From an uncultured Gammaproteobacteria bacterium (GTDB lineage Bacteria; Pseudomonadota; Gammaproteobacteria; Pseudomonadales; UBA5518), in the NCBI GenBank assembly GCA_903938575.1, contig CAJADV010000085.1, positions 9,491 through 73,490 of the forward strand: a DNA stretch of 64,000 nucleotides, in the 5' to 3' direction. The position numbers and the translations under genes were made by a program. The notes beneath the pieces are model-generated. The model was given only the letters and a program-made list of their open reading frames with translations, did not search any database and was not told the origin of the DNA. This document shows, piece by piece, positions 1 through 64,000 of the stretch; the stretch's first letter is position 1, and each line of letters opens with the position of its first letter.

Positions 1-900
1 GCTGGCGACGAGCTTGCGCAGCCGCAGTCCGCCTGTGATCCGCTTCAACCCCTCGCTCGATACGCGGGTGCGATCAAGGTTTAACTCCTGCAAGCCCGGA
101 AGGCTGCAGAGGTGATCCATGCCCTGGTCGCCCACGCCGCTCAACGAGACATCCAGCAACTGAAGTGATCCTAGAGCGTGGATATCACACAGCCCCGAGT
201 CCGTGATCGATGTGCCCGTCAGCCGAAGCTTGAGCAGGCCTCGAAGGCCCCTCAGGGCCTCGATGGCGCCATCGCCCACAAGGCTGCCGGACAGGTTAAG
301 TTCACGGAGGTTTTGGTGCGCGCGCAAGGCGCCAAGACCCGCATCGCTTACGGTGGTGACGCTGAGGTTCAGGTAGCCGAGGGATGCAAGCCCTGCGAGC
401 GCCTCCAGTTCCACGTCGTCCACCGGTGTGCGATAGAGATTCAGGTGTTCGATCTGCGTGAATCGCGCTATCCGCGCGCCGATGCCCGAGCCCGCCAGGC
501 CGCTGCGCGCAAGGCTGAGGCATTTGAGGCTCGCGAGCCCTGCCAGCGCCTCCAGAGCCTCGACGCTGATGTCCAGGCCCTCCAGAAGCAGGCTTTGCAC
601 CCCCTCGAGCCCTGCGATGCAGGTGATGCCACCGTCCCCGATGCGCGAGTCGCTAAGTTCCAGTTCGAGAATCGCATCCGGCGCGAGCATGTGCAGCAGG
701 CGCGCATCTGCATCGGATGCATAGCGGCGCACCGCCAGTCGCCGGGGCACAGCCTTGCATGCAGGCGTCCACGGTATCCAGCGCACTCCGTCGTGGAAAA
801 AGGCATCCCCCGGGAATCCTGCCTCCAGCAACTCCGCAAGGCTCGCCCCCCGCGGGGAACTGCGCGCGATAATCGTGTGCGGGGTGGCTTTGGCGGACAT
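1..900 (-). CDS. Leucine-rich repeat (RNI-like LRR) protein, C-terminal end cut by the window edge
   Basis: Not in the ORF track because it has no stop in the window. Hand translation from ATG 900-898 stays open for 300 codons to position 1: MSAKATPHTIIARSS...ELSDSRIGDGGITCIAGLEGVQSLLLEGLDISVEALEALAGLASLKCLSLARSGL...LNLSVTTVSDAGLGALRAHQNLRELNLSGSLVGDGAIEAL. About 24-aa LxxLxLxxTxIxDxGLxxL periodicity, at least 8 repeats. The ATG is 2 nt after the hydrolase stop. Confidence 0.75.
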   Translation of the reverse strand, partial: MSAKATPHTIIARSSPRGASLAELLEAGFPGDAFFHDGVRWIPWTPACKAVPRRLAVRRYASDADARLLHMLAPDAILELELSDSRIGDGGITCIAGLEGVQSLLLEGLDISVEALEALAGLASLKCLSLARSGLAGSGIGARIARFTQIEHLNLYRTPVDDVELEALAGLASLGYLNLSVTTVSDAGLGALRAHQNLRELNLSGSLVGDGAIEALRGLRGLLKLRLTGTSITDSGLCDIHALGSLQLLDVSLSGVGDQGMDHLCSLPGLQELNLDRTRVSSEGLKRITGGLRLRKLVAS

Positions 901-902
901 GC

Positions 903-1739
903 TCAGTCGCGCAGGAGAAATTCCGTCGCGGCGCGGTTGAAGTCCGCGGCGCGCTCCCACTGCACCCAGTGCCCGGTCTTCGGGTACATAAGCACCTCGC
1001 AGGACGGCAGCAGTTTCGCGAAGGTGAGGGGCGTGTCCAGGGTGAGGATCCTGTCTTCGAGTCCCCAGATCACCAGCGCTTTCTGGCGGATGGCCGGCAG
1101 GATCGGGCGCACATCCCCGAGCCGCTGTATCCCGTAGCCCGACATCGCGGAGAGGATCTCCGGATCAATGCTGGACTGGTAGCGCATCTCCAGCAAGTCC
1201 TCGGTGAGCATCGACGGGTCGCAGAGAAAGCTGTTGAAGAGTTTGCGCAGCTTGTCCTTGGTGGGCGGGCCGGGGTTGTAGTACGCGAAGAGCTCCGAGT
1301 GGGCGTCGGTCGGTGTGGGTTGCAGGATGCTGCCGAAGACGCCACCCGGGCCCATAAGTACGAGTCGCTCCACGCGCGCCGGATTGAAATGCGCCACAAA
1401 GCAGGACACCGCGCCGCCCATTGAATTGCCCACGAAGTGTGCGGACCCGACGCCGAGCACACCGAGCGCAGTATCGATCACGCGGGCGAAGGCGGGATAC
1501 AGTTCTTCTTCGAAGGTGGTCTTGAAGCTCCCACCGAATTGCGGCAGATCGAAGGCCAGCACCCGGAAATTTTGCGCGAGCGCTGCGATGTTGCGGCTGT
1601 AGTTGGCCCAGCCGGAGGCGCCGGGGCCGCCGCCGTGCAGGCAGACCACGGGAAAGCCTGAGCCGGCCTCGTGATAGTGCATGCTGCGGCCGGGGGCGAT
1701 CTCGACGCGGCGCGACGTGTTCTCGTAAGTGAATTCCAT
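903..1739 (-). CDS. Alpha/beta-fold hydrolase, meta-cleavage-product (C-C bond) hydrolase-like
   Basis: 278-aa ORF with HGGGPG oxyanion region, GNSMGG nucleophile elbow and a C-terminal GHW(V)QWE motif, as in the BphD/HsaD/TodF class. Lies downstream of the Rieske oxygenase and reductase. Confidence 0.85.
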   Translation of the reverse strand: MEFTYENTSRRVEIAPGRSMHYHEAGSGFPVVCLHGGGPGASGWANYSRNIAALAQNFRVLAFDLPQFGGSFKTTFEEELYPAFARVIDTALGVLGVGSAHFVGNSMGGAVSCFVAHFNPARVERLVLMGPGGVFGSILQPTPTDAHSELFAYYNPGPPTKDKLRKLFNSFLCDPSMLTEDLLEMRYQSSIDPEILSAMSGYGIQRLGDVRPILPAIRQKALVIWGLEDRILTLDTPLTFAKLLPSCEVLMYPKTGHWVQWERAADFNRAATEFLLRD

Positions 1740-1769
1740 CTGGGGCTCCGTAGGGCGTGAAAAGTGGTG

Positions 1770-2789
1770 TCAGGCGGTATCAGGGGCGGGGAGGTATTGC
1801 TCGGCCCTGATCCTCTCGGGCGGTATTCCCAGGGAGCTGCAGCGTTCTCGCGTTGCCTCGATCAGGCCGGGGGCGCCGCACACATAGACGATGCTGTCGG
1901 GCTTGAAGGCGGCGTCCTCCAGCAGCGCGAGGGGGTTCCCGACCGGACCATGCCACGCGGGCGAGGGGCGCGAGACCCCCACCCGGACATCGAGCCGCGC
2001 CATCCAGTCCTGCCGCAGGGAGAGCTCGTCGAGATGGAAAAGGCCCTCCTCGCGCGAGCAGGCGAAGGCGAGGATGGTGTCCGGCGTACGGCCGGGGCGT
2101 TCGCGCAATTGGTCGATCATCGGCAGGATTGGGCCCAGCCCGGTGCCACCGGCGATGAATACGTGCGGACCTTGCCAGCTGCCGAGCGTGAAGGCGCCGA
2201 AGGGGCCTTCCACGCAGCAGGCGTCACCCAACCCCGCGCGCTCCAGAAGGTATCTTCCCATCGAACCCTGCGGGTGGATCTTCACTACCAGCGACAGGCG
2301 CTCTGGTGAATCGGGCTCGGAGGAGATCGAGTAGGAGCGCCAGCTCCCGGTGCCGGGCACCTGGATGCGCAGGTATTGGCCCGGCACGGCGTCGAGCCGT
2401 TTCTCCGGTTGAATGCTGAGTTCCCATACGTCGGACGAGAGTTGCCGCAGGCCGGAGACCACCGCATCGCATCGTATGGCGGCCTCGCCCTCGGCAAGGC
2501 GTGAGCCGTAAGCGAAGCGTACGGCGACATCGGCCTGTGGCAGCAGCGAGCACGCGAGCCGCATGCCAGCGTCGATCTCGCTGCGCAACAGCGCGCTCGC
2601 GCGCCCCGGGACGTTGCCCGCCTCGCCTGAGACGAGGGTGCAGATGCAGGAGGCGCAACTGCCTGAGCGGCACTGGTGTGCGAGGTTCAGCCCCGCGGCG
2701 AGTGCGGCATCAAGCAGCGTTTGCCCTTGCGGTACATCGATCTCGCGCTGCATCCCGTCGTCGAAATGCAGCGCGGCCCGGAAGCCCAC
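1770..2789 (-). CDS. Oxygenase reductase component: N-terminal plant-type 2Fe-2S ferredoxin fused to an FNR-like FAD/NAD(P)H domain
   Basis: CRSGSCASCIC cluster motif (Cx4Cx2C), RSYSIS flavin motif and GGTGLGPILPMI nucleotide-binding motif. BenC-like domain order. Confidence 0.85.
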   Translation of the reverse strand: MGFRAALHFDDGMQREIDVPQGQTLLDAALAAGLNLAHQCRSGSCASCICTLVSGEAGNVPGRASALLRSEIDAGMRLACSLLPQADVAVRFAYGSRLAEGEAAIRCDAVVSGLRQLSSDVWELSIQPEKRLDAVPGQYLRIQVPGTGSWRSYSISSEPDSPERLSLVVKIHPQGSMGRYLLERAGLGDACCVEGPFGAFTLGSWQGPHVFIAGGTGLGPILPMIDQLRERPGRTPDTILAFACSREEGLFHLDELSLRQDWMARLDVRVGVSRPSPAWHGPVGNPLALLEDAAFKPDSIVYVCGAPGLIEATRERCSSLGIPPERIRAEQYLPAPDTA

Positions 2790-2798
2790 GGTGAGTTC

Positions 2799-4022
2799 TC
2801 AGCGCAGCCGCGGGCTCGGATGTGTCTGCGGTGTCTGTATGCCGCGGTTGTGGCGCGAGACCAGTTTGCGCCAGCCGGTGATAACGGCATCCATCCCGCA
2901 GAGTTGCTCGTCGTCCCAGCCGACGCCGCCGTCCACGCTGTAGAAGCGCTCCATCTGCTCGCGGGCAAAGAGATCGTCGTCGTTGAAGTCGTGCAACGCG
3001 ATCGGCAGCCAGAGGTGCTCGTACTCGTACTTGAACTTCTTCAGTTCCGCCTCGGTGTTGCACACGCCGAGGATCACTTCCCAGTACTCGTGGCGGTTGC
3101 CGTCGACCGGCACGTACCACTCGAGCTGGGTGAGCCCGCGCCGTGGCCAGTTCTCGACCATCAGTACGCCTGGCAGGTACATGGAGGTGCGAAGGCCGAG
3201 CACGGAGCCCGTGCCGAATGGGTGCAGATCCAGTTCCTCGTTGTGCATCACGAGGTCGTAATGGCCCGAGTGCCACTCGTTCATGATGCCCACCGGCCCC
3301 GCGCCGTCTTCGCCGTAGACCGTGATCGCCTCTGGCGAGGTGGGATTCAGGCCGAGTGGGAAGGCGAGGTTCTGCGAGAGTATCACCTGCGCGTCGCGGT
3401 GCATGATCTGGTGCCCTGGATCGAAACCATTCTCCACGGCGAGGCGCCAGTTCGAATTGCCCGTGCGGTGGATGCCGAGCACCACCACGTTCTCGTCCAT
3501 CGGGTGGGGCGAGCGGAATTCATAGTCGTCGGGCAGTCGGACCGGAAGGTCATCGGCAAGATCCGGCAGGGGCGCGTAGTTGTCGTCACCGACGAACACG
3601 AAGATGATTCCGGCGAGTTCACATATGGGATATGTCTGGAGTCGCGCGTTCCCGACCAGGGGGTCGTTCGGTGCGCCGATGATGGTCTTCAGCGCGCCGC
3701 TTGCGAGATCGTAGGTGAACCCGTGGTACCAGCAACTGATGGTGTCCTCCGAGAAACACTTGGGACGCACCGACATCGTCACGCCGCGGTGCAGGCACTG
3801 GTCACGCAGCGCGAAGACGCCGGCGGCTGTGCGTCGCAACAGGATCGGGACGCCCGCAATGGTGACGCCCTTGGTATCGCCCACTGCGAGTTCGTGGATG
3901 AAGAGCGCGGGATACCAGTAGTTCTTCATCCCCCACGAGGCCTTCAGATAGGGCTCGTACTGACGTCTGGCTGCATCGTGTCTCGCGTTGCTCGTTGCCA
4001 TGACTTCGTTCTCCACGGGCAA
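2799..4022 (-). CDS. Rieske (2Fe-2S) non-haem-iron oxygenase, alpha-subunit-only type
   Basis: CLHRG...CWYHGF Rieske motif and ENGFDPGHQIMH mononuclear-iron motif. No beta-subunit gene is adjacent. 9-nt gap to the reductase gene. Confidence 0.85.
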   Translation of the reverse strand: MPVENEVMATSNARHDAARRQYEPYLKASWGMKNYWYPALFIHELAVGDTKGVTIAGVPILLRRTAAGVFALRDQCLHRGVTMSVRPKCFSEDTISCWYHGFTYDLASGALKTIIGAPNDPLVGNARLQTYPICELAGIIFVFVGDDNYAPLPDLADDLPVRLPDDYEFRSPHPMDENVVVLGIHRTGNSNWRLAVENGFDPGHQIMHRDAQVILSQNLAFPLGLNPTSPEAITVYGEDGAGPVGIMNEWHSGHYDLVMHNEELDLHPFGTGSVLGLRTSMYLPGVLMVENWPRRGLTQLEWYVPVDGNRHEYWEVILGVCNTEAELKKFKYEYEHLWLPIALHDFNDDDLFAREQMERFYSVDGGVGWDDEQLCGMDAVITGWRKLVSRHNRGIQTPQTHPSPRLR

Positions 4023-4036
4023 GGTAGTAGAGAATT

Positions 4037-4053
4037 AAAATATACTTTATTTT
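4037..4053. promoter_or_regulatory. AT-rich inverted repeat AAAATA-N5-TATTTT upstream of the Rieske operon (candidate operator/promoter)
   Basis: Only strongly AT-rich stretch in the 70-nt gap between the Rieske start (4022) and the GntR stop (4093). The arms are exact reverse complements. Confidence 0.3.
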
Positions 4054-4092
4054 GTCGCTCCACAATCTCTCCCGGGTGGGCGGACACCTGGG

Positions 4093-4818
4093 TCAGCGCA
4101 GGTGCTGTGGCTTGCCTGCAGGGAGTTCGGGTGCCTTGCGGGTGTTCGTGATGTGCTCCCTCGCGAGTGTCGCCGCACGCCCGGCGTCACGCTGCCCGAT
4201 AGCCTCTAGCAGGGCCGCGTGTTCTTCCACCGATGTCGCGCGACGCGAGTCTGCGGTGACGGTGTAGAAGCGCACCCGCTTACCAAGTGGTTCGAGCATG
4301 GAGACAAGCACCGAATTGCCGGTGGCCAGCGCCATGAGGCGGTGGAAATCCTGATTCGAGCGCGCCAGTGCCGCTCCGTTTCGGACGCGCATTTCCCCCT
4401 GCGAGCGGACCACTATATCGCGCAGTTCCTGCATCTGCGCGGCGGTTCTGCGCTCGGCCGCGAGGGCTGCTGCTGCAGGCTCGAGCACCAGTCGCGTCTC
4501 GAAAAGATCCTGCATTTCCTCCTCCGACTTCGGCCGCACGAAATATCCCTGCCGGGGGCGTGTGACCACCCAGCCGTGCGCCTCTAGGGCGCGCAGTGCC
4601 TCCCGCACAGGGACCCTGCTTATGCCGTAGTGCTCCGCGAATACGTCCGCGTTCAGTCGTTCGCCAGCGCGGAGTTTGCCGTCGAGGATGGCTTCCTCGA
4701 TTGAGTCGACGAGGAGTGCGGCGAGCGTGGCCTTCGGCCCTTTTTCGCCCGAACTGGCGGGCAAGGCACCCAGATTGCCGGGGTCGGCTGAACGTGTCCG
4801 CGGTCTGGCCATTTTCAA
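4093..4818 (-). CDS. GntR-family transcriptional regulator (FadR/FCD-type C-terminal domain)
   Basis: wHTH segment FAEHYGISRVPVREALRALEAHGWVVTRPRQGYFV followed by a helical ligand domain. The exact start codon is uncertain. Confidence 0.85.
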   Translation of the reverse strand: MKMARPRTRSADPGNLGALPASSGEKGPKATLAALLVDSIEEAILDGKLRAGERLNADVFAEHYGISRVPVREALRALEAHGWVVTRPRQGYFVRPKSEEEMQDLFETRLVLEPAAAALAAERRTAAQMQELRDIVVRSQGEMRVRNGAALARSNQDFHRLMALATGNSVLVSMLEPLGKRVRFYTVTADSRRATSVEEHAALLEAIGQRDAGRAATLAREHITNTRKAPELPAGKPQHLR

Positions 4819-4982
4819 TACCGTGCCGTGTAGCGGGATTAGAGTATCCGTTTTCCCGAAGACTTTCCGGTGTGGTACCCGAACCGCTGCCCTGAGAGCT
4901 AAACTGTAACTGCGGATTGGGGCCGCGGTGCAATTGCCGCCAGGGTGCTTCGATGGCCTAATGGTTTTTCGGAATCGAGGAT

Positions 4983-5756
4983 ATGTATATGGGCAGGGTA
5001 GACGGCAAAGTTGTGATCATCACCGGGGCACTGGGCGGTATCGGCCGCGCGGATGCCGCGCTGTTTGCCCGCGAGGGCGCGCGCCTCGTGCTCACCGACA
5101 TCACTGAGAAGGGGGCCGATGATCTGCTGGCGTCGCTGGGCACTGAGGCGATTTTCCTGCGCCACGATGTGAGCAGCGAGGACGACTGGGCTCGCGTGGT
5201 CGCCACCGCCGAGGAGCGCTTCGGGCGGCTGGATGCATTGGTGAACAACGCCGGCATGATGGTGCTGGGCAACCTTGGTGACACCTCGTTCGCCGACTGG
5301 CGTCGCGTGATGTCGGTGAACCTCGACGGCGTATTCCTCGGTTGCCGAGCGGCATTGCCCGCGCTGGAGCGCGCCGGTGGCGGGGCCATCGTCAATATCT
5401 CGTCCATTGCGGCCATGCACGGCATGCCCTACGTCACGGCCTATTGTGCCAGCAAGGGTGGTGTGCGCTCGCTTACCAAGGCGGTGGCGGTGCAGTGCCG
5501 TCAGGCCAAGAACAACGTGCGCTGCAACTCCGTGCACCCCGATGGCGTGAAGACACCCATGGTGTTCAAGGTTGCCACCGGGCAGGATTCCGCCACGCGG
5601 GAAGAGATCGAGTCCATCACCGGCTCCAGCGATCGTTTCTGCGAGCCCGAGGACATTGCCGCGGTGGTGCTGTTCCTGGTCTCGGACGAGTCTCGCTACG
5701 TGAACGGCGCGGAGATCATGGTCGATAACGCGGCTCTGGTGACGGGGCCTGCCTGA
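4983..5756 (+). CDS. Short-chain dehydrogenase/reductase (SDR), hydroxysteroid-dehydrogenase-like
   Basis: TGALGGIG cofactor motif, NNAG, and a Ser...YCASK catalytic motif. The start could be ATG 4989 instead of 4983, which has better SD spacing. Confidence 0.9.
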   Translation: MYMGRVDGKVVIITGALGGIGRADAALFAREGARLVLTDITEKGADDLLASLGTEAIFLRHDVSSEDDWARVVATAEERFGRLDALVNNAGMMVLGNLGDTSFADWRRVMSVNLDGVFLGCRAALPALERAGGGAIVNISSIAAMHGMPYVTAYCASKGGVRSLTKAVAVQCRQAKNNVRCNSVHPDGVKTPMVFKVATGQDSATREEIESITGSSDRFCEPEDIAAVVLFLVSDESRYVNGAEIMVDNAALVTGPA

Positions 5757-5854
5757 TCGCCGCAGTACGGCGCAGCGACGATCCCTCGCCCCTCACACAC
5801 GAGCGCGATGGCGCCAGTCGCCTCGCGTCTTCCTCCGGTTCGATGCAGCGCCGA

Positions 5855-10357
<4,503 letters not shown>

Positions 10358-10386
10358 AGGATGACTCCGTGCAGCGGTGCTTGCCG

Positions 10387-11328
10387 CTAGCGACTCGGGA
10401 AAACCATTTCAAATCGTTGGTCCGCCGCGTTCAGGCCAAGGCCCAGGTGGTTCGCGGTGCGGATGTTGATCGCCGTGTGCAACTGCTCTAGCGGCGCCAG
10501 CGTCGTATCACCCGCAGGCGGGTGCGCGGCGAGGCGCCCCAGCGCTTTGCCCATCGCCGTATTGTCGGGAAAGAGCGCGAACAGCGCGCCCTTGGGGACA
10601 TGCGCGATATTGCTGGAGAAAACCACGATGTTCCGGTCCCATGCGGTGCGCAGGATCATCTGCAGCACCGAGCTCTCGGCAAGGAAGGGCGAGCCTTGCG
10701 GCAGCCACAGCGCCTCGACGGCCGGATCCATCTGTGCAAGGCGTTCGCGATAGGCGTTGGCGCCATCGCGCAGCGTGTCGCGGCGCAGCGTTTCGAGTGT
10801 GATGCCCTGCCTCTTCGCGGCGCTCTGGCCGAGTTCCACCAGCCAGTCGTTGTTGTCCGCGCCGTGCACCAGGGTCACGCGGGTCACCTTGGGCGCGAGT
10901 TCATGCAGTGTGGCAAACAGGCGCGCCGGGGCGGGGACCATCGAGATGCCGCGCACGCCCTCGGGTAACTCGCCCGGGCGCGCCATTACGGCGCCGATCA
11001 CCCGGTCGAGGGGTGTTTTCAGCTCGCGCATCACGTCGAGGCCGTATTTGCCAAGCAGCAGCACGCGCTGTGCGTCGCGTCCGGCGAGGCGTGCGGAGAT
11101 ATCGTTTGCGTTTTCGGTGGTCGCCACCTCCTGCACGTCGGCGCGCTCGCCGAGTTCCTCCGTTATGCCTGCAACGATGGCGAGGAACGCCGCACGGTAG
11201 GGCTCGCGCACGTTGGGGTAGATCACGGCAACCGGCCCGGTCTCGGCGGCAGGCGCGGCCGCCTGCACGGCTCTGAACGGTATCAGGCACAGGGCGGATG
11301 CAAGGGCGATGATAGCCAGTCGTGTCAT
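10387..11328 (-). CDS. Periplasmic substrate-binding-like protein (COG2984 / ABC_sub_bind-like) with no cognate permease or ATPase
   Basis: Start chosen at the internal ATG 11328 giving a signal peptide, MTRLAIIALASALCLIPFRAVQAAAP. Two-lobe binding-protein pattern ending ...INIRTANHLGLGL. ATGA overlap with the upstream gene; 29 nt before the sensor gene. Confidence 0.6.
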   Translation of the reverse strand: MTRLAIIALASALCLIPFRAVQAAAPAAETGPVAVIYPNVREPYRAAFLAIVAGITEELGERADVQEVATTENANDISARLAGRDAQRVLLLGKYGLDVMRELKTPLDRVIGAVMARPGELPEGVRGISMVPAPARLFATLHELAPKVTRVTLVHGADNNDWLVELGQSAAKRQGITLETLRRDTLRDGANAYRERLAQMDPAVEALWLPQGSPFLAESSVLQMILRTAWDRNIVVFSSNIAHVPKGALFALFPDNTAMGKALGRLAAHPPAGDTTLAPLEQLHTAINIRTANHLGLGLNAADQRFEMVFPSR

Positions 11329-12149
11329 GGCGGCCACGCATCGGGCAGCGGGCGTGCCGGCGCTCCGCGGTATTGCACATCGGCGCAGGACAGAGGAAGG
11401 AAACCTCCGGCGGGCGCGGAGGCCGCTTCCGCGTAACAGGCGTGTACACCCGCATTCACGGCGAGCGCATACAGGCATTCGCCATCCGCGATCTGCATGT
11501 CGCCGTGATCGAGCAGGAATGCGGCCAGGTAGCCCAGCATGTTCAGGCCCGCATCGCCGTGAGGCGCCAGAAGCGCATCGATCTCCAGCGCGAGCCCGAG
11601 GTAGGTGCCATTCACGAAGCCGAGTTCCGCGGCCAGTCCCGCAAGTGCCGCGACGCGGTCATCGCCCTGGGCGATGGGGCGCGTAAAGCCCGGTGCGCGC
11701 ACGCGCCCGCCGGGGCGTGTCCGGCTTGCAATGAAGGCCTCGAGAGTCGCGCCGCCAAGACGCGCGGTTTGCGCCGAGACCAGGAAGTCGTGCGCAGGGC
11801 GCGTGCTGCCAGGGCCGTAGAGCGTGGATTCGCTGGCCATCACGCCTGCGCTGATGCCCACGGTGGGCGTGAGGCGTACGCTGCCAGCAAGGGCGCCGAT
11901 CTGATTGCACCAGATGCGCGGGTCGGGAAATGCGAGGCAGAGGAAACTCGCCTCTATCCAGCGTGCGAGGCGTGGATCGGGCAGCTTGCCGGTCACCTCG
12001 AGGTACAGCACCTCGAAGAAACTGCGTCGGCCCACCAGGTCCTCGAGCAGCGAGTGTCCGTGCACGCTGATGCCGCCGCCGATGCGCCAGCCACCTTTGC
12101 GGGTGCGGATGCGGCTGCGGCGCTGGTCCCAGAACGTGGTGTCGTTCAT
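11325..12149 (-). CDS. Citrate-synthase-fold / citryl-CoA-lyase-like protein B (catalytic residues apparently degenerate)
   Basis: Start at internal ATG 12149 (MNDTTFWDQ...). SFFEVLYLEVTGKLPDPRLARWIEASF matches the conserved CS/CCL helix. APGFTRPIAQGDDRV sits where the family has PGFGHxVYxxxDPR. ATGA overlaps at both ends. Confidence 0.6.
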   Translation of the reverse strand: MNDTTFWDQRRSRIRTRKGGWRIGGGISVHGHSLLEDLVGRRSFFEVLYLEVTGKLPDPRLARWIEASFLCLAFPDPRIWCNQIGALAGSVRLTPTVGISAGVMASESTLYGPGSTRPAHDFLVSAQTARLGGATLEAFIASRTRPGGRVRAPGFTRPIAQGDDRVAALAGLAAELGFVNGTYLGLALEIDALLAPHGDAGLNMLGYLAAFLLDHGDMQIADGECLYALAVNAGVHACYAEAASAPAGGFLPLSCADVQYRGAPARPLPDAWPP

Positions 12150-12964
12150 GCGCTGCCGCCCGTATCCGCGTCCACGTATTCGTAGCGTTCCTCGGGTACG
12201 AAGGGCATGGCGGTGATGCCGCGTCCGGCCGTCTCGAGCGCGTGCGCGAGTAACCCCGGCAAGCCCGCCAGTTGGTAGAGAAGGCCCGCTGCGCGCGGCG
12301 TGAAGCCCAACTCCAGCGCGGTCGCGGCGGCGAGGCCCGGTTGCAGCCAGCCGCAGCCAGTGCCTGCCAGCGCAGCCGCAAAGCGCGCGGACCAGGCGAG
12401 TGGGCCTTCGGGTCTTGCCAGCTCGCACAGCGGGGCCGCAAGGCTCAGACAGAAACTGTCGATGTTGCCGTGGAGCGTGCCGAAGCCTGGCGCGACGCGG
12501 CGGTCTCCCGGTGTCAGCGGCGGCTCCAGAGCCACGAGCTGCGCGGCTAGATCGATGGGCTCTGCACTGCAGCGTGCGGCGATGAACGCTGCGGCATGCT
12601 CGACCTCTGCGCTGCCCAGATGCTCGCCGCCCAGCAGCGCAATGCCGATCGCCGGCAGCGCCGCGTTGCGTGTTCCCGAGGCGGCGGCATTCATCACCGC
12701 GCGCGAAGCCGCGTGGCGCGGACCCGGATTGCAGAAACTCACCAGGAATCGTGACATCAGCCGGCGTTGCGCGGCGTCCGGCAGTTCGCCGCGAAGCAGC
12801 AGGAAGATGGTGTCGTCGAAAGACAGCCGGCGTGCCATCTCATCGAGCGCGTAGCCGTGACAGCGCGCCCCCGTGGCAAGCCAGGCGTTGTCCGGATCGG
12901 GCAGCTCCTCCCACACGCGCGTGCGCACGTGATCGGGAAAAGCGGTGTCTCGGCTTTGCTCCAT
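12146..12964 (-). CDS. Citrate-synthase-fold / citryl-CoA-lyase-like protein A
   Basis: LSFDDTIFLLLRGELPDAAQRRLMSRFLVSFCNPGPRHAASRAVMNAAASGTRNAALPAIGIALLGGEHLGSAE resembles the citryl-CoA lyase small-domain core. APGFGTLHGNIDSF sits in place of PGFGHRVY. Confidence 0.6.
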   Translation of the reverse strand: MEQSRDTAFPDHVRTRVWEELPDPDNAWLATGARCHGYALDEMARRLSFDDTIFLLLRGELPDAAQRRLMSRFLVSFCNPGPRHAASRAVMNAAASGTRNAALPAIGIALLGGEHLGSAEVEHAAAFIAARCSAEPIDLAAQLVALEPPLTPGDRRVAPGFGTLHGNIDSFCLSLAAPLCELARPEGPLAWSARFAAALAGTGCGWLQPGLAAATALELGFTPRAAGLLYQLAGLPGLLAHALETAGRGITAMPFVPEERYEYVDADTGGSA

Positions 12965-12978
12965 CGCCCGTCAGCCGC

Positions 12979-15153
12979 TCAGAACCGCAGTCGCGCCGTG
13001 ACGTGGAAACTGCGCTCTTCCAGCGGGAAATCATCGGGCATCAAGGAGCCCGCAGGCACCGCCTCGGTGGGGCTCGGCTCCCTCGCGTTCTCGTCGAGGA
13101 GATTCTTCACGCGCAAGGCGAGGTCGAGATGTCCGGCGATGCGACTGCGCTCGATGTTGAGGTTCACCAGCGTGTAGTCATCGAGCGGGTCGCGGGGATC
13201 GAGCGGCTCGCGGTTGCGGTCGGCCACCCAGCGCAGTTCGCCCGTGGCCGACCAGTTCTCCGCCAGACGCCAGTGCGCCCGCAGATACGCGGTGCGTTCC
13301 GGTGCCCGGGCGCCGTTCTCGCCCAAGCTCTTGTCTTCGGCATTCTGCACAGCCACGTTGGCCACTACGCGTAGCGATTCCAGTGGCTTCCACTCGGCCT
13401 CGAGCTCGAGGCCACGCCCTTTCTGCCTGCCCACGTTCTGTGCCACCTGTGCGCCGGAGCCGGTGGCGACGAAGTCGATCAGGTCGTCGATGTCGTACTG
13501 GAAAAGGTTCAATCCCAGGCGCCACTCGAAGCCCGGTCTCCAGTCGAGGGCTAGCTCGTAGGTGTTGGTGGTTTCAGGGTCAAGGTCCGGATTTCCGAGC
13601 GCCACGGGGTTGTTGATGATGAACAGTTCCGCGAAGGAGGGGGCGCGGAAGGCGCGGCCGTAGAGCAGTTTGGCGGTGAGATCGGTGTCGACGTCCCAGA
13701 CCAGCGCGAGCCGGGGGTTTACCGTGCTGCCGAAATCCGAGTAATCGTCGAAGCGCACACCGGTGGTCAGGTTCCAGTCGTTGGCGATTTGCCACTGGTC
13801 CTGCAGCGAGGCGTAGGCCACGTCGCGATCCTGGTTCTCGATGAAGGCGTTGGCTGTCCCGCTGACATCGGTGAGCGTGCCGTCCACCGTGCAGATGCCC
13901 GGGCCGCAGTTGCGGCTCGCGAGATCAAGCACGCCGGGGCCGAAATTCTTCGTCTCTTTCCCGGACTCCTTCTGCGAGCTGATTCCCGTCGCCACGCGCA
14001 GGCTGTGGTTTTCGAGCCCATCCCAGGTGAGTACGGCCTCGGCGCGGGCGTGCTCCTCGTAGAACTCGGGATTGCCACGGTAGCCATCGGTGAAACGGAA
14101 CAGACGGAACGGGGCGGCGATCCTGATGTTGCCGTCGTCGCCGATCGGCAGCACGGTGCCCGCAGGAAACAGCGTCTGGCGGGTCTTGATGTTGATATCC
14201 ATGTACGAGGCGCGCAGTTCGAGCGTCGTGTCGGGCGCGAGTGATTTCGTGCTCCAGCCGATATCGAAGAGATAGTTGTCGCCTTCCGCGTTACCCGAAG
14301 GATCCAGCGCCAGCGCGAGTCCGGGGCCGACGCCAACGTCGTCCTGACGCCAGTTCCATGCTCGCAGCTGGAAGTCGTGGTACTTGAGGTCCAGTCGCAC
14401 GTCCATCGATTCGGGGTTGCGTGTGGCGAGTGCTCCGGGCGCGAGCGAGGCGGGCTGCAGACCCAAGGGCGCCAGCACCGTGTCGAATACCGATTGCGCA
14501 TCGCTGCTGATGCGCCGCGAGCTGTCGCCATCGGTGCCAGACGCCTGGGCGGAGAAGCTCACATCCACCTCGCCCCAGCGCGTGCCGTGCAGGAGCCACC
14601 CTTCAGTGGTATCGAAGGAGCCGCCGCGCACGCCCGCTTCGGTGCCGCCGATCTGTGCCGAGCTCTTGGTGATCACGTTGATTACGCCCGCGAGCGCGTC
14701 GGCGCCGTAGATTGCGGAACCCGGGCCACGGATCACCTCCACGCGTGCGATGTCGCGCACGGGGAATGAGCGTCCGCCGCGATCGCCAAAATGCAGCTGC
14801 GTGATCGGCACGCCGTTCACCAGCATCAGTACCTGGGGGTTCTTGTCGGTGTAAATGCCGCGTACCGAGACCACGGGCGAGAGATAGGTGCTTGAGAGCG
14901 AGACATGCACGCCGGGTACGGTTTCGAGGATCTCCTCCAGCGTGGTAGCACCCAGCGCGGCGATGTCCTCGGCGGTTATGACAGAGGCCACGGCAGGCGC
15001 CTTGGCGATCAGCTGCTTTTGTCCCGTTGCGATGCTGAGGAACTCCTCATCTCCGAAGGACGCTGCAAGGTCCTCCTCGGACGACGCCGCGAGACAGTGC
15101 GAAGAGGCGGCCACGGCAGCCGCCAACAGTGCAGGGATGAATCGCTTGTTCAT
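12979..15153 (-). CDS. TonB-dependent outer-membrane receptor
   Basis: Start chosen at ATG 15153 (MNKRFIPALLAAAVAASSHCLAA signal peptide). Plug-domain motifs (VEVIRGPGSAIYGADALAGVINVITK), a long beta-barrel and a terminal ...RLRF. Confidence 0.9.
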   Translation of the reverse strand: MNKRFIPALLAAAVAASSHCLAASSEEDLAASFGDEEFLSIATGQKQLIAKAPAVASVITAEDIAALGATTLEEILETVPGVHVSLSSTYLSPVVSVRGIYTDKNPQVLMLVNGVPITQLHFGDRGGRSFPVRDIARVEVIRGPGSAIYGADALAGVINVITKSSAQIGGTEAGVRGGSFDTTEGWLLHGTRWGEVDVSFSAQASGTDGDSSRRISSDAQSVFDTVLAPLGLQPASLAPGALATRNPESMDVRLDLKYHDFQLRAWNWRQDDVGVGPGLALALDPSGNAEGDNYLFDIGWSTKSLAPDTTLELRASYMDINIKTRQTLFPAGTVLPIGDDGNIRIAAPFRLFRFTDGYRGNPEFYEEHARAEAVLTWDGLENHSLRVATGISSQKESGKETKNFGPGVLDLASRNCGPGICTVDGTLTDVSGTANAFIENQDRDVAYASLQDQWQIANDWNLTTGVRFDDYSDFGSTVNPRLALVWDVDTDLTAKLLYGRAFRAPSFAELFIINNPVALGNPDLDPETTNTYELALDWRPGFEWRLGLNLFQYDIDDLIDFVATGSGAQVAQNVGRQKGRGLELEAEWKPLESLRVVANVAVQNAEDKSLGENGARAPERTAYLRAHWRLAENWSATGELRWVADRNREPLDPRDPLDDYTLVNLNIERSRIAGHLDLALRVKNLLDENAREPSPTEAVPAGSLMPDDFPLEERSFHVTARLRF

Positions 15154-15160
15154 GCGGTAC

Positions 15161-17008
15161 TCACATGGCCTGCAGTGCCTGGATCCGCCGCCCGATCGGA
15201 GGTACCTCGCTGGCATCGATGCGGATATCCAGAAGGGTGGGGCTCTTCTGCATGCAGATTGCGGGGATGTTGAGGTTCAACAGGTCCTGTGGTGTCTGGA
15301 TAAGGTAGCCGCGGATTCCCATGGCCTCGGCCATGCGGCGGAAATCGACCTGCGGCAGCTCCGCGCCGATCCGCTCCCCACCGCCCAGGATCTGGCCGTG
15401 CGCGACCATGCCGAGCCTGGCGTCGTTCAGCACGATGAACACCACCGGCAGGCCGAGCTGTTGGGCAACGGTGATTTCCTGGCCACTCATCAACATGCTG
15501 CCGTCGCCGGTGATGCACACCACCGGGTCGCCCGGGCGCGCGAGCGCCGTGCCCACGGCATTGCCTATCGCCCAGCCCATGGGGGCAAACTCGAAGCCTG
15601 CCTGGAAGAGCCCGCCGCAGTTACTGCGGCGGTCGCGCTCGCCGCGCTCGCCGCGTTCGCGGTGGCGGCGATCGAGCAGGCGGCGGTCGAAGGGGTGCAG
15701 GTAGTGTGTGCTCCACGCAAAGCTGTTGCCGGCATCGGCGAGGTAGCGGGTGCTGGGCGGGAAGAGCTGCGTCAGCTTGGTCATCAGCCACTGCGGCTTG
15801 ACGGGGCTGGAGGCATCGAGGCACTTGGCGAAGTCCGTCACCTCGAAGGGCAGCAGTGATTGTCCGCTGCTCACGTGTTCATCAGTGTCCTGGCGCTCGA
15901 TGCTGCCAAGGTGGCGCCCGGCCTTGCCGAGCTCGATGATCACGCTCTCGAAGATGGTGTCGATGGATCCGCGCACGTGCAGGCGCGCCATCGGCGAGCG
16001 GGTGAGGTTGCCTTCGTTGGAGTCCACGTGGACCAGCTGGCTGTTCAGCAGGCCCTCGCTGTCCCAGTTATTGCTGCTCCACTCGCTCAACAGGTTGCCG
16101 ATGGTGATCATCAGATCGACCTCGGGGTCCCGCAGGGTGCGCTCGGCGCTGACATGGCCAGCAAAGGAGACCACACCGTCGTAGGTGGGGTGGAAGGGGC
16201 TGATCAGTCCCTTGCCGTCAGGCGTGGTGACGACGCGGGCACCGACCATCATGGCGGCACGCAGGATGAGCCCTGCCGCATCCTGGCAGCCGCCGCCCAG
16301 CACGAACACCGGTTTCTTGGCCGCAAGCAGCAGCTCGACCATGGTGGCCAGCGCGCTTTCGTCCTTCCACGCCGGGCGCGCGAGCAGTGAAGTGAGGTTG
16401 TAGGCAGGCCCCGAGGTCGACACGGCAGAGCGCAGCACGTCTAGCGGTACGCTGACATGCGCCGGCCCGCTTGCGTTGAAGGCGGTCATGATGGCGGAGG
16501 TCAGCTTGTGCTCGAGCTGATCGATGTGGCTCACCAGGGTGTTGTAGTGGGTGCAGTGCTGGAACATGCCCACGGTGTTCACCGCGGTGTCGCTGGATTC
16601 CTGGAAGGCCTTGCGACCGAAGTGGCTGAGCGAAGTCTGCGGGGTGATGACCAGCATGGGGATCTGGTTCTCGTAGGCTGAGGCCACGCCGGTGATCAGA
16701 TTGGTGGCTCCGGGGCCGGTGGTGCTGCAGCACACCCCCAGGCGACCGGTGTTGCGGGCATAGCCCTCGGCCATGAAGGCGGCGCCCGTCTCGTGGCGAG
16801 CCACCACGGCCCGCACCGAGCCGCGGCGCTGGCTGCGGGCACGCGCGTTGTACAGGGGCTCGATGGCCCCGCCCGGGATGCCAAAGACGTACTCCACCCC
16901 CAGCTGTTCCAGGTAGCCGAGAATCAGGTCCCCGCCCTCGTAAATCCGGGGCGAGGCTGAAGGCTCCGCGCTGACAGCGGGGTAAAGCGTGCGCACTTGA
17001 GCAACCAC
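15161..17008 (-). CDS. Thiamine-diphosphate-dependent enzyme of the acetolactate-synthase / 2-hydroxyacyl-CoA-lyase superfamily, with an Arg/Glu-rich insertion
   Basis: N-terminal LGVEYVFGIPGG...HETGAAFMAEGYAR...GPGATNL and C-terminal ITGDGSMLM...LNDARLGMV TPP motifs. Extra segment DRRLLDRRHRERGERGERDRRSNCGG lies just before the TPP-binding loop. The stop is 7 nt from the TonB-receptor ATG. Confidence 0.85.
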   Translation of the reverse strand: MVAQVRTLYPAVSAEPSASPRIYEGGDLILGYLEQLGVEYVFGIPGGAIEPLYNARARSQRRGSVRAVVARHETGAAFMAEGYARNTGRLGVCCSTTGPGATNLITGVASAYENQIPMLVITPQTSLSHFGRKAFQESSDTAVNTVGMFQHCTHYNTLVSHIDQLEHKLTSAIMTAFNASGPAHVSVPLDVLRSAVSTSGPAYNLTSLLARPAWKDESALATMVELLLAAKKPVFVLGGGCQDAAGLILRAAMMVGARVVTTPDGKGLISPFHPTYDGVVSFAGHVSAERTLRDPEVDLMITIGNLLSEWSSNNWDSEGLLNSQLVHVDSNEGNLTRSPMARLHVRGSIDTIFESVIIELGKAGRHLGSIERQDTDEHVSSGQSLLPFEVTDFAKCLDASSPVKPQWLMTKLTQLFPPSTRYLADAGNSFAWSTHYLHPFDRRLLDRRHRERGERGERDRRSNCGGLFQAGFEFAPMGWAIGNAVGTALARPGDPVVCITGDGSMLMSGQEITVAQQLGLPVVFIVLNDARLGMVAHGQILGGGERIGAELPQVDFRRMAEAMGIRGYLIQTPQDLLNLNIPAICMQKSPTLLDIRIDASEVPPIGRRIQALQAM

Positions 17009-17195
17009 GGAGGGCTCCTTCCATTAGAGACCGCTTCAGTATAGAAGGCTAAACCATTGCTGCTTGTGAATTTTCCGGCTTTGAGAGCGGCTGCGAAAAG
17101 ATGGTCTAGGAGCCCGCGCTGCCGAGGGGGGTGTGCCCGGCTCCCGCCCGCTGGCATCATGGGCGCAGACCCCATCCAGCGCCCGGAGAGACCTC

Positions 17196-17894
17196 ATGGA
17201 AAAACTGATCTACCCCCTCTGGAGTCACCCCGGCGAGACCTCCTCGAGGCTTCGCGAGCGCCTGCTCGGGGTGTCCGCGGAACTGCTGGGCGCCGGTGCG
17301 CATCAGGTTCGGCTCAGCGTGGTTGACGAGGACGTGGCGGCCGCAGCACCGCTCAGGCAGACCAACACCAAGCCCACCTGCGACGCCCTGTTGAGTCTTT
17401 GGGTGGATACGGCGGTTTGGCACCAGCGCTACGAGGCGCTTATCGCGCCCCATGTCGCCCGCTATAACGGCTATCTCGTGTGCGAATCCGAGCCCATCCG
17501 CCATGCCCAGCGCGCCCCGGGCGACGGCAGCCGGGTGGAGGGAATGTGCCAGGTGGTGTTTCTCCAGCGCCCGCCGCGTCTGCCTGCCGAGGAATGGATC
17601 CGGATCTGGCAGGGGAGCCACACGCAGGTGGCCATAGACACCCAGGCGACCTTCGGTTACCGCCAGAACGTGGTCATCCGGGCCCTGACCTACGCTGCGC
17701 CGCGCTACGACGCGATCGTCGAGGAGAACTTCCCCGCGGCGGCCATGAGCAGCCAGAATGCCTTCTATGACGCCGTGGGAGACGACGCCAAGCGCGAGGC
17801 CAACCTCAAGGCCATGATCGACAGCTGCGTGCGCTTCATCGATTTCGACTGCATCGACGTGATCCCCACCAGCGAGTACAACCTGCACCGCTGA
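17196..17894 (+). CDS. Hypothetical protein, possibly a tandem EthD-like (dimeric alpha/beta barrel) domain protein
   Basis: Start at ATG 17196, preceded by GGAGAG. The MEKLIYPLW... opening and a second half MCQVVFLQRPPRLPAEEWIRIW...YRQNVV resemble EthD-type domains. The family call is tentative. Confidence 0.5.
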   Translation: MEKLIYPLWSHPGETSSRLRERLLGVSAELLGAGAHQVRLSVVDEDVAAAAPLRQTNTKPTCDALLSLWVDTAVWHQRYEALIAPHVARYNGYLVCESEPIRHAQRAPGDGSRVEGMCQVVFLQRPPRLPAEEWIRIWQGSHTQVAIDTQATFGYRQNVVIRALTYAAPRYDAIVEENFPAAAMSSQNAFYDAVGDDAKREANLKAMIDSCVRFIDFDCIDVIPTSEYNLHR

Positions 17895-17936
17895 GCGCCG
17901 CCGCCCCTCACCAGAGCCCCATCCAAGGACCCACTC

Positions 17937-18866
17937 ATGCCGCTGCACCCGCACGTGATCCCGATTCTTGACGCATTGAACGCCAATATGGCGGCCATCC
18001 CGCAGGTGCCGGTTGAGCAGATCGGCCTGCTCCGGCAGGGACCGATGGCGCCGCCGCCGGAGCAGCCGACACCAGTGGCACGGGTGGAAGACCGTGCCAT
18101 TCCCGGGCCAGCCGGCGATCTCATCGTGCGGATCTATTGGCCGGAGGCCTCGGGGCCCCGCCCGCTGGTGGTGTTCTTCCACGGTGGCGGCTTCGTGCTC
18201 TGCAGCCTGGATACGCACGATGAACTCGGCCGCGGACTCTGCCGTGAAGCCGAAGCGGTTGTGGTGTCGGTGGACTACCGGCTGGCACCCGAGAACCCTT
18301 ACCCGGCAGCGGCCGATGACTGCTACGCGGCGCTCGTCTGGGCTGTGGCCAACGCCGAGAGCCTGGGAGCGGATCCGGCCAGAGTGGCGGTGGCCGGCGA
18401 CAGCGCCGGCGGCAATCTGGCAGCGGTTACGGCGCTGCGGGCCCGGGATCTGGGTGGTCCGGCGCTGCGGCATCAATGTCTTATTTACCCGGTCACCGAT
18501 TCCCGTTGCGACACGCCGTCATTCGCGGAAAACGCTGACGGCTACTTCCTCTCGGCCGATGGCATGCGCTGGTTCTGGTCGCACTATCTGCAGGATGGGG
18601 GGCGGGGTGATGAGGCCTACGCCTCGCCGCTGCGGGCGCCGGATCTTTCGGGTTTGCCGCCGACGCTCGTGATCACGGCCGAGTACGACCCGCTGCGCGA
18701 TGAGGGTGAGCGCTACGCCGCAGCGCTTGCCGCTGCTGGTGTTGCCACCGAGCTGCGCCGCTATGACGGGATGATCCACGGTTTCGTCAGTCTGGCCGCG
18801 CTCCTCGAGGATGGCGGCCATGCGCTCGCGCTGGCCTCGCGGCATCTGCGCGAGGCACTTGCCTGA
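17937..18866 (+). CDS. Alpha/beta hydrolase fold-3 esterase/lipase (hormone-sensitive-lipase family)
   Basis: HGGGF oxyanion motif and GDSAGGNLA nucleophile elbow, with a C-terminal DPLRDEG...HGF arrangement. Confidence 0.9.
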   Translation: MPLHPHVIPILDALNANMAAIPQVPVEQIGLLRQGPMAPPPEQPTPVARVEDRAIPGPAGDLIVRIYWPEASGPRPLVVFFHGGGFVLCSLDTHDELGRGLCREAEAVVVSVDYRLAPENPYPAAADDCYAALVWAVANAESLGADPARVAVAGDSAGGNLAAVTALRARDLGGPALRHQCLIYPVTDSRCDTPSFAENADGYFLSADGMRWFWSHYLQDGGRGDEAYASPLRAPDLSGLPPTLVITAEYDPLRDEGERYAAALAAAGVATELRRYDGMIHGFVSLAALLEDGGHALALASRHLREALA

Positions 18867-18992
18867 GATTGGCGTTGGTGATGGTCGTGCGCATTCACGG
18901 TAATTTTGGAGATGCGCGCCGCGTGGGCGCCGGGAGCCTCCTATCTTTTGCAGTCAGACCCGGCCGCCAGAGCGGGGTACGCGGAGGTAGGC

Positions 18993-19169
18993 ATGACGAA
19001 GTTCATCACGGTCATCCCGGGGGGCAAACCGCCGCTCACGGCGCGGCCAGAGCGCCGCAAGGCGCCGCGCGGGCAGACCGAACTCCGCATGGGCAAACCG
19101 CTCTACCGGCCCGCATTCAACGTGAGTGCAGGAGACTCCTTCGAGGCCGCCGTCCCCGGGTACAACTGA
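18993..19169 (+). CDS. Small hypothetical protein (58 aa)
   Basis: ATG 18993 is preceded by GGAGGT at good spacing. The sequence MTKFITVIPGGKPPLTARPERRKAPRGQ... has no recognisable family. It overlaps the non-coding 5' extension of the dapA track ORF. Confidence 0.3.
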   Translation: MTKFITVIPGGKPPLTARPERRKAPRGQTELRMGKPLYRPAFNVSAGDSFEAAVPGYN

Positions 19170-19245
19170 GCCGCGTGAGGCGGCTCGCTTGAGCTTGTCG
19201 GGAGCCGAACGTATCCTTCGCTCCTTTACGCCCCGGAGTGTTCCG

Positions 19246-20136
19246 ATGGTCTCGGGCAGTGTTGTTGCGCTCGTGACCCCGATGCACCCATCGGGCTCGA
19301 TCGATTGGGATTCCCTGGACCGTCTTGTCGACTGGCACGTGACAGAAGGCACCTGCGGTATCGTCTCGGTGGGCACCACCGGAGAGTCCTCTACCGTCAG
19401 TGTCGACGAGCACTGCGAGGTCGTCCGCCGCACCGTGGCGGCTGCGGCCGGGCGCATTCCGGTGATCGCCGGCACCGGCGCCAATTCCACGCGCGAGGCC
19501 ATCGAGCTCACCGGAGCCGCCAAGCGCCTTGGAGCCGACGCCGCGCTGCTCGTCACCCCCTACTACAACAAGCCCACGCAGGAAGGCCTCTACCTGCACT
19601 ACCGGGCGATTGCCGAGGCCGTGGATCTGCCGCAGATCCTCTACAACGTGCCGTCCCGTACCGCCTGCGACCTGCTGCCCGATACCATCTGCCGACTGGC
19701 CGGTGTGCCGGGTATCGTCGGACTCAAGGAGGCCACCGGCAACCTCGACCGGGCCCGTGAGCTGATCGCCCGCGTGCCGCGGGGTTTTGCCCTGTATTCC
19801 GGCGATGACGCCACCGCCGCGGAGTTCATGCTGGCGGGGGGGCAGGGCACCATTTCGGTCACCGCCAATATTGTTCCGGCGCGTCTTGCTGCTGTGTGCC
19901 GTGCCGCGCTGGCGGGTCAGGGAGCGCTTGCCCGCAGCCTCGATGCGGAACTTGCCGAATTGCACCGTGTGCTGTTCCTCGAATCGAACCCCATTCCTGC
20001 AAAATGGGCCCTTGCCGAAATGGGCCTGATGGAAGTGGGCATCCGCCTGCCGCTCACGCCGCTCTCTGCCACACACCAGCCGCGCCTGCGCCGGGCGCTG
20101 GCCGACCTCGGACTCCTCGCTGCCTGCGAGGCTTGA
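19246..20136 (+). CDS. dapA: 4-hydroxy-tetrahydrodipicolinate synthase
   Basis: Start at internal ATG 19246 (MVSGSVVALVTPMHP...). GTTGES, PYYNKPTQEGL and YNVPSRT motifs. Conserved dapA-bamC synteny. Confidence 0.95.
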   Translation: MVSGSVVALVTPMHPSGSIDWDSLDRLVDWHVTEGTCGIVSVGTTGESSTVSVDEHCEVVRRTVAAAAGRIPVIAGTGANSTREAIELTGAAKRLGADAALLVTPYYNKPTQEGLYLHYRAIAEAVDLPQILYNVPSRTACDLLPDTICRLAGVPGIVGLKEATGNLDRARELIARVPRGFALYSGDDATAAEFMLAGGQGTISVTANIVPARLAAVCRAALAGQGALARSLDAELAELHRVLFLESNPIPAKWALAEMGLMEVGIRLPLTPLSATHQPRLRRALADLGLLAACEA

Positions 20137-20140
20137 AGGA

Positions 20141-21277
20141 ATGACACGAATGCGTTTTCTGCCGCTGTTGCTGATCGCCTCGACCCTCTCCATGTCCGGC
20201 TGCGGCTGGCTCGTGGGGGAGAAGGGTTACTTTCGTGACCGCGGAGACGACTACCGCAAAGCCACTTCAATCCCCCCGATGCAGCCGCCCGAGGGCAAAA
20301 AGCCGCAGGCCGTCGAGCCGCTCTACCCGATTCCCGTGGAGCGCACCGATGCGCTGCTCGGCAAGGAGTTCGAGGTGCCGAGACCGGCGCCGCTGGTGGC
20401 GGATCCGGAGCAGGATGTGGTGCGCATCCAGAAGCTCGGCGAACAGCAGTGGATCCTGCTCGACGGCGCCCCGGGGGAGATCTGGCCGCGTCTGCGCGCT
20501 TTCCTTGTTTCCAACCAGATCGGGCTTGATCGCGAGGAAGCTGCCAACGGGGTGATGGAAACCAGCTGGCTGCAACTCAAGGGCTCCGATAACCGCCGCG
20601 AGAAGTACCGTTACCGCGTTGATCAGGGCGTGCAGCGCAACAGCACCGAGATCTATATCACGCAGATTTCCTACACCCATATGCCCGGCGCGGATGACAA
20701 GCCGCCTGAGTTCAAGGACACCTCCATGAGCGCCGAGCGCGAGACCTGGATGGTCAAGGAGCTCGCCGGCTACCTGGCAAACACCACGGAGCAGGCCTCG
20801 GTCAGTCTGCTGGCGCAGGGAATCAGTACGGCCAACAAGGTCTACATCATCCGCGGTGCCGACCAGATCCCCATGATCGACCTGCGTCTTCCCTTCGAAC
20901 GCGCCTGGGCCTCCTTGGGCCGCTCGCTGCCGCGGGCCGGGTTCACGGTGCAGGATCTGGATCGCAGCGCCGGCATCTACTACGTGAAGTACGAGCCATC
21001 CCAGAAGAAAGACGACGCCGAGGCGGGTGAGGGCGAGGTCGAGATCAGCAAGGAAGAGCCCAAGAGCGGCGGCAAGGGCTTCTTCAAGCGGCTCTTCAGC
21101 TGGTGGGGCGATGACGACGAAGACGAGGACAATCCCGCGGTGGGCCGGGCTTACCGCCTGCAGATGCGCGAGGCGACCGGTGGCGCGACCATCGAGGTGC
21201 GCCGCGAGGACGGTACGCCCTTCGAGGACGGCGAGAACGAATTCCTGCTCGGTGTGATCAAGGCCAACCTCGCCTGA
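20141..21277 (+). CDS. bamC: Outer-membrane protein assembly factor BamC (NlpB) lipoprotein
   Basis: Lipobox LSMSGC. Central region resembles E. coli BamC (WPRLRAFLVSNQIGLDREEAANGVMETSWLQL). Acidic low-complexity tail. Immediately follows dapA. Confidence 0.8.
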   Translation: MTRMRFLPLLLIASTLSMSGCGWLVGEKGYFRDRGDDYRKATSIPPMQPPEGKKPQAVEPLYPIPVERTDALLGKEFEVPRPAPLVADPEQDVVRIQKLGEQQWILLDGAPGEIWPRLRAFLVSNQIGLDREEAANGVMETSWLQLKGSDNRREKYRYRVDQGVQRNSTEIYITQISYTHMPGADDKPPEFKDTSMSAERETWMVKELAGYLANTTEQASVSLLAQGISTANKVYIIRGADQIPMIDLRLPFERAWASLGRSLPRAGFTVQDLDRSAGIYYVKYEPSQKKDDAEAGEGEVEISKEEPKSGGKGFFKRLFSWWGDDDEDEDNPAVGRAYRLQMREATGGATIEVRREDGTPFEDGENEFLLGVIKANLA

Positions 21278-21286
21278 TCCGCGGGA

Positions 21287-22042
21287 GTGGAGTTCTGCTC
21301 GCTCGGAAGTGGCAGCGCGGGTAACGCGCTGCTGGTGCGCTCGGGCAACGCCTGCCTGATGCTCGACTGCGGATTCGGGCCGCGTGAGCTCGAGCGCCGT
21401 ATCGCCAGCCGGGCCATGGACCCCAGAGACATCGACGCTATCGTGGTCACCCACGAGCACTCCGATCACGTAGGCGGTGTGGCGGCCGTGGCGCGGCGCT
21501 TTGGTATAGCCGTGTACGCCACAGCAGGCACCGCCAAGGCCTCGCGCCTCAACCAGCAGCCCTTCGGCGTGCTCGAGTCCGAGCGCACGCTGCGCATAGG
21601 CGACATCGACGTGCTGCCCGTAACGGTTCCCCACGATGCCCGCGAGCCCTGCCAGTTCCTGTTCGCACATGCCGGCAAGACGCTGGGCGTACTGACCGAT
21701 CTGGGGCATGTCTCGAAGCTGGTGCGCGATCGCTTTGCCGCCTGCGACGCATTGGTGCTCGAGTGCAATCATGACGAGCAGATGCTGGAGCAGGGGCCTT
21801 ACCCCTACCCCCTGAAGCGCCGCGTCGGGGGCAGTCTGGGGCATCTGAGCAATGCGCAGGCCGCGGGTCTGTTGGCCGGCGTGGAGCAGGGGGCGCTGCA
21901 GCATCTTGTCGCGGCCCACCTGAGCGAACAGAATAACGCTCCCCGCAAAGCCCGTGAGGCGCTGGCGGCGGTGCTCGGACACGAGCGCGGCCTGCAAGTT
22001 GCCGATCAGTCAGCGGGCTTCGGGTGGCTCGAAATTCTCTGA
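21287..22042 (+). CDS. MBL-fold metallo-hydrolase
   Basis: GTG start. THEHSDHVGG metal-binding motif. Sits in the common dapA-bamC-MBL-purC arrangement. Confidence 0.85.
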   Translation: MEFCSLGSGSAGNALLVRSGNACLMLDCGFGPRELERRIASRAMDPRDIDAIVVTHEHSDHVGGVAAVARRFGIAVYATAGTAKASRLNQQPFGVLESERTLRIGDIDVLPVTVPHDAREPCQFLFAHAGKTLGVLTDLGHVSKLVRDRFAACDALVLECNHDEQMLEQGPYPYPLKRRVGGSLGHLSNAQAAGLLAGVEQGALQHLVAAHLSEQNNAPRKAREALAAVLGHERGLQVADQSAGFGWLEIL

Positions 22043-22078
22043 GCTGCGTATACCTTTTTTTGCATCACGGAAAGGACC

Positions 22079-22792
22079 ATGGAAAAGCGCGATCTGTTGG
22101 TGAAAGGCAAGGCAAAGTCGATGTACGCCACGGATGACCCGGGCTACGTGATCATGCACTTCCGCGATGACACCTCGGCCTTCGACGGCAAGAAAGTCGA
22201 GCAGCTCGAGCGCAAGGGTCGCGTCAACAATATCTTCAACGCCTTCATCATGGAGACGCTCGCCGCCGCGGGCATCCCGACCCACTTCGTGAAACGCATC
22301 GACGACCGCGATTCGCTGGTGCGGCGCATGAGCATGATTCCGGTGGAATGCGTGGTGCGGAACATCGCCGCCGGCAGCATCTGCCGCCGCCTTGGTGTGA
22401 AGGAAGGCATCGATCTCGAGCCGCCGACCTTCGAGCTGTTTTACAAGGACGACGCCCTCGGCGACCCGATGATCAACGAATACCACATCGCCGCTTTCAA
22501 GTGGGCGCGGCTGGAGGATGTGAACACAGCGCGGGAGCTCACTTTCAAGGTGAACGATGTCCTGAAAAAGCTGTTTCTGGACCACGGGATGCTGTTGGTA
22601 GACTACAAACTTGAGTTCGGGACCTGTGATGGCCAAGTGCTGCTCGGTGACGAGTTCACACCAGACGGTTGCCGACTCTGGGACGTCGAAACCCGCGAAA
22701 AGCTCGACAAGGACCGCTTCCGCCAGAGCCTCGGCAACGTGGTGGAGTCCTACGAAGTGGTGGGTCGCAGACTGGGCCTCAGCTTCGATTGA
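22079..22792 (+). CDS. purC: Phosphoribosylaminoimidazole-succinocarboxamide (SAICAR) synthase
   Basis: 237 aa. The opening [30 protein letters not shown] and LVDYKLEFG are typical of PurC. Confidence 0.95.
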
Positions 22793-22841
22793 TGTGCGTT
22801 CCGGTTGTCGCGCTGACCGCTCGCGACAACCTGGCTTTTCC

Positions 22842-22931
22842 GGAGAGGTGCGAGAGCGGTTGAATCGACTTGACTCGAAATCAAGCGTAGGTGAAAGCCT
22901 ACCGTGGGTTCGAATCCCACCCTCTCCACCA
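22842..22931 (+). tRNA. tRNA-Ser (anticodon CGA), class II with long variable arm, encoded CCA
   Basis: Hand-folded cloverleaf. Acceptor GGAGAGG/CCTCTCC. Anticodon stem CTTGA/TCAAG with loop CTCGAAA. Variable arm GTAGG-TGAAAG-CCTAC. T arm GTGGG-TTCGAAT-CCCAC. Confidence 0.9.
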
Positions 22932-22940
22932 TATAAAAAA

Positions 22941-22967
22941 GGGCCCCCAGCGGGGCCCTTTTTTTAT
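22941..22967 (+). terminator. Rho-independent terminator after tRNA-Ser
   Basis: Perfect GGGCCCC/GGGGCCC stem with a 4-nt loop, followed by a run of T residues. Confidence 0.8.
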
Positions 22968-23039
22968 TTGGTGCAGTGGGCGGCGTGGACGAAACCACCG
23001 GTTCGACAAATCGGCAGGAGTGTAACGCTCGCCTTGGAC

Positions 23040-23291
23040 TCAACGCTGCTTGTACTGCGTCGGGGAGTAGCCGCGACTGATTTCAGGATTTCGCAGTTTC
23101 AGATGTTTTGATGCACGCCCGCTGACGCGCTCACGCCACAATTCAAAGCTGCCACGCTTCAGGGAACTGCGCATCAGAAGGATCACCTGCGACTCATTCA
23201 AGCCAAATTGCTGTTCAATCGCTTCAAACGGCGTACGGTCTTCCCACGCCATTTCTATGATTCTGGAGCTTTCTTGTTCGGTTAACGACAT
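23040..23291 (-). CDS. DUF2805 / TIGR03643-family small protein
   Basis: The 83-aa sequence IIEMAWEDRTPFEAIEQQFGLNESQVILLMRSSLKRGSFELWRERV matches my recollection of that family. It lies in an AT-richer patch. Confidence 0.7.
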   Translation of the reverse strand: MSLTEQESSRIIEMAWEDRTPFEAIEQQFGLNESQVILLMRSSLKRGSFELWRERVSGRASKHLKLRNPEISRGYSPTQYKQR

Positions 23292-23418
23292 TCTGGAGCT
23301 CCTCTAATTACCTCTAGTATTGATCCCGGATGTCCTCGGGCTTCGCCTTGAGAGCGCTCTCCATGCCCACCTCGCCCTGATCTCCGAGCTTTTTACATCC
23401 AGGATCAGGATGAAAAAC

Positions 23419-24102
23419 TCAGTTGCTGCCGTTTCCTGTCGAATGCCCACACAGGCTCACAAACTCAGGTACAGCCCCTGGGGAGCCAGGCAGATCATTC
23501 CAATAGGGTGAGGCAGGCGTAATCGGAGTCATGTAGGTGGGGCCGTGCGTGATGAACGCGGCGCCGTCCTGGACGATGGTGCTGGCCAGCACCATGGTTA
23601 ACCACTTGCCATTTACGCGTGACATGTAGGAAACCGGCCACGGCTGTGCCGCGACACCGGTAGCAGGGGTTACCACCGTTAGCGATATCTCACCCCGTGG
23701 TGCGATGGTCCCGAACATGTCCTGGCAGCTAATGGGCAAATCCAGGCCGGCGGGCTGAGTCGTGAACTGTGTGACCATCCATCCGGAAAAGACGCCCCGA
23801 TGGGATTGTTCGATGTAATAGATGGTCTGCTGATCGACAGGCTGAACAGTGGATCCTGCATGGAACTGTGCAGGCAGTGCGTCGGTGGGAACGTACCAAT
23901 ACGTTCCGGTCAACAGCTTGTCCCAACGGTACGCATCCTGCGCCTTGCCGATGCCGGGCGTAGTGATGGCACCAGTCTTTCCTGATTGAGGCGCTGGCTC
24001 TCCGAAGCTTCCGCTAGCGCCCATACCCAGCGTAATGGCGATGGCTGTTCTCACGGCGCACATGAAGCCGCTGCCAATTGATGATCTTGAATAACGTTCC
24101 AT
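23419..24102 (-). CDS. Hypothetical secreted protein, no recognisable family
   Basis: Start at ATG 24102 with an AGGAG SD. N-terminal hydrophobic signal-like segment (FMCAVRTAIAITLGMGASG). Codon usage is AT-richer than the flanking core genes. Confidence 0.55.
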   Translation of the reverse strand: MERYSRSSIGSGFMCAVRTAIAITLGMGASGSFGEPAPQSGKTGAITTPGIGKAQDAYRWDKLLTGTYWYVPTDALPAQFHAGSTVQPVDQQTIYYIEQSHRGVFSGWMVTQFTTQPAGLDLPISCQDMFGTIAPRGEISLTVVTPATGVAAQPWPVSYMSRVNGKWLTMVLASTIVQDGAAFITHGPTYMTPITPASPYWNDLPGSPGAVPEFVSLCGHSTGNGSN

Positions 24103-24544
24103 GAGGGTCTCCTGATGCCTGCTCACGATAGGCTGAAATCACTGAGCTATGCCATGAAAAATGGCAGACCTGCCCGCAGTAAGAGTGTATAAGTTATACG
24201 GGTTGTAAGTGAGGGATCTACCTCACCTTTTACACCACCCTAGTTGCTTCTTGGACCTCGTCGCGATGGCATCGGGGTCAGCGCAGCACCACCTCCTGCC
24301 GAGCCCTATGCAGCCTGATCTCACGAGGCTGCATGTCGGTGGAGATTTGCAACGGAGCCTACTGCCCGGCTGGCGGATGGCGCCAAACGGAAACAGTTCT
24401 GCAGCAGTCCAATCAGGCCGAGCGGACATACGTGTTTCCGCGGGCATTAAAATCAAACCAAGTGAAGGAATTTTATGAAAAAAATCGGACTCCGAATTTA
24501 CGAAGCCTATCAGTACATTTTTGACTCCAGTAAAAACCCGCTAA

Positions 24545-25777
24545 GGAAACACTGATTTATTCAGCGGATCCGCGCGCTTCAGCATGGCGGTAGTCGATAA
24601 TAGAGCGACACGATACATGACGTGGTCCTCGATGAAGCAGATCAGCTTTTCTGACGCGGAGTTCGCTGCAAAGCGTAAGGTCACGCGGCGCGAGCGGGTG
24701 TTGTCGGAGCTCGATGCGGCGGTTCCGTGGTCTGCAGTCGCTGCGGTGATTGAACCGCACTATCCGAAGGGTATCGGCGCCGGTCGCCCGCCGATCGGCC
24801 TGGAGCGGATGCTGCGGATGTATGTCGCCCAGCAGGTTCTTGGCCTCTCTGACGAAGGCATCGAGGATGCGATTTACGACAGCCAGTCGGTTCGTGGTTT
24901 CGTCGGCATTGATCTCGCTGTCGAATCGGCTCCGGATGCGACGACGCTGTTGAAGTTCCGTCGTCTGCTCGAGGGCGCAAAGCTGACCAAGGAGCTTTTC
25001 AAGGCGATCAATAGGCGTCTCGCCGACAAGGGCTTGCTCCTGCGCAATGGCACGATCGTGGATGCCACGCTGATCGCGGCAGCGCCCTCCACCAAGAACA
25101 AAGACAAACAACGCGACCCGGAGATGCACCAGTCCAAGAAGGGCAACCAGTGGTTCTTCGGGATGAAGGCGCATATCGGCGTCGATGCCGAGTCGGGGCT
25201 GGTGCACAGCGTGGTCGGCACGGCCGGCAACGTGGCAGATGTCACGCAGGTTGACCAGCTGCTGCACGGTGAAGAGCAGTGCGTGTTCGCGGATGCCGGA
25301 TACACCGGTGCCGAGAAGCGTGAAGCGGTTGCGGACAAGGACCTTGGTTGGTACATCGCGCGCAAGCGAGGTGTGATCACGAAGGCGAAGCAGGGCGGCG
25401 CGTATCGCAAAGCACTGGAAGCTGTCGAGCGTGCGAAGGCCTCTGCCCGCGCGCTCGTCGAACATCCGTTCCATGTGATCAAGAACCTGTTCCGCCATCG
25501 CAAGGTGCGGTATCGCGGGATCGAGAAGAACACCGCCCAGCTCTACACGCTGTTTGGTCTGGCGAATCTGGTGCTCTCGCGTAGAAAGCTGTCGCCGCAT
25601 TGTGGGGTTACTGCGCCTGCAGCGTGAGGAATCGGGCGAAACAGCCCGGAAAACGGGCTGAAAACGAGGCGCGAAGTCATGGAATTGGCATACCGGTGCG
25701 GTAATCGCACGATTCCGACGACTTGGTCTCTGATCTTGCCTCGCGCTCGCGGAAATCATGAATAGTTCAGCGTCTCC
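24545..25777 (+). mobile_element. IS5-family insertion sequence (1233 bp) with imperfect terminal inverted repeats
   Basis: Left end GGAAACACTGATTTATTCA vs reverse complement of the right end GGAGACGCTGAACTATTCA (15/19 by hand; 23/33 when extended). Flanked by CTAA (24541-24544) and CTAG (25778-25781), resembling the IS5 YTAR 4-bp target. Confidence 0.8.
24632..25627 (+). CDS. IS5-family DDE transposase
   Basis: MKQISFSDAEFAAKRKVTRRERVL..., DATLIAAAPSTKN, FGMKAHIGVD, ADAGYTG and VEHPFHVIKNLF...RYRGIEKN are hallmark IS5-group motifs. An upstream ATG at 24584 is an alternative start. Confidence 0.9.
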   Translation: MKQISFSDAEFAAKRKVTRRERVLSELDAAVPWSAVAAVIEPHYPKGIGAGRPPIGLERMLRMYVAQQVLGLSDEGIEDAIYDSQSVRGFVGIDLAVESAPDATTLLKFRRLLEGAKLTKELFKAINRRLADKGLLLRNGTIVDATLIAAAPSTKNKDKQRDPEMHQSKKGNQWFFGMKAHIGVDAESGLVHSVVGTAGNVADVTQVDQLLHGEEQCVFADAGYTGAEKREAVADKDLGWYIARKRGVITKAKQGGAYRKALEAVERAKASARALVEHPFHVIKNLFRHRKVRYRGIEKNTAQLYTLFGLANLVLSRRKLSPHCGVTAPAA

Positions 25778-25781
25778 CTAG

Positions 25782-25925
25782 GGGATGATCATTGCGACAT
25801 GCAATCGCCTCATCCACGGGTATCTGGGCATCGACAACGACACGCTTTGGAGCATCATCCGAGAGGATATGCCCGAATTGCTGTCGCGACTGCAGACGCT
25901 CCGGCACTCTCGCGAACAACGCTAG
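25782..25925 (+). pseudogene. C-terminal relic of a HepT-like HEPN (DUF86) toxin gene
   Basis: Hand translation gives GMIIATCNRLIHGYLGIDNDTLWSIIREDMPELLSRLQTL...*, which matches the DUF86 C-terminus (RNxLxHxYxGID..xxW). The Arg of the Rx4H motif reads Cys. There is no start codon, and the N-terminal two-thirds and the MntA partner are absent. The relic begins 4 nt from the IS end. Confidence 0.55.
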
Positions 25926-26149
25926 TCGGGGACCGGTCGGTTCATCGTCGGTCACATCCGGCGCATGCCCTGAGCTGCGCGGCAACGCTTGCAAGCAGCG
26001 CGAACTTGCGCGAGGAGGCGATTTCGCCTGTTGTTGATTGACTACGATGGTGTGCATCGTGTGCTCTATTGTTCGGATAGAGAATGGTTAGAAGCAAGGT
26101 TCGAACGAGAGCGCGTTGCCAGAGAGGCTTGCGCACTAAGCAAGCGCGG

Positions 26150-27424
26150 ATGAACGAACAGGGCAGCCAAGATTTGAAACCCACCACCACTGATAAACGG
26201 GATATCCACATATTGAAAGCCTGCGGCATGAGCAGCGAGCGCCTCGCGCGCATCACGCCCTTCCTCGCGAGTTACCTGGAGAAGCGGCGCATTCCGGGAT
26301 ATGCGCTGCTGCTCGCACGGCGAGACGAAGTGGTGTTCCGCAGCGAGCAGGGCGTCAAAGACTGGGACACGCAGGAGGCGATCACGCCAGACACGATCTA
26401 CCGCATTTACTCCATGACCAAGCCCATCACCTCGGTGGCGCTGATGATGCTCTGCGAGGAGGGCCTGATTCGGCTCGAACACGAGGTGAGTCGTTACATC
26501 CCCTGCTTCGAGCACCTCGAGGTCTTCGACGGCGGCGACGCCGATACCTACCGCACGCGCAAACCCGCGCGACCCGTTCGTGTGCACGACCTCCTCACGC
26601 ACACCGCAGGCCTCACCTACGGATTCATGCACCAGCACCCGGTGGATGCGCTCTACCGTAAGCGCGGACTGGGCCAGTGGAATGCGCGCGGCGGCACGCT
26701 GGCGGAATTCGTCGAGGCACTCGCGGAATTGCCCCTACTCTTTTCACCCGGTGAGCGCTGGAACTATTCGGTGGCGACCGATGTGGTGGGGCGGTTGGTG
26801 GAGGTGGTGTCCGGCATGGCTCTGGACCGATTCCTGGAGAAGCGCATCCTCTCCCCGCTCGGCATGCGCGACACCGCGTTCTCGATCAGCGATGAGCGGC
26901 TCCCGCGCCTCGCGACCTGTTACGAAAAATCCTTCGCCGGCGGGGCCACACGCCGCCAGGACGGCGTGCAAGACAGCAGTTACCGCGGCGCGCAGAGCTA
27001 TCTCTCCGGCGGCGGAGGGCTGCTATCAACCGTCGATGATTACCTGCGCTTCAGCCAGATGCTCGCGAACGGCGGCGCGCTGAACGGCGTGCGGCTGCTC
27101 TCCCCCACCACGCTAAGGTTGATGCTGCGCAACCACTTGCCGGGCAACCAGAGTCTCGAGCACATGGGGGATTCGCTGTTCACCGAGACGCAGACCCGCG
27201 GCGCAGGTTTCGGGCTCGGCTTCTCGATCATGCTTGACGGTGTGGCGTCGCTCAGCGCCGCAGGCGCGGGCACGTATTCGTGGGGAGGCATGGCCTCGAC
27301 GTACTTCTGGGTCGATCCGGTGGAGGATCTGATCGGGATATTCATGACGCAGCTGATGCCCTCCGGGAGTTACCCCATCAGGCCGCAGATCCAGAGTCTT
27401 GCTTACGCTGCGATAGAAGAGTGA
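26150..27424 (+). CDS. Serine hydrolase of the beta-lactamase/esterase (class C / EstB-like) family
   Basis: SMTK (SxxK) nucleophile motif in YRIYSMTKPITSVALMML. YSVATD and SWGGMASTYFWVDP motifs. The start is uncertain (ATG 26084, 26150 or 26228). Confidence 0.85.
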   Translation: MNEQGSQDLKPTTTDKRDIHILKACGMSSERLARITPFLASYLEKRRIPGYALLLARRDEVVFRSEQGVKDWDTQEAITPDTIYRIYSMTKPITSVALMMLCEEGLIRLEHEVSRYIPCFEHLEVFDGGDADTYRTRKPARPVRVHDLLTHTAGLTYGFMHQHPVDALYRKRGLGQWNARGGTLAEFVEALAELPLLFSPGERWNYSVATDVVGRLVEVVSGMALDRFLEKRILSPLGMRDTAFSISDERLPRLATCYEKSFAGGATRRQDGVQDSSYRGAQSYLSGGGGLLSTVDDYLRFSQMLANGGALNGVRLLSPTTLRLMLRNHLPGNQSLEHMGDSLFTETQTRGAGFGLGFSIMLDGVASLSAAGAGTYSWGGMASTYFWVDPVEDLIGIFMTQLMPSGSYPIRPQIQSLAYAAIEE

Positions 27425-27443
27425 ACACCGGAGACCTCATGCC

Positions 27444-27700
27444 TCAAGCCTTTCGGGCGACATGGTGCAGCCTCAGGATTTCAACCTCATCACCACGCAC
27501 ACGGTAAATGGCGATGTGATTTTTGTGCAGGACCAGTTCACGGGTGCCGACGACCCGGCCTGCCCATACCGGGGTGAAGTTGCAGCCTGGACACCGCGTC
27601 CTTCAACTCCAGCACAAAGCTGGCGGCACGGCTGGGGTTGTCCTTGGCGATTAATCCAGCGATCTCATCAACGGCCGAGCAGCTGGGTCATCACGTCCGT
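27444..27700 (-). pseudogene. ParE/RelE-family toxin gene disrupted by frameshift(s)
   Basis: One frame gives ...AVDEIAGLIAKDNPSRAASFVLELKDAVSRLQLHPGMGRPGRRHP*. The continuation GTRELVLHKNHIAIYRVRGDEVEILRLHHVARKA* is in another frame. The N-terminus is also broken. Confidence 0.55.
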
Positions 27701-27839
27701 GTCCTCGATGGGCGGCAGGTCCAGCCACCAACGACAAACCTCGCCCGCAGGGCCTGCCGCTGCAAACGCTCACCGATATGGCTTCAAGCGGGCTTGGGCC
27801 TTATGCTCAGCACACAACCAATAACACCGAGAATCCTGC

Positions 27840-28451
27840 ATGAACCTCGAATCCCTCATCGACGAAGTCGCCGCACTGCGCGCCGAAGTCACGCGCCTCA
27901 CCGCCATCGAAGACGTGCGCCGCTGCAAGCACCAGTACTGGCGCTGCTTCGACACGGCCAACATCGACGGGATGCGCGAAGTGCTGCACCCCGATGTAGT
28001 GTTGAGCGTGGAAGCTGGCATCTATTCGATGCGTTACGAGGGACGTGAGCCGTATCTCGAGATGGTACGCACCGGTGCGCACGCAGACATGATCTCGCAC
28101 CACAACGGGCATCACCCGGAAATCGACATCGTCGGGCCCGAAGAGGCGATTGGCACCTGGTACCTGTACGACGATCTCTTCGAGTACCGCCGTGGCATAC
28201 GCCTTTACGGCACTGCTTTTTACCGTGACCGTTACGTCAAGCACGAAGGCCGCTGGAAGATCATCTACAGCCAGTTCCACCGGCTCTACGAGATCGTGGC
28301 CGAGCTGCCGCCGCGCGAGAGCATCCAGGCGCATTACCTCGCCACGCACGGCTACAAGCATCCCGGAACGGATCCGCTGCCTCCCTTCCCCAAGGTCAAA
28401 AGCTACAAACACGAAACCGGCGTGATGCCGCCCTTCCTCGACGCGAAGTGA
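27840..28451 (+). CDS. SnoaL-like / NTF2-fold protein
   Basis: The 203-aa sequence IEDVRRCKHQYWRCFDTANIDGMREVLHPDV...GTWYLYDDLFEY...YGTAFYRDRYVKHEGRWKI is typical of SnoaL_4-type proteins. The stop overlaps the GMC GTG start (GTGA). Confidence 0.7.
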   Translation: MNLESLIDEVAALRAEVTRLTAIEDVRRCKHQYWRCFDTANIDGMREVLHPDVVLSVEAGIYSMRYEGREPYLEMVRTGAHADMISHHNGHHPEIDIVGPEEAIGTWYLYDDLFEYRRGIRLYGTAFYRDRYVKHEGRWKIIYSQFHRLYEIVAELPPRESIQAHYLATHGYKHPGTDPLPPFPKVKSYKHETGVMPPFLDAK

Positions 28452-30004
28452 TCGACGGTCGGTGGGATGTGATCGTGGTCGGCGCCGGCTCCTCCGGCGC
28501 CGTGGTGGCCGCACGCATCACCGACGACCCTCGACTCAGGGTACTGCTGCTCGAGGCTGGACCGGAGTACTCCTCATCAGCAGCGCCGGCGGAAATGCAG
28601 CGCGGTCATTGGACCGGCATCGTCGACCGTGATCGTTTTCCCCAGTTCCAGTGGATGTCGCTCGCCGCGAAACGCAGGCCGGAACGAGATCCAGAACCGC
28701 TGTGGCAGGGACGCGGTGTAGGCGGTAGTTCTGCCATCAACGGGCAAGTTGCACTACGGCCCCCGCTGGAGGAATTCGACGAGTGGGCCGCAGCAGGCGC
28801 GCCGGAGTGGAGCGCCGCGATGGCGCTTGCGGGTTTCCGCGCCATCGAGCGCGATCTTGCCTTTGGTAATGCGCCCTTCCACGGCGATGCGGGCCCCATT
28901 CCCATCGCACGCGCAGCGTTCACCGACTGGAGTGCGCTCGACCGTGCAGTGCATTCAGCGTTCCACGCCTGCGGCCTGCCCGTGATCGAGGACTGCAACG
29001 CGCCCGGTGTGATCGGTCTCTGCGCCCTGCCCTACAACGCCCTCGACGAACGGCGCATCGCGGCTAACGAGGCCTACCTCGAGCCCATCCGCACGCGGCC
29101 CAACCTTCGGATCGTTGGGAACGCGCTGGTCGATCGCGTGGTGATCGAGTCCGGACGCGCCTGCGGTGTAATCGCGCTAATCGGCCAAGCGGAAGTGCCC
29201 ATTGCAGCGGATCGCGTGGTGCTCTCCGCCGGGGCGATTCAATCGCCCGCGATCCTGTTCCGCTCGGGCGTGGGCCCTGCGGCAGAGCTACACGCGCTGG
29301 GCATCAGGCCCCGGCTTGAGCTTCCCGTGGGACGTCGTTACCAGGAGCACCCGCATGTGTTCTTCGGCTTCCGCGTCGACCCTGCGGATGCCGTAGCACG
29401 GAATGGGCGCCACACGAACCTTTGCGCGCGTTGGTCGTCTGGCACTGCGGGAACGGGGTTCGGCGACATGATGGCCGTTGTGAACGGCCCGGCACCCGGT
29501 GCTGAACCACTGGCGGGCATCGGCTTCAGCATCAACCAGACGTTCTCGATGGGCACGCTATGCCTCGCATCGCGCGATCCGCGCATCGACCCTCGGGTAG
29601 ACATGAACCTGGCGACGGACCCGCGGGACCGTCACCGCCTGCGTGAGGCCGCTGCATTCTTCCGGCGCCTCGCAGCGACGCCCGCGCTGGCCGGTATGCT
29701 CCGGGGCGAGATCGTGGACCGCCGGGGCGAGGCCTTCCTCGCGGCATCAGACGACGCTCTCGACACGTGGATCGACGCAACCGTCGACGGGTCTGCGCAC
29801 TCCGCAGCGACCTGTCCACTGGACGCGCCGGAGCGCGCGGTGGTGGGCGCCAACGCGGGCGTGCTGGGCTTAAACGGGCTTCACGTGGTGGACATGTCGA
29901 TCACGCCCCGGAGCCCGCGCGCCAACACCAACCTCACGGCCTTCATGATCGGCGAGCATTTCGGCCGTCGCATCCGTGCACTTCACCTCCGGAGCACCGC
30001 ATGA
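28448..30004 (+). CDS. GMC-family FAD oxidoreductase (choline-dehydrogenase-like)
   Basis: WDVIVVGAGSSGAVVAARITDDP...LLLEAGPE Rossmann motif. GGSSAINGQV. C-terminal HSAATCPL...VVGANAGVLGLNGLHVVDMSITP. Confidence 0.9.
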   Translation: MIDGRWDVIVVGAGSSGAVVAARITDDPRLRVLLLEAGPEYSSSAAPAEMQRGHWTGIVDRDRFPQFQWMSLAAKRRPERDPEPLWQGRGVGGSSAINGQVALRPPLEEFDEWAAAGAPEWSAAMALAGFRAIERDLAFGNAPFHGDAGPIPIARAAFTDWSALDRAVHSAFHACGLPVIEDCNAPGVIGLCALPYNALDERRIAANEAYLEPIRTRPNLRIVGNALVDRVVIESGRACGVIALIGQAEVPIAADRVVLSAGAIQSPAILFRSGVGPAAELHALGIRPRLELPVGRRYQEHPHVFFGFRVDPADAVARNGRHTNLCARWSSGTAGTGFGDMMAVVNGPAPGAEPLAGIGFSINQTFSMGTLCLASRDPRIDPRVDMNLATDPRDRHRLREAAAFFRRLAATPALAGMLRGEIVDRRGEAFLAASDDALDTWIDATVDGSAHSAATCPLDAPERAVVGANAGVLGLNGLHVVDMSITPRSPRANTNLTAFMIGEHFGRRIRALHLRSTA

Positions 30005-30474
30005 GCACCCGCAAGCCGGTCTTCTACCATCTCTGCATCTGCGTCTCCGACCTGGAGCGGTCGCTCCGCTTCTATTGCGAGGGGCTGGGTTTCACCCGCA
30101 ACGAGAGCTTCCGGATCGGCTCCGACATGGCGCCACTGATCCAGCTCGAGGGAGAGGTGGCGCTCAGCTCGGTCTACCTCGGCCTGAGCGGCATGCGGCT
30201 CGAGCTCTGGCATTTCGAACAGCCGGTTGCGGAACGCACGGCGGCTCGGCCGATGAACAGTATCGGCCTCACCCACTTCGCGCTGCGTGTGGATGACATC
30301 GATGCCGCGATCGCCCGCGCGGAAGCTCATGGCGGACGCTGCCTGCCTGCGACACGCACGCGCGCCAACACCGACGGATTCCAGAGCGATATCGTTTATG
30401 TGCTGGATCCGGACGGAGTGCGGGTGGAACTCCTCTGGATGCCGGAGGGAACGGATCTCGCCGTGACATCCTGA
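30001..30474 (+). CDS. VOC-family (glyoxalase/bleomycin-resistance/dioxygenase) protein
   Basis: Start ATG 30001 overlaps the GMC stop (ATGA). FYHLCICVSDLERSLRFYCEGLGF...GLTHFALRVDDIDAAIARAEAHG...VLDPDGVRVEL. Confidence 0.8.
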   Translation: MSTRKPVFYHLCICVSDLERSLRFYCEGLGFTRNESFRIGSDMAPLIQLEGEVALSSVYLGLSGMRLELWHFEQPVAERTAARPMNSIGLTHFALRVDDIDAAIARAEAHGGRCLPATRTRANTDGFQSDIVYVLDPDGVRVELLWMPEGTDLAVTS

Positions 30475-30526
30475 GCCCCGACCAGCCTGCCGCAGCGGGT
30501 TGCGCGCCTTCCATGCGCACCGCTCA

Positions 30527-30790
30527 TGCACTCACCGGTGGCCCCGTCGACGGCGGACCGAGCGAGGCGGTATCGCTCTCGGCTTTCCCACGCACCTGCG
30601 CCAGGATCCGCTCGATCAGCACTGGCTCCTCGAACCTCGGCGCGGCACCAGTGCTGCCAGCCGGGCGATAAAGTCCAGTGAATCGAAAACGACATGCGTC
30701 CCGTCCCGGTACGGGATCTTCAGCAGGCACATGACCTTCCCCTGCGCAGTCACCGAGAGCCGCTTTTCGGCCACCGTCAGCTGCGCCTTG
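30527..30790 (-). pseudogene. IS91-family (Y2 HUH rolling-circle) transposase relic A, internally deleted and frame-broken
   Basis: Two frames give AEKRLSVTAQGKVMCLLKIPYRDGTHVVFDSLDFIARLAALVPRRG and then EEPVLIERILAQVRGKAESDTASLGPPSTGPPVSA. These match the IS91/ISCR motifs PYRDGTTHV.F.PLDFIARLAALVP and IEDP.VI.KIL.HL. The N-terminal catalytic part is absent. Confidence 0.65.
30528..30633. repeat. Direct repeat copy 1 (about 106 nt) shared with 35553-35658
   Basis: Gap-free hand alignment to 35553-35658 has roughly ten mismatches. The first 55 nt differ at one position. Confidence 0.8.
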
Positions 30791-31664
30791 CGACTGGCGC
30801 CGGGATCAGCCCATCCGGCCGCCAGATGAGGATGAGGATCACGAAGCCCAGCACGAAGGCATCGCGGAAAGGGAGCGCGGCATCGGGCAGAAAAGCCTGG
30901 AACAGCACCTCTAGCATGCCGAGCGCAAAGCCTCCCGCCACGGCGCCGGTGAGCGAGCCCAAGCCCCCGATGACGGCGGCGACGAAGGCCTTGAGCACCG
31001 GAACGACGCCCATCAGCGGGTCGACCGAGCCGCGCTGCGCGATCCACAATACAGCCGCCACGCCAGCAAGCGCGCCGGAAACGGCGAAGGCCACGGCGAT
31101 CACCCGGTTGGCCTTGATGCCCATCAACCGCAGCACCTGGAAGTCCTCTGCCGCGGCTCGCATCGCCTTGCCCAGCGTGGTGCGGTTGAGGAACAGGGTG
31201 AGCGCTGCAAGCGACAGCGCTGTCATGACGATCGACAGGAGCGGCACGATGCCGATGTGCAGGAAGCCGATATCAATGACGCCGGCAAAGCCCGAGGGCA
31301 GTGGCACGGGCTTGGGCCGCGCCGAAATGCCGTTCTGGAAGATCACGCGCAGGATGGCGGAGACAGCGAAACTGGTGAGCAGAAGCCCGGTCGCATCGGC
31401 TTTGCGCATGGGGCGGAATGCAAAGCGCTCGGTCAGCAGCGCCGCGATGACGGCGACTAGCACGGCGATACAGACCGCAAAAGGGAATGGCAGCGACACG
31501 GCGGCCGCGAAGAACATGCCATAGCCTGCCACGGTCATCAGCTCGCCATGCGCGAAGTTGACGAGGGAAACAATTGAGAAGACCACCGCAAGGCCCAGTG
31601 CCAGCAGCGCATAGATTCCGCCGAGACTGATGGCGTTGACGATTTGCTGCAGGACGACGTCCAT
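30777..31664 (-). CDS. livH: Branched-chain amino-acid-type ABC transporter permease (LivH-like)
   Basis: Start at internal ATG 31664 (MDVVLQQIVNAISLGGIYALLALGL...). Multi-TM with GKAMRAAAED and AAVIGGLGSLTGAV motifs. Its last codons run into IS91 relic A. Confidence 0.85.
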   Translation of the reverse strand: MDVVLQQIVNAISLGGIYALLALGLAVVFSIVSLVNFAHGELMTVAGYGMFFAAAVSLPFPFAVCIAVLVAVIAALLTERFAFRPMRKADATGLLLTSFAVSAILRVIFQNGISARPKPVPLPSGFAGVIDIGFLHIGIVPLLSIVMTALSLAALTLFLNRTTLGKAMRAAAEDFQVLRLMGIKANRVIAVAFAVSGALAGVAAVLWIAQRGSVDPLMGVVPVLKAFVAAVIGGLGSLTGAVAGGFALGMLEVLFQAFLPDAALPFRDAFVLGFVILILIWRPDGLIPAPVARRS

Positions 31665-31668
31665 AACT

Positions 31669-32370
<702 letters not shown>

Positions 32371-32397
32371 CGGGCGTCCTTCGCGTGCGGGCCAGCA

Positions 32398-33555
32398 TCA
32401 GGGCTTCGGGACGTCGGCCGGATCCGGCATGCCGGTCAGGATCGGCTTGCGCTTGCCATCCTTGATCTCGACGATGGTGATGTCGCGGGTCGGCATGCGG
32501 TTGGTACCGGCATAGGTCACCTTTCCTGTGAGCACCTCGACGTCCTTGAGGTTCGCCAGCGCGTCGCGCAGTGCCGGGCCGTCCACCGAACCCGCCGCCC
32601 TCACAGCCGCATCGAGGATGTAGGGGATCTCATAGCCGGTTGCGACATAGACCGTCTCTGGTGCTGCACCCGTCTTCTCCTTGAACTTGTCGTAGAAGGC
32701 GGCGAGCTTCGAGCCTTCGACGGGCGAACCCGCCGTGGTGTGCACGATGCCATTGGCGATGGCACCCAGCCCAGTGATGGTCGGGCTGTCTATTCCGTCA
32801 GAGCCGATGATCGGCGCCGTCACGCCAGCACCGCGCAGCTGCTGCAGAAAAGCCGGGAAGTCCGGCTCATAGGCAGCGGTCATGATGGCGTCAGGCTGCG
32901 GGTTCAGCGCCTTGATCTTGGTAACCTCGGCGGCGAAGTCCTGCTGGCCCATGGTGTAGGTGCCTTCGCCCTCGATGGTGCCGCCCTTCTTTTTGAATAC
33001 CTCTTCAAAATACTCCGGCAGCCGCAGCGTATAGGCACTGTCAGGCGACTTCAGGATGTAGATGTTCTTGTAGCCCTTCTTGGCGGCGTAGTCGGCGAGC
33101 AGCGCTGCCTGGGCGTTGTCAGCCGGATAGGTGCCGAACATGTAGTCGCCCACGGCTTCGGTGATGGTCGGCGTGGTGCCGCAGAAGGTGAGAGTGGGGA
33201 TTTGTGCCGGTTGGCTGATTTGGCCTGCGGCGATCGAAGGGTCCGCGTCGCAGGGGGTGATCATCACCTTCACGCCCTCGGCAACGAGTTCCTGTGCGGC
33301 CTGCACAGTGGCGGCCGTGTCGGTGCGTGTGTCTTTGATGTCGAGAACGATCTTGTACTTGCCGGCAAGTCCGCCCGTGGCATTGAGTTCCTCGACCGCC
33401 ATCTTGAAGCCGGCAAGCGAGGGCTGGTCTGAATAGGCGAGAGCGCCGGTCTGGCCGGTAGCGAGGCCGATCGTGATGTCCTCGGCGGCAGCTGCCGTGG
33501 TGAGGCCGGCGAGACCCACGGCACTGGCCAGCATGGCGAAGCGGAAGTTCGTCAT
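32398..33555 (-). CDS. Periplasmic substrate-binding protein (LivK/Peripla_BP_6-like)
   Basis: Signal peptide MTNFRFAMLASAVGLAGLTTAAAA, then ITIGLATGQTGALAY...GFKMAVEELNATGG, typical of the family. Confidence 0.85.
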   Translation of the reverse strand: MTNFRFAMLASAVGLAGLTTAAAAEDITIGLATGQTGALAYSDQPSLAGFKMAVEELNATGGLAGKYKIVLDIKDTRTDTAATVQAAQELVAEGVKVMITPCDADPSIAAGQISQPAQIPTLTFCGTTPTITEAVGDYMFGTYPADNAQAALLADYAAKKGYKNIYILKSPDSAYTLRLPEYFEEVFKKKGGTIEGEGTYTMGQQDFAAEVTKIKALNPQPDAIMTAAYEPDFPAFLQQLRGAGVTAPIIGSDGIDSPTITGLGAIANGIVHTTAGSPVEGSKLAAFYDKFKEKTGAAPETVYVATGYEIPYILDAAVRAAGSVDGPALRDALANLKDVEVLTGKVTYAGTNRMPTRDITIVEIKDGKRKPILTGMPDPADVPKP

Positions 33556-33581
33556 GGTGGTTTCCTCCTGTTGTGTTTTTA

Positions 33582-35378
33582 TCAGTGTTTTGCCCGTTTG
33601 GTTCCAATATAGGCCTCGATAACCTTCGGGTCGCCGCGGATCTCCTGCGGCGTACCCTCGGCAATCTTCTGGCCCTTGTTCAGCACCACCATACGGTCGG
33701 ACAGCCGCATGATGAGCCGCATGTCGTGCTCCACAACAAGGAGACCGATCTCGTGGTCGGCGCGGATCGACTCGAGCACGCGGATGAGCGCATCCGTCTC
33801 CGCCGGGTTCATGCCGGCGGCAGGCTCATCGAGCAACAGGAACTTTGGCTCGAGCGCCAGCGCACGGGCGATCTCCAGGCGCCGCCGATCGCCATAGGCG
33901 AAGGAGCCCGCCAGGTCCTCGGCGCGGTGCGCGAGCCCCAGACGGGCAAGCTCGGCGAGGGCGACGCGGCGCGCATTCGCAGCATCGTGGCCCTTGGAGA
34001 GGGCGGCGACGGTGACATTTTCCAGCGCCGACATACGGTCAAAGAGCCGGATGTTCTGAAAGGTACGTCCGAGCCCTGCCACCGCCACGCGGTGCGGGGC
34101 CTCGCCCGTCATTTCCGTACCGCCGATGACGATGCGGCCCGCGGTGGGCTTCGTCTGGCCACAGATGATGTTGATGAGCGTCGTCTTGCCTGCGCCGTTG
34201 GGCCCGATGAGCCCGGTGACCTGCCCAGGCGGCACGACGAAGCTGATGTTGTCGAGCGCCACCAGGCCACCGAAGCGCATGGTGATGGAGTCAATCTCAA
34301 GCGGGGCACCGGCGGGCGCTGTGTGGAGGGCGTCGGACGGAATGGGCTCCAGCTTGCGCCGCGGCCAGTCAGGACCTATCTCGCGAAGCCCCATGAGACC
34401 CAGCGGACGGCGCCAGATGGTCAGCAGGAGTGCCAGCCCCATGCCGAGTTGCGGCAGGCCGAAAATGCCGGGAATGTGCAGCGACCCGAGATCGACGCCG
34501 GTTTCTGCCTGGCGCAGGATCTGCACCACTCCAGCAAGCAGCACCGTGCCCGCGACCGCACCGCTCACGGTCAGCATGCCGCCGACGATCAGCATGGCTA
34601 TAAGCGTGAAGATCAGGTCAAAGTAGAAGTCCTTAGGCGAAAAGGCGCCGAGGAAGCTGCCATAGAGAGCACCGATCACCACGCTCATGGTGATGCTCAA
34701 TGCCCAGCCCTGGTGCCGCGACAGGCGGACATTGACGCCCGAGGCCGCCGCCGCCACCTCGTTCTCGCGCGCCGCTCGCAGCCTGAGGCCCAGCGGCGTT
34801 TCACGCAGGATGCGGGCAATGAGGATGAATACCCCCGCGGCGAGGAAGGCGACGTACACGGTGGTGAGGCGCGGGACACCGTAAAAGGTTTGGCTGCCGC
34901 GGGTGAAGTCACGCGCACCGACCAACGTCACGTGGATGATGATCAGAAAGGCCAGCGTGCCGATCGCCGCGGAGCCGGTCGCAAGCCTGGCCAGCGGAAA
35001 ACCGGAGAGGATGCCGACGACGAGACCCGCCGCTGCCACAAGGAGAAGTGCTGCTGCCAGCGACATCTGGTGGCCCAGCAACCACACCGGCAGGTCAGGC
35101 AGGGCGGAGGCCTGAATGGCCTTGGGCATCACGAGTACGCCGAAGACATAGGCCCCGATCCCCATGAAGGCGGAATGGCCGAAGGACACGATCCCCGAAT
35201 TGCCACTGAAAGTGGCGAGTGCCAGCACGGCCGAGACCTGTAGCAGCGTCAGGGTGGCGATGTTGACCCCGGTGTTGCCGAAGATCAGCGACACCACCAG
35301 CGCAAGCGCGCCAACGCCTGCAATGAGCAGCAAGGCGCTGGTCCATGCTCGTGGCGGAACGCCGGTCCAGGGGAGCAT
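33582..35378 (-). CDS. Fused LivM-like permease / LivG-like ATPase
   Basis: The N-terminal about 340 aa are multi-TM. The C-terminal half has Walker A GPNGAGKTT, signature YGDRRRLEIARAL and Walker B LLLLDEPAAG. Confidence 0.85.
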   Translation of the reverse strand: MLPWTGVPPRAWTSALLLIAGVGALALVVSLIFGNTGVNIATLTLLQVSAVLALATFSGNSGIVSFGHSAFMGIGAYVFGVLVMPKAIQASALPDLPVWLLGHQMSLAAALLLVAAAGLVVGILSGFPLARLATGSAAIGTLAFLIIIHVTLVGARDFTRGSQTFYGVPRLTTVYVAFLAAGVFILIARILRETPLGLRLRAARENEVAAAASGVNVRLSRHQGWALSITMSVVIGALYGSFLGAFSPKDFYFDLIFTLIAMLIVGGMLTVSGAVAGTVLLAGVVQILRQAETGVDLGSLHIPGIFGLPQLGMGLALLLTIWRRPLGLMGLREIGPDWPRRKLEPIPSDALHTAPAGAPLEIDSITMRFGGLVALDNISFVVPPGQVTGLIGPNGAGKTTLINIICGQTKPTAGRIVIGGTEMTGEAPHRVAVAGLGRTFQNIRLFDRMSALENVTVAALSKGHDAANARRVALAELARLGLAHRAEDLAGSFAYGDRRRLEIARALALEPKFLLLDEPAAGMNPAETDALIRVLESIRADHEIGLLVVEHDMRLIMRLSDRMVVLNKGQKIAEGTPQEIRGDPKVIEAYIGTKRAKH

Positions 35379-35524
35379 TGGGTGTCCTTGGTGTGCAAGG
35401 CCTCGAGCCTACCATGGGCTTGCGCGGCGCGAGCCATTGGACTTTATCGCTCGCTCCCCTCGGCACAGCACCACCCCCTGTCGATCCCCGATCGCAGCCT
35501 CCCCGCTCCCTAGATGCATGCAAT

Positions 35525-35830
35525 TCACGCACTGTCCGTGTGCGCCACGCACGCACTCACCGGCGGCCCCGTCGACGGCGGACCGAGCGAGGCGGTATCG
35601 CTCTCGGTCTTCCCCCGCACATGCGCCAGGATTCGCTCGATCAGCGCCGGTTCCTCGATGCTCCCTACGACCCGCACAGCCTTGCCGCAGCGCACGCAGG
35701 TCTCGACGTCGATGCTGAATGGGTAGTACTGCTCCACCAACCGGCAGAGACTCGTTTGCTCGCGATGGTGGCGCGCGAAGGCGAGTCCACCGGCGGCTTG
35801 TGCCGTATGCGTGCATCGGCTGCGCCTCCT
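35525..35830 (-). pseudogene. IS91-family transposase relic B (C-terminal fragment only)
   Basis: ...SLCRLVEQYYPFSIDVETCVRCGKAVRVVGSIEEPALIERILAHVRGKTESDTASLGPPSTGPPVS contains the Zn-ribbon and C-terminal tail of IS91-type transposases. There is no upstream catalytic region. Same orientation as relic A. Confidence 0.6.
35553..35658. repeat. Direct repeat copy 2 (pairs with 30528-30633)
   Basis: See copy 1. The offset between copies is 5025 nt. Confidence 0.8.
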
Positions 35831-35961
35831 TGCGCAATCGGGTAGTGGCTCAGTGTCGGCTCACCACCATGTGCATGACGATCAGGCGATCCGTCGCCAC
35901 TCACGCTGCGGTAGAAGAGTGAACACGGCCCCGACACCCGCCGGGGCCGCTCACAAAAGGC

Positions 35962-37284
35962 TCAGTGGCTGGAAACCACCGTGAACTGCTCTTCCTCGGT
36001 GGAGCCGGTGAGTGCAGTCACCGACGAGGCGCCGCCCTGGATGCAGGTGGTCACCTGGTCGAAGTAACCGGTGCCCACTTCCTGCTGGTGGCTCACGAAG
36101 CTGTAACCGCGGCTCGCGGCAGCGAATTCCTTTTCCTGCAGCTCGACGTAGGAGGTCATGCCGTTGCGGGCATAGCCGTAGGCGAGTTCGAACATGTTGT
36201 ACCACATGCTGTGAATGCCGGCCAACGTGATGAACTGATACTTGTATCCCATCGCACCGAGCTCGCGCTGGAACTTCGCGATGGTCGCGTCATCGAGGTG
36301 TTTCTTCCAGTTGAAGGACGGCGAGCAGTTGTAGGCGAGCAGCTGGTCGGGGTACTGCTTCCGGATCGCCTCGGCAAACACGCGGGCTTCGTCGAGATCG
36401 GGCTTCGCAGTCTCGCACCAGATGAGATCCGCGTAGGGCGCGTAGGCAAGACCACGGCTGATCGCCTGGTCGATACCAGCGCGCACGTTGTAGAAACCTT
36501 CGGCGGTGCGCGAGCCCGTAACGAAGGGCTTGTCGTTGTCGTCGTGGTCGCTGGTGAGCAATGTGGCTGCGTTGGCATCGGTGCGCGCCAGCACGATGGT
36601 GGGCGTGCCGCAGACATCGGCTGCCAGCCGCGCGGCGATCAGCTTCTGCACCGCTTCCTGCGTGGGCACCAGCACCTTGCCGCCCATGTGGCCGCACTTC
36701 TTGACCGAGGCGAGCTGGTCCTCGAAGTGCACGCCTGCGGCGCCGGCCTCGATCATGGCCTTCATCAGTTCAAAGGCGTTCAGCACGCCGCCGAAACCCG
36801 CCTCTGCATCAGCCACGATAGGGGCGAAGTAATCGACGTATTTGGCATCGTGGGGACCGACGTTATTGGCCCACTGGATCTGGTCTGCCCGGCGGAAGGC
36901 ATTGTTGATGCGGCTCACCACGGCGGGGACGGAATTGACGGGGTAGAGGGACTGGTCGGGGTACATGGTCTGGGCGGAGTTGTTATCGGCGGCCACTTGC
37001 CAGCCCGAGAGGTAGATCGCCTTGACGCCAGCCTTGACCTGCTGCACGGCCTGCCCGCCAGTGAGGGCGCCGAGGCAGTTGATGTAGTCCTCTTCGTGGA
37101 TGTACTTCCACAGCTTCTGGGCCCCCAGCTCGGCCAGGGTGTTCTGTGGCTGCAGCGAGCCCCGGAGCTGCACGACGTCGGCGGCGGAATACCCGCGCTT
37201 GACGCCCTTCCAGCGCGGGTTTTCCGCCCAGTCCTTCTCGAGAAGGGCAATTTGGCCGGCACGGGTGGAGGTGTGGATAGTCAT
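35962..37284 (-). CDS. aceA: Isocitrate lyase
   Basis: 440 aa. KKCGHMGGK active-site signature, [11 protein letters not shown], and the N-terminal [25 protein letters not shown]. Confidence 0.95.
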
Positions 37285-37416
37285 GGCGAAGTCCTCGGCG
37301 TCTTTGGATCGAATATTCGGAGGTCGGCTTTGCCGGGACCCGCGAACGATGGACGGATCTTAGGGACCGTGGAATGATCTATCCAATTTATACTCATTAT
37401 CCTTACCATTCTTTAC
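37285..37416. promoter_or_regulatory. Divergent aceA / LysR-regulator control region
   Basis: Intergenic region with an AT-rich half (37371-37416) that contains the imperfect palindrome GGAATGATCTATCC. Only positional evidence supports it. Confidence 0.35.
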
Positions 37417-38370
37417 ATGAATATAGAGCGAATCGACCTCAACCTGCTCGTGTACCTCGATGTGCTGCTGCGCGAGCGCAACGTCACCCGCTCCGCGAGC
37501 TATCTGGGCATCACACAGCCTGCGATGAGCAACGGACTGCGGCGCCTGCGTGAACTCTTCGACGACCCCCTGCTGGTGCGTACCAAGGAGGGCATGACAC
37601 CCACCGAGCGTGCGCTGGAACTCCAGCCTGTGGTGCGCGGTGCGCTGGCGGCGGTGGAGCGCGAAGTGCAGCCCCGGCGAGCTTTTTCGGCGCGGGAGTC
37701 GGTGCGGGTCTTCCGCATCATGGCGAGCGACTATGCGGAATCCACGCTGTTCCCCGCCGTGCTGGCGCGCCTGCGGGATGAGGCGCCCGAGGTGGTGCTG
37801 GATATCCTGAACCCCTCGGACGTGAGCTACCTGAACGTCGAGCAGGGCAAAGTCGACATGGTGATCAACCGCTTCGACTCGATGCCGCAGTCGTTCCACC
37901 AGGCGACCGTTTGGCAGGACGACTTCAGCTGCCTCATGAGCCGTGACAATCCCATCGCGCGAAGCTTCGACCTCGAGTCCTATCTCGGGGCGCCGCACGT
38001 GTGGGTAAGCAAGACCGGCATGGGCGTGGGCGTGGGTGTGGACCCCTCTGCGGTGCAGAGCCTCGGCTGGGTCGACGAGGCGCTGGCGAGGCTGGGGCGC
38101 AAGCGCAACATCACGGTGTTCACCCGCCATTACCAGGTTGCCGTGCTGCTGGCAGAACAAAAACACCTGGTGGTGACCGTGCCCAGCCGGCTTGCCGGCA
38201 CGCTGCGCAGCGGCGCCGCGGTGGTGGTGAAGACACCGCCCTTCGAGATCCCCCCCTTCGAATTGAAGATGGCCTGGAGTTCCCTGCTGCAGCGCAACCC
38301 CGGGCATCAATGGCTGCGCCGGCTGATCCTTGATGTGGCACACGACATCGAGGCGAGCGGCCCGCCCTGA
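37417..38370 (+). CDS. LysR-family transcriptional regulator
   Basis: DLNLLVYLDVLLRERNVTRSASYLGITQPAMSNGLRRLRELF wHTH followed by a substrate-binding-fold domain. Confidence 0.9.
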   Translation: MNIERIDLNLLVYLDVLLRERNVTRSASYLGITQPAMSNGLRRLRELFDDPLLVRTKEGMTPTERALELQPVVRGALAAVEREVQPRRAFSARESVRVFRIMASDYAESTLFPAVLARLRDEAPEVVLDILNPSDVSYLNVEQGKVDMVINRFDSMPQSFHQATVWQDDFSCLMSRDNPIARSFDLESYLGAPHVWVSKTGMGVGVGVDPSAVQSLGWVDEALARLGRKRNITVFTRHYQVAVLLAEQKHLVVTVPSRLAGTLRSGAAVVVKTPPFEIPPFELKMAWSSLLQRNPGHQWLRRLILDVAHDIEASGPP

Positions 38371-38497
38371 GCCCTTTATTCATTAACTGAATGCCAAAGA
38401 TACGAATCATTTATCAAATTACTTCTGCCGGGCTGGCTAGAATCCGAAGCTCGCCCGGCACACCACCAGCCGCGCGGGATCAGCGAGGACGACGCCA

Positions 38498-40678
38498 ATG
38501 ACCGATCACCAGCTTTGCCAGGGGCTTCGGGTTTCTCCTGAGATCCACGCGCTGGTGGAGCAGGAGGTACTCCCGGGCAGCGGCGTCGGCAGCGAACAGT
38601 TCTGGGGCGGACTCGCCCGAATAGTCGCGGAGTTCTCGCCGCGGACACGCGCCCTCCTCGCCACCCGCGACACCCTTCAGGCAGCAATCGATACCTGGCA
38701 CCGCGCCCATCCCGGCCCGGGCTATGACGCCACCGCTTACAAACACTTTCTGCAGGAGATCGGCTACCTGCTTCCCGAGGGCGGCGATTTCGCGATAAGC
38801 ACCGCCAATGTCGATCCTGAGATCGCCCAAACGGCCGGGCCCCAACTGGTGGTACCGGTGATGAATGCCCGCTACGCCCTGAACGCTGCCAACGCGCGCT
38901 GGGGCAGCCTCTACGATGCGCTCTATGGCACCGATGTGATCCCCGAAACCGACGGCGCTACCCGCAGCGGCCCCTACAACCCGGTACGCGGCGAACGTGT
39001 GATCGCCTTCGCACGCGACTTCCTGGACGCATCAATACCCTTGTCCGGGCAGCGCTGGGCCGACGCCCGTGCACTGACCATCCAGCAGGGCGCGCTGGTC
39101 GTGGAGACCCGTACCGGCACGATAACCGGCCTGCAGGACCCCGGCGCTTTCGTGGGCTTCTGTGGCGAGGCCGGCGCACCCACTGCGGTGCTGCTGCACC
39201 ATCACCGCCTGCACATCGAAATCCAGATCGACCGCGCGAGTCCGGTGGGGCGCGATGACGCGGCCGGGATCAAGGACATCCTCCTCGAGTCCGCTCTCAC
39301 GGTGATCCAGGACTGCGAGGACTCGGTGGCTGCCGTAGACGCCGAGGACAAGGCCCTGGTGTACCGCCACTGGCTCGGACTGATGAAGGGCGACCTGAGC
39401 GAGCACGTAGACAAGGGCGGGCGCCGCCTCACGCGCACGCTGAACCCCGACCGCCACTACACCGGCGCCGATGGTGCCGCACTGAGCCTCCCCGGGCGCA
39501 GCCTCATGCTGGTGCGCAACGTCGGACACCTGATGACCACCGACGCCGTGCTGGACCCCGCCGGCGCCGAGATCCCCGAGGGAATTCTCGACGGCATGAT
39601 CACGGTGGCCTGTGCACTACACGACCTGCGTCGCGCCGCGGGGCTGCGCAACTCGCGGTGTGGCAGCGTCTACATCGTCAAACCCAAGATGCACGGACCC
39701 GCCGAGGTGCAGCTGTCCTGCGATCTCTTCGGCGCCATCGAGGACGCGCTCGGTCTTCCCCGCAACACCGTGAAGATCGGGATCATGGACGAGGAGCGCC
39801 GCACCACGCTGAACCTCAAGGAATGCATCCGCGTGGCGCGCGAGCGCGTGATTTTCATCAACACCGGGTTCCTCGACCGCACGGGCGACGAGATCCACAC
39901 CAGCATGGACGCCGGGCCGATGGTGCGCAAGGAGGCCATGAAGGCGCAGCCCTGGATCCTCGCCTACGAGAACTGGAACGTCGACAACGGACTGGCCGCC
40001 GGCTTCCGCGGCAAGGCGCAGATTGGCAAGGGCATGTGGGCCAAGCCAGACGAGATGGCCGAGATGTACCGCACCAAGGCCGCGCACCCGCGCGCCGGCG
40101 CCAATTGCGCCTGGGTGCCATCGCCCACGGCCGCAACGCTGCACGTGATTCACTATCACCAGGTGGATGTGCCTGCGCGCCAAGCGGAGCTCGCGAGCCG
40201 CGCGCGCGCCGACCGCGGGGAGATACTGCGTATACCACTGCTCAGCGATCCGGGCAGCCTGGACGCTGCCGCCATCCAGCAAGAACTGGATAACAACGCG
40301 CAGGGCATCCTCGGATACGTGGTGCGCTGGGTTGAACAGGGCGTGGGTTGTTCGAAGGTACCGGATATCAACGACGTCGGACTGATGGAGGATCGCGCGA
40401 CACTCAGGATCTCCAGCCAGCATATCGCCAACTGGCTGCATCACGGCATCTGCACCGAGTCACAGGTGATGGCGACGCTCACGAGGATGGCTGCGGTGGT
40501 GGACGGTCAGAACGCCGGCGATCCCGCCTACCGGCCGATGGCACCCGAGGTTGAATCCAGCATTCCCTTCCAGGCGGCGCGCGACCTCGTGCTGCTCGGG
40601 CGAGCACAGCCCAATGGCTATACGGAGCCGCTGCTGCACGCTTACCGGAGGCGTCTCAAGGCAACTGCAGCCGGCTGA
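38498..40678 (+). CDS. glcB: Malate synthase G
   Basis: 726 aa. Length and motifs ([52 protein letters not shown]) match GlcB. Confidence 0.95.
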
Positions 40679-40680
40679 CC

Positions 40681-42477
40681 TCAGGCCGGCCGGGGCGCTC
40701 CAGGGTCCTGCCCGCGTGAGGGCTCGAAGCGCTTGCTGCGGCGGTACGGAAAGGTATCGAAGATGTGCCCGTCACGGATGCGTTGCTGCAAGCCCTGCCA
40801 GTAACGGTAGCCGTAGAGATCAGCGTGCTGCGCTTCGAAGCCCGCTCGGGCAACCGGGTTGCCCGAGAAAAACAACCTGAACTCCTCGGGAAACACGTCG
40901 TTATCGGCCACCGTGTACCACGGGCGATCCGACATCAGGTCCTCTTCGTTCCGGGGCTCCGGGATCGCCCGGAAGTTGCATTCGGTGAGGAGGCAGATCT
41001 CGTCGTAGTCATAGAACACGACACGCCCGTGCCGGGTCACCCCGAAATTCTTGAGCAGCATGTCGCCGGGGAAAATATTGGCAGCGGCCATCTGCTTGAT
41101 CGCGCTGCCGTACTCGTCCATCGCATCACGCACCGCATCCGGGCCGGCCGTGGCGAGATACAGGTTGAGCGGCTCCATCCGGCGCTCCACGTAGACGTGC
41201 CGGATGATGATCCATTTTTCGTCCATCCAGACCTTGGAGGGCGCTACGCGCAGCAGCTCGTCGATCAGCTCCTGGCTGAAGCGATTGCGGTAGAAAATGA
41301 AATTTGAATACTCCTGCGTGTCGGCCATACGGCCGGCGCGATCGGTGCGCGAGACCAGCCGGTATTTCTCGCGGACGATTTCTTCAGTGACCTGCTTGGG
41401 CGGATCAAAGCGGTCCTTGATGACCTTGAACACCACACCGAAGGACGGCAGCGTGAACACTGTCATCACCATGCCCTTGATGCCGGGCGCGATCACGTAG
41501 AGATCATCACTCTGCTTCATGTGGCGGATGATGTCGCGGTAGAACTCGGTCTTGCCGTGCTTGTTGAAACCCAGCGAGTTGTAGAGTTCGGCCGCGCCCT
41601 TCTGCGGCATCAGCGAGAGCAGGAAACGCACGTAGCGCGAGGGAACCGGCGCATCCACCATGAAGTATGTGCGCGTGAACGAAAACACGATGCTCGCATC
41701 GTCCGTATCGAACAACACGGTATCGACATAGATGCCGCCGGCTTCGTTGTTCAGGCAGGGCAGGATGAGCGGTATCACCATGTCGCCGGCGGTGATCCGC
41801 CCCACGATATAGGCCGCCTTGTTGCGGTAGAACACCGACTCCAGCACGTCGATCCGCAGTTGTGCGTCAGCCGCGCCGATGCGGGGCAGCAGCTCCTCGC
41901 GCAGGGTGCGCGCCACGCGGGCGATATCGCGCTCACGATCTTCCCAGGAAGCCGCAAACTCGAAGTCATCGAACAGCCGGCCCAGCACCTCCTCCAGCCC
42001 CAGCGCATTGCCGTAGCGGACATAAATGCTGTATTCGGGCAGTGGCTTGCTGTCTAGCGGGCGCGAGGGCAGCACGAAGATGTGGCGGTCGTGGATGTGC
42101 TCGTGCTCGTGGACCATGCAGAAAATCGAGTTGAAAAATGTCTCCGCGATCTCGTAGTTCGCATGGCTGCTGACCAGCTGCGCGTACGCCGTGCGCGCCT
42201 CGCCCCAGAGCTCGAGATCGGAGAGTTCCTTGCTGCTCACTTCACCGGCCATTCGCGCGACACGATTGGCCTTGTGCTTGTAGAGATCCAGCCGCTCGAT
42301 ATTCGCGCCCTGCACGGCCTGCCAGTTCGCCGTCTCGAAACGCCGCTTGGCGCCCAACGTGATGTTCTGGAACTCGGCAAAATAGGACTCGAATCCATTC
42401 AGGATGGTGCGTGCAATTCTCCGTGCGGCCGCCGAGACAGGTGGCTCAGCGGCCACGGCCGAAAACGTGTCGCTCAT
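40681..42477 (-). CDS. aceK: Isocitrate dehydrogenase kinase/phosphatase
   Basis: Collinear with E. coli AceK as I recall it: GRMADTQE, AAANIFPGDMLLKNFGVTRHGRVVFYDYDEI, DVFPEEF. Confidence 0.95.
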   Translation of the reverse strand: MSDTFSAVAAEPPVSAAARRIARTILNGFESYFAEFQNITLGAKRRFETANWQAVQGANIERLDLYKHKANRVARMAGEVSSKELSDLELWGEARTAYAQLVSSHANYEIAETFFNSIFCMVHEHEHIHDRHIFVLPSRPLDSKPLPEYSIYVRYGNALGLEEVLGRLFDDFEFAASWEDRERDIARVARTLREELLPRIGAADAQLRIDVLESVFYRNKAAYIVGRITAGDMVIPLILPCLNNEAGGIYVDTVLFDTDDASIVFSFTRTYFMVDAPVPSRYVRFLLSLMPQKGAAELYNSLGFNKHGKTEFYRDIIRHMKQSDDLYVIAPGIKGMVMTVFTLPSFGVVFKVIKDRFDPPKQVTEEIVREKYRLVSRTDRAGRMADTQEYSNFIFYRNRFSQELIDELLRVAPSKVWMDEKWIIIRHVYVERRMEPLNLYLATAGPDAVRDAMDEYGSAIKQMAAANIFPGDMLLKNFGVTRHGRVVFYDYDEICLLTECNFRAIPEPRNEEDLMSDRPWYTVADNDVFPEEFRLFFSGNPVARAGFEAQHADLYGYRYWQGLQQRIRDGHIFDTFPYRRSKRFEPSRGQDPGAPRPA

Positions 42478-42490
42478 GCGTTTTCTTGCC

Positions 42491-45070
42491 TCAGAACGCG
42501 TACTTCAATTCGACGCCATAGAACTCCGGCGACGGCGGGGTGCCGTAGGTGGGCGAGCCATCCCAATAAGCGGTGCGCAGTGAATCCCCCAGCCCGCCGG
42601 GGCCTCCCGAGGACTTCGGACGCATCAGGTTCTGGGCGTACACCGCAGCCTCCCACTTGCCATCCGCGGAGGCAAAGGCCGCGCGGGCGGTCATGTACTC
42701 GTCATCGGCATAGCTGGGGCAGCTCGCAAAGGGAGCCTCGGTGAGCGGCGGCCCGTCGGCCGACTGCCGGGTGACCTGCAAGACGCCGTTGGCATCTTCC
42801 GAGAGGTCATAGAGATAGCCCTCGGGGGATGCGTACTTGCATGCCAGGCTGGCGCTGCCCTTGCCGAAGCTGTAATTCACGCTGAGCGTCAGCAGCCCGC
42901 TACTCACCGGCAGATCGAGGTTGGCGAACAGGTTGTAGTTGGTGGGCGAGTTCGCAAAGGCCGCGCCCTTGCGATCGCGATCGATGCACACCCCGTTCAC
43001 CACTTCCTTGTTGATGCTGCGCGTGTACTCGGCGTCGATCTTGCCGGAGTTGGCCCCTACGGTGAGACCCTCGACGATCATCCAGGTGACATCCAGCTCG
43101 TAGCCCGAACCCTTCACGTCGTCCGAGCCGAACTCATAGGCGCCGAGCCCGCCCGGGCGGCATTCCCCGGGAATGAACACCTGCCGCTGCAGGTTATCGT
43201 AGGTGTATTCAAAGATGGCGCCGTTGATGCGCAGGCGGTTGTCGAAGAACGTCGACTTGATCCCCGCCTCATGGTTCTCGACAGTCTCGGAATCGAGCGG
43301 GCCCTCGTCGATAGTGGGCCCCGCGCTGTTGTAACCGCCCGATTTGTAGCCGTTCGACCAGCTCGCGTAAAGCAGGATGTCCTCGGTGAGGTGCATGTCG
43401 AGTACCACGCGACTGGTCACCTCGTCCCAGGAGTGGTCCTGCCGGTACCAGCCGAGCGAGCCGTTCACCGGATCGTATTTGCCGTTGGCATCGACCCGCG
43501 TCTCTTCCTGGAAAGCGATCGGCACGCCGTAGGGGTTGAACTGGATAAAGCGCCCGAACTCCTTATGGTCATTGGTGTAACGCAGGCCACCCGTAAGGGT
43601 GAACATTTCGGAAATGTCGTAGGAGAGCTCGCCGAACGCTGCATAGGAACGATACTCGCCGTCGATCTTGAAGGAGTCGAGCCAGTAGTCGACCTGTTGC
43701 ACCAACTCACGCCCCGAGAGGCTGTTCGGAGCAAGCCCGCGGAAAGGCGAAAGCACGCTGTTCTTGAAGAAATCGAGGCCCGCACCGGGGTACAGGACGG
43801 TTGAATCGAGGCCGCCGATATCGGCAATGAACTGCGGCACGGTGAGCCCGCCGAGCACGCCTTCATCGTAGGGAATGCCAAGCAGCGGTGCGATCTGCAG
43901 ATCCCAGATCAGCTGGTCCGCGGTCTGCGGGCCGATGAACACGCCGCCCTCCTGCTTGGCGCTCTCCCAGAAATAGCTGCCTCCTACGGTCCACTGCCAC
44001 GCCGAGTCGCCGGTGGACTCGAAGCGCACCTCCTGGCTGAGCATTTCGTTGTCTTCGTCGTTCAGGTCATCGAAGTAGTAGCGCTTCTCGGCCGAACCAT
44101 CCTTGTCGCGGCGGTTGTAGGAGTTGAAGCTGCGGTAGGCGGTGATGGAGGTGAACTGCGTTTCGCCGAGATCCCACTGGAGATGCGCGGAGGTGCCGAA
44201 GAGCTCGCGACTCTCGTCGGGCACCCCGTCGCTCTGCATCTTGCGGTAGTTCGGGCCCTTGTGGCGCGGCCCCAGCGAGGCGCTTGAATCGGGGGCGGAG
44301 GTCTGGTCGATGTCGTCGTACTCCACGCGGAAGATCACGTCCAGATCCTCGCGCGGCAGCCAGCGCAGCGCGGCGTTGACCGACCAGTTTTTCTCGTCGG
44401 CGCGATCAGGCCCAGTGCCGGTGTCTTCGATCCACCCGTCACGCTCGTTGCTGACGGCGCCCATCCGCAGGAAAAGGTTGCTCGCAAGCGGCAGGTTGTA
44501 CACGCCCTCGAGCTGCAGCTTGTTGTAATTGCCGATGGTGGCCTTGACCCAGCCTTCTTCCTCCGCCACCGGTTTGTGAGTGATGACCTGGATCGCGCCT
44601 GCAGCCGCGTTGCGCCCGAACAGCGTGCCCTGGGGGCCGTTCAGCACCTCCACCCGCTCGACATCGTTGAAGGCCACGCGCGAGGCGCCGGAGCGACCGA
44701 CGTAAACACCATCGATATAGACACCGACCGCAGGCTCCAGGCCAACGCCGAAGTCGCCGGTGCCGATGCCGCGGATGCGATAACCCGGCTGGGTGACCTG
44801 GCCGTCGTCGACCTCGAGATTGGGCGTGAACTCGTCGATATCGCCGATGCTGTTGGCGATGAAGTTGTCGAGGGTTTCCTCGCCATAGGCCATGATCGAG
44901 ATCGGCACGTCCTGCAGCGCTTCGCTGCGCTTCTGGGCGGTGACGATGATTTCTTCCAACCCCGCCGCCGGCGCGGGCACCTTCTCGACTGCCAGGGCAG
45001 CGGCGGAAAGCAGTAGCGGGGCGCTGATCATCAGGACATTGCGGCCAAGGCCGGTATGCAAGGGCTTCAT
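42491..45070 (-). CDS. TonB-dependent outer-membrane receptor
   Basis: Signal peptide. LEEIIVTAQKRSEALQDVPISI plug start. VEVLNGPQGTLFGRNAAAGAI. Terminal ...ELKYAF. Confidence 0.9.
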   Translation of the reverse strand: MKPLHTGLGRNVLMISAPLLLSAAALAVEKVPAPAAGLEEIIVTAQKRSEALQDVPISIMAYGEETLDNFIANSIGDIDEFTPNLEVDDGQVTQPGYRIRGIGTGDFGVGLEPAVGVYIDGVYVGRSGASRVAFNDVERVEVLNGPQGTLFGRNAAAGAIQVITHKPVAEEEGWVKATIGNYNKLQLEGVYNLPLASNLFLRMGAVSNERDGWIEDTGTGPDRADEKNWSVNAALRWLPREDLDVIFRVEYDDIDQTSAPDSSASLGPRHKGPNYRKMQSDGVPDESRELFGTSAHLQWDLGETQFTSITAYRSFNSYNRRDKDGSAEKRYYFDDLNDEDNEMLSQEVRFESTGDSAWQWTVGGSYFWESAKQEGGVFIGPQTADQLIWDLQIAPLLGIPYDEGVLGGLTVPQFIADIGGLDSTVLYPGAGLDFFKNSVLSPFRGLAPNSLSGRELVQQVDYWLDSFKIDGEYRSYAAFGELSYDISEMFTLTGGLRYTNDHKEFGRFIQFNPYGVPIAFQEETRVDANGKYDPVNGSLGWYRQDHSWDEVTSRVVLDMHLTEDILLYASWSNGYKSGGYNSAGPTIDEGPLDSETVENHEAGIKSTFFDNRLRINGAIFEYTYDNLQRQVFIPGECRPGGLGAYEFGSDDVKGSGYELDVTWMIVEGLTVGANSGKIDAEYTRSINKEVVNGVCIDRDRKGAAFANSPTNYNLFANLDLPVSSGLLTLSVNYSFGKGSASLACKYASPEGYLYDLSEDANGVLQVTRQSADGPPLTEAPFASCPSYADDEYMTARAAFASADGKWEAAVYAQNLMRPKSSGGPGGLGDSLRTAYWDGSPTYGTPPSPEFYGVELKYAF

Positions 45071-45178
45071 GGAGACTCCGACGCGCTGATCATTGTTTTG
45101 TCCGACAGCCCTGAGGAAGCCGCCGATGTTTGTCGCGATGGTAGCATCGCCCCGGGATCACGGTAAGCGGGCACGGAC

Positions 45179-45844
45179 ATGAGCAGAACACCTCGCCGCG
45201 AGGACTCGCCGATGGGACTTGCTGACTGCATGCGGCGCATCGCTGCCGCCGGTCTCTCGGCGGGCACCTCTGGCAATGTATCGGTGCGAACGGGCACTGG
45301 CATGTGCATCACGCCGAGCGGTGTGGAGCCGGCCCTGCTGCACGCAGACAGCGGCGTCGCCATGCGCCTCGATGGCAGCGTGCTGGAGGGATCGCTGGAG
45401 CCCTCGAGCGAGTGGCGCATGCATGCAGCCATCTACGCGGCACGCCCGGATGCAGGCGCCATCGTGCATTGCCATTCGCGCCACGCGACGGCGCTCGCCT
45501 GCTGCGGCAGGGGAATCCCGGCGTTCCACTACATGGTCGCGGTGGCCGGCGGCGATTCCATCCGCTGCTCGCCCTATGCCATGTTCGGCTCGGCTGAACT
45601 CGCCGCGCTGGCGCTAACCGCGCTGGAAGATCGCCGGGCCTGCCTGCTCGGCAACCACGGGCAGATTGCACTGGGGGGTTCGCTGGACGCGGCACTCGCC
45701 CTTGCAACGGAGGTCGAGGAACTCGCCGCGCAGTACGTCACTGCGCTGTCGGTGGGCGAACCGCTGCTACTCGATGACGCGCGCATGCGCGCCGTGATCG
45801 AACGCTTCGGCACCTACGGCCAGCCCCGGCCCGTATCGGGCTGA
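45179..45844 (+). CDS. Class II aldolase/adducin-family protein
   Basis: GTSGNVSVR, SSEWRMHAAIY, IVHCHS and LLGNHGQIALG motifs. The start may be the internal Met (MGLADC...). Confidence 0.85.
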   Translation: MSRTPRREDSPMGLADCMRRIAAAGLSAGTSGNVSVRTGTGMCITPSGVEPALLHADSGVAMRLDGSVLEGSLEPSSEWRMHAAIYAARPDAGAIVHCHSRHATALACCGRGIPAFHYMVAVAGGDSIRCSPYAMFGSAELAALALTALEDRRACLLGNHGQIALGGSLDAALALATEVEELAAQYVTALSVGEPLLLDDARMRAVIERFGTYGQPRPVSG

Positions 45845-45870
45845 AACCCCGGAAACGGTAGCCCCGGAGA

Positions 45871-47367
45871 TCAGCGCGTCAGCGCCAGCATGTACTTGGC
45901 CACCTCGAGACGCGTCTGCGGATCGAGGTAGTCCTGAGGCGGCATCTCGGGGAAATCGGGGCGCTTCCTGACCGGCTTGGCGATGTAATCGGCGAGCCCT
46001 TGGGGGTCATCGAGATACAGCGCCTGAATGGCCTGCACCGGCGGCCCGATCAGGCGGCCGTTGTAGAGATGGCATCCCGAGCAGACTCCCAGATACGCCA
46101 CCTTGCCTCGCTCGGCGAGCTCGATGGTGCGCGGCGGCACGGGCGGCAACAGGTAGGTGATACGGTCTGCGGTATCGCTGAACCCACACTCCGCAAAATC
46201 GCCGACACCCGCCGTCACGTAGCGCTCGCGCTCCCGGATGCAGCTCCCCGGGCTCGGCCCCGCCCGCGCGATGTCGACATCGCCACCCTTGAGCTCGCTA
46301 AGCAGCAGCGCCTTCACTTCGGGGATGGTGTCGTAGCCGTTGTGGAGCATCACGTTGTCGAGGATGGCCACGCGATCCGAGTTGGGGTCGGACTCGGGAT
46401 CAGCCGTGATGTTGGCGGCGTGCGCGTGGTCGACAATCAGCACACCGATCGCCTTGTTGTCGCTGATGATGTTGCCCTCGATCACCACGTCATCGGCGGC
46501 CATGACGAGGATGCCGGTGCCCGAGGGGATCCCGGCAACTGTCGAACCAGGTGCGGCGAAATTCACATGGTTGTTGCGCACCACGAAGTTGTGGCGGAAA
46601 ACCACGTCGAAGGTGGTTTTGATCGGCAGTCCCGGCGTGATGAACGCCAGCAGCCCGCCGGCATTGTCGTGGACGTAGTTGTTCTCGACGATGGCGTGGC
46701 GGCTGTTCTCGATCTCGATGCCCGCAACACTGTCAAAAACCTCGTTGTGGGCGACGTGAATGTTGTCGCTCATGCCCACATAGATCGCCGCATCGGCAAT
46801 GCCGGAGACCACGTTGTACTCGACGATGCCGTTCTGTCCGAGCTGCGGGAAGATGCCGTAAACACCGGTATCAACCACGACGTTGTTGCGGATTTCGAAA
46901 TTGTTGCCCGCCTGTCCCATGATGCCGTTGCCCTTGTAGGCGCGCAGCTCCAGGTTCTCGACCACCACGTTGTTGCCCGAGTAGAGAATGGCGTCGTTCA
47001 AGGTGCCGCCGCCGTCTAACACCGGGCGCTTGCCCGCCTCGATCACGCCGACCAGACGGATGTTGTCCTTGTCGATATAAACGCTTTCCCGGTATGTGCC
47101 GGGCATGATGCGGATGGTGGTGCCGGGCTGGGCGGCGCCCACGGCCGCCTGTATGGAGTCGCCCTCCTCGACCGTCACCACATGCGGACCGGCCGGGCCC
47201 GCGACCGAGCGTATGGGCTGCGCCGCAGTGCCGCCGGGAGCGGTTGCTGCGTGGGCGGCCGCTGGCCGCGGGACCACCACGGCGGCGGCGGCATCACGCC
47301 CAGCATGGCGTCCAGCTGCAAATCCCACTGCCGCCAGCAGCAGTCCGACAAGCAAGGTCCTGATCAT
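45871..47367 (-). CDS. Secreted parallel beta-helix repeat protein fused to a C-terminal mono-haem cytochrome c domain
   Basis: N-terminal signal-like helix. Repeated NN(V/I)xxxxxxGI beta-helix turns (AAIYVGMSDNIHVAHNEVFDSVAGIEIENSRHAIVENNYVHDNAGG). C-terminal CSGCH haem-binding motif with a downstream PEMPP. Confidence 0.8.
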   Translation of the reverse strand: MIRTLLVGLLLAAVGFAAGRHAGRDAAAAVVVPRPAAAHAATAPGGTAAQPIRSVAGPAGPHVVTVEEGDSIQAAVGAAQPGTTIRIMPGTYRESVYIDKDNIRLVGVIEAGKRPVLDGGGTLNDAILYSGNNVVVENLELRAYKGNGIMGQAGNNFEIRNNVVVDTGVYGIFPQLGQNGIVEYNVVSGIADAAIYVGMSDNIHVAHNEVFDSVAGIEIENSRHAIVENNYVHDNAGGLLAFITPGLPIKTTFDVVFRHNFVVRNNHVNFAAPGSTVAGIPSGTGILVMAADDVVIEGNIISDNKAIGVLIVDHAHAANITADPESDPNSDRVAILDNVMLHNGYDTIPEVKALLLSELKGGDVDIARAGPSPGSCIRERERYVTAGVGDFAECGFSDTADRITYLLPPVPPRTIELAERGKVAYLGVCSGCHLYNGRLIGPPVQAIQALYLDDPQGLADYIAKPVRKRPDFPEMPPQDYLDPQTRLEVAKYMLALTR

Positions 47368-48575
47368 GTGCGACTTCCTTTTGTTGTTTGCACCGGGCCG
47401 GCCACCGCGCCCCCGGATATTGCGCGCCTGCCGAAGGGTGGCAGACCCGAGGGGAGCCGCTCCGGCACCTGCGGCATGAAACTTTCGTCGGTCAGGGTCT
47501 GCAGGAAGTCGACCAGCCGGTCGAGCTCCTGATCCGAAAGCCGCGGCTCCCAGATGTGCCAGTGCAGGTACATCTCGACCCCCGGCGGCACGGCATGTCC
47601 GCGCCCGCCCGTGTAGAAGGCCACGGCCTCACGCAGCGTCGCGAAGCGGCCGGAATGCATGTACGGCGCAGTGAGCGCGATGTTGCGCAGCGTCGGGACC
47701 TTGAACCCACCCTTCAACTTCGGCGCATTGAACGTTTTCTCAGCGCCTACGTCCAGAGCGCGCCCTGCGGGCTCGGGGCTGCCGATCACGGCGATCTGCT
47801 GGTTGGTGAACAAGGGCGGCGTGTGACACTCGGCACACCGGGCCACAAAGGACCGGAACACGTTCAGCCCCTCTATTTCGTGCGCGCTGAGTGCCTGCGG
47901 ATAACCAAGCGCATAGCGGTCATAGCGGCTGTTCAGCGAGATGAGTGAAGACTGGAAGGCCGCGATCGCCCGGTAGATCGCCGCGAGCGTGACAACACCC
48001 GTCTCTGCGGGAAAAGCCTCGGCGAACAACCGCCGGTACTGTGCATTGGCGTTCAGGTCGGCGACCAGTTTCGCCGGCGTGTTGGCCATCTCGACAGCGG
48101 AAAAAAGTGATCCCTGCATCTGCTCTTCGAGGCTCCGCGCGCTCGCATCCCACTGCAGGCGCTTGAGGAATGTCACGTTCCAGAGCGTGGGCGCGGCACG
48201 GCCAACATCTTCGCCCGCAGGCCCGACGGCGCGCGCGCGGCCATCACTGAAACCGAGTTCGGGATCGTGGCAGCTGGCGCATGAGCTGCCCCGGTCGGCG
48301 GACAACAGCGGATCGAAGAAAAGGTAGCGCCCGAGATCCATCTGCTGCGGCGTGAAGCCCTCGCGATGGGGCGGCAGGTGGGTAGTAGTTCCACCGACGC
48401 CGGCGTCCTGCAGAGAACCGTAAACCTGATAGCGATTGCGCAGCGCGCAGACGCCCTCAGGCAGCAACTCGAAGCTGGGTGGACAGTACTCGCGCAGCCT
48501 GATCGACGGGTCTGCGGCGGCGGCCCCAGACGCCGTCGCCAGCACGACACCGAGCAGGAGCGCGCAAAGTTTCAT
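47364..48575 (-). CDS. Di-haem cytochrome c peroxidase / MauG-family protein
   Basis: Start at internal ATG 48575 (MKLCALLLGVVLATASGAAAA signal). CASCHDPELGFSDG and CAECHTPP haem motifs. ATGA overlaps at both ends. Confidence 0.85.
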   Translation of the reverse strand: MKLCALLLGVVLATASGAAAADPSIRLREYCPPSFELLPEGVCALRNRYQVYGSLQDAGVGGTTTHLPPHREGFTPQQMDLGRYLFFDPLLSADRGSSCASCHDPELGFSDGRARAVGPAGEDVGRAAPTLWNVTFLKRLQWDASARSLEEQMQGSLFSAVEMANTPAKLVADLNANAQYRRLFAEAFPAETGVVTLAAIYRAIAAFQSSLISLNSRYDRYALGYPQALSAHEIEGLNVFRSFVARCAECHTPPLFTNQQIAVIGSPEPAGRALDVGAEKTFNAPKLKGGFKVPTLRNIALTAPYMHSGRFATLREAVAFYTGGRGHAVPPGVEMYLHWHIWEPRLSDQELDRLVDFLQTLTDESFMPQVPERLPSGLPPFGRRAISGGAVAGPVQTTKGSRT

Positions 48576-49204
48576 TGTGCACCCGGAGGCTGCGCGCGCA
48601 GCCAGGACAATACCGCGTCGAGTTCCGCACCGGTGTCGATGGTCTTCGCCATCATTGCCATCTGGCGCCCGTAGCGGTCCGCGGGATGCGCGCCACGCCG
48701 CCCCTCGCGAAACGCCAGAAATTGCCGCCGCAGGTAAGCGCTGTCGAGGCCCGTGAGCCGCGGCGCGTTCAAGGCCGGATAGCCTTCTCCCGTCACGCCA
48801 TGGCAGGCCGCGCATTTTCCCTGCCAGAGATTGTTGCCCTCGCGCAGATCGCCCGCCACGGCTGCGCTGAGCGCAGGCCGCGGCAGGGACGCCATCCAGG
48901 CCGCGAGCTCCGCCACATCGCTGTCTGTCGCGATGGCCGTTGCCATGCCACGCATCTGCACGGCGGATACCTCGGCGCCATCGCCGCCGCGTACACCCGC
49001 GCGAAAATTACGCAGCTGACGCTCCAGATAGGCGGCGTCCTGGCCGGCAAGCGCCGGTGCCTGCAGCGCTGCATTGCCGGTGGCCGCGGCGCCGTGACAG
49101 GCGACACACGCGGCGAAGAGTGCCTTCCCGCCCGCCGCGGCAGTCTCGGCGCGCGCCACCACGGACAGCAGCATGGCGAGCAGCAGCAAGAACCGGTATC
49201 TCAT
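48572..49204 (-). CDS. Di-haem cytochrome c (c4-like)
   Basis: Start at ATG 49204 (MRYRFLLLLAMLLSVVARA signal). Two CxxCH motifs (CVACH, CAACH), each followed by a ...MRGMA / ...QMAMMA Met-ligand region. Confidence 0.85.
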   Translation of the reverse strand: MRYRFLLLLAMLLSVVARAETAAAGGKALFAACVACHGAAATGNAALQAPALAGQDAAYLERQLRNFRAGVRGGDGAEVSAVQMRGMATAIATDSDVAELAAWMASLPRPALSAAVAGDLREGNNLWQGKCAACHGVTGEGYPALNAPRLTGLDSAYLRRQFLAFREGRRGAHPADRYGRQMAMMAKTIDTGAELDAVLSWLRAQPPGAQ

Positions 49205-49380
49205 GGCGGGTATCCCCGATAGTGCAGGCGTGCGACGCACTCGAGCGACGATATTACATGTGCCCGTGTCACCGCACTGCGAGCCTCATTACGAAGTGTC
49301 CGGAATGCCCGCTGTGCAGCTGCCCGGCGCTATGCTTGGCCCGATTGAAGCTGCCTTCGCCACCGGAGGATTTCCGCACC

Positions 49381-50505
49381 ATGGACATCGACCCCGCATC
49401 ACCCAGCCCGCGCACCTCGACGCGCGATCGCACGGAACTGCGCGCAGGCCTCGAAGCCTGGCTTGAAAGCCAGTACGCCGGCGCGCGGATCACGGACTTC
49501 TCCGCCCCCACGGCGAACGGTATGTCGAGCGAAACGCTGCTCTTCACGGCAATCTGGGCCGATGAGGGTATCGAGGGCCGCCACCGTTGCGTGGCGCGTC
49601 TTCCGCCGGCGGCAGATGCGGTGCCCATCTTTCCGGTCTATGACCTCGAAAAGCAGTCGCGCGTCATGCGTATCGCGCGCGAGCGCACCGAACTGCCGGT
49701 GCCACGCGTGCTGTGGTACGAAGCAGACGCCGCACACCTCGGCGCGCCATTCATCGTGATGGAGCGCATGGATGGCGAGGCGCCACCGGACGTGCCGCCG
49801 TATGTCTTCGACTCGTGGTTGCTGCGCGCCGACCCCGAACTGCAGGCACAGCTGCAATCACGCGCGATCGGCGTCATCGCCGATCTCCACCGCGTCGCGC
49901 TCACGGAGGATGACATTGCGTATCTGCGCGCATCACAGGGCGAGGGCTCAGCGCTGCGGCGGCATGTGGAGGCGCAGCGCGAGTTCTACGCCTGGGTCTG
50001 CTCCGACGGCATCAGACTGCCGGTCATAGAGCGCGGTTTCGAGTGGCTCGAGGCACACTGGCCCGACAACGAGCACGACGAAGTGCTGAGCTGGGGCGAC
50101 GCCCGCATCGGGAACATGCTGTTCACCGACTTCAGGCCGAGCGCCATACTCGACTGGGAGATGGCGGCAACCGGCCCGCGCGAGATGGATCTCGGGTGGA
50201 TGATCTACCTGCATCATTTTTTCCAGGACTTCACACCGCTCGTGGGTTTGCCCGGCATCCCGGGAATGATGGGCCTGGACAGCGCCGCAGCAACGTATGC
50301 CAGCGCGAGCGGGCACCGCCCCCGCAACCTCGAGATCTATGCCTTTTACGCGGCCTTGCGGCACGGGATCCTGATGTCGCGCACCGCCCGACGGGGAATC
50401 CTCTTTGGCGAGGCGACAATGCCGGCAGACCCCGACGATCTGGTCATGCACCGGGCCTCGCTAGAGGCGATGATGGCCGGGACCTACTGGGATTCGCGCC
50501 GCTGA
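49381..50505 (+). CDS. Phosphotransferase (APH / kinase-like fold) family protein
   Basis: Start ATG 49381 is preceded by GGAGGA. APFIVMERMDGE hinge. LSWGDARIGNMLF...ILDWEM (HxDxxxxN-like catalytic loop plus DWE). The 5' 440 nt of the track ORF is treated as non-coding. Confidence 0.8.
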   Translation: MDIDPASPSPRTSTRDRTELRAGLEAWLESQYAGARITDFSAPTANGMSSETLLFTAIWADEGIEGRHRCVARLPPAADAVPIFPVYDLEKQSRVMRIARERTELPVPRVLWYEADAAHLGAPFIVMERMDGEAPPDVPPYVFDSWLLRADPELQAQLQSRAIGVIADLHRVALTEDDIAYLRASQGEGSALRRHVEAQREFYAWVCSDGIRLPVIERGFEWLEAHWPDNEHDEVLSWGDARIGNMLFTDFRPSAILDWEMAATGPREMDLGWMIYLHHFFQDFTPLVGLPGIPGMMGLDSAAATYASASGHRPRNLEIYAFYAALRHGILMSRTARRGILFGEATMPADPDDLVMHRASLEAMMAGTYWDSRR

Positions 50506-50591
50506 GCCACCAGCCCGGACAACGCCAGGCCAGACCCGCCCGCCCCAGACCCAGACCTGAGCAGACTGTAACTCGCGATTAACATAACCGG

Positions 50592-50617
50592 TTGATATAG
50601 TCTCTCCTGGTTATCAA
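50592..50617. promoter_or_regulatory. Inverted repeat TTGATA-N14-TATCAA upstream of the MarR-efflux operon (candidate operator/promoter)
   Basis: Exact 6-bp inverted arms 14-39 nt upstream of the MarR ATG. An adjacent AACCGGTT palindrome lies at 50586-50593. Confidence 0.35.
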
Positions 50618-50630
50618 TGCGCGCAAGTCT

Positions 50631-51554
50631 ATGGCTGCCAACGATTTCGAGCAGAACTGGGCCCTGCTGGTGCACGACACCGCCCGGCTCATCCGCCGGC
50701 GCTTCGATGTCTCCATCCGCGACCTCGGACTCACGCAGGCCAAATGGCGGGTGCTGGGGACGCTCTCGCGCCACCCCGGGATTACGCAGTCGGAACTCGC
50801 GGAGAGGCTGGACATCGAGAAAGCCCCGCTGGGGCTCGCCCTTGAATGGCTCGATCAGGCCGGCTGGATCCGGCGCGAGAAAGACCCCACCGACCGGCGC
50901 GCCCGCCGGGTCTATCTGCGCGAGCAGTCGACGCCTACCCTGAAGGCCATGGAGGAGCGCTTCCGCCTGGTCGAGAGCAATTATCTGCGCGGCTTCGACG
51001 AGTCCGAAGTGGCCGAACTGCTCGATGCCCTGCAGGCCGTTCGCACAATGCTGCGCACGGCAGACCACATCGCCAAGGACGCCGACACAGGCCGCCAGGA
51101 TACCTACCTCAGCGTGCTCTTCGAGTGCTCCCGTCTGCTGATGAGGCGCTTCGACGTGCGCCTCGGCGAAATGGGCTTCACGCGGCAGCAATGGCTCGCA
51201 CTGAACACCATCGAGCAGCGCGAGGGGCTGCGCCAGAGCGACCTCGCCGAGGCAACCGAGGTGGGTGCCGCCGCCACCGGAAAGCTGGTCGATGCACTCG
51301 AGCGCGGAGCCTGGGTGGAGCGCCGCGTCGACGCCGCCGATCGCCGGGCCAACCGTCTGCATATCAGTCGCCGCGGGCGCTCGATGCTTGCCTCCACGCG
51401 CGAGCGCTTTGATCGCTTGCACGGCGATCTCGATCGCTCGCTCGGGCGCGAGCGCCACCGCATTCTGGTCAAGCGCCTTGGCTGGATCAGACAGCGTCTC
51501 CTCGAGGAAGGCGTTCACACCGCAGAGGCGCGGCGCGCCGGAGCACGCTCATGA
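50631..51554 (+). CDS. Tandem (duplicated) MarR-family transcriptional regulator
   Basis: Two complete wHTH units in one 307-aa chain: LTQAKWRVLGTLSRHPGITQSELAERLDIEKAPLGLALEWLDQAGWIRREKDPTDRRARRVYL and FTRQQWLALNTIEQREGLRQSDLAEATEVGAAATGKLVDALERGAWVERRVDAADRRANRLHI. Confidence 0.85.
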   Translation: MAANDFEQNWALLVHDTARLIRRRFDVSIRDLGLTQAKWRVLGTLSRHPGITQSELAERLDIEKAPLGLALEWLDQAGWIRREKDPTDRRARRVYLREQSTPTLKAMEERFRLVESNYLRGFDESEVAELLDALQAVRTMLRTADHIAKDADTGRQDTYLSVLFECSRLLMRRFDVRLGEMGFTRQQWLALNTIEQREGLRQSDLAEATEVGAAATGKLVDALERGAWVERRVDAADRRANRLHISRRGRSMLASTRERFDRLHGDLDRSLGRERHRILVKRLGWIRQRLLEEGVHTAEARRAGARS

Positions 51555-52672
51555 GCAATTCCATGCCCCCCGCAATGACGGGCCAGCCAACGCGGCGCCT
51601 TGCCGGCACGCCGCGCAACCTGATGCTCGCGGCACTCACCATCACCGCCCTTGCCGCTTTCAGCTGGTGGATCTACCAGCGCTCGACACACGTCTACTCC
51701 GAGGACGCGCGTGTTGCCACGCGCATGATCGAGGTGAGCACGCGCGCGGCGGGACAGGTGAACACATTCGCCGTTGGCCAGGGGCGTCGTCTCGAGCCAG
51801 GCGCCCTGATCGCACAAATCGATGACCGCGCCGCGCGGCTCACGCTGGAGGAGCTCGAGGCGACGCTGCAGTCGCTGCAATCCCAGCGCGAACGGATCGC
51901 CACGCAGATCGACATGGTCGACCGCGAGACCGGGGGCAAGCTGCGCGCCACGCGCTCCCAGTACGATGCCGCAGTGGCTTCACGCGCCTCCGCCGCATCC
52001 GATCTCGAATTGAAAAAAGGCGAATGGGAGCGCGCGCAGTCACTGATCGCGCGGCAGATCATCTCGCAGCAGCAATGGGAGAATGCACGCAACGCCTGGC
52101 AGCAGTCCGAGCAGATGCTTCAGCGCGCCATGGCCGAAGCCGAAAGCGCTCGCGCGCTGGTCGCCGAAGCCGAGGCCTCGCAGAGCCAGATGCAAGTGCT
52201 GGCCAGCGAGGAGCGCGGGCTCGAGCACGAAGGCGAGCGCATCAGCGCCTCGATCGCCCGGCAGAAAGTGGCCATCGGAGAACTGCGTGTCACGGCTACC
52301 GCCGGCGGCGTGGTGGACCAGACATTCGTGCACGCCGGCGAGTACGTGGTGCCCGGCCAGCGCCTGTTGCTGATGCACGACCCGGCCCACATCTGGATCG
52401 ACGCCAACATCAAGGAAACCGAGATACGCCACCTGCAACCGGGAAATCCCGTCGCGATCCACGTCGATGCCTATCCCGGCCGCAAGTTCAACGGCGAGGT
52501 GAAATTGGTCGGCAATGCCGCGACCAGCCAGTTCTCGCTCTTGCCACAGGGAAATGCCAGCGGCAACTTCACCAAGGTCACGCAGCGCCTGCCAGTGCGC
52601 ATCTCGATCTCGCAGGCCGACGAACTGCTGCGCCCCGGGATGATGGTCGAGGTCGCGATTGAGATCCGCTGA
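51551..52672 (+). CDS. HlyD-family membrane fusion protein (EmrA-like)
   Basis: Single N-terminal TM, long coiled-coil region, and a C-terminal barrel ending FTKVTQRLPVRI. ATGA overlap with the MarR stop. Confidence 0.85.
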   Translation: MSNSMPPAMTGQPTRRLAGTPRNLMLAALTITALAAFSWWIYQRSTHVYSEDARVATRMIEVSTRAAGQVNTFAVGQGRRLEPGALIAQIDDRAARLTLEELEATLQSLQSQRERIATQIDMVDRETGGKLRATRSQYDAAVASRASAASDLELKKGEWERAQSLIARQIISQQQWENARNAWQQSEQMLQRAMAEAESARALVAEAEASQSQMQVLASEERGLEHEGERISASIARQKVAIGELRVTATAGGVVDQTFVHAGEYVVPGQRLLLMHDPAHIWIDANIKETEIRHLQPGNPVAIHVDAYPGRKFNGEVKLVGNAATSQFSLLPQGNASGNFTKVTQRLPVRISISQADELLRPGMMVEVAIEIR

Positions 52673-54269
52673 GCTCGAAGCCTATATCGCGGCGCTGACG
52701 CCGAACCCGGCCTTCGCGGAACTGTTCCGCCGCCACGGGCTGCGCTACCGGTGGCTCGCGATGTTCACCATCGTCACGGGCAACATTGCCGCCGTGCTCT
52801 CGGGCACGATCATCAACGTGGCCATCCCCGACATCATGGGCGCCTTCGGCATCGGGCAGGACGATGCCCAGTGGCTCTCGACGGCAAACCTCGCCTCCTC
52901 CACCGTCTCCATGCTGGCAAGCGCGTGGATGGTGCGGCGCGCGGGACTGAAGGGCACCGTGCTGGTGGCCATACTGCTCTTCGTGGTCGGCTCACTGGTG
53001 GGCGGATTCGCTACCAATCTCGAGGTGATGATCGCCTCGCGCATCATGCAGGGCATTACCGCGGGACTGCTCACGCCGCTGTCGATGACGATCATCTTCC
53101 AGGTGTTCCCGCCCGGCCGGCAGGGCCTCGCCATGGGCATCAGCGCGGTAGGCGTGATCCTCGCTCCCGCCATCGGACCCGCGGTGGGCGGAATCCTCAC
53201 CGACAACTTCAACTGGCGCTACGTGTTCTTCCTCGGGCTGCCGTTTTCCGCGCTCACGCTGCTCGGAACACTCGTGTTCCTGCCCGGGCGGCAGGAGGCG
53301 CGGCCGGAGGCCTTCCACTGGGCCGGGATGGGCCTTCTCTGCGTGTCCATCACGACGGTGCTGGTCGGGCTCACTCGCGGCGAGCGCAACGGCTGGGACT
53401 CCAACACCATCATCAGCTGTTTCGCCGTAGCGCTTGTATCGGGGCTCGCATTCGTGCGCTCGCAACACGGACGCGCGCAGCCGCTGCTCGATCTGTCACT
53501 GTTCGGCGACCGCAACTTTCTGATCATGTCGATCAACGGCTGCGTGTTCAGTGCGGGCCTTTATGCGTCGACCTACCTGCTACCGCTGTTCCTGCAGCTG
53601 GTGCAGCACCTGACGCCCACGGACTCAGGCTCGATGATGATTCCGGCAGGGCTCGTAATGGTGGCGATTTTTCCTTTCGCGGGCCGCCTGGCTGATCGCG
53701 TGGATGCACGGGTGCTGATCAGCATCGGGATACTGTTCTTCGTGCTCGCCTTCTGGCTGATGCGCCACGCCGATGCCGACACGGGCTTCTGGCAGTTGGC
53801 GTGGTGGATCGTGCTGAGCCGCACCGGCATCGGGCTGGTGATGCCGGCGCTGCAGATGGGTGCGCTCTCCAGCGTGCCGCCGGAGCGGCTCACGCAGGCA
53901 TCGGGCTCGTTCAACTTCATGCGCCAGATGGGCGGGGCCTTCGGCGTGAACCTGATGTCAGTGACGCTCGAGCGCCGCGTCAGCGTGCACACCGACTACC
54001 TGTCTTCCACCCAGACCTGGGGCAACAGCGACACCATGGAAACGCTCGGGATGCTCCGCGGTCTGGGGCATGTGATCGGGCACGTGGGCACCGATGAGTG
54101 GAACTCGGCCATTGCCTTCCTGCAGGGGATAGTCCAGACGGAGGCCCTGCAGGCCGCGTTCCGTGACAGCTTCGTGATCCTGGCGCTCGCCTTCCTGCTC
54201 ACCCTGGCGCCCACGATGGCGCTGCGCCCGCGCCGTCGGATCGCAGCAGGGGGGACACAGGCGCGCTGA
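52659..54269 (+). CDS. MFS drug-efflux transporter, DHA2 (EmrB/QacA, 14-TMS) family
   Basis: Apparent TTG start overlapping the upstream gene. IINVAIPDIMGAFG, GRRGLxG-like motif and many TM segments. 536 aa. Confidence 0.85.
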   Translation: MRSAELEAYIAALTPNPAFAELFRRHGLRYRWLAMFTIVTGNIAAVLSGTIINVAIPDIMGAFGIGQDDAQWLSTANLASSTVSMLASAWMVRRAGLKGTVLVAILLFVVGSLVGGFATNLEVMIASRIMQGITAGLLTPLSMTIIFQVFPPGRQGLAMGISAVGVILAPAIGPAVGGILTDNFNWRYVFFLGLPFSALTLLGTLVFLPGRQEARPEAFHWAGMGLLCVSITTVLVGLTRGERNGWDSNTIISCFAVALVSGLAFVRSQHGRAQPLLDLSLFGDRNFLIMSINGCVFSAGLYASTYLLPLFLQLVQHLTPTDSGSMMIPAGLVMVAIFPFAGRLADRVDARVLISIGILFFVLAFWLMRHADADTGFWQLAWWIVLSRTGIGLVMPALQMGALSSVPPERLTQASGSFNFMRQMGGAFGVNLMSVTLERRVSVHTDYLSSTQTWGNSDTMETLGMLRGLGHVIGHVGTDEWNSAIAFLQGIVQTEALQAAFRDSFVILALAFLLTLAPTMALRPRRRIAAGGTQAR

Positions 54270-54277
54270 GCTGCGCC

Positions 54278-54781
54278 TCAGAGCGGCCCGATGCGCACGG
54301 CGGTAACCAGCCGCCGCGCCCAGTAATCCTCAGCAAGGCTCGAAATCATCACTCCCGCGCGGGTGGACACGTGCAGGAACTGCCGCGCGCCAACATAGAT
54401 CCCGACATGCCGGTCACGCAGCCCTGTCTTGAAAAAAAGCAGGTCTCCGGGCACGGCTTCCGCCGCGGGAAGTGCGCGGCCTGACTCGCGCTGCGAGGAG
54501 GTCTCGCGGGGGATGGCGATGCCGAAACGCTGCCTGTAAGTGAGCTGCGCAAAAGCCGAACAGTCGAGCCCGCGACGGTCACTACCGCCCATGCGGTAGG
54601 GAACGCCTCGCCACGCGGAGTGCTGTGCCAACAGCGCACTGCGGACTGCCGCAGGATCAGCGAGATCGACATAGCCCGGCTGCGGGCGCGGATGCTGCGG
54701 CGCCGGCTCCTCGTCTCCGGACATCCAGCTGCAAGCCGGCAACAGGAGCACCAGCGCAAGCACCAGCAGTCGCGACCTCAT
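54278..54781 (-). CDS. NlpC/P60 (C40) cell-wall peptidase lipoprotein
   Basis: Lipobox LLPAC. GLDCSAF catalytic Cys motif. GDLLFF...HVGIYVG. Confidence 0.9.
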   Translation of the reverse strand: MRSRLLVLALVLLLPACSWMSGDEEPAPQHPRPQPGYVDLADPAAVRSALLAQHSAWRGVPYRMGGSDRRGLDCSAFAQLTYRQRFGIAIPRETSSQRESGRALPAAEAVPGDLLFFKTGLRDRHVGIYVGARQFLHVSTRAGVMISSLAEDYWARRLVTAVRIGPL

Positions 54782-54828
54782 GTCAGGATTCCGCAGGCAG
54801 GCGAAGGCCGGTCATGCAGGCATGCCTC

Positions 54829-55422
54829 TCAGGGGGACTGGTTCTCGGGATTGCGGCCGCTGAACTGGCGAAAATGTGCGCGAATGGCGGCAATATCCAC
54901 CTCCGTGTCGCCGGTGAGCTTCGCCTCCGGCCCGAGCTGCACGGTGCGCGTCGGGTAGTCCCAGGACACCTGCACGACCGGCATCTGCGCGATCTGGGCG
55001 ATGCGCAGGAAACCCGTCTTCCACTTGTCGACCCGCGAGCGGGTGCCCTCGGGCGTGATCACCATGATGATGCGGTCAGCGGCGAGGAGGCGCTGCGCGA
55101 CGCTGTCGGCAATGCCGGCGGGCTCAGCGCGGTTGACCGGCATGCCTCCGGTGGCGCGGATGAACACGCCAGCGGGCCACCAGCACGCCGTCTCCTTGAT
55201 CAGGTAGTTCATCCTGAGCCCCATGGCCCAGAGCGACAGCAGCGCAATCACCCAGTCCCAGTTCGAGGTATGCGGCGCGGCGATGACGAGGAGTTTCTCG
55301 CGGTCGGGCAAGCTGCCGATCACGCGCCAGCCGAGCAACCGGAGCATGCTGAGACCGAACCAGCGGCTGAGGGCATTACCGCCCCGGGCAACGCGGGGCG
55401 GCGGCTCGGGAACGATCGGCAT
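54829..55422 (-). CDS. Lysophospholipid/glycerol-phosphate acyltransferase-family protein (PlsC-like)
   Basis: Start at internal ATG 55422. HTSNWD (Hx4D) and ITPEGTRS motifs. Confidence 0.75.
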   Translation of the reverse strand: MPIVPEPPPRVARGGNALSRWFGLSMLRLLGWRVIGSLPDREKLLVIAAPHTSNWDWVIALLSLWAMGLRMNYLIKETACWWPAGVFIRATGGMPVNRAEPAGIADSVAQRLLAADRIIMVITPEGTRSRVDKWKTGFLRIAQIAQMPVVQVSWDYPTRTVQLGPEAKLTGDTEVDIAAIRAHFRQFSGRNPENQSP

Positions 55423-55424
55423 CC

Positions 55425-55898
55425 TCACGAGGCGGTGCCGGGACCGCCAGGTGGCATCTGCAGGAACTCGATCCACAACGGATCCCCGGCGCGCTCCATG
55501 TACACGAAGGTGGTGTCGGCGCACCACTTCTTGTACCAGACCGGCGTAAAGCCTACGGTTTTCATCTTCTCGATCCACGCGTCGGTATCGTCGACGCGGA
55601 AGCGGATGTGGTGCATGCCCTCACGTCCGGCCCTGATGAATTCGGCATGCGGGCTCTCGCCGCTTACCCATTCGATCAACTCGATCTCCAGCGGACCGCT
55701 GCGTCCGAAGGCGATCCGCAGTTGCGCGTCTTCCTTGCGCCCCCGGTAGTCGACCTCATCCACCGAACCGTCCATCGTCGACCACGGGCCGAACATCGGG
55801 CCGTAGAGCTGCATGGACTGCTCGAGGTTGCGCACCACGAAGCCCACCTGATCGGCGGGCGGCAATCCGAGCGAGGCGAGGTCAGGCGGCGTCTGCAT
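55425..55898 (-). CDS. VOC-family protein
   Basis: QVGFVVRNLEQSMQLY...IELIEW...GMHHIRFRVDD pattern of paired beta-alpha-beta-beta-beta modules. Confidence 0.7.
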   Translation of the reverse strand: MQTPPDLASLGLPPADQVGFVVRNLEQSMQLYGPMFGPWSTMDGSVDEVDYRGRKEDAQLRIAFGRSGPLEIELIEWVSGESPHAEFIRAGREGMHHIRFRVDDTDAWIEKMKTVGFTPVWYKKWCADTTFVYMERAGDPLWIEFLQMPPGGPGTAS

Positions 55899-55902
55899 GA
55901 TG

Positions 55903-56586
55903 TCAATGCTCCAGTGTTATGCGTTCCGCAGGCCCCAGGGGCTCCTGCGAGGACGCGTTCTTGTGGCGGGGATTGTTCACCTCAGGAGATAGCGACGCAA
56001 GCTCGAAGTGAGCCGGCAAGCGCGGTCGCAGCATATCCGGCGGCGGGCCGCGGCCCTCGCTCACATCGAGCCAGGCGTCGAACTCCTCCGGACGGAGCAT
56101 GAGCGGCATGCGCGTGTGCAACCGGTCAATACCCGGGGCAGCAGCGGTAGTAATGATCGTGCAGGATTCGAGACAGTTGCCGTCTTTCTCCCACACATCA
56201 AACAACCCCGCGAAGGCGATCGCGCTGTCGACGGGGCGGATCAGCCAGGGTTGCCTGCCGCCCGCTGCAAGCGTCCACTCGATGAACGAGGAGGCCGGCA
56301 GGATGCAGCGATGATGGCGCAGCGGGCCGCGAAAGGCCTTGCTGGAGGCAAGCGTCTCGGCCTTGGCGTTGAACATCGAGAATCGCGTGCTGATCTCCGG
56401 CACCCACGAGGGTACCAGCCACCAGCGCATGGCCCGCATATGGCGCTCGCCCTCCTCCTCGAAAACCACCGGAACGGGCTCGGTGGGCGCGATATTCAAC
56501 TGGGTGCGCAACAGCTCGGGCACGCGGAGCTGCGCCAGCATTGCCCGCATGAAGGGATCGTCGTGGATGTTGTAGCGTCCGCACAT
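55903..56586 (-). CDS. SOS-response-associated peptidase (SRAP / YedK-like, abasic-site crosslinking)
   Basis: Begins MCGRY (catalytic Cys2). W-L-PSW segment (RWWLVPSWV). NAKAETL. PASSFIEW. Confidence 0.9.
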   Translation of the reverse strand: MCGRYNIHDDPFMRAMLAQLRVPELLRTQLNIAPTEPVPVVFEEEGERHMRAMRWWLVPSWVPEISTRFSMFNAKAETLASSKAFRGPLRHHRCILPASSFIEWTLAAGGRQPWLIRPVDSAIAFAGLFDVWEKDGNCLESCTIITTAAAPGIDRLHTRMPLMLRPEEFDAWLDVSEGRGPPPDMLRPRLPAHFELASLSPEVNNPRHKNASSQEPLGPAERITLEH

Positions 56587-56699
56587 GCTTCAAGTGTAGG
56601 AGCGTGAACGGCGCTCGACAAAGGGGCTCAAGCCACGATTTGCGTGGTCGCCGGAATTGCCCGTTGACCGGCGCGCCTTGGCGCATTCCGCCGCCGCGC

Positions 56700-56732
56700 G
56701 GCAGACTGGCCCCCGACGGGGGTCAGTCTGCC
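56700..56732. other. 33-nt near-perfect hairpin (15-bp stem, GAC loop) between the ACAD stop and the SRAP start
   Basis: In GGCAGACTGGCCCCC-GAC-GGGGGTCAGTCTGCC, 14 Watson-Crick pairs plus one G-T. No T-tract follows on either strand. Confidence 0.4.
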
Positions 56733-56759
56733 CGACCGCGGGCTTTGGCGCCCGGACCT

Positions 56760-57893
56760 CTAGCTGACCAGAGCCTCGCCGCTCGCACAACGCCGCCCGA
56801 GACGGGCGAGCGTCTGCGCCGAGGAGCCAAGCGTCATCTCGTTATGCCGGGCCCACTGGCAGTAACGCCACAGGGCGTTGCCCCGGTCCACGCCGGCGCC
56901 GCCGTGCAGATGCTGTGCGGCGTAGCTGACACGATGCCCCGTGTCGCCCGCCCAGACCTTGGCGATATCGACCTCCACCGCCGCCAGCCGGCCTTCGGCG
57001 AGCAACGAGCAGGCCTCATAGGCGGTCAGCCGGAGACATTCGACATCGATGAAGCAGTTGGCTGCGCGGTGGCCCACCGCCTGGAAGGTGGCGACAGGCA
57101 CGCCGAACTGCTTGCGCTCACTGGTGTACGAGGCCGTCATGCGCATCAATGTGTCCGTGACGCCGACCTGGTGCATGCAGATCGCGGCCGTCAGGTGGCG
57201 TGCCACCTCGGCGAGCACCGCAGCACCCGCCTCAGGGCCGGCCAGCACATCGGCGGCCGCGACCATTACCTGATCCATCGTGAGCGTGCACTGCGGCTCG
57301 TAGGCAGTGTCATGGAGTTGATCGAGCCTGACGCCGGCAGCACGCGGATCCAGCCACACGGCGATCACGCCGTCACCGCTGCGCGCACCTAGCAACACAC
57401 GCTCGGCCTGCGCTCCATAGGGCACCGCGAATCGGGTGCCACTCAGGCGATAGCCATCGCCATCGGCAACCGCAATCGTCGCGGGCGCCGAGGCATCGCC
57501 GGCGGGCCCTTCTTCGAGCGCTGCGGTGAGCAGCAACTCGCCGCTCACGGCGCCCGACAGCAGCCGGGCACGCTGTTCTGCAGTGCCAAACTTCACCAGG
57601 GGCAGGATGCCGCCGGCAAGGTGGGAGACCAGTGGTACCGCGGCGATGCGACGGCCACACTCCTCGGCCAGCAGACCCGCCTCCATGAAACCAAAGCCCA
57701 TGCCGCCGGCGTCCTCCGGCGCACCCACGCCGAGCAGGCCCGCCTCGGCGAGCTTGGCCCACAATTCGCGGTCAAAACGCTCACCCGCCCAGTTGTCGTA
57801 GGTGGCGAGCTTGGCCGGCGTGGACAGGTCGCCCAGGATCCGGCGCGACAGCGCCTGAATGTCACGTTGCTCTTCGCTCAGACCGAAATCCAT
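56760..57893 (-). CDS. Acyl-CoA dehydrogenase-family protein (second of an adjacent pair)
   Basis: Start at internal ATG 57893 (MDFGLSEEQRDIQ...). ACAD N/M/C domain pattern. C-terminal QHLHGGAGV. Confidence 0.85.
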   Translation of the reverse strand: MDFGLSEEQRDIQALSRRILGDLSTPAKLATYDNWAGERFDRELWAKLAEAGLLGVGAPEDAGGMGFGFMEAGLLAEECGRRIAAVPLVSHLAGGILPLVKFGTAEQRARLLSGAVSGELLLTAALEEGPAGDASAPATIAVADGDGYRLSGTRFAVPYGAQAERVLLGARSGDGVIAVWLDPRAAGVRLDQLHDTAYEPQCTLTMDQVMVAAADVLAGPEAGAAVLAEVARHLTAAICMHQVGVTDTLMRMTASYTSERKQFGVPVATFQAVGHRAANCFIDVECLRLTAYEACSLLAEGRLAAVEVDIAKVWAGDTGHRVSYAAQHLHGGAGVDRGNALWRYCQWARHNEMTLGSSAQTLARLGRRCASGEALVS

Positions 57894-57968
57894 CTTGAAG
57901 CCCTCGCTTGCATTCCGGGAATGGCGCGTGCACTTTGCTGGCACGCCTGATGTTCAGATCCGCTGCAT

Positions 57969-59156
57969 TCAACGCGCCGCGCGCGGCATCCACAGCCCGG
58001 CCGCGGAAATGATGTCGCGCTGGATCTCGTTGGCGCCGCCACCGAAGGTGAGGATGCTCGCCGTGCGGTAAAGCTGCTCGATGCGCCCCCTCAGTACCAC
58101 ACCGGAAGCGGAGCTCTTTGCGACCAGGCTGCCCTGGCCGAGGATCTCGCCCAGCAGGCGGAACACCTCGATGAAAAACTCCGACCCATAGACCTTGGCG
58201 GCCGAGGCATCGGCCATGTCGAGCGTGCCGGCGGTCATGGCCCAGGCCTGCTTGTAGCAGACCAGTTTCAAGGCCTCGATGCCCACGCGCACCCGCGCCA
58301 GATTTGCCTGCACCCAGGGCTGGTCCACCAGACGCGAACCATCGGGCAGCTGCTGCTCGCGCGCCCACTGCGCGACCTCGTTGAACATCACGGCGGTGGG
58401 GCCGTAGTTCACCAGGCTGAGGCGTTCGCGGTTCAGCTGGCTGGTGATGAGTTTCCAGCCACCGTTAAGCTCGCCCACCAGGTTCTGGCTGCTCACGCGG
58501 ATGTTGTCGTAGTAGGTGGCGTTGGTGCGCACGCCGCCCAGCGTGATCACCGGGGTGCAGGACCAGCCCGGCGCAGAGGTGGGCACCAGCAAGATCGAGA
58601 TGCCCTTGTGCTTCTTGGGTGCGTCGGGGTCGGTGCGTACGGCGAGCCAGACGTAGTCGGCGAAATTCGCCAGGCTGGTCCACATTTTCTGGCCGTTGAT
58701 CACCCAGTCATCGCCATCGCGCACGGCGGTGGTCTTCAGCGCGGCAAGGTCGGTGCCGGCCCCGGGCTCCGAGTAGCCGATGGCGATGTTCAGCTCGCCG
58801 GCCATGATTTTCGGGACGATTTCGCGCTTCTGCCACTCGTTGCCGTGCTCGAGGATCATCGGACCCACCGACTCGGTGGTGAGGAAGGGGAACGGGAAAC
58901 CCGCGCGCATGACCTCCTCGACAAAGATGAACTGTTCGAGCGGCGTGAAACCGCGACCGCCCATCTCCTTCGGCCAGCCGAGCCCGATCCAGCCATCGCG
59001 GCCCATCTGCCGCATCGCCGCCTTGAAGCCCGGCCCGCCGCCCTCGCCGGTGCCGGCTTCGCATTCGGCGCGCAGCTCGGGCGTCATCAGCTTGGCAAAG
59101 TACTCGCGCAGTTCCGCGCGCAGCGCATCCTGGGCGGGAGTGAACTCGACTTTCAT
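57969..59156 (-). CDS. Acyl-CoA dehydrogenase
   Basis: Start at internal ATG 59156 (MKVEFTPAQDALRAEL...). YSEPGAGTDLAAL, INGQKMWTS and a C-terminal ILTFGGGANEIQRDII. Confidence 0.9.
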   Translation of the reverse strand: MKVEFTPAQDALRAELREYFAKLMTPELRAECEAGTGEGGGPGFKAAMRQMGRDGWIGLGWPKEMGGRGFTPLEQFIFVEEVMRAGFPFPFLTTESVGPMILEHGNEWQKREIVPKIMAGELNIAIGYSEPGAGTDLAALKTTAVRDGDDWVINGQKMWTSLANFADYVWLAVRTDPDAPKKHKGISILLVPTSAPGWSCTPVITLGGVRTNATYYDNIRVSSQNLVGELNGGWKLITSQLNRERLSLVNYGPTAVMFNEVAQWAREQQLPDGSRLVDQPWVQANLARVRVGIEALKLVCYKQAWAMTAGTLDMADASAAKVYGSEFFIEVFRLLGEILGQGSLVAKSSASGVVLRGRIEQLYRTASILTFGGGANEIQRDIISAAGLWMPRAAR

Positions 59157-59345
59157 CGCGGGGTATCCTCCGGAAAAAGCGTGCCGTACACGCGGCACTG
59201 GGACCACCCCATGGTGCCCCCCGTATCACCGGGCCGGCAAGGGTCAAAGGCATCAGCGCCGCGTGGCAAAAGCGATCAGCGCGAATTGCTGCCGCCGGCG
59301 GCCGGCGTGTATCCTCCGGCCTCGCTCCTGCCGTGGAATTACCTC

Positions 59346-59792
59346 ATGACCTCGAAGACCCGCGTCGCCGCCCTCGAGGGCTGGTTCACGCTCGATGAGC
59401 ACGCGCCGCAACTGCTGGGTTCGCGCTGCCGCAGCTGTGGCACCTGCTACTTCCCGAAGCAGTCCCTCTACTGCCGCAACCCGGCCTGCGACAGCACCGA
59501 ATTCGACGAGGCCCCGCTGTCGCGACGGGGCACGCTGTGGTCGTGCACCAACGCGGCCTATGCCCCGCCGGAGCCCTATGTGGCCGCCACGCCCTACGAA
59601 CCCTTCGCCATCGCCGCCGTGGAACTCGCCGCGGAAAAAATGGTAGTGCTCGGGCAGGTGGTGGCGGGCGTTGGCCCCGAGGATCTGCGGGTCGGCCAGA
59701 CGATGGAACTCGTGCTCGAAACCCTCTCGGAGGACGCCGAGTCGATCAAACTCATCTGGAAGTGGAAGCCCGTCACGGAGACCGCGTCATGA
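59346..59792 (+). CDS. DUF35 Zn-ribbon/OB-fold protein (thiolase-associated)
   Basis: Start ATG 59346. CRSCGTCYFP...CRNPAC rubredoxin-like ribbon, then an OB-fold segment. The stop overlaps the thiolase ATG (ATGA). Confidence 0.8.
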   Translation: MTSKTRVAALEGWFTLDEHAPQLLGSRCRSCGTCYFPKQSLYCRNPACDSTEFDEAPLSRRGTLWSCTNAAYAPPEPYVAATPYEPFAIAAVELAAEKMVVLGQVVAGVGPEDLRVGQTMELVLETLSEDAESIKLIWKWKPVTETAS

Positions 59793-60979
59793 GCAACAAC
59801 GAAGTCGCGATCCTCGGCGTCGGCATGCACCCCTGGGGCAAGTGGGGCAAGAACTTCGTCGAATACGGTCTGCACGCGGCGCGCGCCGCGATCACCGACA
59901 GCGGCGTGCGCTGGCAGGACATCCGTTTCGTCTCGGGCGCGGCCACGGTGCGCTGTGGCTACCCCGGCTACGTGGCCGGCGCCACCTTCGCGCAGGCGCT
60001 AGGCTGGCAGGGTGCCGAGGTGAACACTTCCTACGCCGCCTGCGCCTCGGGCTCGCAGGCGCTGGCCGCGGCACGGGCCAAGATCCTTGCCGGTCACTGC
60101 GAGGTGGCACTGGTGGTGGGCGCCGACACCACGCCCAAGGGTTTCCTCGCACCCGCCAAGGGTTACCGCCCCGACGATCCCGACTGGGTGCGTTTTCTGG
60201 TCGGCATCAGCAACCCGGCCTATTTCGGGCTCTACGCCCGCCGGCGCATGGATCTCTACGGCGACACCGAGGAAGACTTCGGCGCGGTCAAGATCAAGAA
60301 CAGCGAGCACGGCTTCACCAATGCGAACGCCCGCTACCGCAAGAAATTCACCATGGCGGATGTCTACGCGTCCCCCATGGTCGCGCACCCGCTGCGGCTG
60401 CTGCAGATCTGCGCCACCTCCGACGGCGGCGCGGCACTGGTGATCTCCAGCCTCGACTACGCCCGGCGCATGGGTCGCGGCGACGCGCCACGCGTGGCGG
60501 CGATCTCCACCGTGACGCCCACCTTCGCCAGCGCCGACCTCGAGATGCCGGACCTCGCCACCGACTCCGCCGCCGCAGACGGCGTCGAAGCGCTGCGCTT
60601 CCGCGCATCCCTTGCACCCAAGGCCTACGAGGAAGCGGGCCTCGGCCCGGAAGACATGAGCCTCGCCGAGGTCTATGACCTCTCCTCCGCGCTGGAACTC
60701 GACTGGATAGAGGATCTGCAACTCTGTCCACGCGGCGAGGCCGGCCGCCTCACCCGCGAGGGCGCGACCCGCATCGGCGGACGCCTCCCGGTGAATGCCT
60801 CCGGCGGACTCGCCTGTTTTGGCGAGGCGGTACCGGCACAAGCCATCTCGCAGGTCTGCGAGCTCGCCTGGCAGCTGCGCGGCCAGGCAGGCAGCCGCCA
60901 GGTCGAGGGCGCGCGCGCAGGCATCACGGCCAACCAGGGGCTGTTCGGCCACGGTTCCTCGGTGATCGTGAAGCGATGA
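59789..60979 (+). CDS. Thiolase-like / non-specific lipid-transfer (SCP-x-type) protein
   Basis: VAILGVGMHPWGKW..., ACASGSQAL active-site Cys region and a C-terminal NASGGL...G. Typical partner of DUF35. Confidence 0.85.
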   Translation: MSNNEVAILGVGMHPWGKWGKNFVEYGLHAARAAITDSGVRWQDIRFVSGAATVRCGYPGYVAGATFAQALGWQGAEVNTSYAACASGSQALAAARAKILAGHCEVALVVGADTTPKGFLAPAKGYRPDDPDWVRFLVGISNPAYFGLYARRRMDLYGDTEEDFGAVKIKNSEHGFTNANARYRKKFTMADVYASPMVAHPLRLLQICATSDGGAALVISSLDYARRMGRGDAPRVAAISTVTPTFASADLEMPDLATDSAAADGVEALRFRASLAPKAYEEAGLGPEDMSLAEVYDLSSALELDWIEDLQLCPRGEAGRLTREGATRIGGRLPVNASGGLACFGEAVPAQAISQVCELAWQLRGQAGSRQVEGARAGITANQGLFGHGSSVIVKR

Positions 60980-61017
60980 GCCAAGAGACACATCCCGCGG
61001 ACGAGCAGTACTGAGCA

Positions 61018-61668
61018 ATGGAAGAACTGAAAGACCTGTTCGCCAACAACCGTCGCTGGGCCGGGCAAATGAAAGCCCGTGACCCGCAATTCTTCGAGCG
61101 CCTTAGCGCGCAGCAGAATCCGAAATACCTGTGGATAGGCTGCGCCGACAGCCGGGTGCCCGCCAACGAGATCATCGGCCTGCTGCCAGGCGAGGTCTTC
61201 GTGCACAGGAACGTGGCCAACGTGGTGGTGCACGCGGACCTTAACTGCCTGTCAGTGGTGCAATACGCCGTCGATGTGCTGAAAGTCGAGCACATCATCG
61301 TCTGCGGACACTACGGCTGCGGCGGCGTGGCCGCTGCGTTGGACAACCGTCGTCTCGGTCTGATCGACAACTGGCTGCGCCACGTGCAGGACATCCACAA
61401 GAAGCACGGGGCGCGCTTCGAGTGCATCGATTCCCACGACAAGTCCGTGGATCGCCTGTGCGAACTCAATGTCATCGAGCAGGCGCTGAACGTCTGCCAG
61501 ACCACCGTGGTCCAGGATGCCTGGGCACGCGGTCACACGCTGAGCGTGCACGGCTGGATCTACCGCCTGCAGGACGGCGAACTGCGCGATCTTGGCGCCT
61601 CGGCGTCCTCGCCCGCGGACGTGGAGAACGCGATCCAGCGCGCCTGCGAACGCCTGCCCACCAACTGA
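61018..61668 (+). CDS. can: Beta-class carbonic anhydrase
   Basis: Collinear with E. coli Can as I recall it: LWIGCADSRVPA, FVHRNVANVV, HIIVCGHYGCGGV. Confidence 0.95.
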   Translation: MEELKDLFANNRRWAGQMKARDPQFFERLSAQQNPKYLWIGCADSRVPANEIIGLLPGEVFVHRNVANVVVHADLNCLSVVQYAVDVLKVEHIIVCGHYGCGGVAAALDNRRLGLIDNWLRHVQDIHKKHGARFECIDSHDKSVDRLCELNVIEQALNVCQTTVVQDAWARGHTLSVHGWIYRLQDGELRDLGASASSPADVENAIQRACERLPTN

Positions 61669-61672
61669 GCCT

Positions 61673-63553
61673 GTGATACAGCTCTCAGGCGTCCGGCTCG
61701 CGCGAGGGTCGCGCAGCCTTCTCGAGGACGCGACCGTCACCCTGCACGCTGGAGAGCGCGTGGGGGTGATCGGCGCCAACGGTTGCGGCAAGTCCACCCT
61801 GTTCTCCCTGCTGCGCGGCGAACTCCAGTGCGATGCCGGCGATGTGTCGCTGCCCGCAGGCTGGCGCATCGCCTCGATGGAGCAGGAGGTGGCCGCCAGC
61901 GACCGCAGCGCGCTCGATTTCGTGCTGGACGGCGACCGCGAGTACCGCGAGCTCGAAGCGCGGATGGAAACGGCCGAGGGCGCGGAGATAGGCGAGCTGC
62001 ACGCGCGCTTCGGCGCCATCGACGGCTACCGCGCTCCCACACGGGCGCACGGGTTGCTCGACGGCCTGGGCTTCGCGCCCGCAGAGCGCGAACGCGCGGT
62101 GCGGGCGTTCTCGGGCGGCTGGCGCGTCCGCCTTGCACTCGCCCGCACACTGATGTGCCCGAGCGAGCTGATGCTGCTGGACGAGCCCACCAACCACCTC
62201 GACATAGACGCGCTGGTGTGGCTCGAGGCCTGGCTGCTGCGCTATCCCGGTACGCTGCTCATCATCTCCCACGACCGCGAGTTCCTCGACAACGTCGCCA
62301 CGCGGATCATCTCTTTCGAAGGCACGCGGCTCTCGGCCTGGCGTGGCAACTACTCGGCCTTCGAGCTGCAACGCGCCGAGCGCATCGCCGCGCAGCAGGG
62401 CGCTTACGAGAAGCAGCAGACGCGGATCGCCGAGATAGAGCGCTTTGTGGCGCGCTTCAAGGCCAAGGCCACCAAGGCGCGTCAGGCGCAGAGCCGCGTC
62501 AAGGAGCTCGAGCGCATGGCGCGCATCGCCCCGGCGCACATGGACTCGCCCTTCGAACTGCGCCTGCCCTGTTCGGAGCGCGTGTCCACGCCGTTGCTCA
62601 CCATCGCGCGCGCAACGCTCGGCCACACCGGCTCACCCATCCTCTCCGGCGTCGACATAGGCATCATGCCCGGTGAACGGGTGGGACTGCTGGGTGCCAA
62701 CGGGGCGGGGAAATCCACCTTGATCCGCAGCATCGCCGGCGAATTGCCGCTGCTGGCGGGCGAGCGGCACACGGGCGAACACCTGCGGGTGGGTTACTTC
62801 GCGCAGCACCAGCTGGAAGCGCTGGACCCGCAGGCCTCGCCCCTGCTCCATGTGCAGCGCCTGACCCGCAACGCCACCGAGCAATCGATACGCGACTTCC
62901 TTGGCGGTTACGGTTTCCACGGCGAGCAGACCACCTCTGCGGTGGGACGTTTCTCGGGCGGCGAGCAGGCACGGCTCGCGCTCGCGCTGATCGCCTGGCT
63001 GAAGCCGAATCTCCTGCTGCTCGATGAGCCGACCAACCACCTCGACCTCGAGATGCGCCATGCGCTCACCGTGGCGCTGCAGGAATATGCCGGTGCGGTG
63101 CTGCTGGTCTCGCACGACCGGCACCTGCTGAAAAACACCGTGGACGTGTTCTGGCTGGTGCGCGACGGCAAGGTGCGGGAGTTCGACGGCGACCTCGACG
63201 ACTACCGCAAGCTCTCGCTGTCGATGCACCGCGTCGAGCCGGCGATCGAGGCGGGGTCTGCTGCTGCGGCACCAGCACCAGCGCGCGAAGACCGCCGCAG
63301 CGCCGCCGAGCGTCGCGAGCAGCTGCGCCCGCTCAAACAGCGCGTCGCCACGCTGGAAAAGCAGATCGAAAAACTCCAGAAAGATCTCACCGCACTCGAA
63401 GCCCGGCTGTCGGAGCCCGCACTCTACGACCCCGGCCGCAGTGCCGAGGTCCAGCAGTTGCTGCGACAACAGGCATCTATGCGTGAGCAGATGGAGCAGT
63501 ACGAGGAGGAATGGCTGGCTGCGAGCGAGGAGCTCGAGAGCCAGTCAGGCTGA
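61673..63553 (+). CDS. yheS: ABC-F family ATPase (YheS-like)
   Basis: GTG start 61673 (VIQLSGVRL...). Two ABC cassettes (GANGCGKST, GANGAGKST). ALDFVLDGDREYRELEA parallels E. coli YheS. C-terminal coiled coil. Confidence 0.85.
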   Translation: MIQLSGVRLARGSRSLLEDATVTLHAGERVGVIGANGCGKSTLFSLLRGELQCDAGDVSLPAGWRIASMEQEVAASDRSALDFVLDGDREYRELEARMETAEGAEIGELHARFGAIDGYRAPTRAHGLLDGLGFAPAERERAVRAFSGGWRVRLALARTLMCPSELMLLDEPTNHLDIDALVWLEAWLLRYPGTLLIISHDREFLDNVATRIISFEGTRLSAWRGNYSAFELQRAERIAAQQGAYEKQQTRIAEIERFVARFKAKATKARQAQSRVKELERMARIAPAHMDSPFELRLPCSERVSTPLLTIARATLGHTGSPILSGVDIGIMPGERVGLLGANGAGKSTLIRSIAGELPLLAGERHTGEHLRVGYFAQHQLEALDPQASPLLHVQRLTRNATEQSIRDFLGGYGFHGEQTTSAVGRFSGGEQARLALALIAWLKPNLLLLDEPTNHLDLEMRHALTVALQEYAGAVLLVSHDRHLLKNTVDVFWLVRDGKVREFDGDLDDYRKLSLSMHRVEPAIEAGSAAAAPAPAREDRRSAAERREQLRPLKQRVATLEKQIEKLQKDLTALEARLSEPALYDPGRSAEVQQLLRQQASMREQMEQYEEEWLAASEELESQSG

Positions 63554-63572
63554 GGCAGGTGCGCCGCCGGGT

Positions 63573-63911
63573 TCAGCCGAGCGCGGCTACTGCCTCTGCC
63601 AAATCCGTGTAGACAGGCAGGATCACCGTCAGGCCAGAGACTTTCAGCACTTCGAGCACAAGAGGCTGCGGGTTCAGCAACACCATCTTGCCGCCGCGTG
63701 CCTTCAGCGCCTTGGCGGGCGAAATCAGCGTGCGTATTCCCAGCGAGGCGAGGAAGCTCACGCCGGAGAGATCGACCACCACGCCAGAGACGCCAGTGGC
63801 CACCCCGGCCGTGAATTTCAGGTCGATGGACTGGGCACCCATCATGTCCAGACGCCCGGCCAGCGTCACCAGTTTGATGGTGTCAGAGAGTTGTTCGAAG
63901 CTGATTTCCAT
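63573..63911 (-). CDS. STAS-domain anti-sigma-factor antagonist (SpoIIAA-like)
   Basis: 112 aa. VVDLSGVSFLASLGIRTL includes the phosphorylatable-Ser-type motif. The partner genes would lie beyond the window. Confidence 0.8.
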   Translation of the reverse strand: MEISFEQLSDTIKLVTLAGRLDMMGAQSIDLKFTAGVATGVSGVVVDLSGVSFLASLGIRTLISPAKALKARGGKMVLLNPQPLVLEVLKVSGLTVILPVYTDLAEAVAALG

Positions 63912-64000
63912 GCGTTGGCTCTCGGACGGAAGGCGTGAAGTGGGCAGCCAGCATGCTAAGCAAGCCGCAGGACGGACGCAACCGCGCGAACCCGTCGGTG

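What the first reader, a model, noticed from the sequence alone, without database searches (positions are those of the whole stretch)
1..4022. Cytoplasmic leucine-rich-repeat protein as the last gene of a Rieske oxygenase catabolic operon
An unlisted ORF (1-900, minus strand, open to the window edge) encodes at least 8 RNI-like LRRs. It has no obvious signal peptide. It starts 2 nt after the stop of the meta-cleavage-type hydrolase.

Upstream in the same direction lie the Rieske oxygenase and its reductase, with gaps of 9 and 30 nt.

LRR proteins in bacteria are usually secreted effectors or surface proteins. One that is co-transcribed with an aromatic/steroid-type oxygenase set is unexpected. 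It could be a scaffold or regulator.
Basis: partly seen in the sequence, partly recalled or inferred. Interest (0 to 1): 0.6.

Follow-up and report, generated by a model that had tools for sequence, protein, structure and literature searches.

The report
LRR-only protein inside aromatic-amine catabolic operon
A freshwater gammaproteobacterium carries, directly after the hydrolase gene of an oxygenase operon, a conserved gene for a protein made only of leucine-rich repeats with no export signal; this pairing was not found in the literature searched, and it suggests a non-catalytic binding partner of the pathway.

Summary
Window 1-900 (-) is the 5' half of a real 618-codon gene. Its ATG lies 2 nt after the hydrolase stop. 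It has no signal-peptide-like N-terminus and nine LRRs inside the window.

Near-identical metagenome contigs supplied the rest of the gene. The protein is a short N-terminal cap plus 22-23 repeats of 24 residues, of the GALA-like/CC type, and contains no other domain.

It is not the last gene here. A 2-aminophenol meta-cleavage block follows on the same strand. It is the last gene in three related lineages.

The order GntR, OxoO-type Rieske oxygenase, (reductase), meta-cleavage-product (MCP) hydrolase, LRR recurs in four lineages. The LRR proteins of these lineages are only 44-73% identical. One Novosphingobium copy lacks the LRR gene and has an IS3 transposase in its place.

The gene is under purifying selection (dN/dS 0.18-0.32). 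It has no internal indels across all repeats. Its concave face is far better conserved than its convex face (57% vs 22%, p = 3e-9).

Best reading: a cytoplasmic binding or scaffold subunit tied to the oxygenase/hydrolase module. The partner and the function are untested. Orthologues are extremely rare: two clusters among 1.84 billion representatives.

The parts
1..900 (-). 5' 900 nt (codons 1-300) of a 618-codon LRR-only gene. Residues 1-18 are disordered, 20-76 form the N-terminal cap, and LRR 1-9 plus the start of LRR 10 follow. The remainder lies beyond the window edge (L001:11740-12696).
   Evidence: window fragment 100% identical to L001
901..902 (-). 2-nt spacer between the hydrolase TGA and the LRR ATG. 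There is no Shine-Dalgarno-like sequence, which suggests translational coupling. The junction is identical in L008 and L015.
903..1739 (-). Meta-cleavage-product (C-C bond) hydrolase, alpha/beta fold, HsaD/BphD-like, 278 aa.
   Evidence: HsaD/BphD structures at about 4e-52; below the NCBIfam equivalog cut-offs
1770..2789 (-). Fer2-FAD-NAD reductase (class IB, BenC/MmoC-like), 339 aa.
2799..4001 (-). Rieske oxygenase of the homotrimeric OxoO/CarAa type (PF00355 + PF11723), 400 aa from ATG 4001. An alternative TTG start lies at 4022.
   Evidence: 1z01 OxoO 3e-127; CarAa about 1e-82
4002..4092 (-). Intergenic region with an AT-rich stretch and a GGAG before the oxygenase ATG. It is the likely promoter/operator region. 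The consensus scan found no sigma-70 match.
   Evidence: read by eye; inference
4093..4812 (-). GntR/FCD-family transcriptional regulator, same strand, first gene of the conserved module.
   Evidence: also present in L015, L020, L027, L009
4989..5756 (+). Divergent short-chain dehydrogenase (SDR), syntenic in L015-L017. Its membership of the pathway is not established.

Best explanation
**What it is.** The ORF is the first half of a gene for a 618-residue, signal-peptide-less protein. The protein consists only of a roughly 58-residue cap and 22-23 GALA-like (CC-subfamily) leucine-rich repeats of 24 residues.

**Where it belongs.** It is a conserved accessory gene of a GntR-regulated module. 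The module is made of an OxoO-type Rieske monooxygenase, usually its reductase, and a meta-cleavage-product hydrolase.

**How it most likely works.**
- It is transcribed with the module and translated by coupling to the hydrolase.
- It stays in the cytoplasm.
- It uses its concave beta-sheet face to hold a conserved protein partner. The most likely partner is one of the module's own enzymes, either the hydrolase or the trimeric oxygenase.
- It would therefore act as a non-catalytic scaffold, stabiliser or inhibitor subunit.

**Shown.**
- The gene is real and under purifying selection.
- Its repeat architecture and concave face are conserved.
- Its position directly after the hydrolase is kept in four diverged lineages, whatever lies downstream.

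**Inferred.** Cytoplasmic location, co-transcription, and the identity of the partner.
For: **Full-length gene.** It was recovered from near-identical contigs (18 mismatches in 10.4 kb). Pfam finds only LRR families and no other domain.

**Synteny.** The gene sits directly after the hydrolase in:
- the window lineage;
- L008/L015/L010 (LRR 72-73% identical);
- L020 (44% identical);
- L027 (47% identical).

This holds although the reductase is missing from the operon in L020 and L027. It also holds although the downstream neighbour differs: an amn block here, convergent genes in L015 and L027.

**Phylogenetic pattern.** The LRR-bearing clades A and B bracket the LRR-less clade C on oxygenase and hydrolase identity. 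The association is therefore ancestral and was lost in C.

**Selection.**

| Comparison | LRR gene dN/dS | Hydrolase/oxygenase dN/dS |
|---|---|---|
| window lineage vs L008 | 0.18 | 0.08 |
| L020 vs L027 | 0.27 | 0.08-0.09 |
| window lineage vs L027 | 0.32 | not computed |

- There are no internal indels over 22 repeats, including the odd 25- and 21-residue repeats.
- Concave exposed positions are 57% identical and convex positions 22% (Fisher p = 3e-9).
- Position 5 differs among repeats but is 82% conserved between clades.

**Operon structure.** The stop-start spacing is 2 nt with no Shine-Dalgarno sequence. No promoter-like site was found anywhere in the scanned regions, and no terminator-like site at either end of the LRR gene; the one terminator-like match inside the LRR gene is no more than the shuffles give.

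**Location.** There is no hydrophobic N-terminus or transmembrane segment.

**Fold.** The nearest structures are intracellular LRR types: RipG4/GALA, the Roco LRR, ribonuclease inhibitor, FBXL2 and LegL1.
Against: - No direct evidence of any interaction exists. A complex prediction could not be run with the tools available.
- The Novosphingobium copy of the module (L009/L019) lacks the gene, and L027 carries an in-frame TAG. The enzymes can therefore presumably work without it.
- The gene evolves about five times faster than the enzymes at non-synonymous sites. Its GC3 is lower (0.75 vs 0.82-0.85) and its dS higher, which suggests different expression or a foreign origin.
- Conserved synteny among fairly close relatives can partly reflect inheritance alone.
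- The nearest sequence relatives elsewhere are secreted proteins or effectors.
Confidence: 0.45

Rival explanations
1. Passenger gene. The LRR protein has nothing to do with catabolism. It would be a eukaryote-like effector or adhesin exported by a non-classical route (type III, IV or VI secretion, or vesicles) and aimed at protists or algae. It would merely ride at the end of a well-expressed operon.
For: - The closest sequence and structure relatives include the type III effector RipG4/GALA and Legionella LegL1.
- GL-LRRs are common in amoeba symbionts and planctomycetes.
- The gene is absent from the Novosphingobium module.
- It evolves faster and has lower GC3 than its neighbours.
Against: - It has no F-box, NEL, BTB or other effector domain.
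- No secretion-system genes lie in the 64-kb window, which looks like housekeeping chromosome.
- Repeat number and concave face are strictly conserved, not diversifying.
- Its position immediately after the hydrolase is kept in four lineages with different flanks and gene orders.
- The family occurs nowhere else: only two representative clusters in 1.84 billion proteins share the cap.
Confidence: 0.22
2. Ligand-dependent regulator. The LRR solenoid would bind the pathway substrate or an intermediate, as the CC-LRR receptors TIR1 and COI1 bind small aromatic or acyl ligands. It would then modulate the GntR/FCD repressor or another signalling protein, and so act as a co-sensor of the operon.
For: - GntR and LRR are the two non-enzyme genes always present in the LRR-bearing modules.
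- The repeats are of CC/GL type, like those of F-box receptors.
- Distant homologues are fused to signalling modules: BlaR1-type M56 peptidase, sigma-70 and Ser/Thr kinase domains.
- The conserved concave residues are rich in Arg, Asp, Asn, Tyr, Trp and Phe.
Against: - FCD domains bind their own effectors, and the Novosphingobium module keeps GntR without the LRR gene.
- No small-molecule pocket or inserted loop can be judged from a model of only 300 residues.
- No precedent in bacteria was found in the papers searched.
Confidence: 0.13
3. Decaying or functionless gene, or an annotation artefact of a GC-rich genome.
For: - High-GC DNA gives long spurious ORFs. An antisense 319-codon ORF overlaps this one.
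- L027 has an in-frame stop.
- The gene is lost in clade C.
Against: - dN/dS is 0.18-0.32 across three comparisons.
- There are no indels in 600 aligned codons at 47% identity.
- Pfam LRR hits reach 76-94 bits on the full protein.
- AlphaFold2 pLDDT exceeds 90 over the repeats.
Confidence: 0.04
4. Sec- or Tat-exported periplasmic or surface LRR protein, like its nearest non-orthologous homologues.
For: P0003 and P0004 (32-37% identical) begin with typical signal peptides. Many homologues are annotated as internalin-like.
Against: - The N-terminus has no hydrophobic stretch in any of the four lineages and no lipobox.
- The RR motif sits in a predicted cap beta-strand followed by charged residues.
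- Clade B proteins start 17 residues later, directly at the conserved cap.
Confidence: 0.04

Closest known systems
GALA-like (GL) LRRs of the CC-LRR subfamily (Kajava et al. 2008, PMC2244805), e.g. LRR-only proteins of Gemmata and Parachlamydia
   Same: - 24-residue repeats with consensus LxxLxLsgTxVsDxGLxALagLxx.
- The 'Vtd' motif, and Thr in place of Asn/Cys at the ladder position.
- The whole protein can be LRR only.
- Sequence homologues at about 30% identity come from Planctomycetes, Verrucomicrobia and Acidobacteria.
   Different: - Those proteins mostly carry signal peptides or are fused to other domains, and are not reported in catabolic operons.
- This one has its own 58-residue cap (GFPGxAF..W.PW..RRLxVRRYA). 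Only two clusters in 1.84 billion representatives share that cap.
Ralstonia GALA/RipG type III effectors (structure 9j7j)
   Same: Best PDB sequence and fold match among bacterial proteins. Repeat length is 24 residues.
   Different: This protein has no F-box. Identity is about 24-27%. The organism is not a known pathogen, and no secretion-system genes lie in the 64-kb window. The gene context is catabolic.
Ribonuclease inhibitor and SDS22/PP1-type LRR enzyme binders
   Same: - Cytosolic LRR-only horseshoes.
- Their whole function is to clasp an enzyme on the concave face.
- Structural match with TM-score 0.6-0.74.
   Different: - They have different repeat classes (28/29-residue RI, 22-residue SDS22) and are eukaryotic.
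- No enzyme partner has been demonstrated here.
LRR domain of bacterial Roco proteins (Chlorobium tepidum, 5il7/6hlu)
   Same: A cytoplasmic bacterial LRR of similar geometry, with the highest identity among the top structural hits (26-29%).
   Different: Roco LRRs are N-terminal domains of Roc-COR GTPases. No GTPase or other domain is present here.
OxoOR (2-oxo-1,2-dihydroquinoline 8-monooxygenase) and carbazole car operons (context)
   Same: - The oxygenase has Rieske + PF11723 and matches OxoO at 3e-127.
- It is paired with a class IB reductase and followed by an MCP hydrolase, as CarC follows in car operons.
   Different: - To my knowledge (recalled, not tested here), none of the described oxo or car clusters contains an LRR gene.
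- The substrate here is unknown.
- In this genome the lower pathway is a 2-aminophenol (amn/cnb-type) block.

Membership tests
Leucine-rich repeat superfamily | Tandem 20-30-residue repeats containing LxxLxLxx(N/T/C)xL | tested here: met
   22-23 repeats in register. Pfam LRR_4 94 bits, LRR_8 91 bits and LRR_6 77 bits are all above their cut-offs.
Leucine-rich repeat superfamily | Curved solenoid with a parallel beta-sheet on the concave side | tested here: met
   The AlphaFold2 model of residues 1-300 shows a regular strand/helix alternation with pLDDT above 90 over the repeats. Foldseek hits are all LRR proteins.
CC-LRR subfamily, GALA-like (GL) type | 24-residue repeat with a V-t-D motif after the ladder residue and conserved apolar positions in the helix (Kajava 2008) | tested here: met
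   The consensus LxxLxLsgTxVsDxGLxALagLxx was compared with the published description. The comparison was by eye, not with the authors' profile.
GALA/RipG type III effectors | N-terminal F-box that recruits SKP1 | tested here: not met
   No F-box family appears in Pfam at E <= 0.001. The N-terminus is a cap specific to this family.
GALA/RipG type III effectors | Type III secretion signal and a T3SS in the genome | not testable with these tools
   Only 64 kb of the genome is available. It contains no secretion genes.
Internalin-type or other exported bacterial LRR proteins | N-terminal Sec signal peptide or lipobox, plus wall-anchoring or Ig-like domains | tested here: not met
   - Maximum 12-mer hydropathy is 0.92 in the first 70 residues, and there is no lipobox.
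- NCBIfam internalin models score 51-58 bits against cut-offs of 1050-1100.
- SignalP itself was not available.
Roco / NLR-like STAND proteins | LRR fused to a Roc-COR, NACHT or NB-ARC NTPase | tested here: not met
   Pfam finds LRR families only. PADLOC gives no hit.
Class IB OxoO/CarAa-type Rieske oxygenase system (operon context) | Rieske domain plus PF11723 catalytic domain, with a Fer2-FAD-NAD reductase | tested here: met
   PF00355 + PF11723 (231 bits). Match to 1z01 at 3e-127. The reductase has PF00111 + PF00970 + PF00175. The substrate was not determined.
2-aminophenol meta-cleavage (amn/cnb) pathway (block downstream of the LRR gene, outside the window) | Two-subunit LigB-type 2-aminophenol 1,6-dioxygenase, semialdehyde dehydrogenase, RidA-type deaminase, 4-oxalocrotonate decarboxylase | tested here: met
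   - Beta subunit 2e-167 and alpha subunit 1e-101 against 3vsg.
- TIGR03216 scores 758 bits, above its 693 cut-off.
- RidA and a DmpH-like decarboxylase are present.
- No hydratase or acetaldehyde dehydrogenase was seen in the 20 kb examined.

The most novel reading that the evidence does not exclude
The LRR protein is a dedicated non-catalytic subunit of a bacterial aromatic-catabolic enzyme system. It could be an RI-like clamp, scaffold or inhibitor of the MCP hydrolase or the oxygenase. Alternatively it could be a TIR1-like, ligand-dependent receptor feeding into the GntR switch. Either would be a first use of an LRR solenoid in bacterial catabolism.
Probability: 0.35. Interest if true: 0.7.

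Novelty: new variant of a known kind. Interest (0 to 1): 0.5.

Why it matters
Bacterial LRR proteins are studied almost only as surface adhesins, secreted effectors, or domains of large signalling ATPases. Here an LRR-only, apparently cytoplasmic protein is kept next to a meta-cleavage hydrolase in an oxygenase operon through substantial divergence, and its binding face is conserved.

If it does bind a pathway enzyme or a pathway ligand, it would add a new type of accessory component to Rieske oxygenase pathways. Possible roles are a stabiliser, a channelling scaffold, an inhibitor or a co-sensor. It would also give a tractable bacterial model for how LRR horseshoes recognise a defined partner.

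The finding also marks an uncharacterised OxoO-type upper pathway. In this genome that pathway is joined to 2-aminophenol ring cleavage, in uncultured lake bacteria.

Tried and rejected
The 300-aa window fragment was modelled instead. A complex prediction with the hydrolase could therefore not be made.
- The metagenome scan with the LRR protein returned only unrelated LRR genes at 29-37% identity.
- Two word-index homologue searches found only one orthologue fragment (P0001) and one chimeric fragment (P0002). Even the 618-aa protein itself was not returned.
- The P0003 context is a signal-peptide LRR gene next to other LRR genes and an M20 peptidase. It is not an orthologue.

**Searches with negative results.**
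- Plasmid tblastn gave only Ralstonia GALA genes at about 27% identity, so no known catabolic plasmid carries this gene.
- PADLOC gave no hit, so a defence-system reading is not supported.
- The promoter/terminator consensus scans were uninformative. They found no promoters, and terminator counts matched the shuffles.
- Rfam found only the tRNA.
- Literature searches for LRR plus Rieske or catabolic clusters, and for Rieske plus amn clusters, found no precedent. They cover open-access text only.

**Ideas considered and dropped.**
- GC3 cannot separate the LRR frame from the antisense ORF, because both score 0.75. Selection and homology evidence were used instead.
- A steroid-type (KshA/HsaD) pathway was rejected. 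The oxygenase is OxoO/CarAa-like, and the hydrolase scores below the HsaD cut-off.
- A Tat signal at RRLAVRR was rejected.

Full report
**1. The observation**

On the minus strand, window 900-1 is an open frame that starts at ATG 900-898 and runs off the window edge.
- The hydrolase gene (1739-903) ends with TGA at 905-903, so the two genes are 2 nt apart.
- The gaps upstream are 9 nt (Rieske to reductase) and 30 nt (reductase to hydrolase).
- The 300-residue fragment scores above the Pfam cut-offs for LRR_8, LRR_6 and LRR_4.
- It resolves into nine complete 24/25-residue repeats from residue 77.
- AlphaFold2 models it as a regular LRR solenoid, with mean pLDDT 87.9 and above 90 over the repeats.

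The N-terminus has no hydrophobic segment, no lipobox and no Tat-type h-region. The descriptive part of the finding is therefore correct.

**2. The rest of the gene and the operon**

An exact-sequence look-up of the hydrolase returned seven metagenome contigs of the same population. They have 9-19 mismatches to the window over up to 10.4 kb, and window position 1 corresponds to L001:11739.
- The LRR gene is 618 codons (L001:10840-12696), and the window part is 100% identical.
- Pfam finds only LRR families across its whole length. There is no F-box, NEL, BTB, kinase or NTPase domain, and PADLOC finds nothing.

The gene is not the last one. After a 61-nt spacer with an AGGA before a GTG start, the same strand carries:

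| Gene | Evidence |
|---|---|
| Semialdehyde dehydrogenase | TIGR03216, 758 bits, above cut-off |
| DmpH-like decarboxylase | NCBIfam |
| RidA-family protein | Pfam/NCBIfam |
| PF04199 cyclase-family protein | Pfam |
| 2-aminophenol 1,6-dioxygenase, beta subunit | 2e-167 to PDB 3vsg |
| 2-aminophenol 1,6-dioxygenase, alpha subunit | 1e-101 to PDB 3vsg |
| APC-family permease | Pfam/NCBIfam |

Upstream lies an OxoO-type module.
- The oxygenase has Rieske + PF11723 and matches 2-oxo-1,2-dihydroquinoline 8-monooxygenase at 3e-127, ahead of the carbazole CarAa structures.
- A class IB reductase and a BphD/HsaD-like C-C hydrolase follow it.
- A GntR/FCD regulator on the same strand precedes it.

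The set is thus of N-heteroaromatic / aromatic-amine type, not steroid type. The substrate is unknown.

**3. Anatomy of the protein**

- Residues 1-18 are disordered and are missing in clade B.
- Residues 20-76 form a cap made of a helix, a beta-hairpin and one degenerate repeat. It carries the conserved motif GFPGxAF..D...W.PW....P.RL.VRRYA.D.D.
- 22 repeats plus a partial 23rd then follow. The consensus is LxxLxLsgTxVsDxGLxALagLxx.

This matches the 24-residue GALA-like (GL) LRR, with its 'Vtd' motif, that Kajava et al. placed in the CC-LRR subfamily (PMC2244805). The best fold matches are RipG4/GALA, the Chlorobium Roco LRR, ribonuclease inhibitor, LegL1 and FBXL2. All of these are LRRs that work inside cells.

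**4. Is it a real, selected gene?**

| Comparison | LRR aa identity | LRR dN/dS | Hydrolase dN/dS | Other genes, dN/dS |
|---|---|---|---|---|
| window lineage vs L008 (Pseudomonadales MAG) | 72% | 0.18 | 0.08 | reductase 0.15 |
| L020 vs L027 | 70% | 0.27 | 0.09 | oxygenase 0.08 |
| window lineage vs L027 | 47% | 0.32 (dS saturated) | not computed | not computed |

- There is not one internal indel across all 22 repeats. This includes the atypical 25-residue repeat 3 and 21-residue repeat 19.
- The protein evolves about five times faster than the enzymes, but it is clearly constrained.
- Its GC3 (0.75) is lower than its neighbours' (0.82-0.85).

**5. Where the constraint lies**

| Repeat positions | Window lineage vs L008 | Window lineage vs L027 |
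|---|---|---|
| Solvent-exposed, concave strand (2, 3, 5, 7, 8) | 82% | 57% |
| Exposed helix/convex | 48% | 22% |

The clade A versus B difference gives Fisher p = 3e-9.

Position 5 is occupied by many different residues along the solenoid (N, D, R, F, Y, Q and others). It is nevertheless 82% conserved between clades. This is the signature of a specific, conserved binding surface. It is the opposite of the hypervariable concave faces seen in arms-race LRRs. One caveat applies: positions 7-8 may be partly structural.

**6. Conservation of context**

Sampling of oxygenase and hydrolase relatives gave three clades of the module.

| Clade | Loci | Gene order | What follows |
|---|---|---|---|
| A | window; L008/L015/L010 (oxygenase 96%, hydrolase 92% identical) | GntR-Rieske-reductase-hydrolase-LRR | amn block in the window lineage; a convergent gene in L015, where the LRR gene is last |
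| B | L020, L027 (oxygenase 85%, hydrolase 73% to A) | GntR-Rieske-hydrolase-LRR, no reductase in between | a convergent gene in L027, where the LRR gene is last |
| C | L009 Novosphingobium MAG, L019 | GntR-Rieske-reductase-hydrolase | an IS3-family transposase directly after the hydrolase; no LRR remnant |

On enzyme identity, clade C is sister to B (89% and 84.5%). The simplest history is therefore an ancestral hydrolase-LRR pair that was lost in C.

More distant modules (oxygenase about 60% identical; L023, L024) have M20 amidohydrolases and BphC-type dioxygenases but no LRR gene.

L027 carries a single in-frame TAG where L020 has Glu. The frame and the conservation continue to the C-terminus. 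Whether this is a recent pseudogene, a polymorphism or an assembly error is unresolved.

**7. Rarity**

- An exhaustive phmmer search used residues 1-124 against 1.84 billion representatives. It found the cap in only two clusters: P0001 (L015-type, clade A) and P0298 (clade B). All other hits align to the repeats only.
- Profile and single-sequence searches of 5.8 billion proteins gave otherwise only relatives at about 30% identity. These come from Acidobacteria, Verrucomicrobia, Planctomycetes and Gemmatimonadetes. Many have signal peptides or are fused to BlaR1-M56, sigma-70 or kinase domains.
- No plasmid in PLSDB carries an orthologue.
- The rest of the window is ordinary chromosome: purC, bamC, the glyoxylate shunt, TonB receptors and one tRNA-Ser. 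It contains no secretion system.

**8. Interpretation**

The following points together best fit a cytoplasmic, non-catalytic binding subunit functionally tied to the oxygenase/hydrolase module:
- coupling to the hydrolase that persists through rearrangements on both sides;
- the lack of any export signal;
- the fixed solenoid length;
- the conserved concave face.

The partner is most likely a co-encoded enzyme. The role could be scaffold, stabiliser or inhibitor (confidence 0.45).

| Rival | Confidence |
|---|---|
| Unrelated passenger or effector gene | 0.22 |
| TIR1-like, ligand-dependent co-regulator acting with GntR | 0.13 |
| Functionless gene | 0.04 |
| Sec/Tat-exported protein | 0.04 |

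The loss in clade C and the TAG in L027 show that the gene is dispensable in some settings.

No paper in the searchable library links an LRR protein to a Rieske or meta-cleavage operon. That search is limited to open-access text.

**9. Verdict**

The gene is not last in this genome, and the oxygenase set is not steroid-type.
- This is a new variant of a known kind: a GL/CC-type LRR protein in a new, conserved catabolic context.
- Interest is moderate (0.5). The association is robust and unusual, but its function is untested.

Noticed in passing
L001:12758-19940 (beyond the window edge, downstream of the LRR gene): A 2-aminophenol meta-cleavage block: amnC-like ALDH, a DmpH-like decarboxylase, a RidA-type deaminase, AmnB and AmnA. 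An uncharacterised PF04199 cyclase-family gene sits between the deaminase and amnB, and an APC permease lies at the end. No hydratase or acetaldehyde dehydrogenase was seen. The whole block is absent at this position in the sister lineage L015; sequence similarity to L015 ends about 10 nt after the LRR stop codon.
   Followed up: partly
L027:4196-4198: An in-frame TAG interrupts the clade B LRR gene at the codon that is Glu in L020. The downstream 281 codons stay in frame and conserved. It could be a recent pseudogene, a polymorphism or an assembly error.
   Followed up: partly
L019:3645-4837 and L009:10863-11744: An IS3-family transposase (HTH_Tnp_1 + rve) lies directly after the hydrolase in the Novosphingobium copy of the module, where the LRR gene would be. 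The module appears mobile or truncated there. GC is 60%, against 65-67% in the other clades.
   Followed up: partly
L020:1842-3935 and L027:1054-3195: In clade B the reductase gene is not between the oxygenase and the hydrolase, and it is not on these short contigs at all. The electron-transfer partner must be encoded elsewhere.
   Followed up: no
window 5855-10357 (-): A 1500-aa multidomain signalling protein (HAMP-HisKA-HATPase-REC-Hpt-REC-GGDEF-EAL) sits next to the catabolic cluster. It is syntenic in L015 and L016.
   Followed up: no
window 10387-12964 (-): Consecutive genes without any Pfam hit lie between the hybrid kinase and a TonB-dependent receptor (12979-15216). The contigs call three genes of 310-313, 274 and 272 aa, and the same order is seen in L001 and L016.
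   Followed up: no
window 35962-42477: A glyoxylate-shunt set: isocitrate lyase (-), a LysR regulator (+), malate synthase G (+) and AceK kinase/phosphatase (-).
   Followed up: no
window 24557-25759 (-), 31630-33432 (+), 30694-31524 (+): Long ORFs (400, 600 and 276 aa) with no Pfam family at E <= 1e-5. They were not checked for coding signal.
   Followed up: no
window 365-615: Weak DNA-level direct repeats (69-73% identity) spaced 72 and 147 nt apart inside the LRR gene. They reflect old, diverged 24-codon repeats rather than a recent expansion.
   Followed up: yes
window 22842-22931 (+): The single tRNA-Ser(CGA) gene lies just downstream of purC (22079-22792).
   Followed up: no

Follow-up and report, generated by a model that had tools for sequence, protein, structure and literature searches.

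A pair of citryl-CoA lyase-fold paralogues with apparently rebuilt active sites, encoded with a thiamine-diphosphate enzyme and c-di-GMP sensing genes

Introduction

Few enzyme scaffolds have been studied as thoroughly as the citrate-synthase fold, whose His/His/Asp chemistry belongs to textbook knowledge. In citrate synthase, His274 stabilises the acetyl-CoA enolate, His320 polarises the oxaloacetate carbonyl and Asp375 is the general base, while Arg401 of the G-R-x-(P)G helix binds oxaloacetate or citrate; these positions (His274/His320/Asp375 and Arg401) are given in the numbering of the pig enzyme. The histidine of the PGFGH motif lies outside this triad, the catalytic residue of that motif being the aspartate of DPR (Asp375).

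The closest described relatives of the two proteins studied here, A and B, are the citryl-CoA lyase (CCL) 6HXP and the CCL module of ATP-citrate lyase (6HXN, 6QCL, 6HXL). A and B have the same fold of ~260-270 residues, without the ~115 extra residues of citrate synthase, and conserve the GELP helix, the PGF/YG loop, the DPR-motif Asp and the PG..AH helix; B also has the C-terminal Y-x-G...R motif. Citrate synthase and 2-methylcitrate synthase (PF00285) can also be aligned with them, through the N-terminal GY..L....SF....LL..GELP stretch and the (L)WGP/YGP and PGFG loops, but run to 370-430 aa where A and B have about 270. Whereas CCL is a homo-oligomer that works with citryl-CoA synthetase in the context of the reductive TCA cycle, A and B are a probable hetero-pair of paralogues with 25% identity, their partner is a thiamine-diphosphate (ThDP) enzyme, and their context is a receptor and a sensor kinase.

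The ThDP enzyme shares its N, M and C domains with the large subunit of acetolactate synthase, ScyA-type carboligases and BbmA/CsmA. Like acetolactate synthase it appears to have a dedicated accessory protein, which in acetolactate synthase is an ACT-domain subunit and here would be a CCL-fold heteromer. ThDP carboligases make alpha-hydroxyketones, and citrate-synthase-type enzymes make alpha-hydroxy-carboxylate chelators. As an analogy for the sensing genes, the alpha-hydroxyketone system CqsA/CqsS and LuxP-LuxQ may be compared, where cytoplasmic enzymes for a small molecule share a locus with a periplasmic binding protein and a hybrid kinase, as may ferric-citrate sensing through FecA, where a TonB-dependent receptor admits the ligand. 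The module differs from all of these in its c-di-GMP output, and shows no sequence relationship to CqsA, LuxS or FecR; its receptor, unlike FecA, has no detected N-terminal signalling domain. In a full-text literature search we found no paper that treats the A-B pair, BbmA/CsmA, or modules joining a PF04392 protein, a kinase and a receptor to these enzymes.

Gene organization

The window is the whole 64,000-nucleotide stretch of DNA that was analysed. Six of its genes form a tightly packed operon on the minus strand, which faces a convergent gene on the plus strand:

15161..17008, minus strand: acetolactate-synthase-like ThDP enzyme, 615 aa, operon gene 1 (Pfam TPP_enzyme_N/M/C)
12979..15153, minus strand: TonB-dependent outer-membrane receptor, plug and barrel, probable start MNKRF at 15153
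12146..12964, minus strand: protein A, 272 aa, CCL-fold paralogue, with NPGPRH (79-84) where the DHG motif is expected
11325..12149, minus strand: protein B, 274 aa, CCL-fold paralogue, with PDPRIWCNQ (75-83), YG (111-112) and RP...GDxR (157-165)
10387..11328, minus strand: periplasmic binding-protein-like protein with signal peptide and a weak match to PF04392 (ABC_sub_bind)
5855..10357, minus strand: hybrid sensor kinase of 1500 aa, at the end of the operon
4983..5756, plus strand: short-chain dehydrogenase transcribed towards the kinase gene, present in 22 loci as a recurrent accessory neighbour

Successive gaps between the six genes are 7, 14, -4, -4 and 29 nt. The receptor starts 7 nt past the stop of the ThDP gene and stops 14 nt ahead of A; one ATGA overlaps the TGA stop of A with the ATG of B, and a second joins the stop of B to the ATG of the binding protein. 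A promoter and terminator scan of 4800-17400 gave nothing beyond shuffled expectation, and an Rfam scan gave no riboswitch, its single match being a tRNA. Dehydrogenase or hydrolase accessory genes stand near the module in some lineages.

Fold and family membership

Protein A matches protein B by BLASTP (E 2e-7) and more strongly in a profile-profile comparison (probability 98.6%, E 9e-16), confirming the earlier description of two adjacent paralogues of about 270 aa linked by an ATGA overlap. The strings quoted in that description (LSFDDTIFLLLRGELPDAAQRRL, SFFEVLYLEVTGKLPDPRLARW, APGFGTLHGNIDSF, APGFTRPIAQGDDRV and YGPGS) are all present in the A and B sequences. For both proteins the closest solved structure is the Hydrogenobacter thermophilus CCL 6HXP, matched at E 7.5e-11 (A) and 4.4e-6 (B) with single sequences and at E 5e-27 (A) and 4.6e-18 (B) with family profiles. 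AlphaFold single-chain models of A and B (pLDDT 90.2 each) also ranked 6HXP top in Foldseek (A, TM 0.68-0.72; B, TM 0.76-0.81). The citrate-synthase/CCL core that had been recognised by eye in both proteins is therefore upheld by the profile matches and the Foldseek search: A and B are anciently diverged paralogues, both with the CCL/citrate-synthase fold.

A simple possibility is that sequence divergence alone sets A and B apart from an ordinary citryl-CoA lyase, citrate synthase or malyl-CoA lyase. The names in use would agree with this: sources label the homologues 'citrate synthase', and the best NCBIfam names for A and B are 'citryl-CoA lyase'. However, none of the curated family models reached its cut-off for A or B, and the scores fall far short. 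PF00285 gave 21.7 (A) and 15.2 (B) bits against a threshold of 27, and the NCBIfam CCL models gave 67.3 against 212 (A) and 52.3 against 193 (B). A canonical relative, P0329, which carries DHG, H, GH..DPR and GR, does pass (260 against 212 bits), and the method is therefore able to recognise true members. Nor did the called genes within 10 kb in loci L001-L008 include citryl-CoA-synthetase-type (succinyl-CoA-synthetase-like) domains; the neighbours there are instead the receptor, ThDP enzyme, binding protein and kinase. Together with the residue losses described below, these observations make an ordinary enzyme of any of the three kinds very improbable.

Active-site residues

The active-site residue list for E. 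coli citrate synthase was taken from PMC13147460. Equivalents in A and B were assigned by profile alignment and are expressed in pig citrate synthase numbering; conservation was counted over 136 A-family and 202 B-family sequences.

Where CCL has D-H-G, A has N-P-G and B has P-D-P. The His274 equivalent is Pro80 in A (125 P, 10 L and 1 Q in the family, with His in 0/136) and Pro75 in B (202/202), or lies inside a 4-residue deletion of B in an alternative alignment. The His320 equivalent is His115 in A, within GGEHLGS, and Ser115 in B, within YGPGS. This agrees with the earlier reading of B as having YGPGS at the HGGA position. The B family has T, S, V, A or P here and never His; the A family has His in 105/136 (77%), Tyr in 14, Gln in 6, and also R, F and W, and because this position varies, at least this canonical catalytic role appears dispensable in A. 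Arg401 has no equivalent in either protein: the CCL GRVPG aligns to A position 234 (S/A/C across the family, Gly in the window) and to Asn232 of B (N/S/A/H), so that the CCL arginine is replaced by Ala or Ser in A and by Asn in B, which also lacks the HGGA histidine. The Asp375 equivalent is present in both (A Asp169, 126/136; B Asp163, 202/202), and the Gly-rich PGF/YG loop is preserved in both.

Measured against the citrate synthase triad, B thus keeps Asp only and A keeps His320 and Asp, with His274 in neither. The original prediction that neither protein has the catalytic histidines holds for His274 in both and for His320 in B, but not for A, which retains His115. Its emphasis on the PGFGH histidine as catalytic was misplaced, the catalytic Asp of that motif being kept as Asp169 and Asp163. 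Because the His274 and Arg401 equivalents are lost in both proteins, and that of His320 in B, A and B are, as judged from their sequences, not citryl-CoA lyases or citrate synthases, nor ordinary malyl-CoA lyases; these missing residues and the sub-threshold scores support the earlier suspicion that they are not ordinary lyases.

We find no relaxation of constraint at the altered sites: the motifs of the former active site are the most conserved stretches of both families. All 136 A sequences share G81, P82 and R83. In B, the residues P75, D76, R78, W80, C81, N82, Y111, R157, P158, D163 and R165 are identical in 202/202, and the family has 25 invariant columns against a mean column identity of 51%. 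The near-invariant polar replacements are Arg83, His84 and Arg88 in A and Asp76, Arg78, Asn82, Tyr111, Arg157 and Arg165 in B; the invariant His84 of A, four residues past Pro80, may structurally replace His274. With the replacement residues among the most conserved of each family and the catalytic Asp kept in both, the conservation pattern points to a site that has been rebuilt and is functional rather than decayed, and the earlier description of the sites as 'degenerate' does not stand. Among the pseudoenzyme role, ligand binding and altered chemistry that had been offered, the evidence leans to a functional site. We also considered an Fe-S or metal site on the three invariant cysteines of B (C71, C81, C238); this is not supported, since divergent B-like proteins carry Met, Asn or Tyr at the position of C81.

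The same positions could be read differently, A-B being a non-catalytic pair that would bind CoA, an acyl-CoA or an organic acid and would regulate or scaffold the ThDP enzyme, as the small subunits of acetolactate synthase do. The loss of the His274 and Arg401 equivalents in both proteins, and of His320 in B with its variability in A, would suit such a subunit. However, the retained general-base Asp and the many invariant charged or polar residues of the former active site exceed the usual needs of ligand binding, and two distinct, equally constrained subunits would be a costly regulator. We consider this possible but rather unlikely, and return to it with the evidence from the partner gene.

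Co-occurrence and gene fusions

We counted co-occurrence over 52 well-flanked loci from many species. A is found with B in all 52, the ThDP enzyme is near-obligate (51/52), and the TonB-dependent receptor (50/52), kinase (47/52) and periplasmic binding protein (46/52) are nearly as constant; the last two, encoded alongside the enzymes, give the loci a LuxPQ/CqsAS-like layout. The earlier description had overlooked this context, the most important one for A and B. This association spans Gammaproteobacteria to Desulfobulbaceae and Nitrospirota. In 65 of 73 loci the A and B genes either overlap or lie end to end, with overlaps of 4-29 nt among the gene calls. Four independent A-B fusion proteins keep the gene order, one of them (P0288) being found on 5 contigs. 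The heteromeric pair that had been suggested for A and B is judged probable on this co-occurrence, gene overlap and natural fusion, and A and B most likely form a heteromer. An apparent B without A was seen in four loci, two of which are short contigs (L028 and L049) and one of which has an ISL3 transposase insertion (L055), leaving L054 unaccounted for.

The ThDP, A and B genes are immediate neighbours in L092, L029 and L038, and the trio is found at L089 with no receptor or kinase gene called nearby. One protein, P0302, fuses the ThDP enzyme (E 9e-146 to that of the window) to A and is followed by a B-like gene, in an 18.7-kb locus where no receptor or kinase gene was called; as it is known from a single contig, this fusion could be a read-through artefact. 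Strict co-occurrence and the ThDP fusion would suit a regulatory subunit equally well as a second enzyme.

Partner and sensing genes

The ThDP enzyme matches the Pfam TPP_enzyme N, M and C domains at E 7e-39, 3e-20 and 2e-27, and by eye it has the catalytic HE motif and the GDGS...ND motif; with its three domains and these motifs it looks intact. Its top NCBIfam match is TIGR00118, with 279.5 bits for a cut-off of 538, and none of the 25 models listed reaches its own cut-off; its best PDB matches are BbmA and CsmA, followed by acetolactate synthases. No acetolactate-synthase-type small-subunit domain was found among the called genes of the inspected loci, which, for an enzyme that resembles acetolactate synthase, favours A-B as its regulatory subunit.

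The kinase has, in order, a periplasmic region between two transmembrane segments (by eye), HAMP, HisKA, HATPase, REC, Hpt, REC, GGDEF and EAL; across loci, GGDEF-EAL is either fused to the kinase or carried on a separate response regulator. PDB matches of the binding protein are weak, and their targets are named only as uncharacterised transport-system components. A 120-residue CGSHGG domain gave no significant match in Pfam or the PDB. Among the conserved genes of the cluster there is neither an inner-membrane transporter or exporter nor a CoA ligase or transferase.

These genes could also belong to a catabolic system, in which a scarce nutrient would enter through the receptor, be sensed by the binding protein and kinase, and be degraded in the cytoplasm by the ThDP enzyme and A-B, for example by cleaving a hydroxy-acyl-CoA and then decarboxylating a 2-oxo acid. 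Lyase activity is native to the CCL fold, receptor, sensor and enzymes share one operon, and the accessory dehydrogenase or hydrolase genes would fit. However, the cluster conserves neither an inner-membrane transporter nor a CoA ligase or transferase; signalling ends in c-di-GMP turnover and not in a DNA-binding regulator; and the trio at L089 has no called receptor or kinase gene close by. We regard a catabolic role as improbable.

Discussion

We infer all functional steps for the A-B/ThDP module from sequence and gene context. The reading that we favour, tentatively and at a little less than even chances, is that the A-B heteromer is a re-tooled CCL-fold protein, the fixed partner of the ThDP enzyme, and usually tied to TonB/two-component/c-di-GMP sensing. 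Its pocket would be re-tooled for another reaction, probably still on a CoA thioester, and that reaction would use or supply a carbonyl compound made or consumed by the ThDP enzyme, so that the trio would perform two consecutive C-C bond steps. The trio would be co-transcribed in most genomes with the receptor, the binding protein and a kinase feeding GGDEF-EAL. The small molecule that it makes or destroys would be the ligand that crosses the outer membrane and, bound in the periplasm, sets c-di-GMP levels. Since no inner-membrane transporter or exporter is conserved, the cluster itself offers no route from a cytoplasmic product to the periplasmic sensor, or from an imported ligand to the enzymes.

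A more specific and distinctly doubtful proposal is that the ThDP enzyme and A-B are the synthase of an extracellular small molecule, perhaps an acyloin- or alkyl-citrate-like signal or metal chelator, with the receptor, binding protein and kinase as its dedicated reception, setting c-di-GMP. If true, this would be a new class of circuit for sensing a self-produced ligand, with a new catalytic form of the citrate-synthase fold at its core, and spread over Nitrospirota, Desulfobulbaceae including cable bacteria, and Gammaproteobacteria of aquatic and sediment habitats.

The favoured association of a re-tooled A-B with the ThDP enzyme matters for the fold itself: a large constrained branch retains the fold and the Asp, swaps the remaining site, is always hetero-paired and is tied to a thiamine enzyme. 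Solving the reaction of A-B would give the citrate-synthase fold a chemistry, or a type of enzyme regulator, that is new to it, and would also correct the 'citrate synthase' labels on these genes. The wiring to a receptor, a binding protein and a GGDEF-EAL kinase offers a testable entry into a ligand-sensing pathway that may control c-di-GMP. These genes mark an enzyme-plus-sensing module found in hundreds of bacterial species; the branch includes 187 representative clusters of A-like proteins (E <= 1e-30) and 339 genome loci for B, and cultured hosts exist (Neptuniibacter marinus, N. pectenicola, Colwellia maritima and Pontibacterium sinense).

The A and B proteins

A and B are adjacent genes joined by an ATGA overlap, as originally predicted, and every peptide quoted in that prediction occurs in their translations. 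They sit in a six-gene operon headed by an acetolactate-synthase-like thiamine-diphosphate (ThDP) enzyme.

Genes of the A/B operon
15161-17008, ThDP enzyme, 7 nt before the next gene
12979-15153, TonB-dependent receptor, 14 nt before A
12146-12964, minus strand, A, 272 aa, ATGA stop/start overlap with B
11325-12149, minus strand, B, 274 aa, ATGA overlap with the binding-protein gene
10387-11328, PF04392-like binding protein with signal peptide, 29 nt before the kinase gene
5855-10357, HAMP-HisKA-HATPase-REC-Hpt-REC-GGDEF-EAL protein, 1500 aa, final gene

The proposed paralogy of A and B is confirmed by single sequences (BLASTP E 2e-7, 25% identity) and by family profiles (profile-profile alignment, 98.6% probability, E 9e-16, 221 columns). 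No curated family model reaches its cut-off for either protein: the Pfam citrate synthase model PF00285 gives 21.7 bits for A and 15.2 for B (threshold 27), and the NCBIfam 'citryl-CoA lyase' (CCL) models match at full length far under cut-off (A 67 versus 212, B 52 versus 193). The closest solved protein to both is 6HXP, the CCL of Hydrogenobacter thermophilus, matched by single sequences at E 7.5e-11 (A) and 4.4e-6 (B) and by family profiles at E 5e-27 (A) and 4.6e-18 (B). AlphaFold single-chain models have a mean pLDDT of 90.2 for each protein; searched with Foldseek, they match 6HXP and the CCL modules of ATP-citrate lyases (ACL) best, at TM 0.68-0.72 (A) and 0.76-0.81 (B). The family-model, 6HXP and structural results therefore settle that A and B have the citrate-synthase/CCL fold; the original fold call is upheld by the 6HXP profile matches and Foldseek. 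Searches of a full-text paper library found no publication on the A/B pair or module.

Active-site residues

The catalytic triad of citrate synthase is His274, His320 and Asp375 in pig numbering. The E. coli citrate synthase equivalents of these three and of Arg401 are H264, H305, D362 and R387 (PMC13147460). We mapped these residues by profile alignments of A and B to 6HXP, ACL and citrate synthases.

Equivalents of catalytic residues in A and B
His274 (CCL D-H-G, ACL D-H-G-P): A, Pro80 in N79-P80-G81-P82; B, Pro75 in F74-P75-D76-P77, or, in an alternative alignment, inside a 4-residue deletion
His320 (HGGA): A, His115 in GGEHLGS; B, Ser115
Asp375 (Asp of DPR): A, Asp169; B, Asp163
Arg401 (Arg of CCL GRVPG): A, Gly234; B, Asn232

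There is no His in B residues 66-95, and the YGP of B aligns with the citrate-synthase WGP just before the His. The claim that both proteins lack the canonical catalytic histidines thus stands for the His274 equivalent in both and the His320 equivalent in B, but not for A, which keeps His115; neither protein has a complete triad. The PGFGH His stressed in the original prediction lies outside the triad, and the Asp of DPR is kept in both proteins. In the alignments, the A-B hetero-pair retains its Gly-rich loops and the Asp that serves as general base; the His that stabilises the enolate and the Arg that binds oxaloacetate are gone, and invariant Arg, Asp, Asn and Tyr have been gained. A-B shares the CCL fold, but it lacks the defining His274 and Arg401 equivalents and scores under the cut-offs, so neither 'citryl-CoA lyase' nor 'citrate synthase' is a fitting label for it. 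An ordinary citryl- or malyl-CoA lyase, the alternative named with the original prediction, is essentially excluded.

A further claim was that the sites are degenerate. We compared distinct sequences, 136 of A and 202 of B, drawn from protein searches and 80 genome loci, and the replacement residues proved near-invariant. Residue 80 of A is Pro in 125 sequences, Leu in 10, Gln in 1 and His in none; G81, P82 and R83 are identical in 136/136, H84 in 131 and D169 in 126, with His115 in just 105 (elsewhere Y, Q, R, F or W). Among the B residues, P75, D76, R78, W80, C81, N82, Y111, R157, P158, D163, R165, D214 and G234 are identical in 202/202, with a mean column identity of only 51%. Constraint in both proteins is thus strongest in the former active-site segments, and the site appears rebuilt rather than lost.

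The B cysteines C71, C81 and C238 are also near-invariant in the core family (199, 202 and 200 of 202). A universal metal or cluster site on them seems unlikely, because divergent B-like proteins have Met, Asn or Tyr in place of C81.

Gene neighbourhood

The six-gene set recurs elsewhere in rearranged order, its proteins sharing 40-60% identity, and in other loci the kinase and GGDEF-EAL domains are split onto separate proteins. We counted partners in 52 non-redundant loci that extend 6 kb or more to either side of B: all 52 have A, 51 the ThDP enzyme, 50 the receptor, 47 a kinase and 46 the binding protein. All-against-all ORF clustering of the loci found no further widely conserved partner and no conserved inner-membrane transporter or exporter. 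A catabolic role on an imported nutrient is weakened by the lack of a conserved transporter or CoA-activating enzyme, and we consider it unlikely.

The clustering also gave lineage-specific accessories: a PF12974 'phosphonate-binding'-type periplasmic protein preceding the PF04392 protein (22 loci), a short-chain dehydrogenase (22 loci) and a sulfotransferase (about 10). The sulfotransferase gene lies between the B and ThDP enzyme genes in L007 (11077-12198) and about 10 other Desulfobulbaceae loci. In the window, the dehydrogenase (4983-5756, plus strand) is convergent, after the kinase, and an EthD-domain protein (17133-17894, plus strand) and an Abhydrolase_3 esterase (17937-18866, plus strand) are divergent from the operon; locus L001 has the same arrangement, and these three may be lineage-specific tailoring or accessory genes. 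In L054, B directly follows the receptor and A is absent. In L055 an ISL3-family transposase (7328-7975) and unrelated cohesin/TSP3-repeat ORFs lie between receptor and B, at the usual A site, and this copy looks disrupted. Start codons outside the window were chosen heuristically, and a promoter/terminator scan of 4800-17400 was uninformative.

The ThDP enzyme and the minimal unit

The window's ThDP enzyme has all three ThDP-enzyme domains and falls under the cut-off of every curated model; acetolactate synthase scores highest (279 bits versus 538), with ScyA-related next. Its best solved relatives are the BbmA and CsmA depositions, for which a literature search found no published paper; acetolactate synthases, glyoxylate carboligase and pyruvate oxidase rank after them. 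Between the middle and C-terminal domains lies an insertion of low complexity rich in Arg and Glu, DRRLLDRRHRERGERGERDRR (residues about 440-470, window about 15600-15690), where all family alignments break; this segment is different in the P0302 orthologue.

Four representative proteins (P0207, P0288, P0295, P0333) are A-B fusions in gene order, and the P0288 fusion is present on five contigs, its sequence in four sources. In P0302 an orthologue of the window's ThDP enzyme (E 9e-146 between the two) is fused to an A-like domain and followed by a B-like gene, with no receptor or kinase gene called within its 18.7-kb locus; we count it as supportive only, because it is a single contig. L092, L029 and L038 have the ThDP, A and B genes side by side as separate genes. 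The fusions, the adjacency and the P0302 locus therefore reduce the minimal unit to the ThDP enzyme, A and B; A-B is genetically locked to the enzyme, and receptor and sensor are a frequent add-on.

On the most likely reading, whose two parts we hold jointly and tentatively, A-B would still handle a CoA thioester, with another carbonyl partner, and its step would directly precede or follow that of the ThDP enzyme, the two making up a C-C bond pathway. The main rival, in which A-B catalyses nothing and instead binds a ligand to regulate the ThDP enzyme as its subunit, we consider less likely. Were A-B catalytic as proposed, the resulting small molecule might be a ligand that the receptor admits, the periplasmic protein binds and the kinase reads, setting c-di-GMP. 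The stronger claim, that the trio is the synthase of a self-produced extracellular signal or chelator, we consider unlikely. Synthase-next-to-sensor loci and binding-protein-dependent kinases resemble the module at the system level, with no sequence relationship to it.

A roughly 120-residue domain carrying the motif (V/I)(V/C)CGSHGG...(F/L)(N/H)DAG.GK recurs with divergent A/B-like pairs and is absent from the window's cluster. It occurs as its own gene, as an N-terminal fusion to an A-like protein or as a C-terminal fusion to a B-like protein (L090, 1056-1430; L091, 3078-3452; L093, C-terminal third of 7218-8531; P0300, N-terminal 140 aa), and has no significant Pfam or PDB match, just a weak one to DUF1805 (E about 1e-3).

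Family size and spread

An A-profile scan of 1.84 billion representative proteins matched 187 at a threshold of E <= 1e-30, rising to 788 at E <= 1e-10. N-P-G-P-R-[H/D] occurs in nearly all of the best 150 matches, among which P0329 alone has the canonical DHG, H, GH..DPR, GR signature; it is also the sole one of eight proteins (seven representatives and the L089 B-like product) to pass the NCBIfam CCL cut-off (260 bits versus 212). A B-motif scan of one genome per species (185,579 species) found 339 loci, gammaproteobacterial ones in Neptuniibacter, Colwellia, Pontibacterium, Motiliproteus, Kangiella, Spongiibacteraceae, Sedimenticolaceae and Thiobacillus, and others in Desulfobulbaceae, including Candidatus Electrothrix, and Nitrospirota.

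The nearest relative of the window is a freshwater MAG labelled Klebsiella pneumoniae (95% identity over B). The closest records, L009 (CAMAXE010000002.1), L014, L017 and L018, are MAGs assigned to Klebsiella pneumoniae, Klebsiella sp. or Enterobacteriaceae; their A/B cluster is otherwise found in freshwater Pseudomonadales-type MAGs, and the labels look wrong. Elsewhere in the window, a tRNA-Ser(CGA) gene lies at 22842-22931, after which G+C falls from about 65% to 57-58% (about 22000-26000), and an integrated element may lie beside it there.

Follow-up and report, generated by a model that had tools for sequence, protein, structure and literature searches.

ISCR elements have been studied almost solely as carriers of antibiotic resistance in clinical plasmids, and demonstrations of their transposition are rare. 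The closest well-known element to the transposase genes described here is ISCR2 (ISVsa3), for which cargo lying between whole or truncated co-oriented copies is usual, as with the truncated ISVsa3 beside floR in L007. Structures in which ISCR2 brackets tet(X) cargo have been reported (PMC7722449). For ISCR1, the oriIS region provides outward promoters for downstream cargo (PMC6218425). The model for mobilising DNA past terIS is the one-ended rolling-circle transposition of IS91 and IS1294 (PMC6218425, PMC13393415).

The window considered here, which is the whole 64-kb stretch of DNA that was analysed, contains an ABC transporter operon lying between two relics of transposase genes (Table 1). 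These relics belong to the same superfamily as IS91 and IS1294 (Y2_Tnp, PF04986), although no oriIS-proximal or terIS-bypass junction survives at the locus. Compared with the sul2, floR and tet(X) contexts of ISCR2, the cargo is a metabolic ABC transporter rather than a resistance gene, the locus is chromosomal and in an environmental bacterium, and the copies are remnants of ~300-400 nt without oriIS, HUH or the catalytic Tyr. A composite of the relic pieces, drawn from the window and from strain variants, has ~48% amino-acid identity to ISVsa3, and the relics belong to a separate lineage of which L119 is an intact member. As with ISCR1 in complex class 1 integrons, the cargo lies downstream, on the oriIS side, of a co-oriented element, here relic B. 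The cargo lacks its native -35, but no integron context was seen, and no consensus promoter was found in the first ~95 nt that relic B keeps past its stop. The transporter has the full set of parts of the LIV-I/HAAT systems (LivJ/K-H-M-G-F), differing in that LivM and LivG are fused.

ISCR-linked gene gain is a familiar route, seen here with metabolic instead of resistance cargo, and no new kind of element is involved. The locus does offer a clean, datable environmental case, in which comparison with a donor-type cluster places both ends of a nutrient transporter's transfer between classes at single-nucleotide resolution, the ancestral site of the recipient is known from a related genome, and several stages of decay and rearrangement coexist in one population. 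It forms a natural series for how rolling-circle elements capture, and then lose, genes.

Table 1. Positions in the window of the transporter genes, the transposase remnants and their surroundings
Feature	Position	Strand	Description and basis
SnoaL_4 / GMC oxidoreductase / glyoxalase module	27840..30474	+	Between fragment D and relic A; Pfam
Fragment D	27674..27727	-	18-codon remnant (residues 251-268) of another ISCR transposase copy
Relic A	30475..30775	-	ISCR-type transposase gene truncated 5' and 3'; tblastn with ISCR2 and L119 transposase, NCBIfam, blastn
Direct repeat copy 1	30503..30638		Last ~35 transposase codons and first ~25 nt past stop
Cargo	30770..35430	-	4.66 kb, Aestuariivirga-type alphaproteobacterial; DNA homology to L113 and L112
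LivH	30777-31664	-	Domain searches
LivF	31669-32370	-	Domain searches
Binding protein	32398-33555	-	LivK-type, periplasmic; domain searches
LivMG	33582-35378	-	Fused LivM/LivG permease-ATPase; domain searches
Fragment C	35431..35457	+	Probable inverted ISCR transposase piece 'EPLDFIAR', residues ~368-375; abuts cargo 5' end
Relic B	35458..35857	-	Internally deleted ISCR-type element; tblastn mapping and ISCR_clade_Ia
Direct repeat copy 2	35528..35663		85% identity to copy 1
aceA (isocitrate lyase)	35962..37284	-	Conserved chromosomal border of the mosaic

Identity and decay of the transposase genes

By their profile matches, the relics are placed in the ISCR branch of the IS91 superfamily of HUH rolling-circle transposase genes, which bears out the assignment of the earlier note to the IS91 family (Y2_Tnp, PF04986) and makes it more exact. 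On the NCBIfam model ISCR_clade_Ia, the relic A piece matched at positions 342-388 of 509 (E 4.1e-12) and the C-terminal piece of relic B at positions 454-509 (E 1.7e-13), all relic matches to the transposase family being to fragments only. Relic A also gave a weak match to Pfam Y2_Tnp (E 0.0045). A Pfam search with the C-terminal relic pieces gave no match; these pieces map to residues 441-496, beyond the region that Y2_Tnp covers, and placing them required the NCBIfam ISCR model. With the composite of the relic pieces as query, 3512 proteins were retrieved (best E 3e-77, 80% identity), and nearly all of the matches listed bear PF04986. The relatives reached 1.5e-101 on the ISCR_clade_Ia model versus 1e-11 on the IS91 equivalog model. 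A scan of JGI metagenomes with protein P0013 recovered the intact L119 gene, encoding a 496-aa transposase with ~80% identity to the relics; an exact-pattern scan of JGI metagenomes with the 24-nt core of the repeat shared by the relics found no match.

Relic A retains residues 338-383 (30640-30774) and ~462-496 (30527-30634), followed by its native TGA stop (30524-30526) and, from alignment of the 3' UTR, by ~50 nt left before the glyoxalase stop codon. Compared with its form in other strains, it has lost 164 nt internally at ~30635-30639; the long form is present in L002 and L089. By blastn, positions 30643-30776 have 72% nucleotide identity to ISVsa3/ISCR2. Relic B is a composite in which a 5' leader and a TTG start at 35837 introduce residues 1-12 (35802-35837) and, frameshifted, residues 11-39 (35723-35809), this N-terminal part being joined in frame to residues 441-496 (35552-35719). 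Its stop is mutated from TGA to TGC, and the ORF extends to 35525. Homology between the window, L119 and the mini-element L107, which are three independent contexts, starts at the same 'ACTGAG' (~35857, ~20 nt before the TTG), and this common start would be compatible with a true 5' end (terIS) of the element. To our knowledge, there is no terIS consensus for the L119-type ISCR lineage. A candidate for the 3' end of relic B, '...GGTGCTGTGCCGAGG', where the three copies seemed to diverge, was rejected because the oriIS motif of intact relatives lies ~150 nt further on.

The two transposase fragments that had been described earlier stand as relics A and B, but relic B is composite and two further fragments are present. 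Fragment C forms an inverted repeat (I2) with relic A, matches the intact L119 gene at 20 of 27 nt, a count for which just one other site in the window reaches at least 19, and measures 45 nt in other strains (EPLDFIARAVGTAPR); it is probably, though not certainly, a piece of an ISCR transposase. Fragment D was detected by tblastn with P0013 and the L119 transposase as queries (E 5e-6 to 8.6e-5) and lies between a beta-lactamase-family gene and the SnoaL-GMC-glyoxalase module.

The transposase residues that survive in the window are 1-39, 251-268, 338-383 and 441/462-496 of 496 aa. The catalytic core is absent from it, with neither the HUH region 'IHLHLL' nor the tyrosine motif 'CRYIARP' present (both read from L119, where the latter ends at residue 336). 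The oriIS motif TTTAT-N4-5-CCTATAC, which lies 220-290 nt past the stop in nearly all related loci checked, including L119, L107 and ISCR2, with the relatives having it at the same distance as ISCR2, is matched on neither strand of the window. The oriIS/terIS-like hairpins envisaged for the flanks were looked for at the relic ends and not found (DNA folding z-scores ~0), and the relic ends had no similarity when aligned to those of ISCR2. Both transposase copies are dead remnants, in line with the decay that had been proposed for them, and because they are dead and without an origin, the unit is now fixed.

Transporter genes and their origin

Between the relics lies exactly one operon, LivMG-LivK-LivF-LivH, as the earlier note had read it. 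Pfam and NCBIfam searches identified all five functional parts, namely two BPD_transp_2 permease domains, two ABC ATPases and a Peripla_BP_6 binding protein. The four ORFs are intact in every variant and colinear with their alphaproteobacterial counterparts, and their dN/dS of 0.04-0.10 points to purifying selection on the transporter genes. LivH had been thought to run into relic A at its 3' end; it is not truncated: its native stop is kept, its C-terminus is the same as in the Aestuariivirga protein, and relic A starts directly after. All four proteins fall far below the NCBIfam equivalog cut-offs (e.g., LivF 239 vs 441, binding protein 95 vs 477), and the neighbouring genes in the donor-type cluster point to a different nitrogenous substrate, an amine or amide, so that 'Liv' is a family label only.

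DNA homology of the cargo to L113 spans exactly 30770-35430 (85.3%), and that to L112 spans 30771-35414 (80.8%). The proteins have 91-95% identity to their homologues in the alphaproteobacterial clusters, and the closest named homologues of LivMG (87-91% identity) and of the binding protein (at least 90%) are from Aestuariivirga sp. Among the best 120 LivMG matches, every informative organism name given by the source is alphaproteobacterial and none is gammaproteobacterial. In four alphaproteobacterial-type contigs the genes belong to a conserved ten-gene cluster (FGase-GlnS-isochorismatase-RpiR <> Liv4-aminotransferase-APH/M23/aminotransferase), with formylglutamate amidohydrolase, glutamine-synthetase-like and aminotransferase genes as context, and there the livH stop overlaps the start of the next gene. 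Gene contexts were taken from the proteins P0139, P0121 and P0131, the Aestuariivirga protein P0126 having none recorded. The cargo runs from a point within the native promoter to 3-6 nt beyond the livH stop. Judged by this homology, the transporter is foreign and was cut from a larger conserved catabolic cluster of Aestuariivirga-type alphaproteobacteria, an affinity at which the LivM-LivG fusion had already hinted. Since dS to the nearest sampled alphaproteobacterial lineage is 0.6-0.7, either the actual donor has not been sampled or the transfer took place long ago.

GC, GC skew and GC3 gave no island signal, and the agreement of the liv genes with their flanks in GC and GC3 would suit an operon ancestral to the gammaproteobacterium, with ISCR elements inserted on both sides of it. 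Such a history is nevertheless very improbable, given that the liv genes are missing at the syntenic site of L009, that their 83-91% homologues sit in the conserved alphaproteobacterial ten-gene context, that gammaproteobacterial names are lacking among the 120 best LivMG matches, and that the segment runs from within a promoter to just past a stop that overlaps the start of the next donor-type gene.

The cargo keeps 52 nt of native upstream sequence, in which a TG-N-TAGGCT extended -10-like box is present and the native TTGACA -35 is lost. A promoter scan of 35300-36000 found no consensus sigma-70 site. The operon is presumably expressed from the remaining extended -10 box or by transcription continuing from relic B; that relic B might supply a promoter to the cargo, by analogy with ISCR1, is a conjecture.

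Direct repeat, junctions and route of acquisition

The repeat search of the window returned one family with two copies, 136 nt long, gap-free and 85% identical. Within it, the stretch of about 106 nt for which roughly ten mismatches had been counted by hand (30528-30633 vs 35553-35658) has 9, and an exact core of 41 nt (30542-30582 = 35567-35607) occurs twice in the window against none expected from shuffles, which ruled out a chance or low-complexity origin of the repeat. The relics flank the cargo in the same orientation, both on the minus strand, as had been claimed. They are just 85-90% alike and so did not arise as recent copies of a single active element.

Recombination between two co-oriented ISCRs could have freed the cargo as a circle together with one copy, and this circle could have inserted into an ISCR already resident downstream of aceA, with no rolling-circle step. 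The common orientation and C-terminal segment of the relics fit this route, and ISCR2-cargo-ISCR2 composites with tet(X) have been ascribed to 'ISCR2-mediated transposition and recombination' (PMC7722449); with at least four ISCR fragments at the site, resident targets existed. We consider it doubtful all the same, and likewise do not favour the recombination between two IS copies that the earlier note gave as its alternative, because 136 nt at 85% is a poor RecA substrate, because no strain was found with the other product expected, a single hybrid relic separating glyoxalase from aceA, the liv-less contigs L095 and L097 breaking instead at 30609 into unrelated DNA, and because the cargo adjoins fragment C at one end and relic A, at its codon 338, at the other rather than full copies.

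At the 3' junction, GGTGGC is common to the livH-distal alphaproteobacterial sequence and to ISCR codon ~338, and at the 5' junction the inverted fragment C is joined to the promoter spacer. Both cargo ends abut internal ISCR sequence directly, via short microhomologies, and all cargo/relic junctions lie within transposase or 3'-UTR sequence. They resemble illegitimate joins made through microhomology rather than ends of the elements, and as no junction is a canonical ISCR end, the transposition chemistry of the elements is not tied to any join. The proposal that the transporter arrived as IS91/ISCR cargo thus holds for an ISCR-associated arrival, a foreign origin and later decay; one-ended rolling-circle capture is not demonstrable here, with oriIS missing and microhomologies at the junctions.

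That the transporter was gained in association with ISCR elements, which later decayed, is well supported. Probably, the locus is an imported four-gene transporter in the chromosome of an uncultured gammaproteobacterium, downstream of aceA, within a mosaic of foreign modules set apart by decayed ISCR fragments, and it was moved by ISCR copies and then trimmed. At least one live ISCR copy would have adjoined the transporter genes on a donor or intermediate replicon, ISCR copies would have moved or recombined these genes into the aceA-downstream site, and microhomology-mediated deletions would then have cut elements and cargo back to the four genes under selection.

Insertion site and strain variants

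The flanks aceK-MSG-lysR-aceA are syntenic with the L009 MAG ('Gammaproteobacteria bacterium'). Comparison of the site with relatives, a point raised in the earlier note, showed that aceA in L009 is followed after ~160 nt by rraA-JmjC-GGT, with the liv genes absent between aceA and rraA; the ancestral state is taken from this one related genome (DNA ~79% identical), the closest sampled. In the window, a hairpin can be read from the sequence after the aceA stop codon (35927-35948). Contigs of the population show rraA-JmjC at the opposite end of a block that runs from the beta-lactamase-family gene to the glyoxalase, relic A and liv genes. Here the aceA-rraA gap is filled by a mosaic that includes at least four ISCR fragments and differs in structure among near-identical strains, the single-mosaic reading being assembled from overlapping variants, no one contig spanning aceA to rraA. 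The SnoaL_4-GMC-glyoxalase module is part of the same inserted mosaic and is not beside aceA in L009; a homologue search on its origin was uninformative, the named homologues being actinobacterial or Chloroflexi proteins of 42-46% identity.

Most breakpoints of the structural variants are inside or at relics, and in L091, where the block is longer and opens with the beta-lactamase-family gene, a 228-aa Y2_Tnp remnant lies immediately upstream of that gene. The variant-specific flanks (L095 'lactonase', L089 adh_short-AtuA-thiolase-PQQ, L002 IS3 fragment) had no links to the window or to L009. The L089 flank gave weak matches, of about 67-69%, to an unrelated MAG contig, L016. The unit was found only in ~98-99% identical DNA of one metagenome population and at no other replicon or site, and a plasmid search for the whole unit returned just short ATPase-motif matches, with no plasmid-borne intermediate.

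The relics might also be bystanders, the transporter having come by plasmid or ICE integration, or by transformation and illegitimate recombination, into a variable region that gathers ISCRs, with its abutment on them due to later deletions only. In keeping with this, every junction is a microhomology join, deletions are demonstrably frequent at the locus, and the region also has an IS5-family transposase and a tRNA-Ser, with hicBA and an IS3 orfA fragment in other strains. However, ISCR sequence touches both cargo ends without intervening foreign DNA of another kind, ISCR fragments bracket the neighbouring module as well (D and A, and the Y2_Tnp remnant in L091), and no integrase or att-like repeat was found in the stretch examined, so that we regard such an arrival as unlikely.

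Beyond the ISCR-associated acquisition of the transporter itself, a tentative possibility is that the aceA-rraA gap is a 'metabolic ISCR array', to which ISCR elements may have repeatedly delivered single-function modules from different donors, among others the alphaproteobacterial uptake system trimmed promoter-to-stop and the oxidoreductase/glyoxalase module. Mini-ISCRs in which an internal deletion leaves only the N- and C-terminal parts (such as relic B and the oriIS-bearing L107) would then be recurrent by-products or non-autonomous partners. If true, the array would be a nutritional counterpart, in wastewater-type communities, of the resistance arrays found in complex class 1 integrons.

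The IS5-family transposase gene in the window is intact (24584-25627), and the tRNA-Ser (22842-22931) was the sole Rfam match.

ISCR remnants bracketing the transporter operon

The 106-nt repeat described in the earlier note (30528-30633 vs 35553-35658) proved to be real, with 9 mismatches, and its reader had correctly spotted the feature. A repeat search of the window gave two direct copies of 136 nt, gap-free and 85% identical, whose exact 41-nt core occurs only in these two places, where the chance expectation is none. The repeat comprises the last ~35 transposase codons and the first ~25 nt 3' of the stop, and the two copies enclose four genes, all on the minus strand.

Feature coordinates in the window
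Feature	Position	Strand	Content
LivM/LivG fused protein	33582-35378	-	BPD_transp_2 + ABC_tran
Binding protein	32398-33555	-	Peripla_BP_6; 385 aa
LivF	31669-32370	-	
LivH	30777-31664	-	
Relic A	~30475-30775	-	residues 338-383 and ~462-496
Relic B	~35458-35857	-	residues 1-39 (one frameshift), then in-frame join to 441-496
Fragment C	35431-35457	+	inverted 'EPLDFIAR'; 45 nt long in other strains
Fragment D	27674-27727	-	residues 251-268
Direct repeat, two copies	30503-30638; 35528-35663		
Beta-lactamase-family gene	26217-27428		PF00144
IS5-family transposase ORF	24584-25627	+	347 aa, apparently intact; DDE_Tnp_1 (E 1e-36) and DUF772
tRNA-Ser	22842-22931	+	anticodon CGA; immediately past purC
1500-aa ORF	5855-10357	-	distant from the liv locus

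The minus-strand reading of relic A, 'VAEKRLSVTAQGKVMCLLKIPYRDGTHVVFDSLDFIARLAALVPR', shares 70% identity with residues 332-377 of the ISCR2/ISVsa3 transposase, and at the DNA level relic A and ISVsa3 share 72% identity. In translation, both relics gave pieces that matched NCBIfam NF052416, 'ISCR element clade Ia family transposase' (E 4e-12 and 1.7e-13), and for close metagenome relatives this model scored 1.5e-101 vs only 1e-11 for the IS91 equivalog model. This far better score places the elements in the ISCR branch of the IS91 superfamily, so that the previous assignment to the IS91 family holds and becomes more exact. A composite relic query found 3512 proteins, with PF04986 on nearly all matches listed. 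Locus L119 carries, at 1976-3466, an intact gene of this lineage that encodes 496 aa, and the residue numbers in the table refer to its product.

Decay of the elements

The ISCR elements are dead and have no origin. Mapping to the intact protein showed that the HUH region and the 'CRYIARP' tyrosine are absent from every relic piece. Additionally, nearly all of the relatives' loci that were examined, among them ISCR2, L119 and the mini-element L107, carry TTTAT-N4-5-CCTATAC 220-290 nt past the stop, the published oriIS position, and a scan of both strands of the window found no such motif. Relic B keeps ~95 nt 3' of the stop, and relic A ~50 nt, down to the glyoxalase stop codon. At the 5' side, similarity among the window, L119 and L107 starts at one shared position, ~20 nt 5' of the start codon (~35857), which suggests that the terIS-side end may be kept in relic B. 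DNA folding revealed no unusual hairpins at the relic ends.

The same lineage includes a 'mini-ISCR' with an internal deletion, located at L107 3001-3624 plus flanks (also in L108-L110). It has an open 207-aa ORF, an in-frame fusion of N- and C-terminal parts (P0120), and keeps the oriIS motif 257 nt past the stop. All copies found share a single genomic context, between aminotransferase-aldehyde dehydrogenase and SGL genes, and thus give no sign of movement.

Foreign origin of the operon

The operon is foreign, of alphaproteobacterial type, and has exact end points. The best named homologues of LivMG, at 87-90% identity, come from Aestuariivirga sp. (Alphaproteobacteria, Hyphomicrobiales), the other informatively named matches among the best 120 are all alphaproteobacterial, and the binding protein falls in a 90% cluster that includes a RefSeq protein of Aestuariivirga sp. 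A conserved donor-type cluster was found on four alphaproteobacterial-type contigs, with the order FGase, glutamine-synthetase-like, isochorismatase and RpiR genes, divergent from LivMG-LivK-LivF-LivH, aminotransferase and APH/M23/aminotransferase. These best matches and this cluster bear out the earlier proposal that the transporter was acquired. DNA similarity to the contigs that carry it is confined to exactly 30770-35430 of the window (L113, 85.3%) or to 30771-35414 (L112, 80.8%). The 5' limit of the cargo falls in the donor-type promoter spacer, with TG-N-TAGGCT near 35405 retained and TTGACA gone, and the 3' limit lies 3-6 nt past the livH stop, which in the donor type overlaps the ATG of the next gene. 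The LivH C-terminus, '...RPDGLIPAPVARRS', is the same in the window and in the alphaproteobacterial protein, so LivH is complete. No composition contrast was found between cargo and flanks.

Purifying selection acts on the operon. Compared with the alphaproteobacterial versions, all four genes are colinear and give dN/dS of 0.04-0.10 and dS of 0.6-0.7, and their ORFs are undamaged in all strain variants; these values and this intactness indicate selection in the new host and that the immediate donor is not among the alphaproteobacteria sampled. All four proteins score far below the equivalog cut-offs, and 'Liv' is a family label only; the donor-type gene context suggests a different nitrogenous compound as substrate.

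Junctions and arrival of the cargo

The operon is flanked by ISCR-type remnants on both sides. The 3' junction reads TGA-CGGTGGCC-GAAAAG, with GGTGGC common to the alphaproteobacterial post-livH sequence and to ISCR codons ~337-339, and at the 5' junction ...GGCTC (inverted ISCR codon ~368) is joined to GCGCCGCGC of the promoter spacer. Judged by sequence, both are apparent microhomology-type illegitimate joins within ISCR sequence, not element termini. They show that ISCR and cargo DNA were physically adjacent, not which reaction moved the cargo; that the relics beside these joins were bystanders to its arrival seems unlikely. It is fairly probable that the cargo arrived by way of ISCR elements, or with their help, and that later deletions would have trimmed all but the selected genes.

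For the IS91 superfamily the textbook mechanism is one-ended rolling-circle capture (PMC6218425, PMC13393415), which had been suggested for this operon, but no surviving junction documents such capture here. Recombination between two ISCR copies, the alternative offered alongside it, is disfavoured as the route by which the cargo moved, as the segment shared by the relics is only 85% identical and the expected solo-relic product was found in none of the strain variants. Compared with ISCR2- and ISCR1-bracketed resistance units, the locus is an environmental, decayed counterpart that differs in its metabolic cargo, chromosomal site and extreme erosion. Its value is that the end points are resolved to the nucleotide against the donor-type cluster and that successive stages of decay form a natural series; it does not lie in a novel mechanism.

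Structural variants in the population

Amongst ~30 surveyed metagenome contigs, most of which have 96.5-99.8% identity with the window across shared DNA, the locus is structurally polymorphic. Besides the window arrangement, form (a), form (b) reads aceA, ISCR residues 1-47, hicB/hicA, residues 362-~433 and liv, without the C-terminal segment present in the window, and in form (c) the N-terminal piece is additionally cut 72 nt in by an IS3 orfA fragment. In form (d) an adh_short-AtuA-thiolase-PQQ cluster takes the place of aceA and is joined to liv through the final 45 nt of hicA. Form (e) lacks liv; there, glyoxalase and the terminal ~135 nt of relic A, as far as window 30609, are fused to unrelated DNA. 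Breakpoints lie mostly in or at the relics or the relic hicBA insert; in forms (d) and (e), the far-side breakpoints are in DNA without placement. A 164-nt internal deletion of relic A is present in some variants and absent in others, and forms (a) and (b) are best explained as alternative deletions of one fuller ancestor. The repeats are only 85-90% alike, which makes assembly chimeras unlikely.

The hicB/hicA toxin-antitoxin pair, lost from the window strain, lies inside relic B in other strains, in place of residues 48-361 (L003 4463-4881; also L098, L103-L106 and L002). The beta-lactamase-family gene is only 94-95% identical to its L089 counterpart (4521-5732), with adjoining DNA at 99%, and the window (27428-27702) lacks a hexapeptide-repeat gene that L089/L091 have; this looks like allelic replacement plus deletion. 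Between L098 and the window, the liv segment is 98.6% identical and the aceA side 96.5%; strains may have exchanged the cargo region more recently than the core flanks diverged.

Chromosomal site

On the right, the flanking genes aceA, lysR, malate synthase G and aceK show synteny with the only close genome among GTDB species representatives, the MAG L009, titled 'Gammaproteobacteria bacterium' (AceA 97% identity, DNA ~79%), with similarity ending at the aceA stop codon. In L009, rraA comes ~160 nt after aceA, and JmjC and gamma-glutamyltranspeptidase genes come next. In population contigs, rraA-JmjC lies at the far end of a block of beta-lactamase-family, hexapeptide, SnoaL, GMC and glyoxalase genes, relic A and liv. 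The simplest reading, pieced together from overlapping contigs, none spanning it, is that the whole aceA-to-rraA interval may be inserted mosaic DNA. In L089-type strains the left flank is rraA-JmjC-MazE/Fic-GGT; in the window strain other DNA, including the IS5-family transposase and the tRNA-Ser, has replaced the rraA side.

The stretch from the tRNA-Ser to the beta-lactamase-family gene, which holds the IS5-family ORF, is absent from L089-type strains. Similarity between the two strain types ends at the tRNA-Ser, which may therefore be an island border. A Pfam scan of neighbouring ORFs gave no match for 23419-24126 and 24557-25759 (minus). A fifth ISCR remnant, a 228-aa Y2_Tnp ORF (residues ~315-473), was observed at L091 2288-2974 (+), 30 nt upstream of the beta-lactamase-family gene and in the same orientation; it lies at the rraA-side end of the block from that gene to the glyoxalase, and an rve fragment and a BPSS1860-domain gene lie upstream of it.
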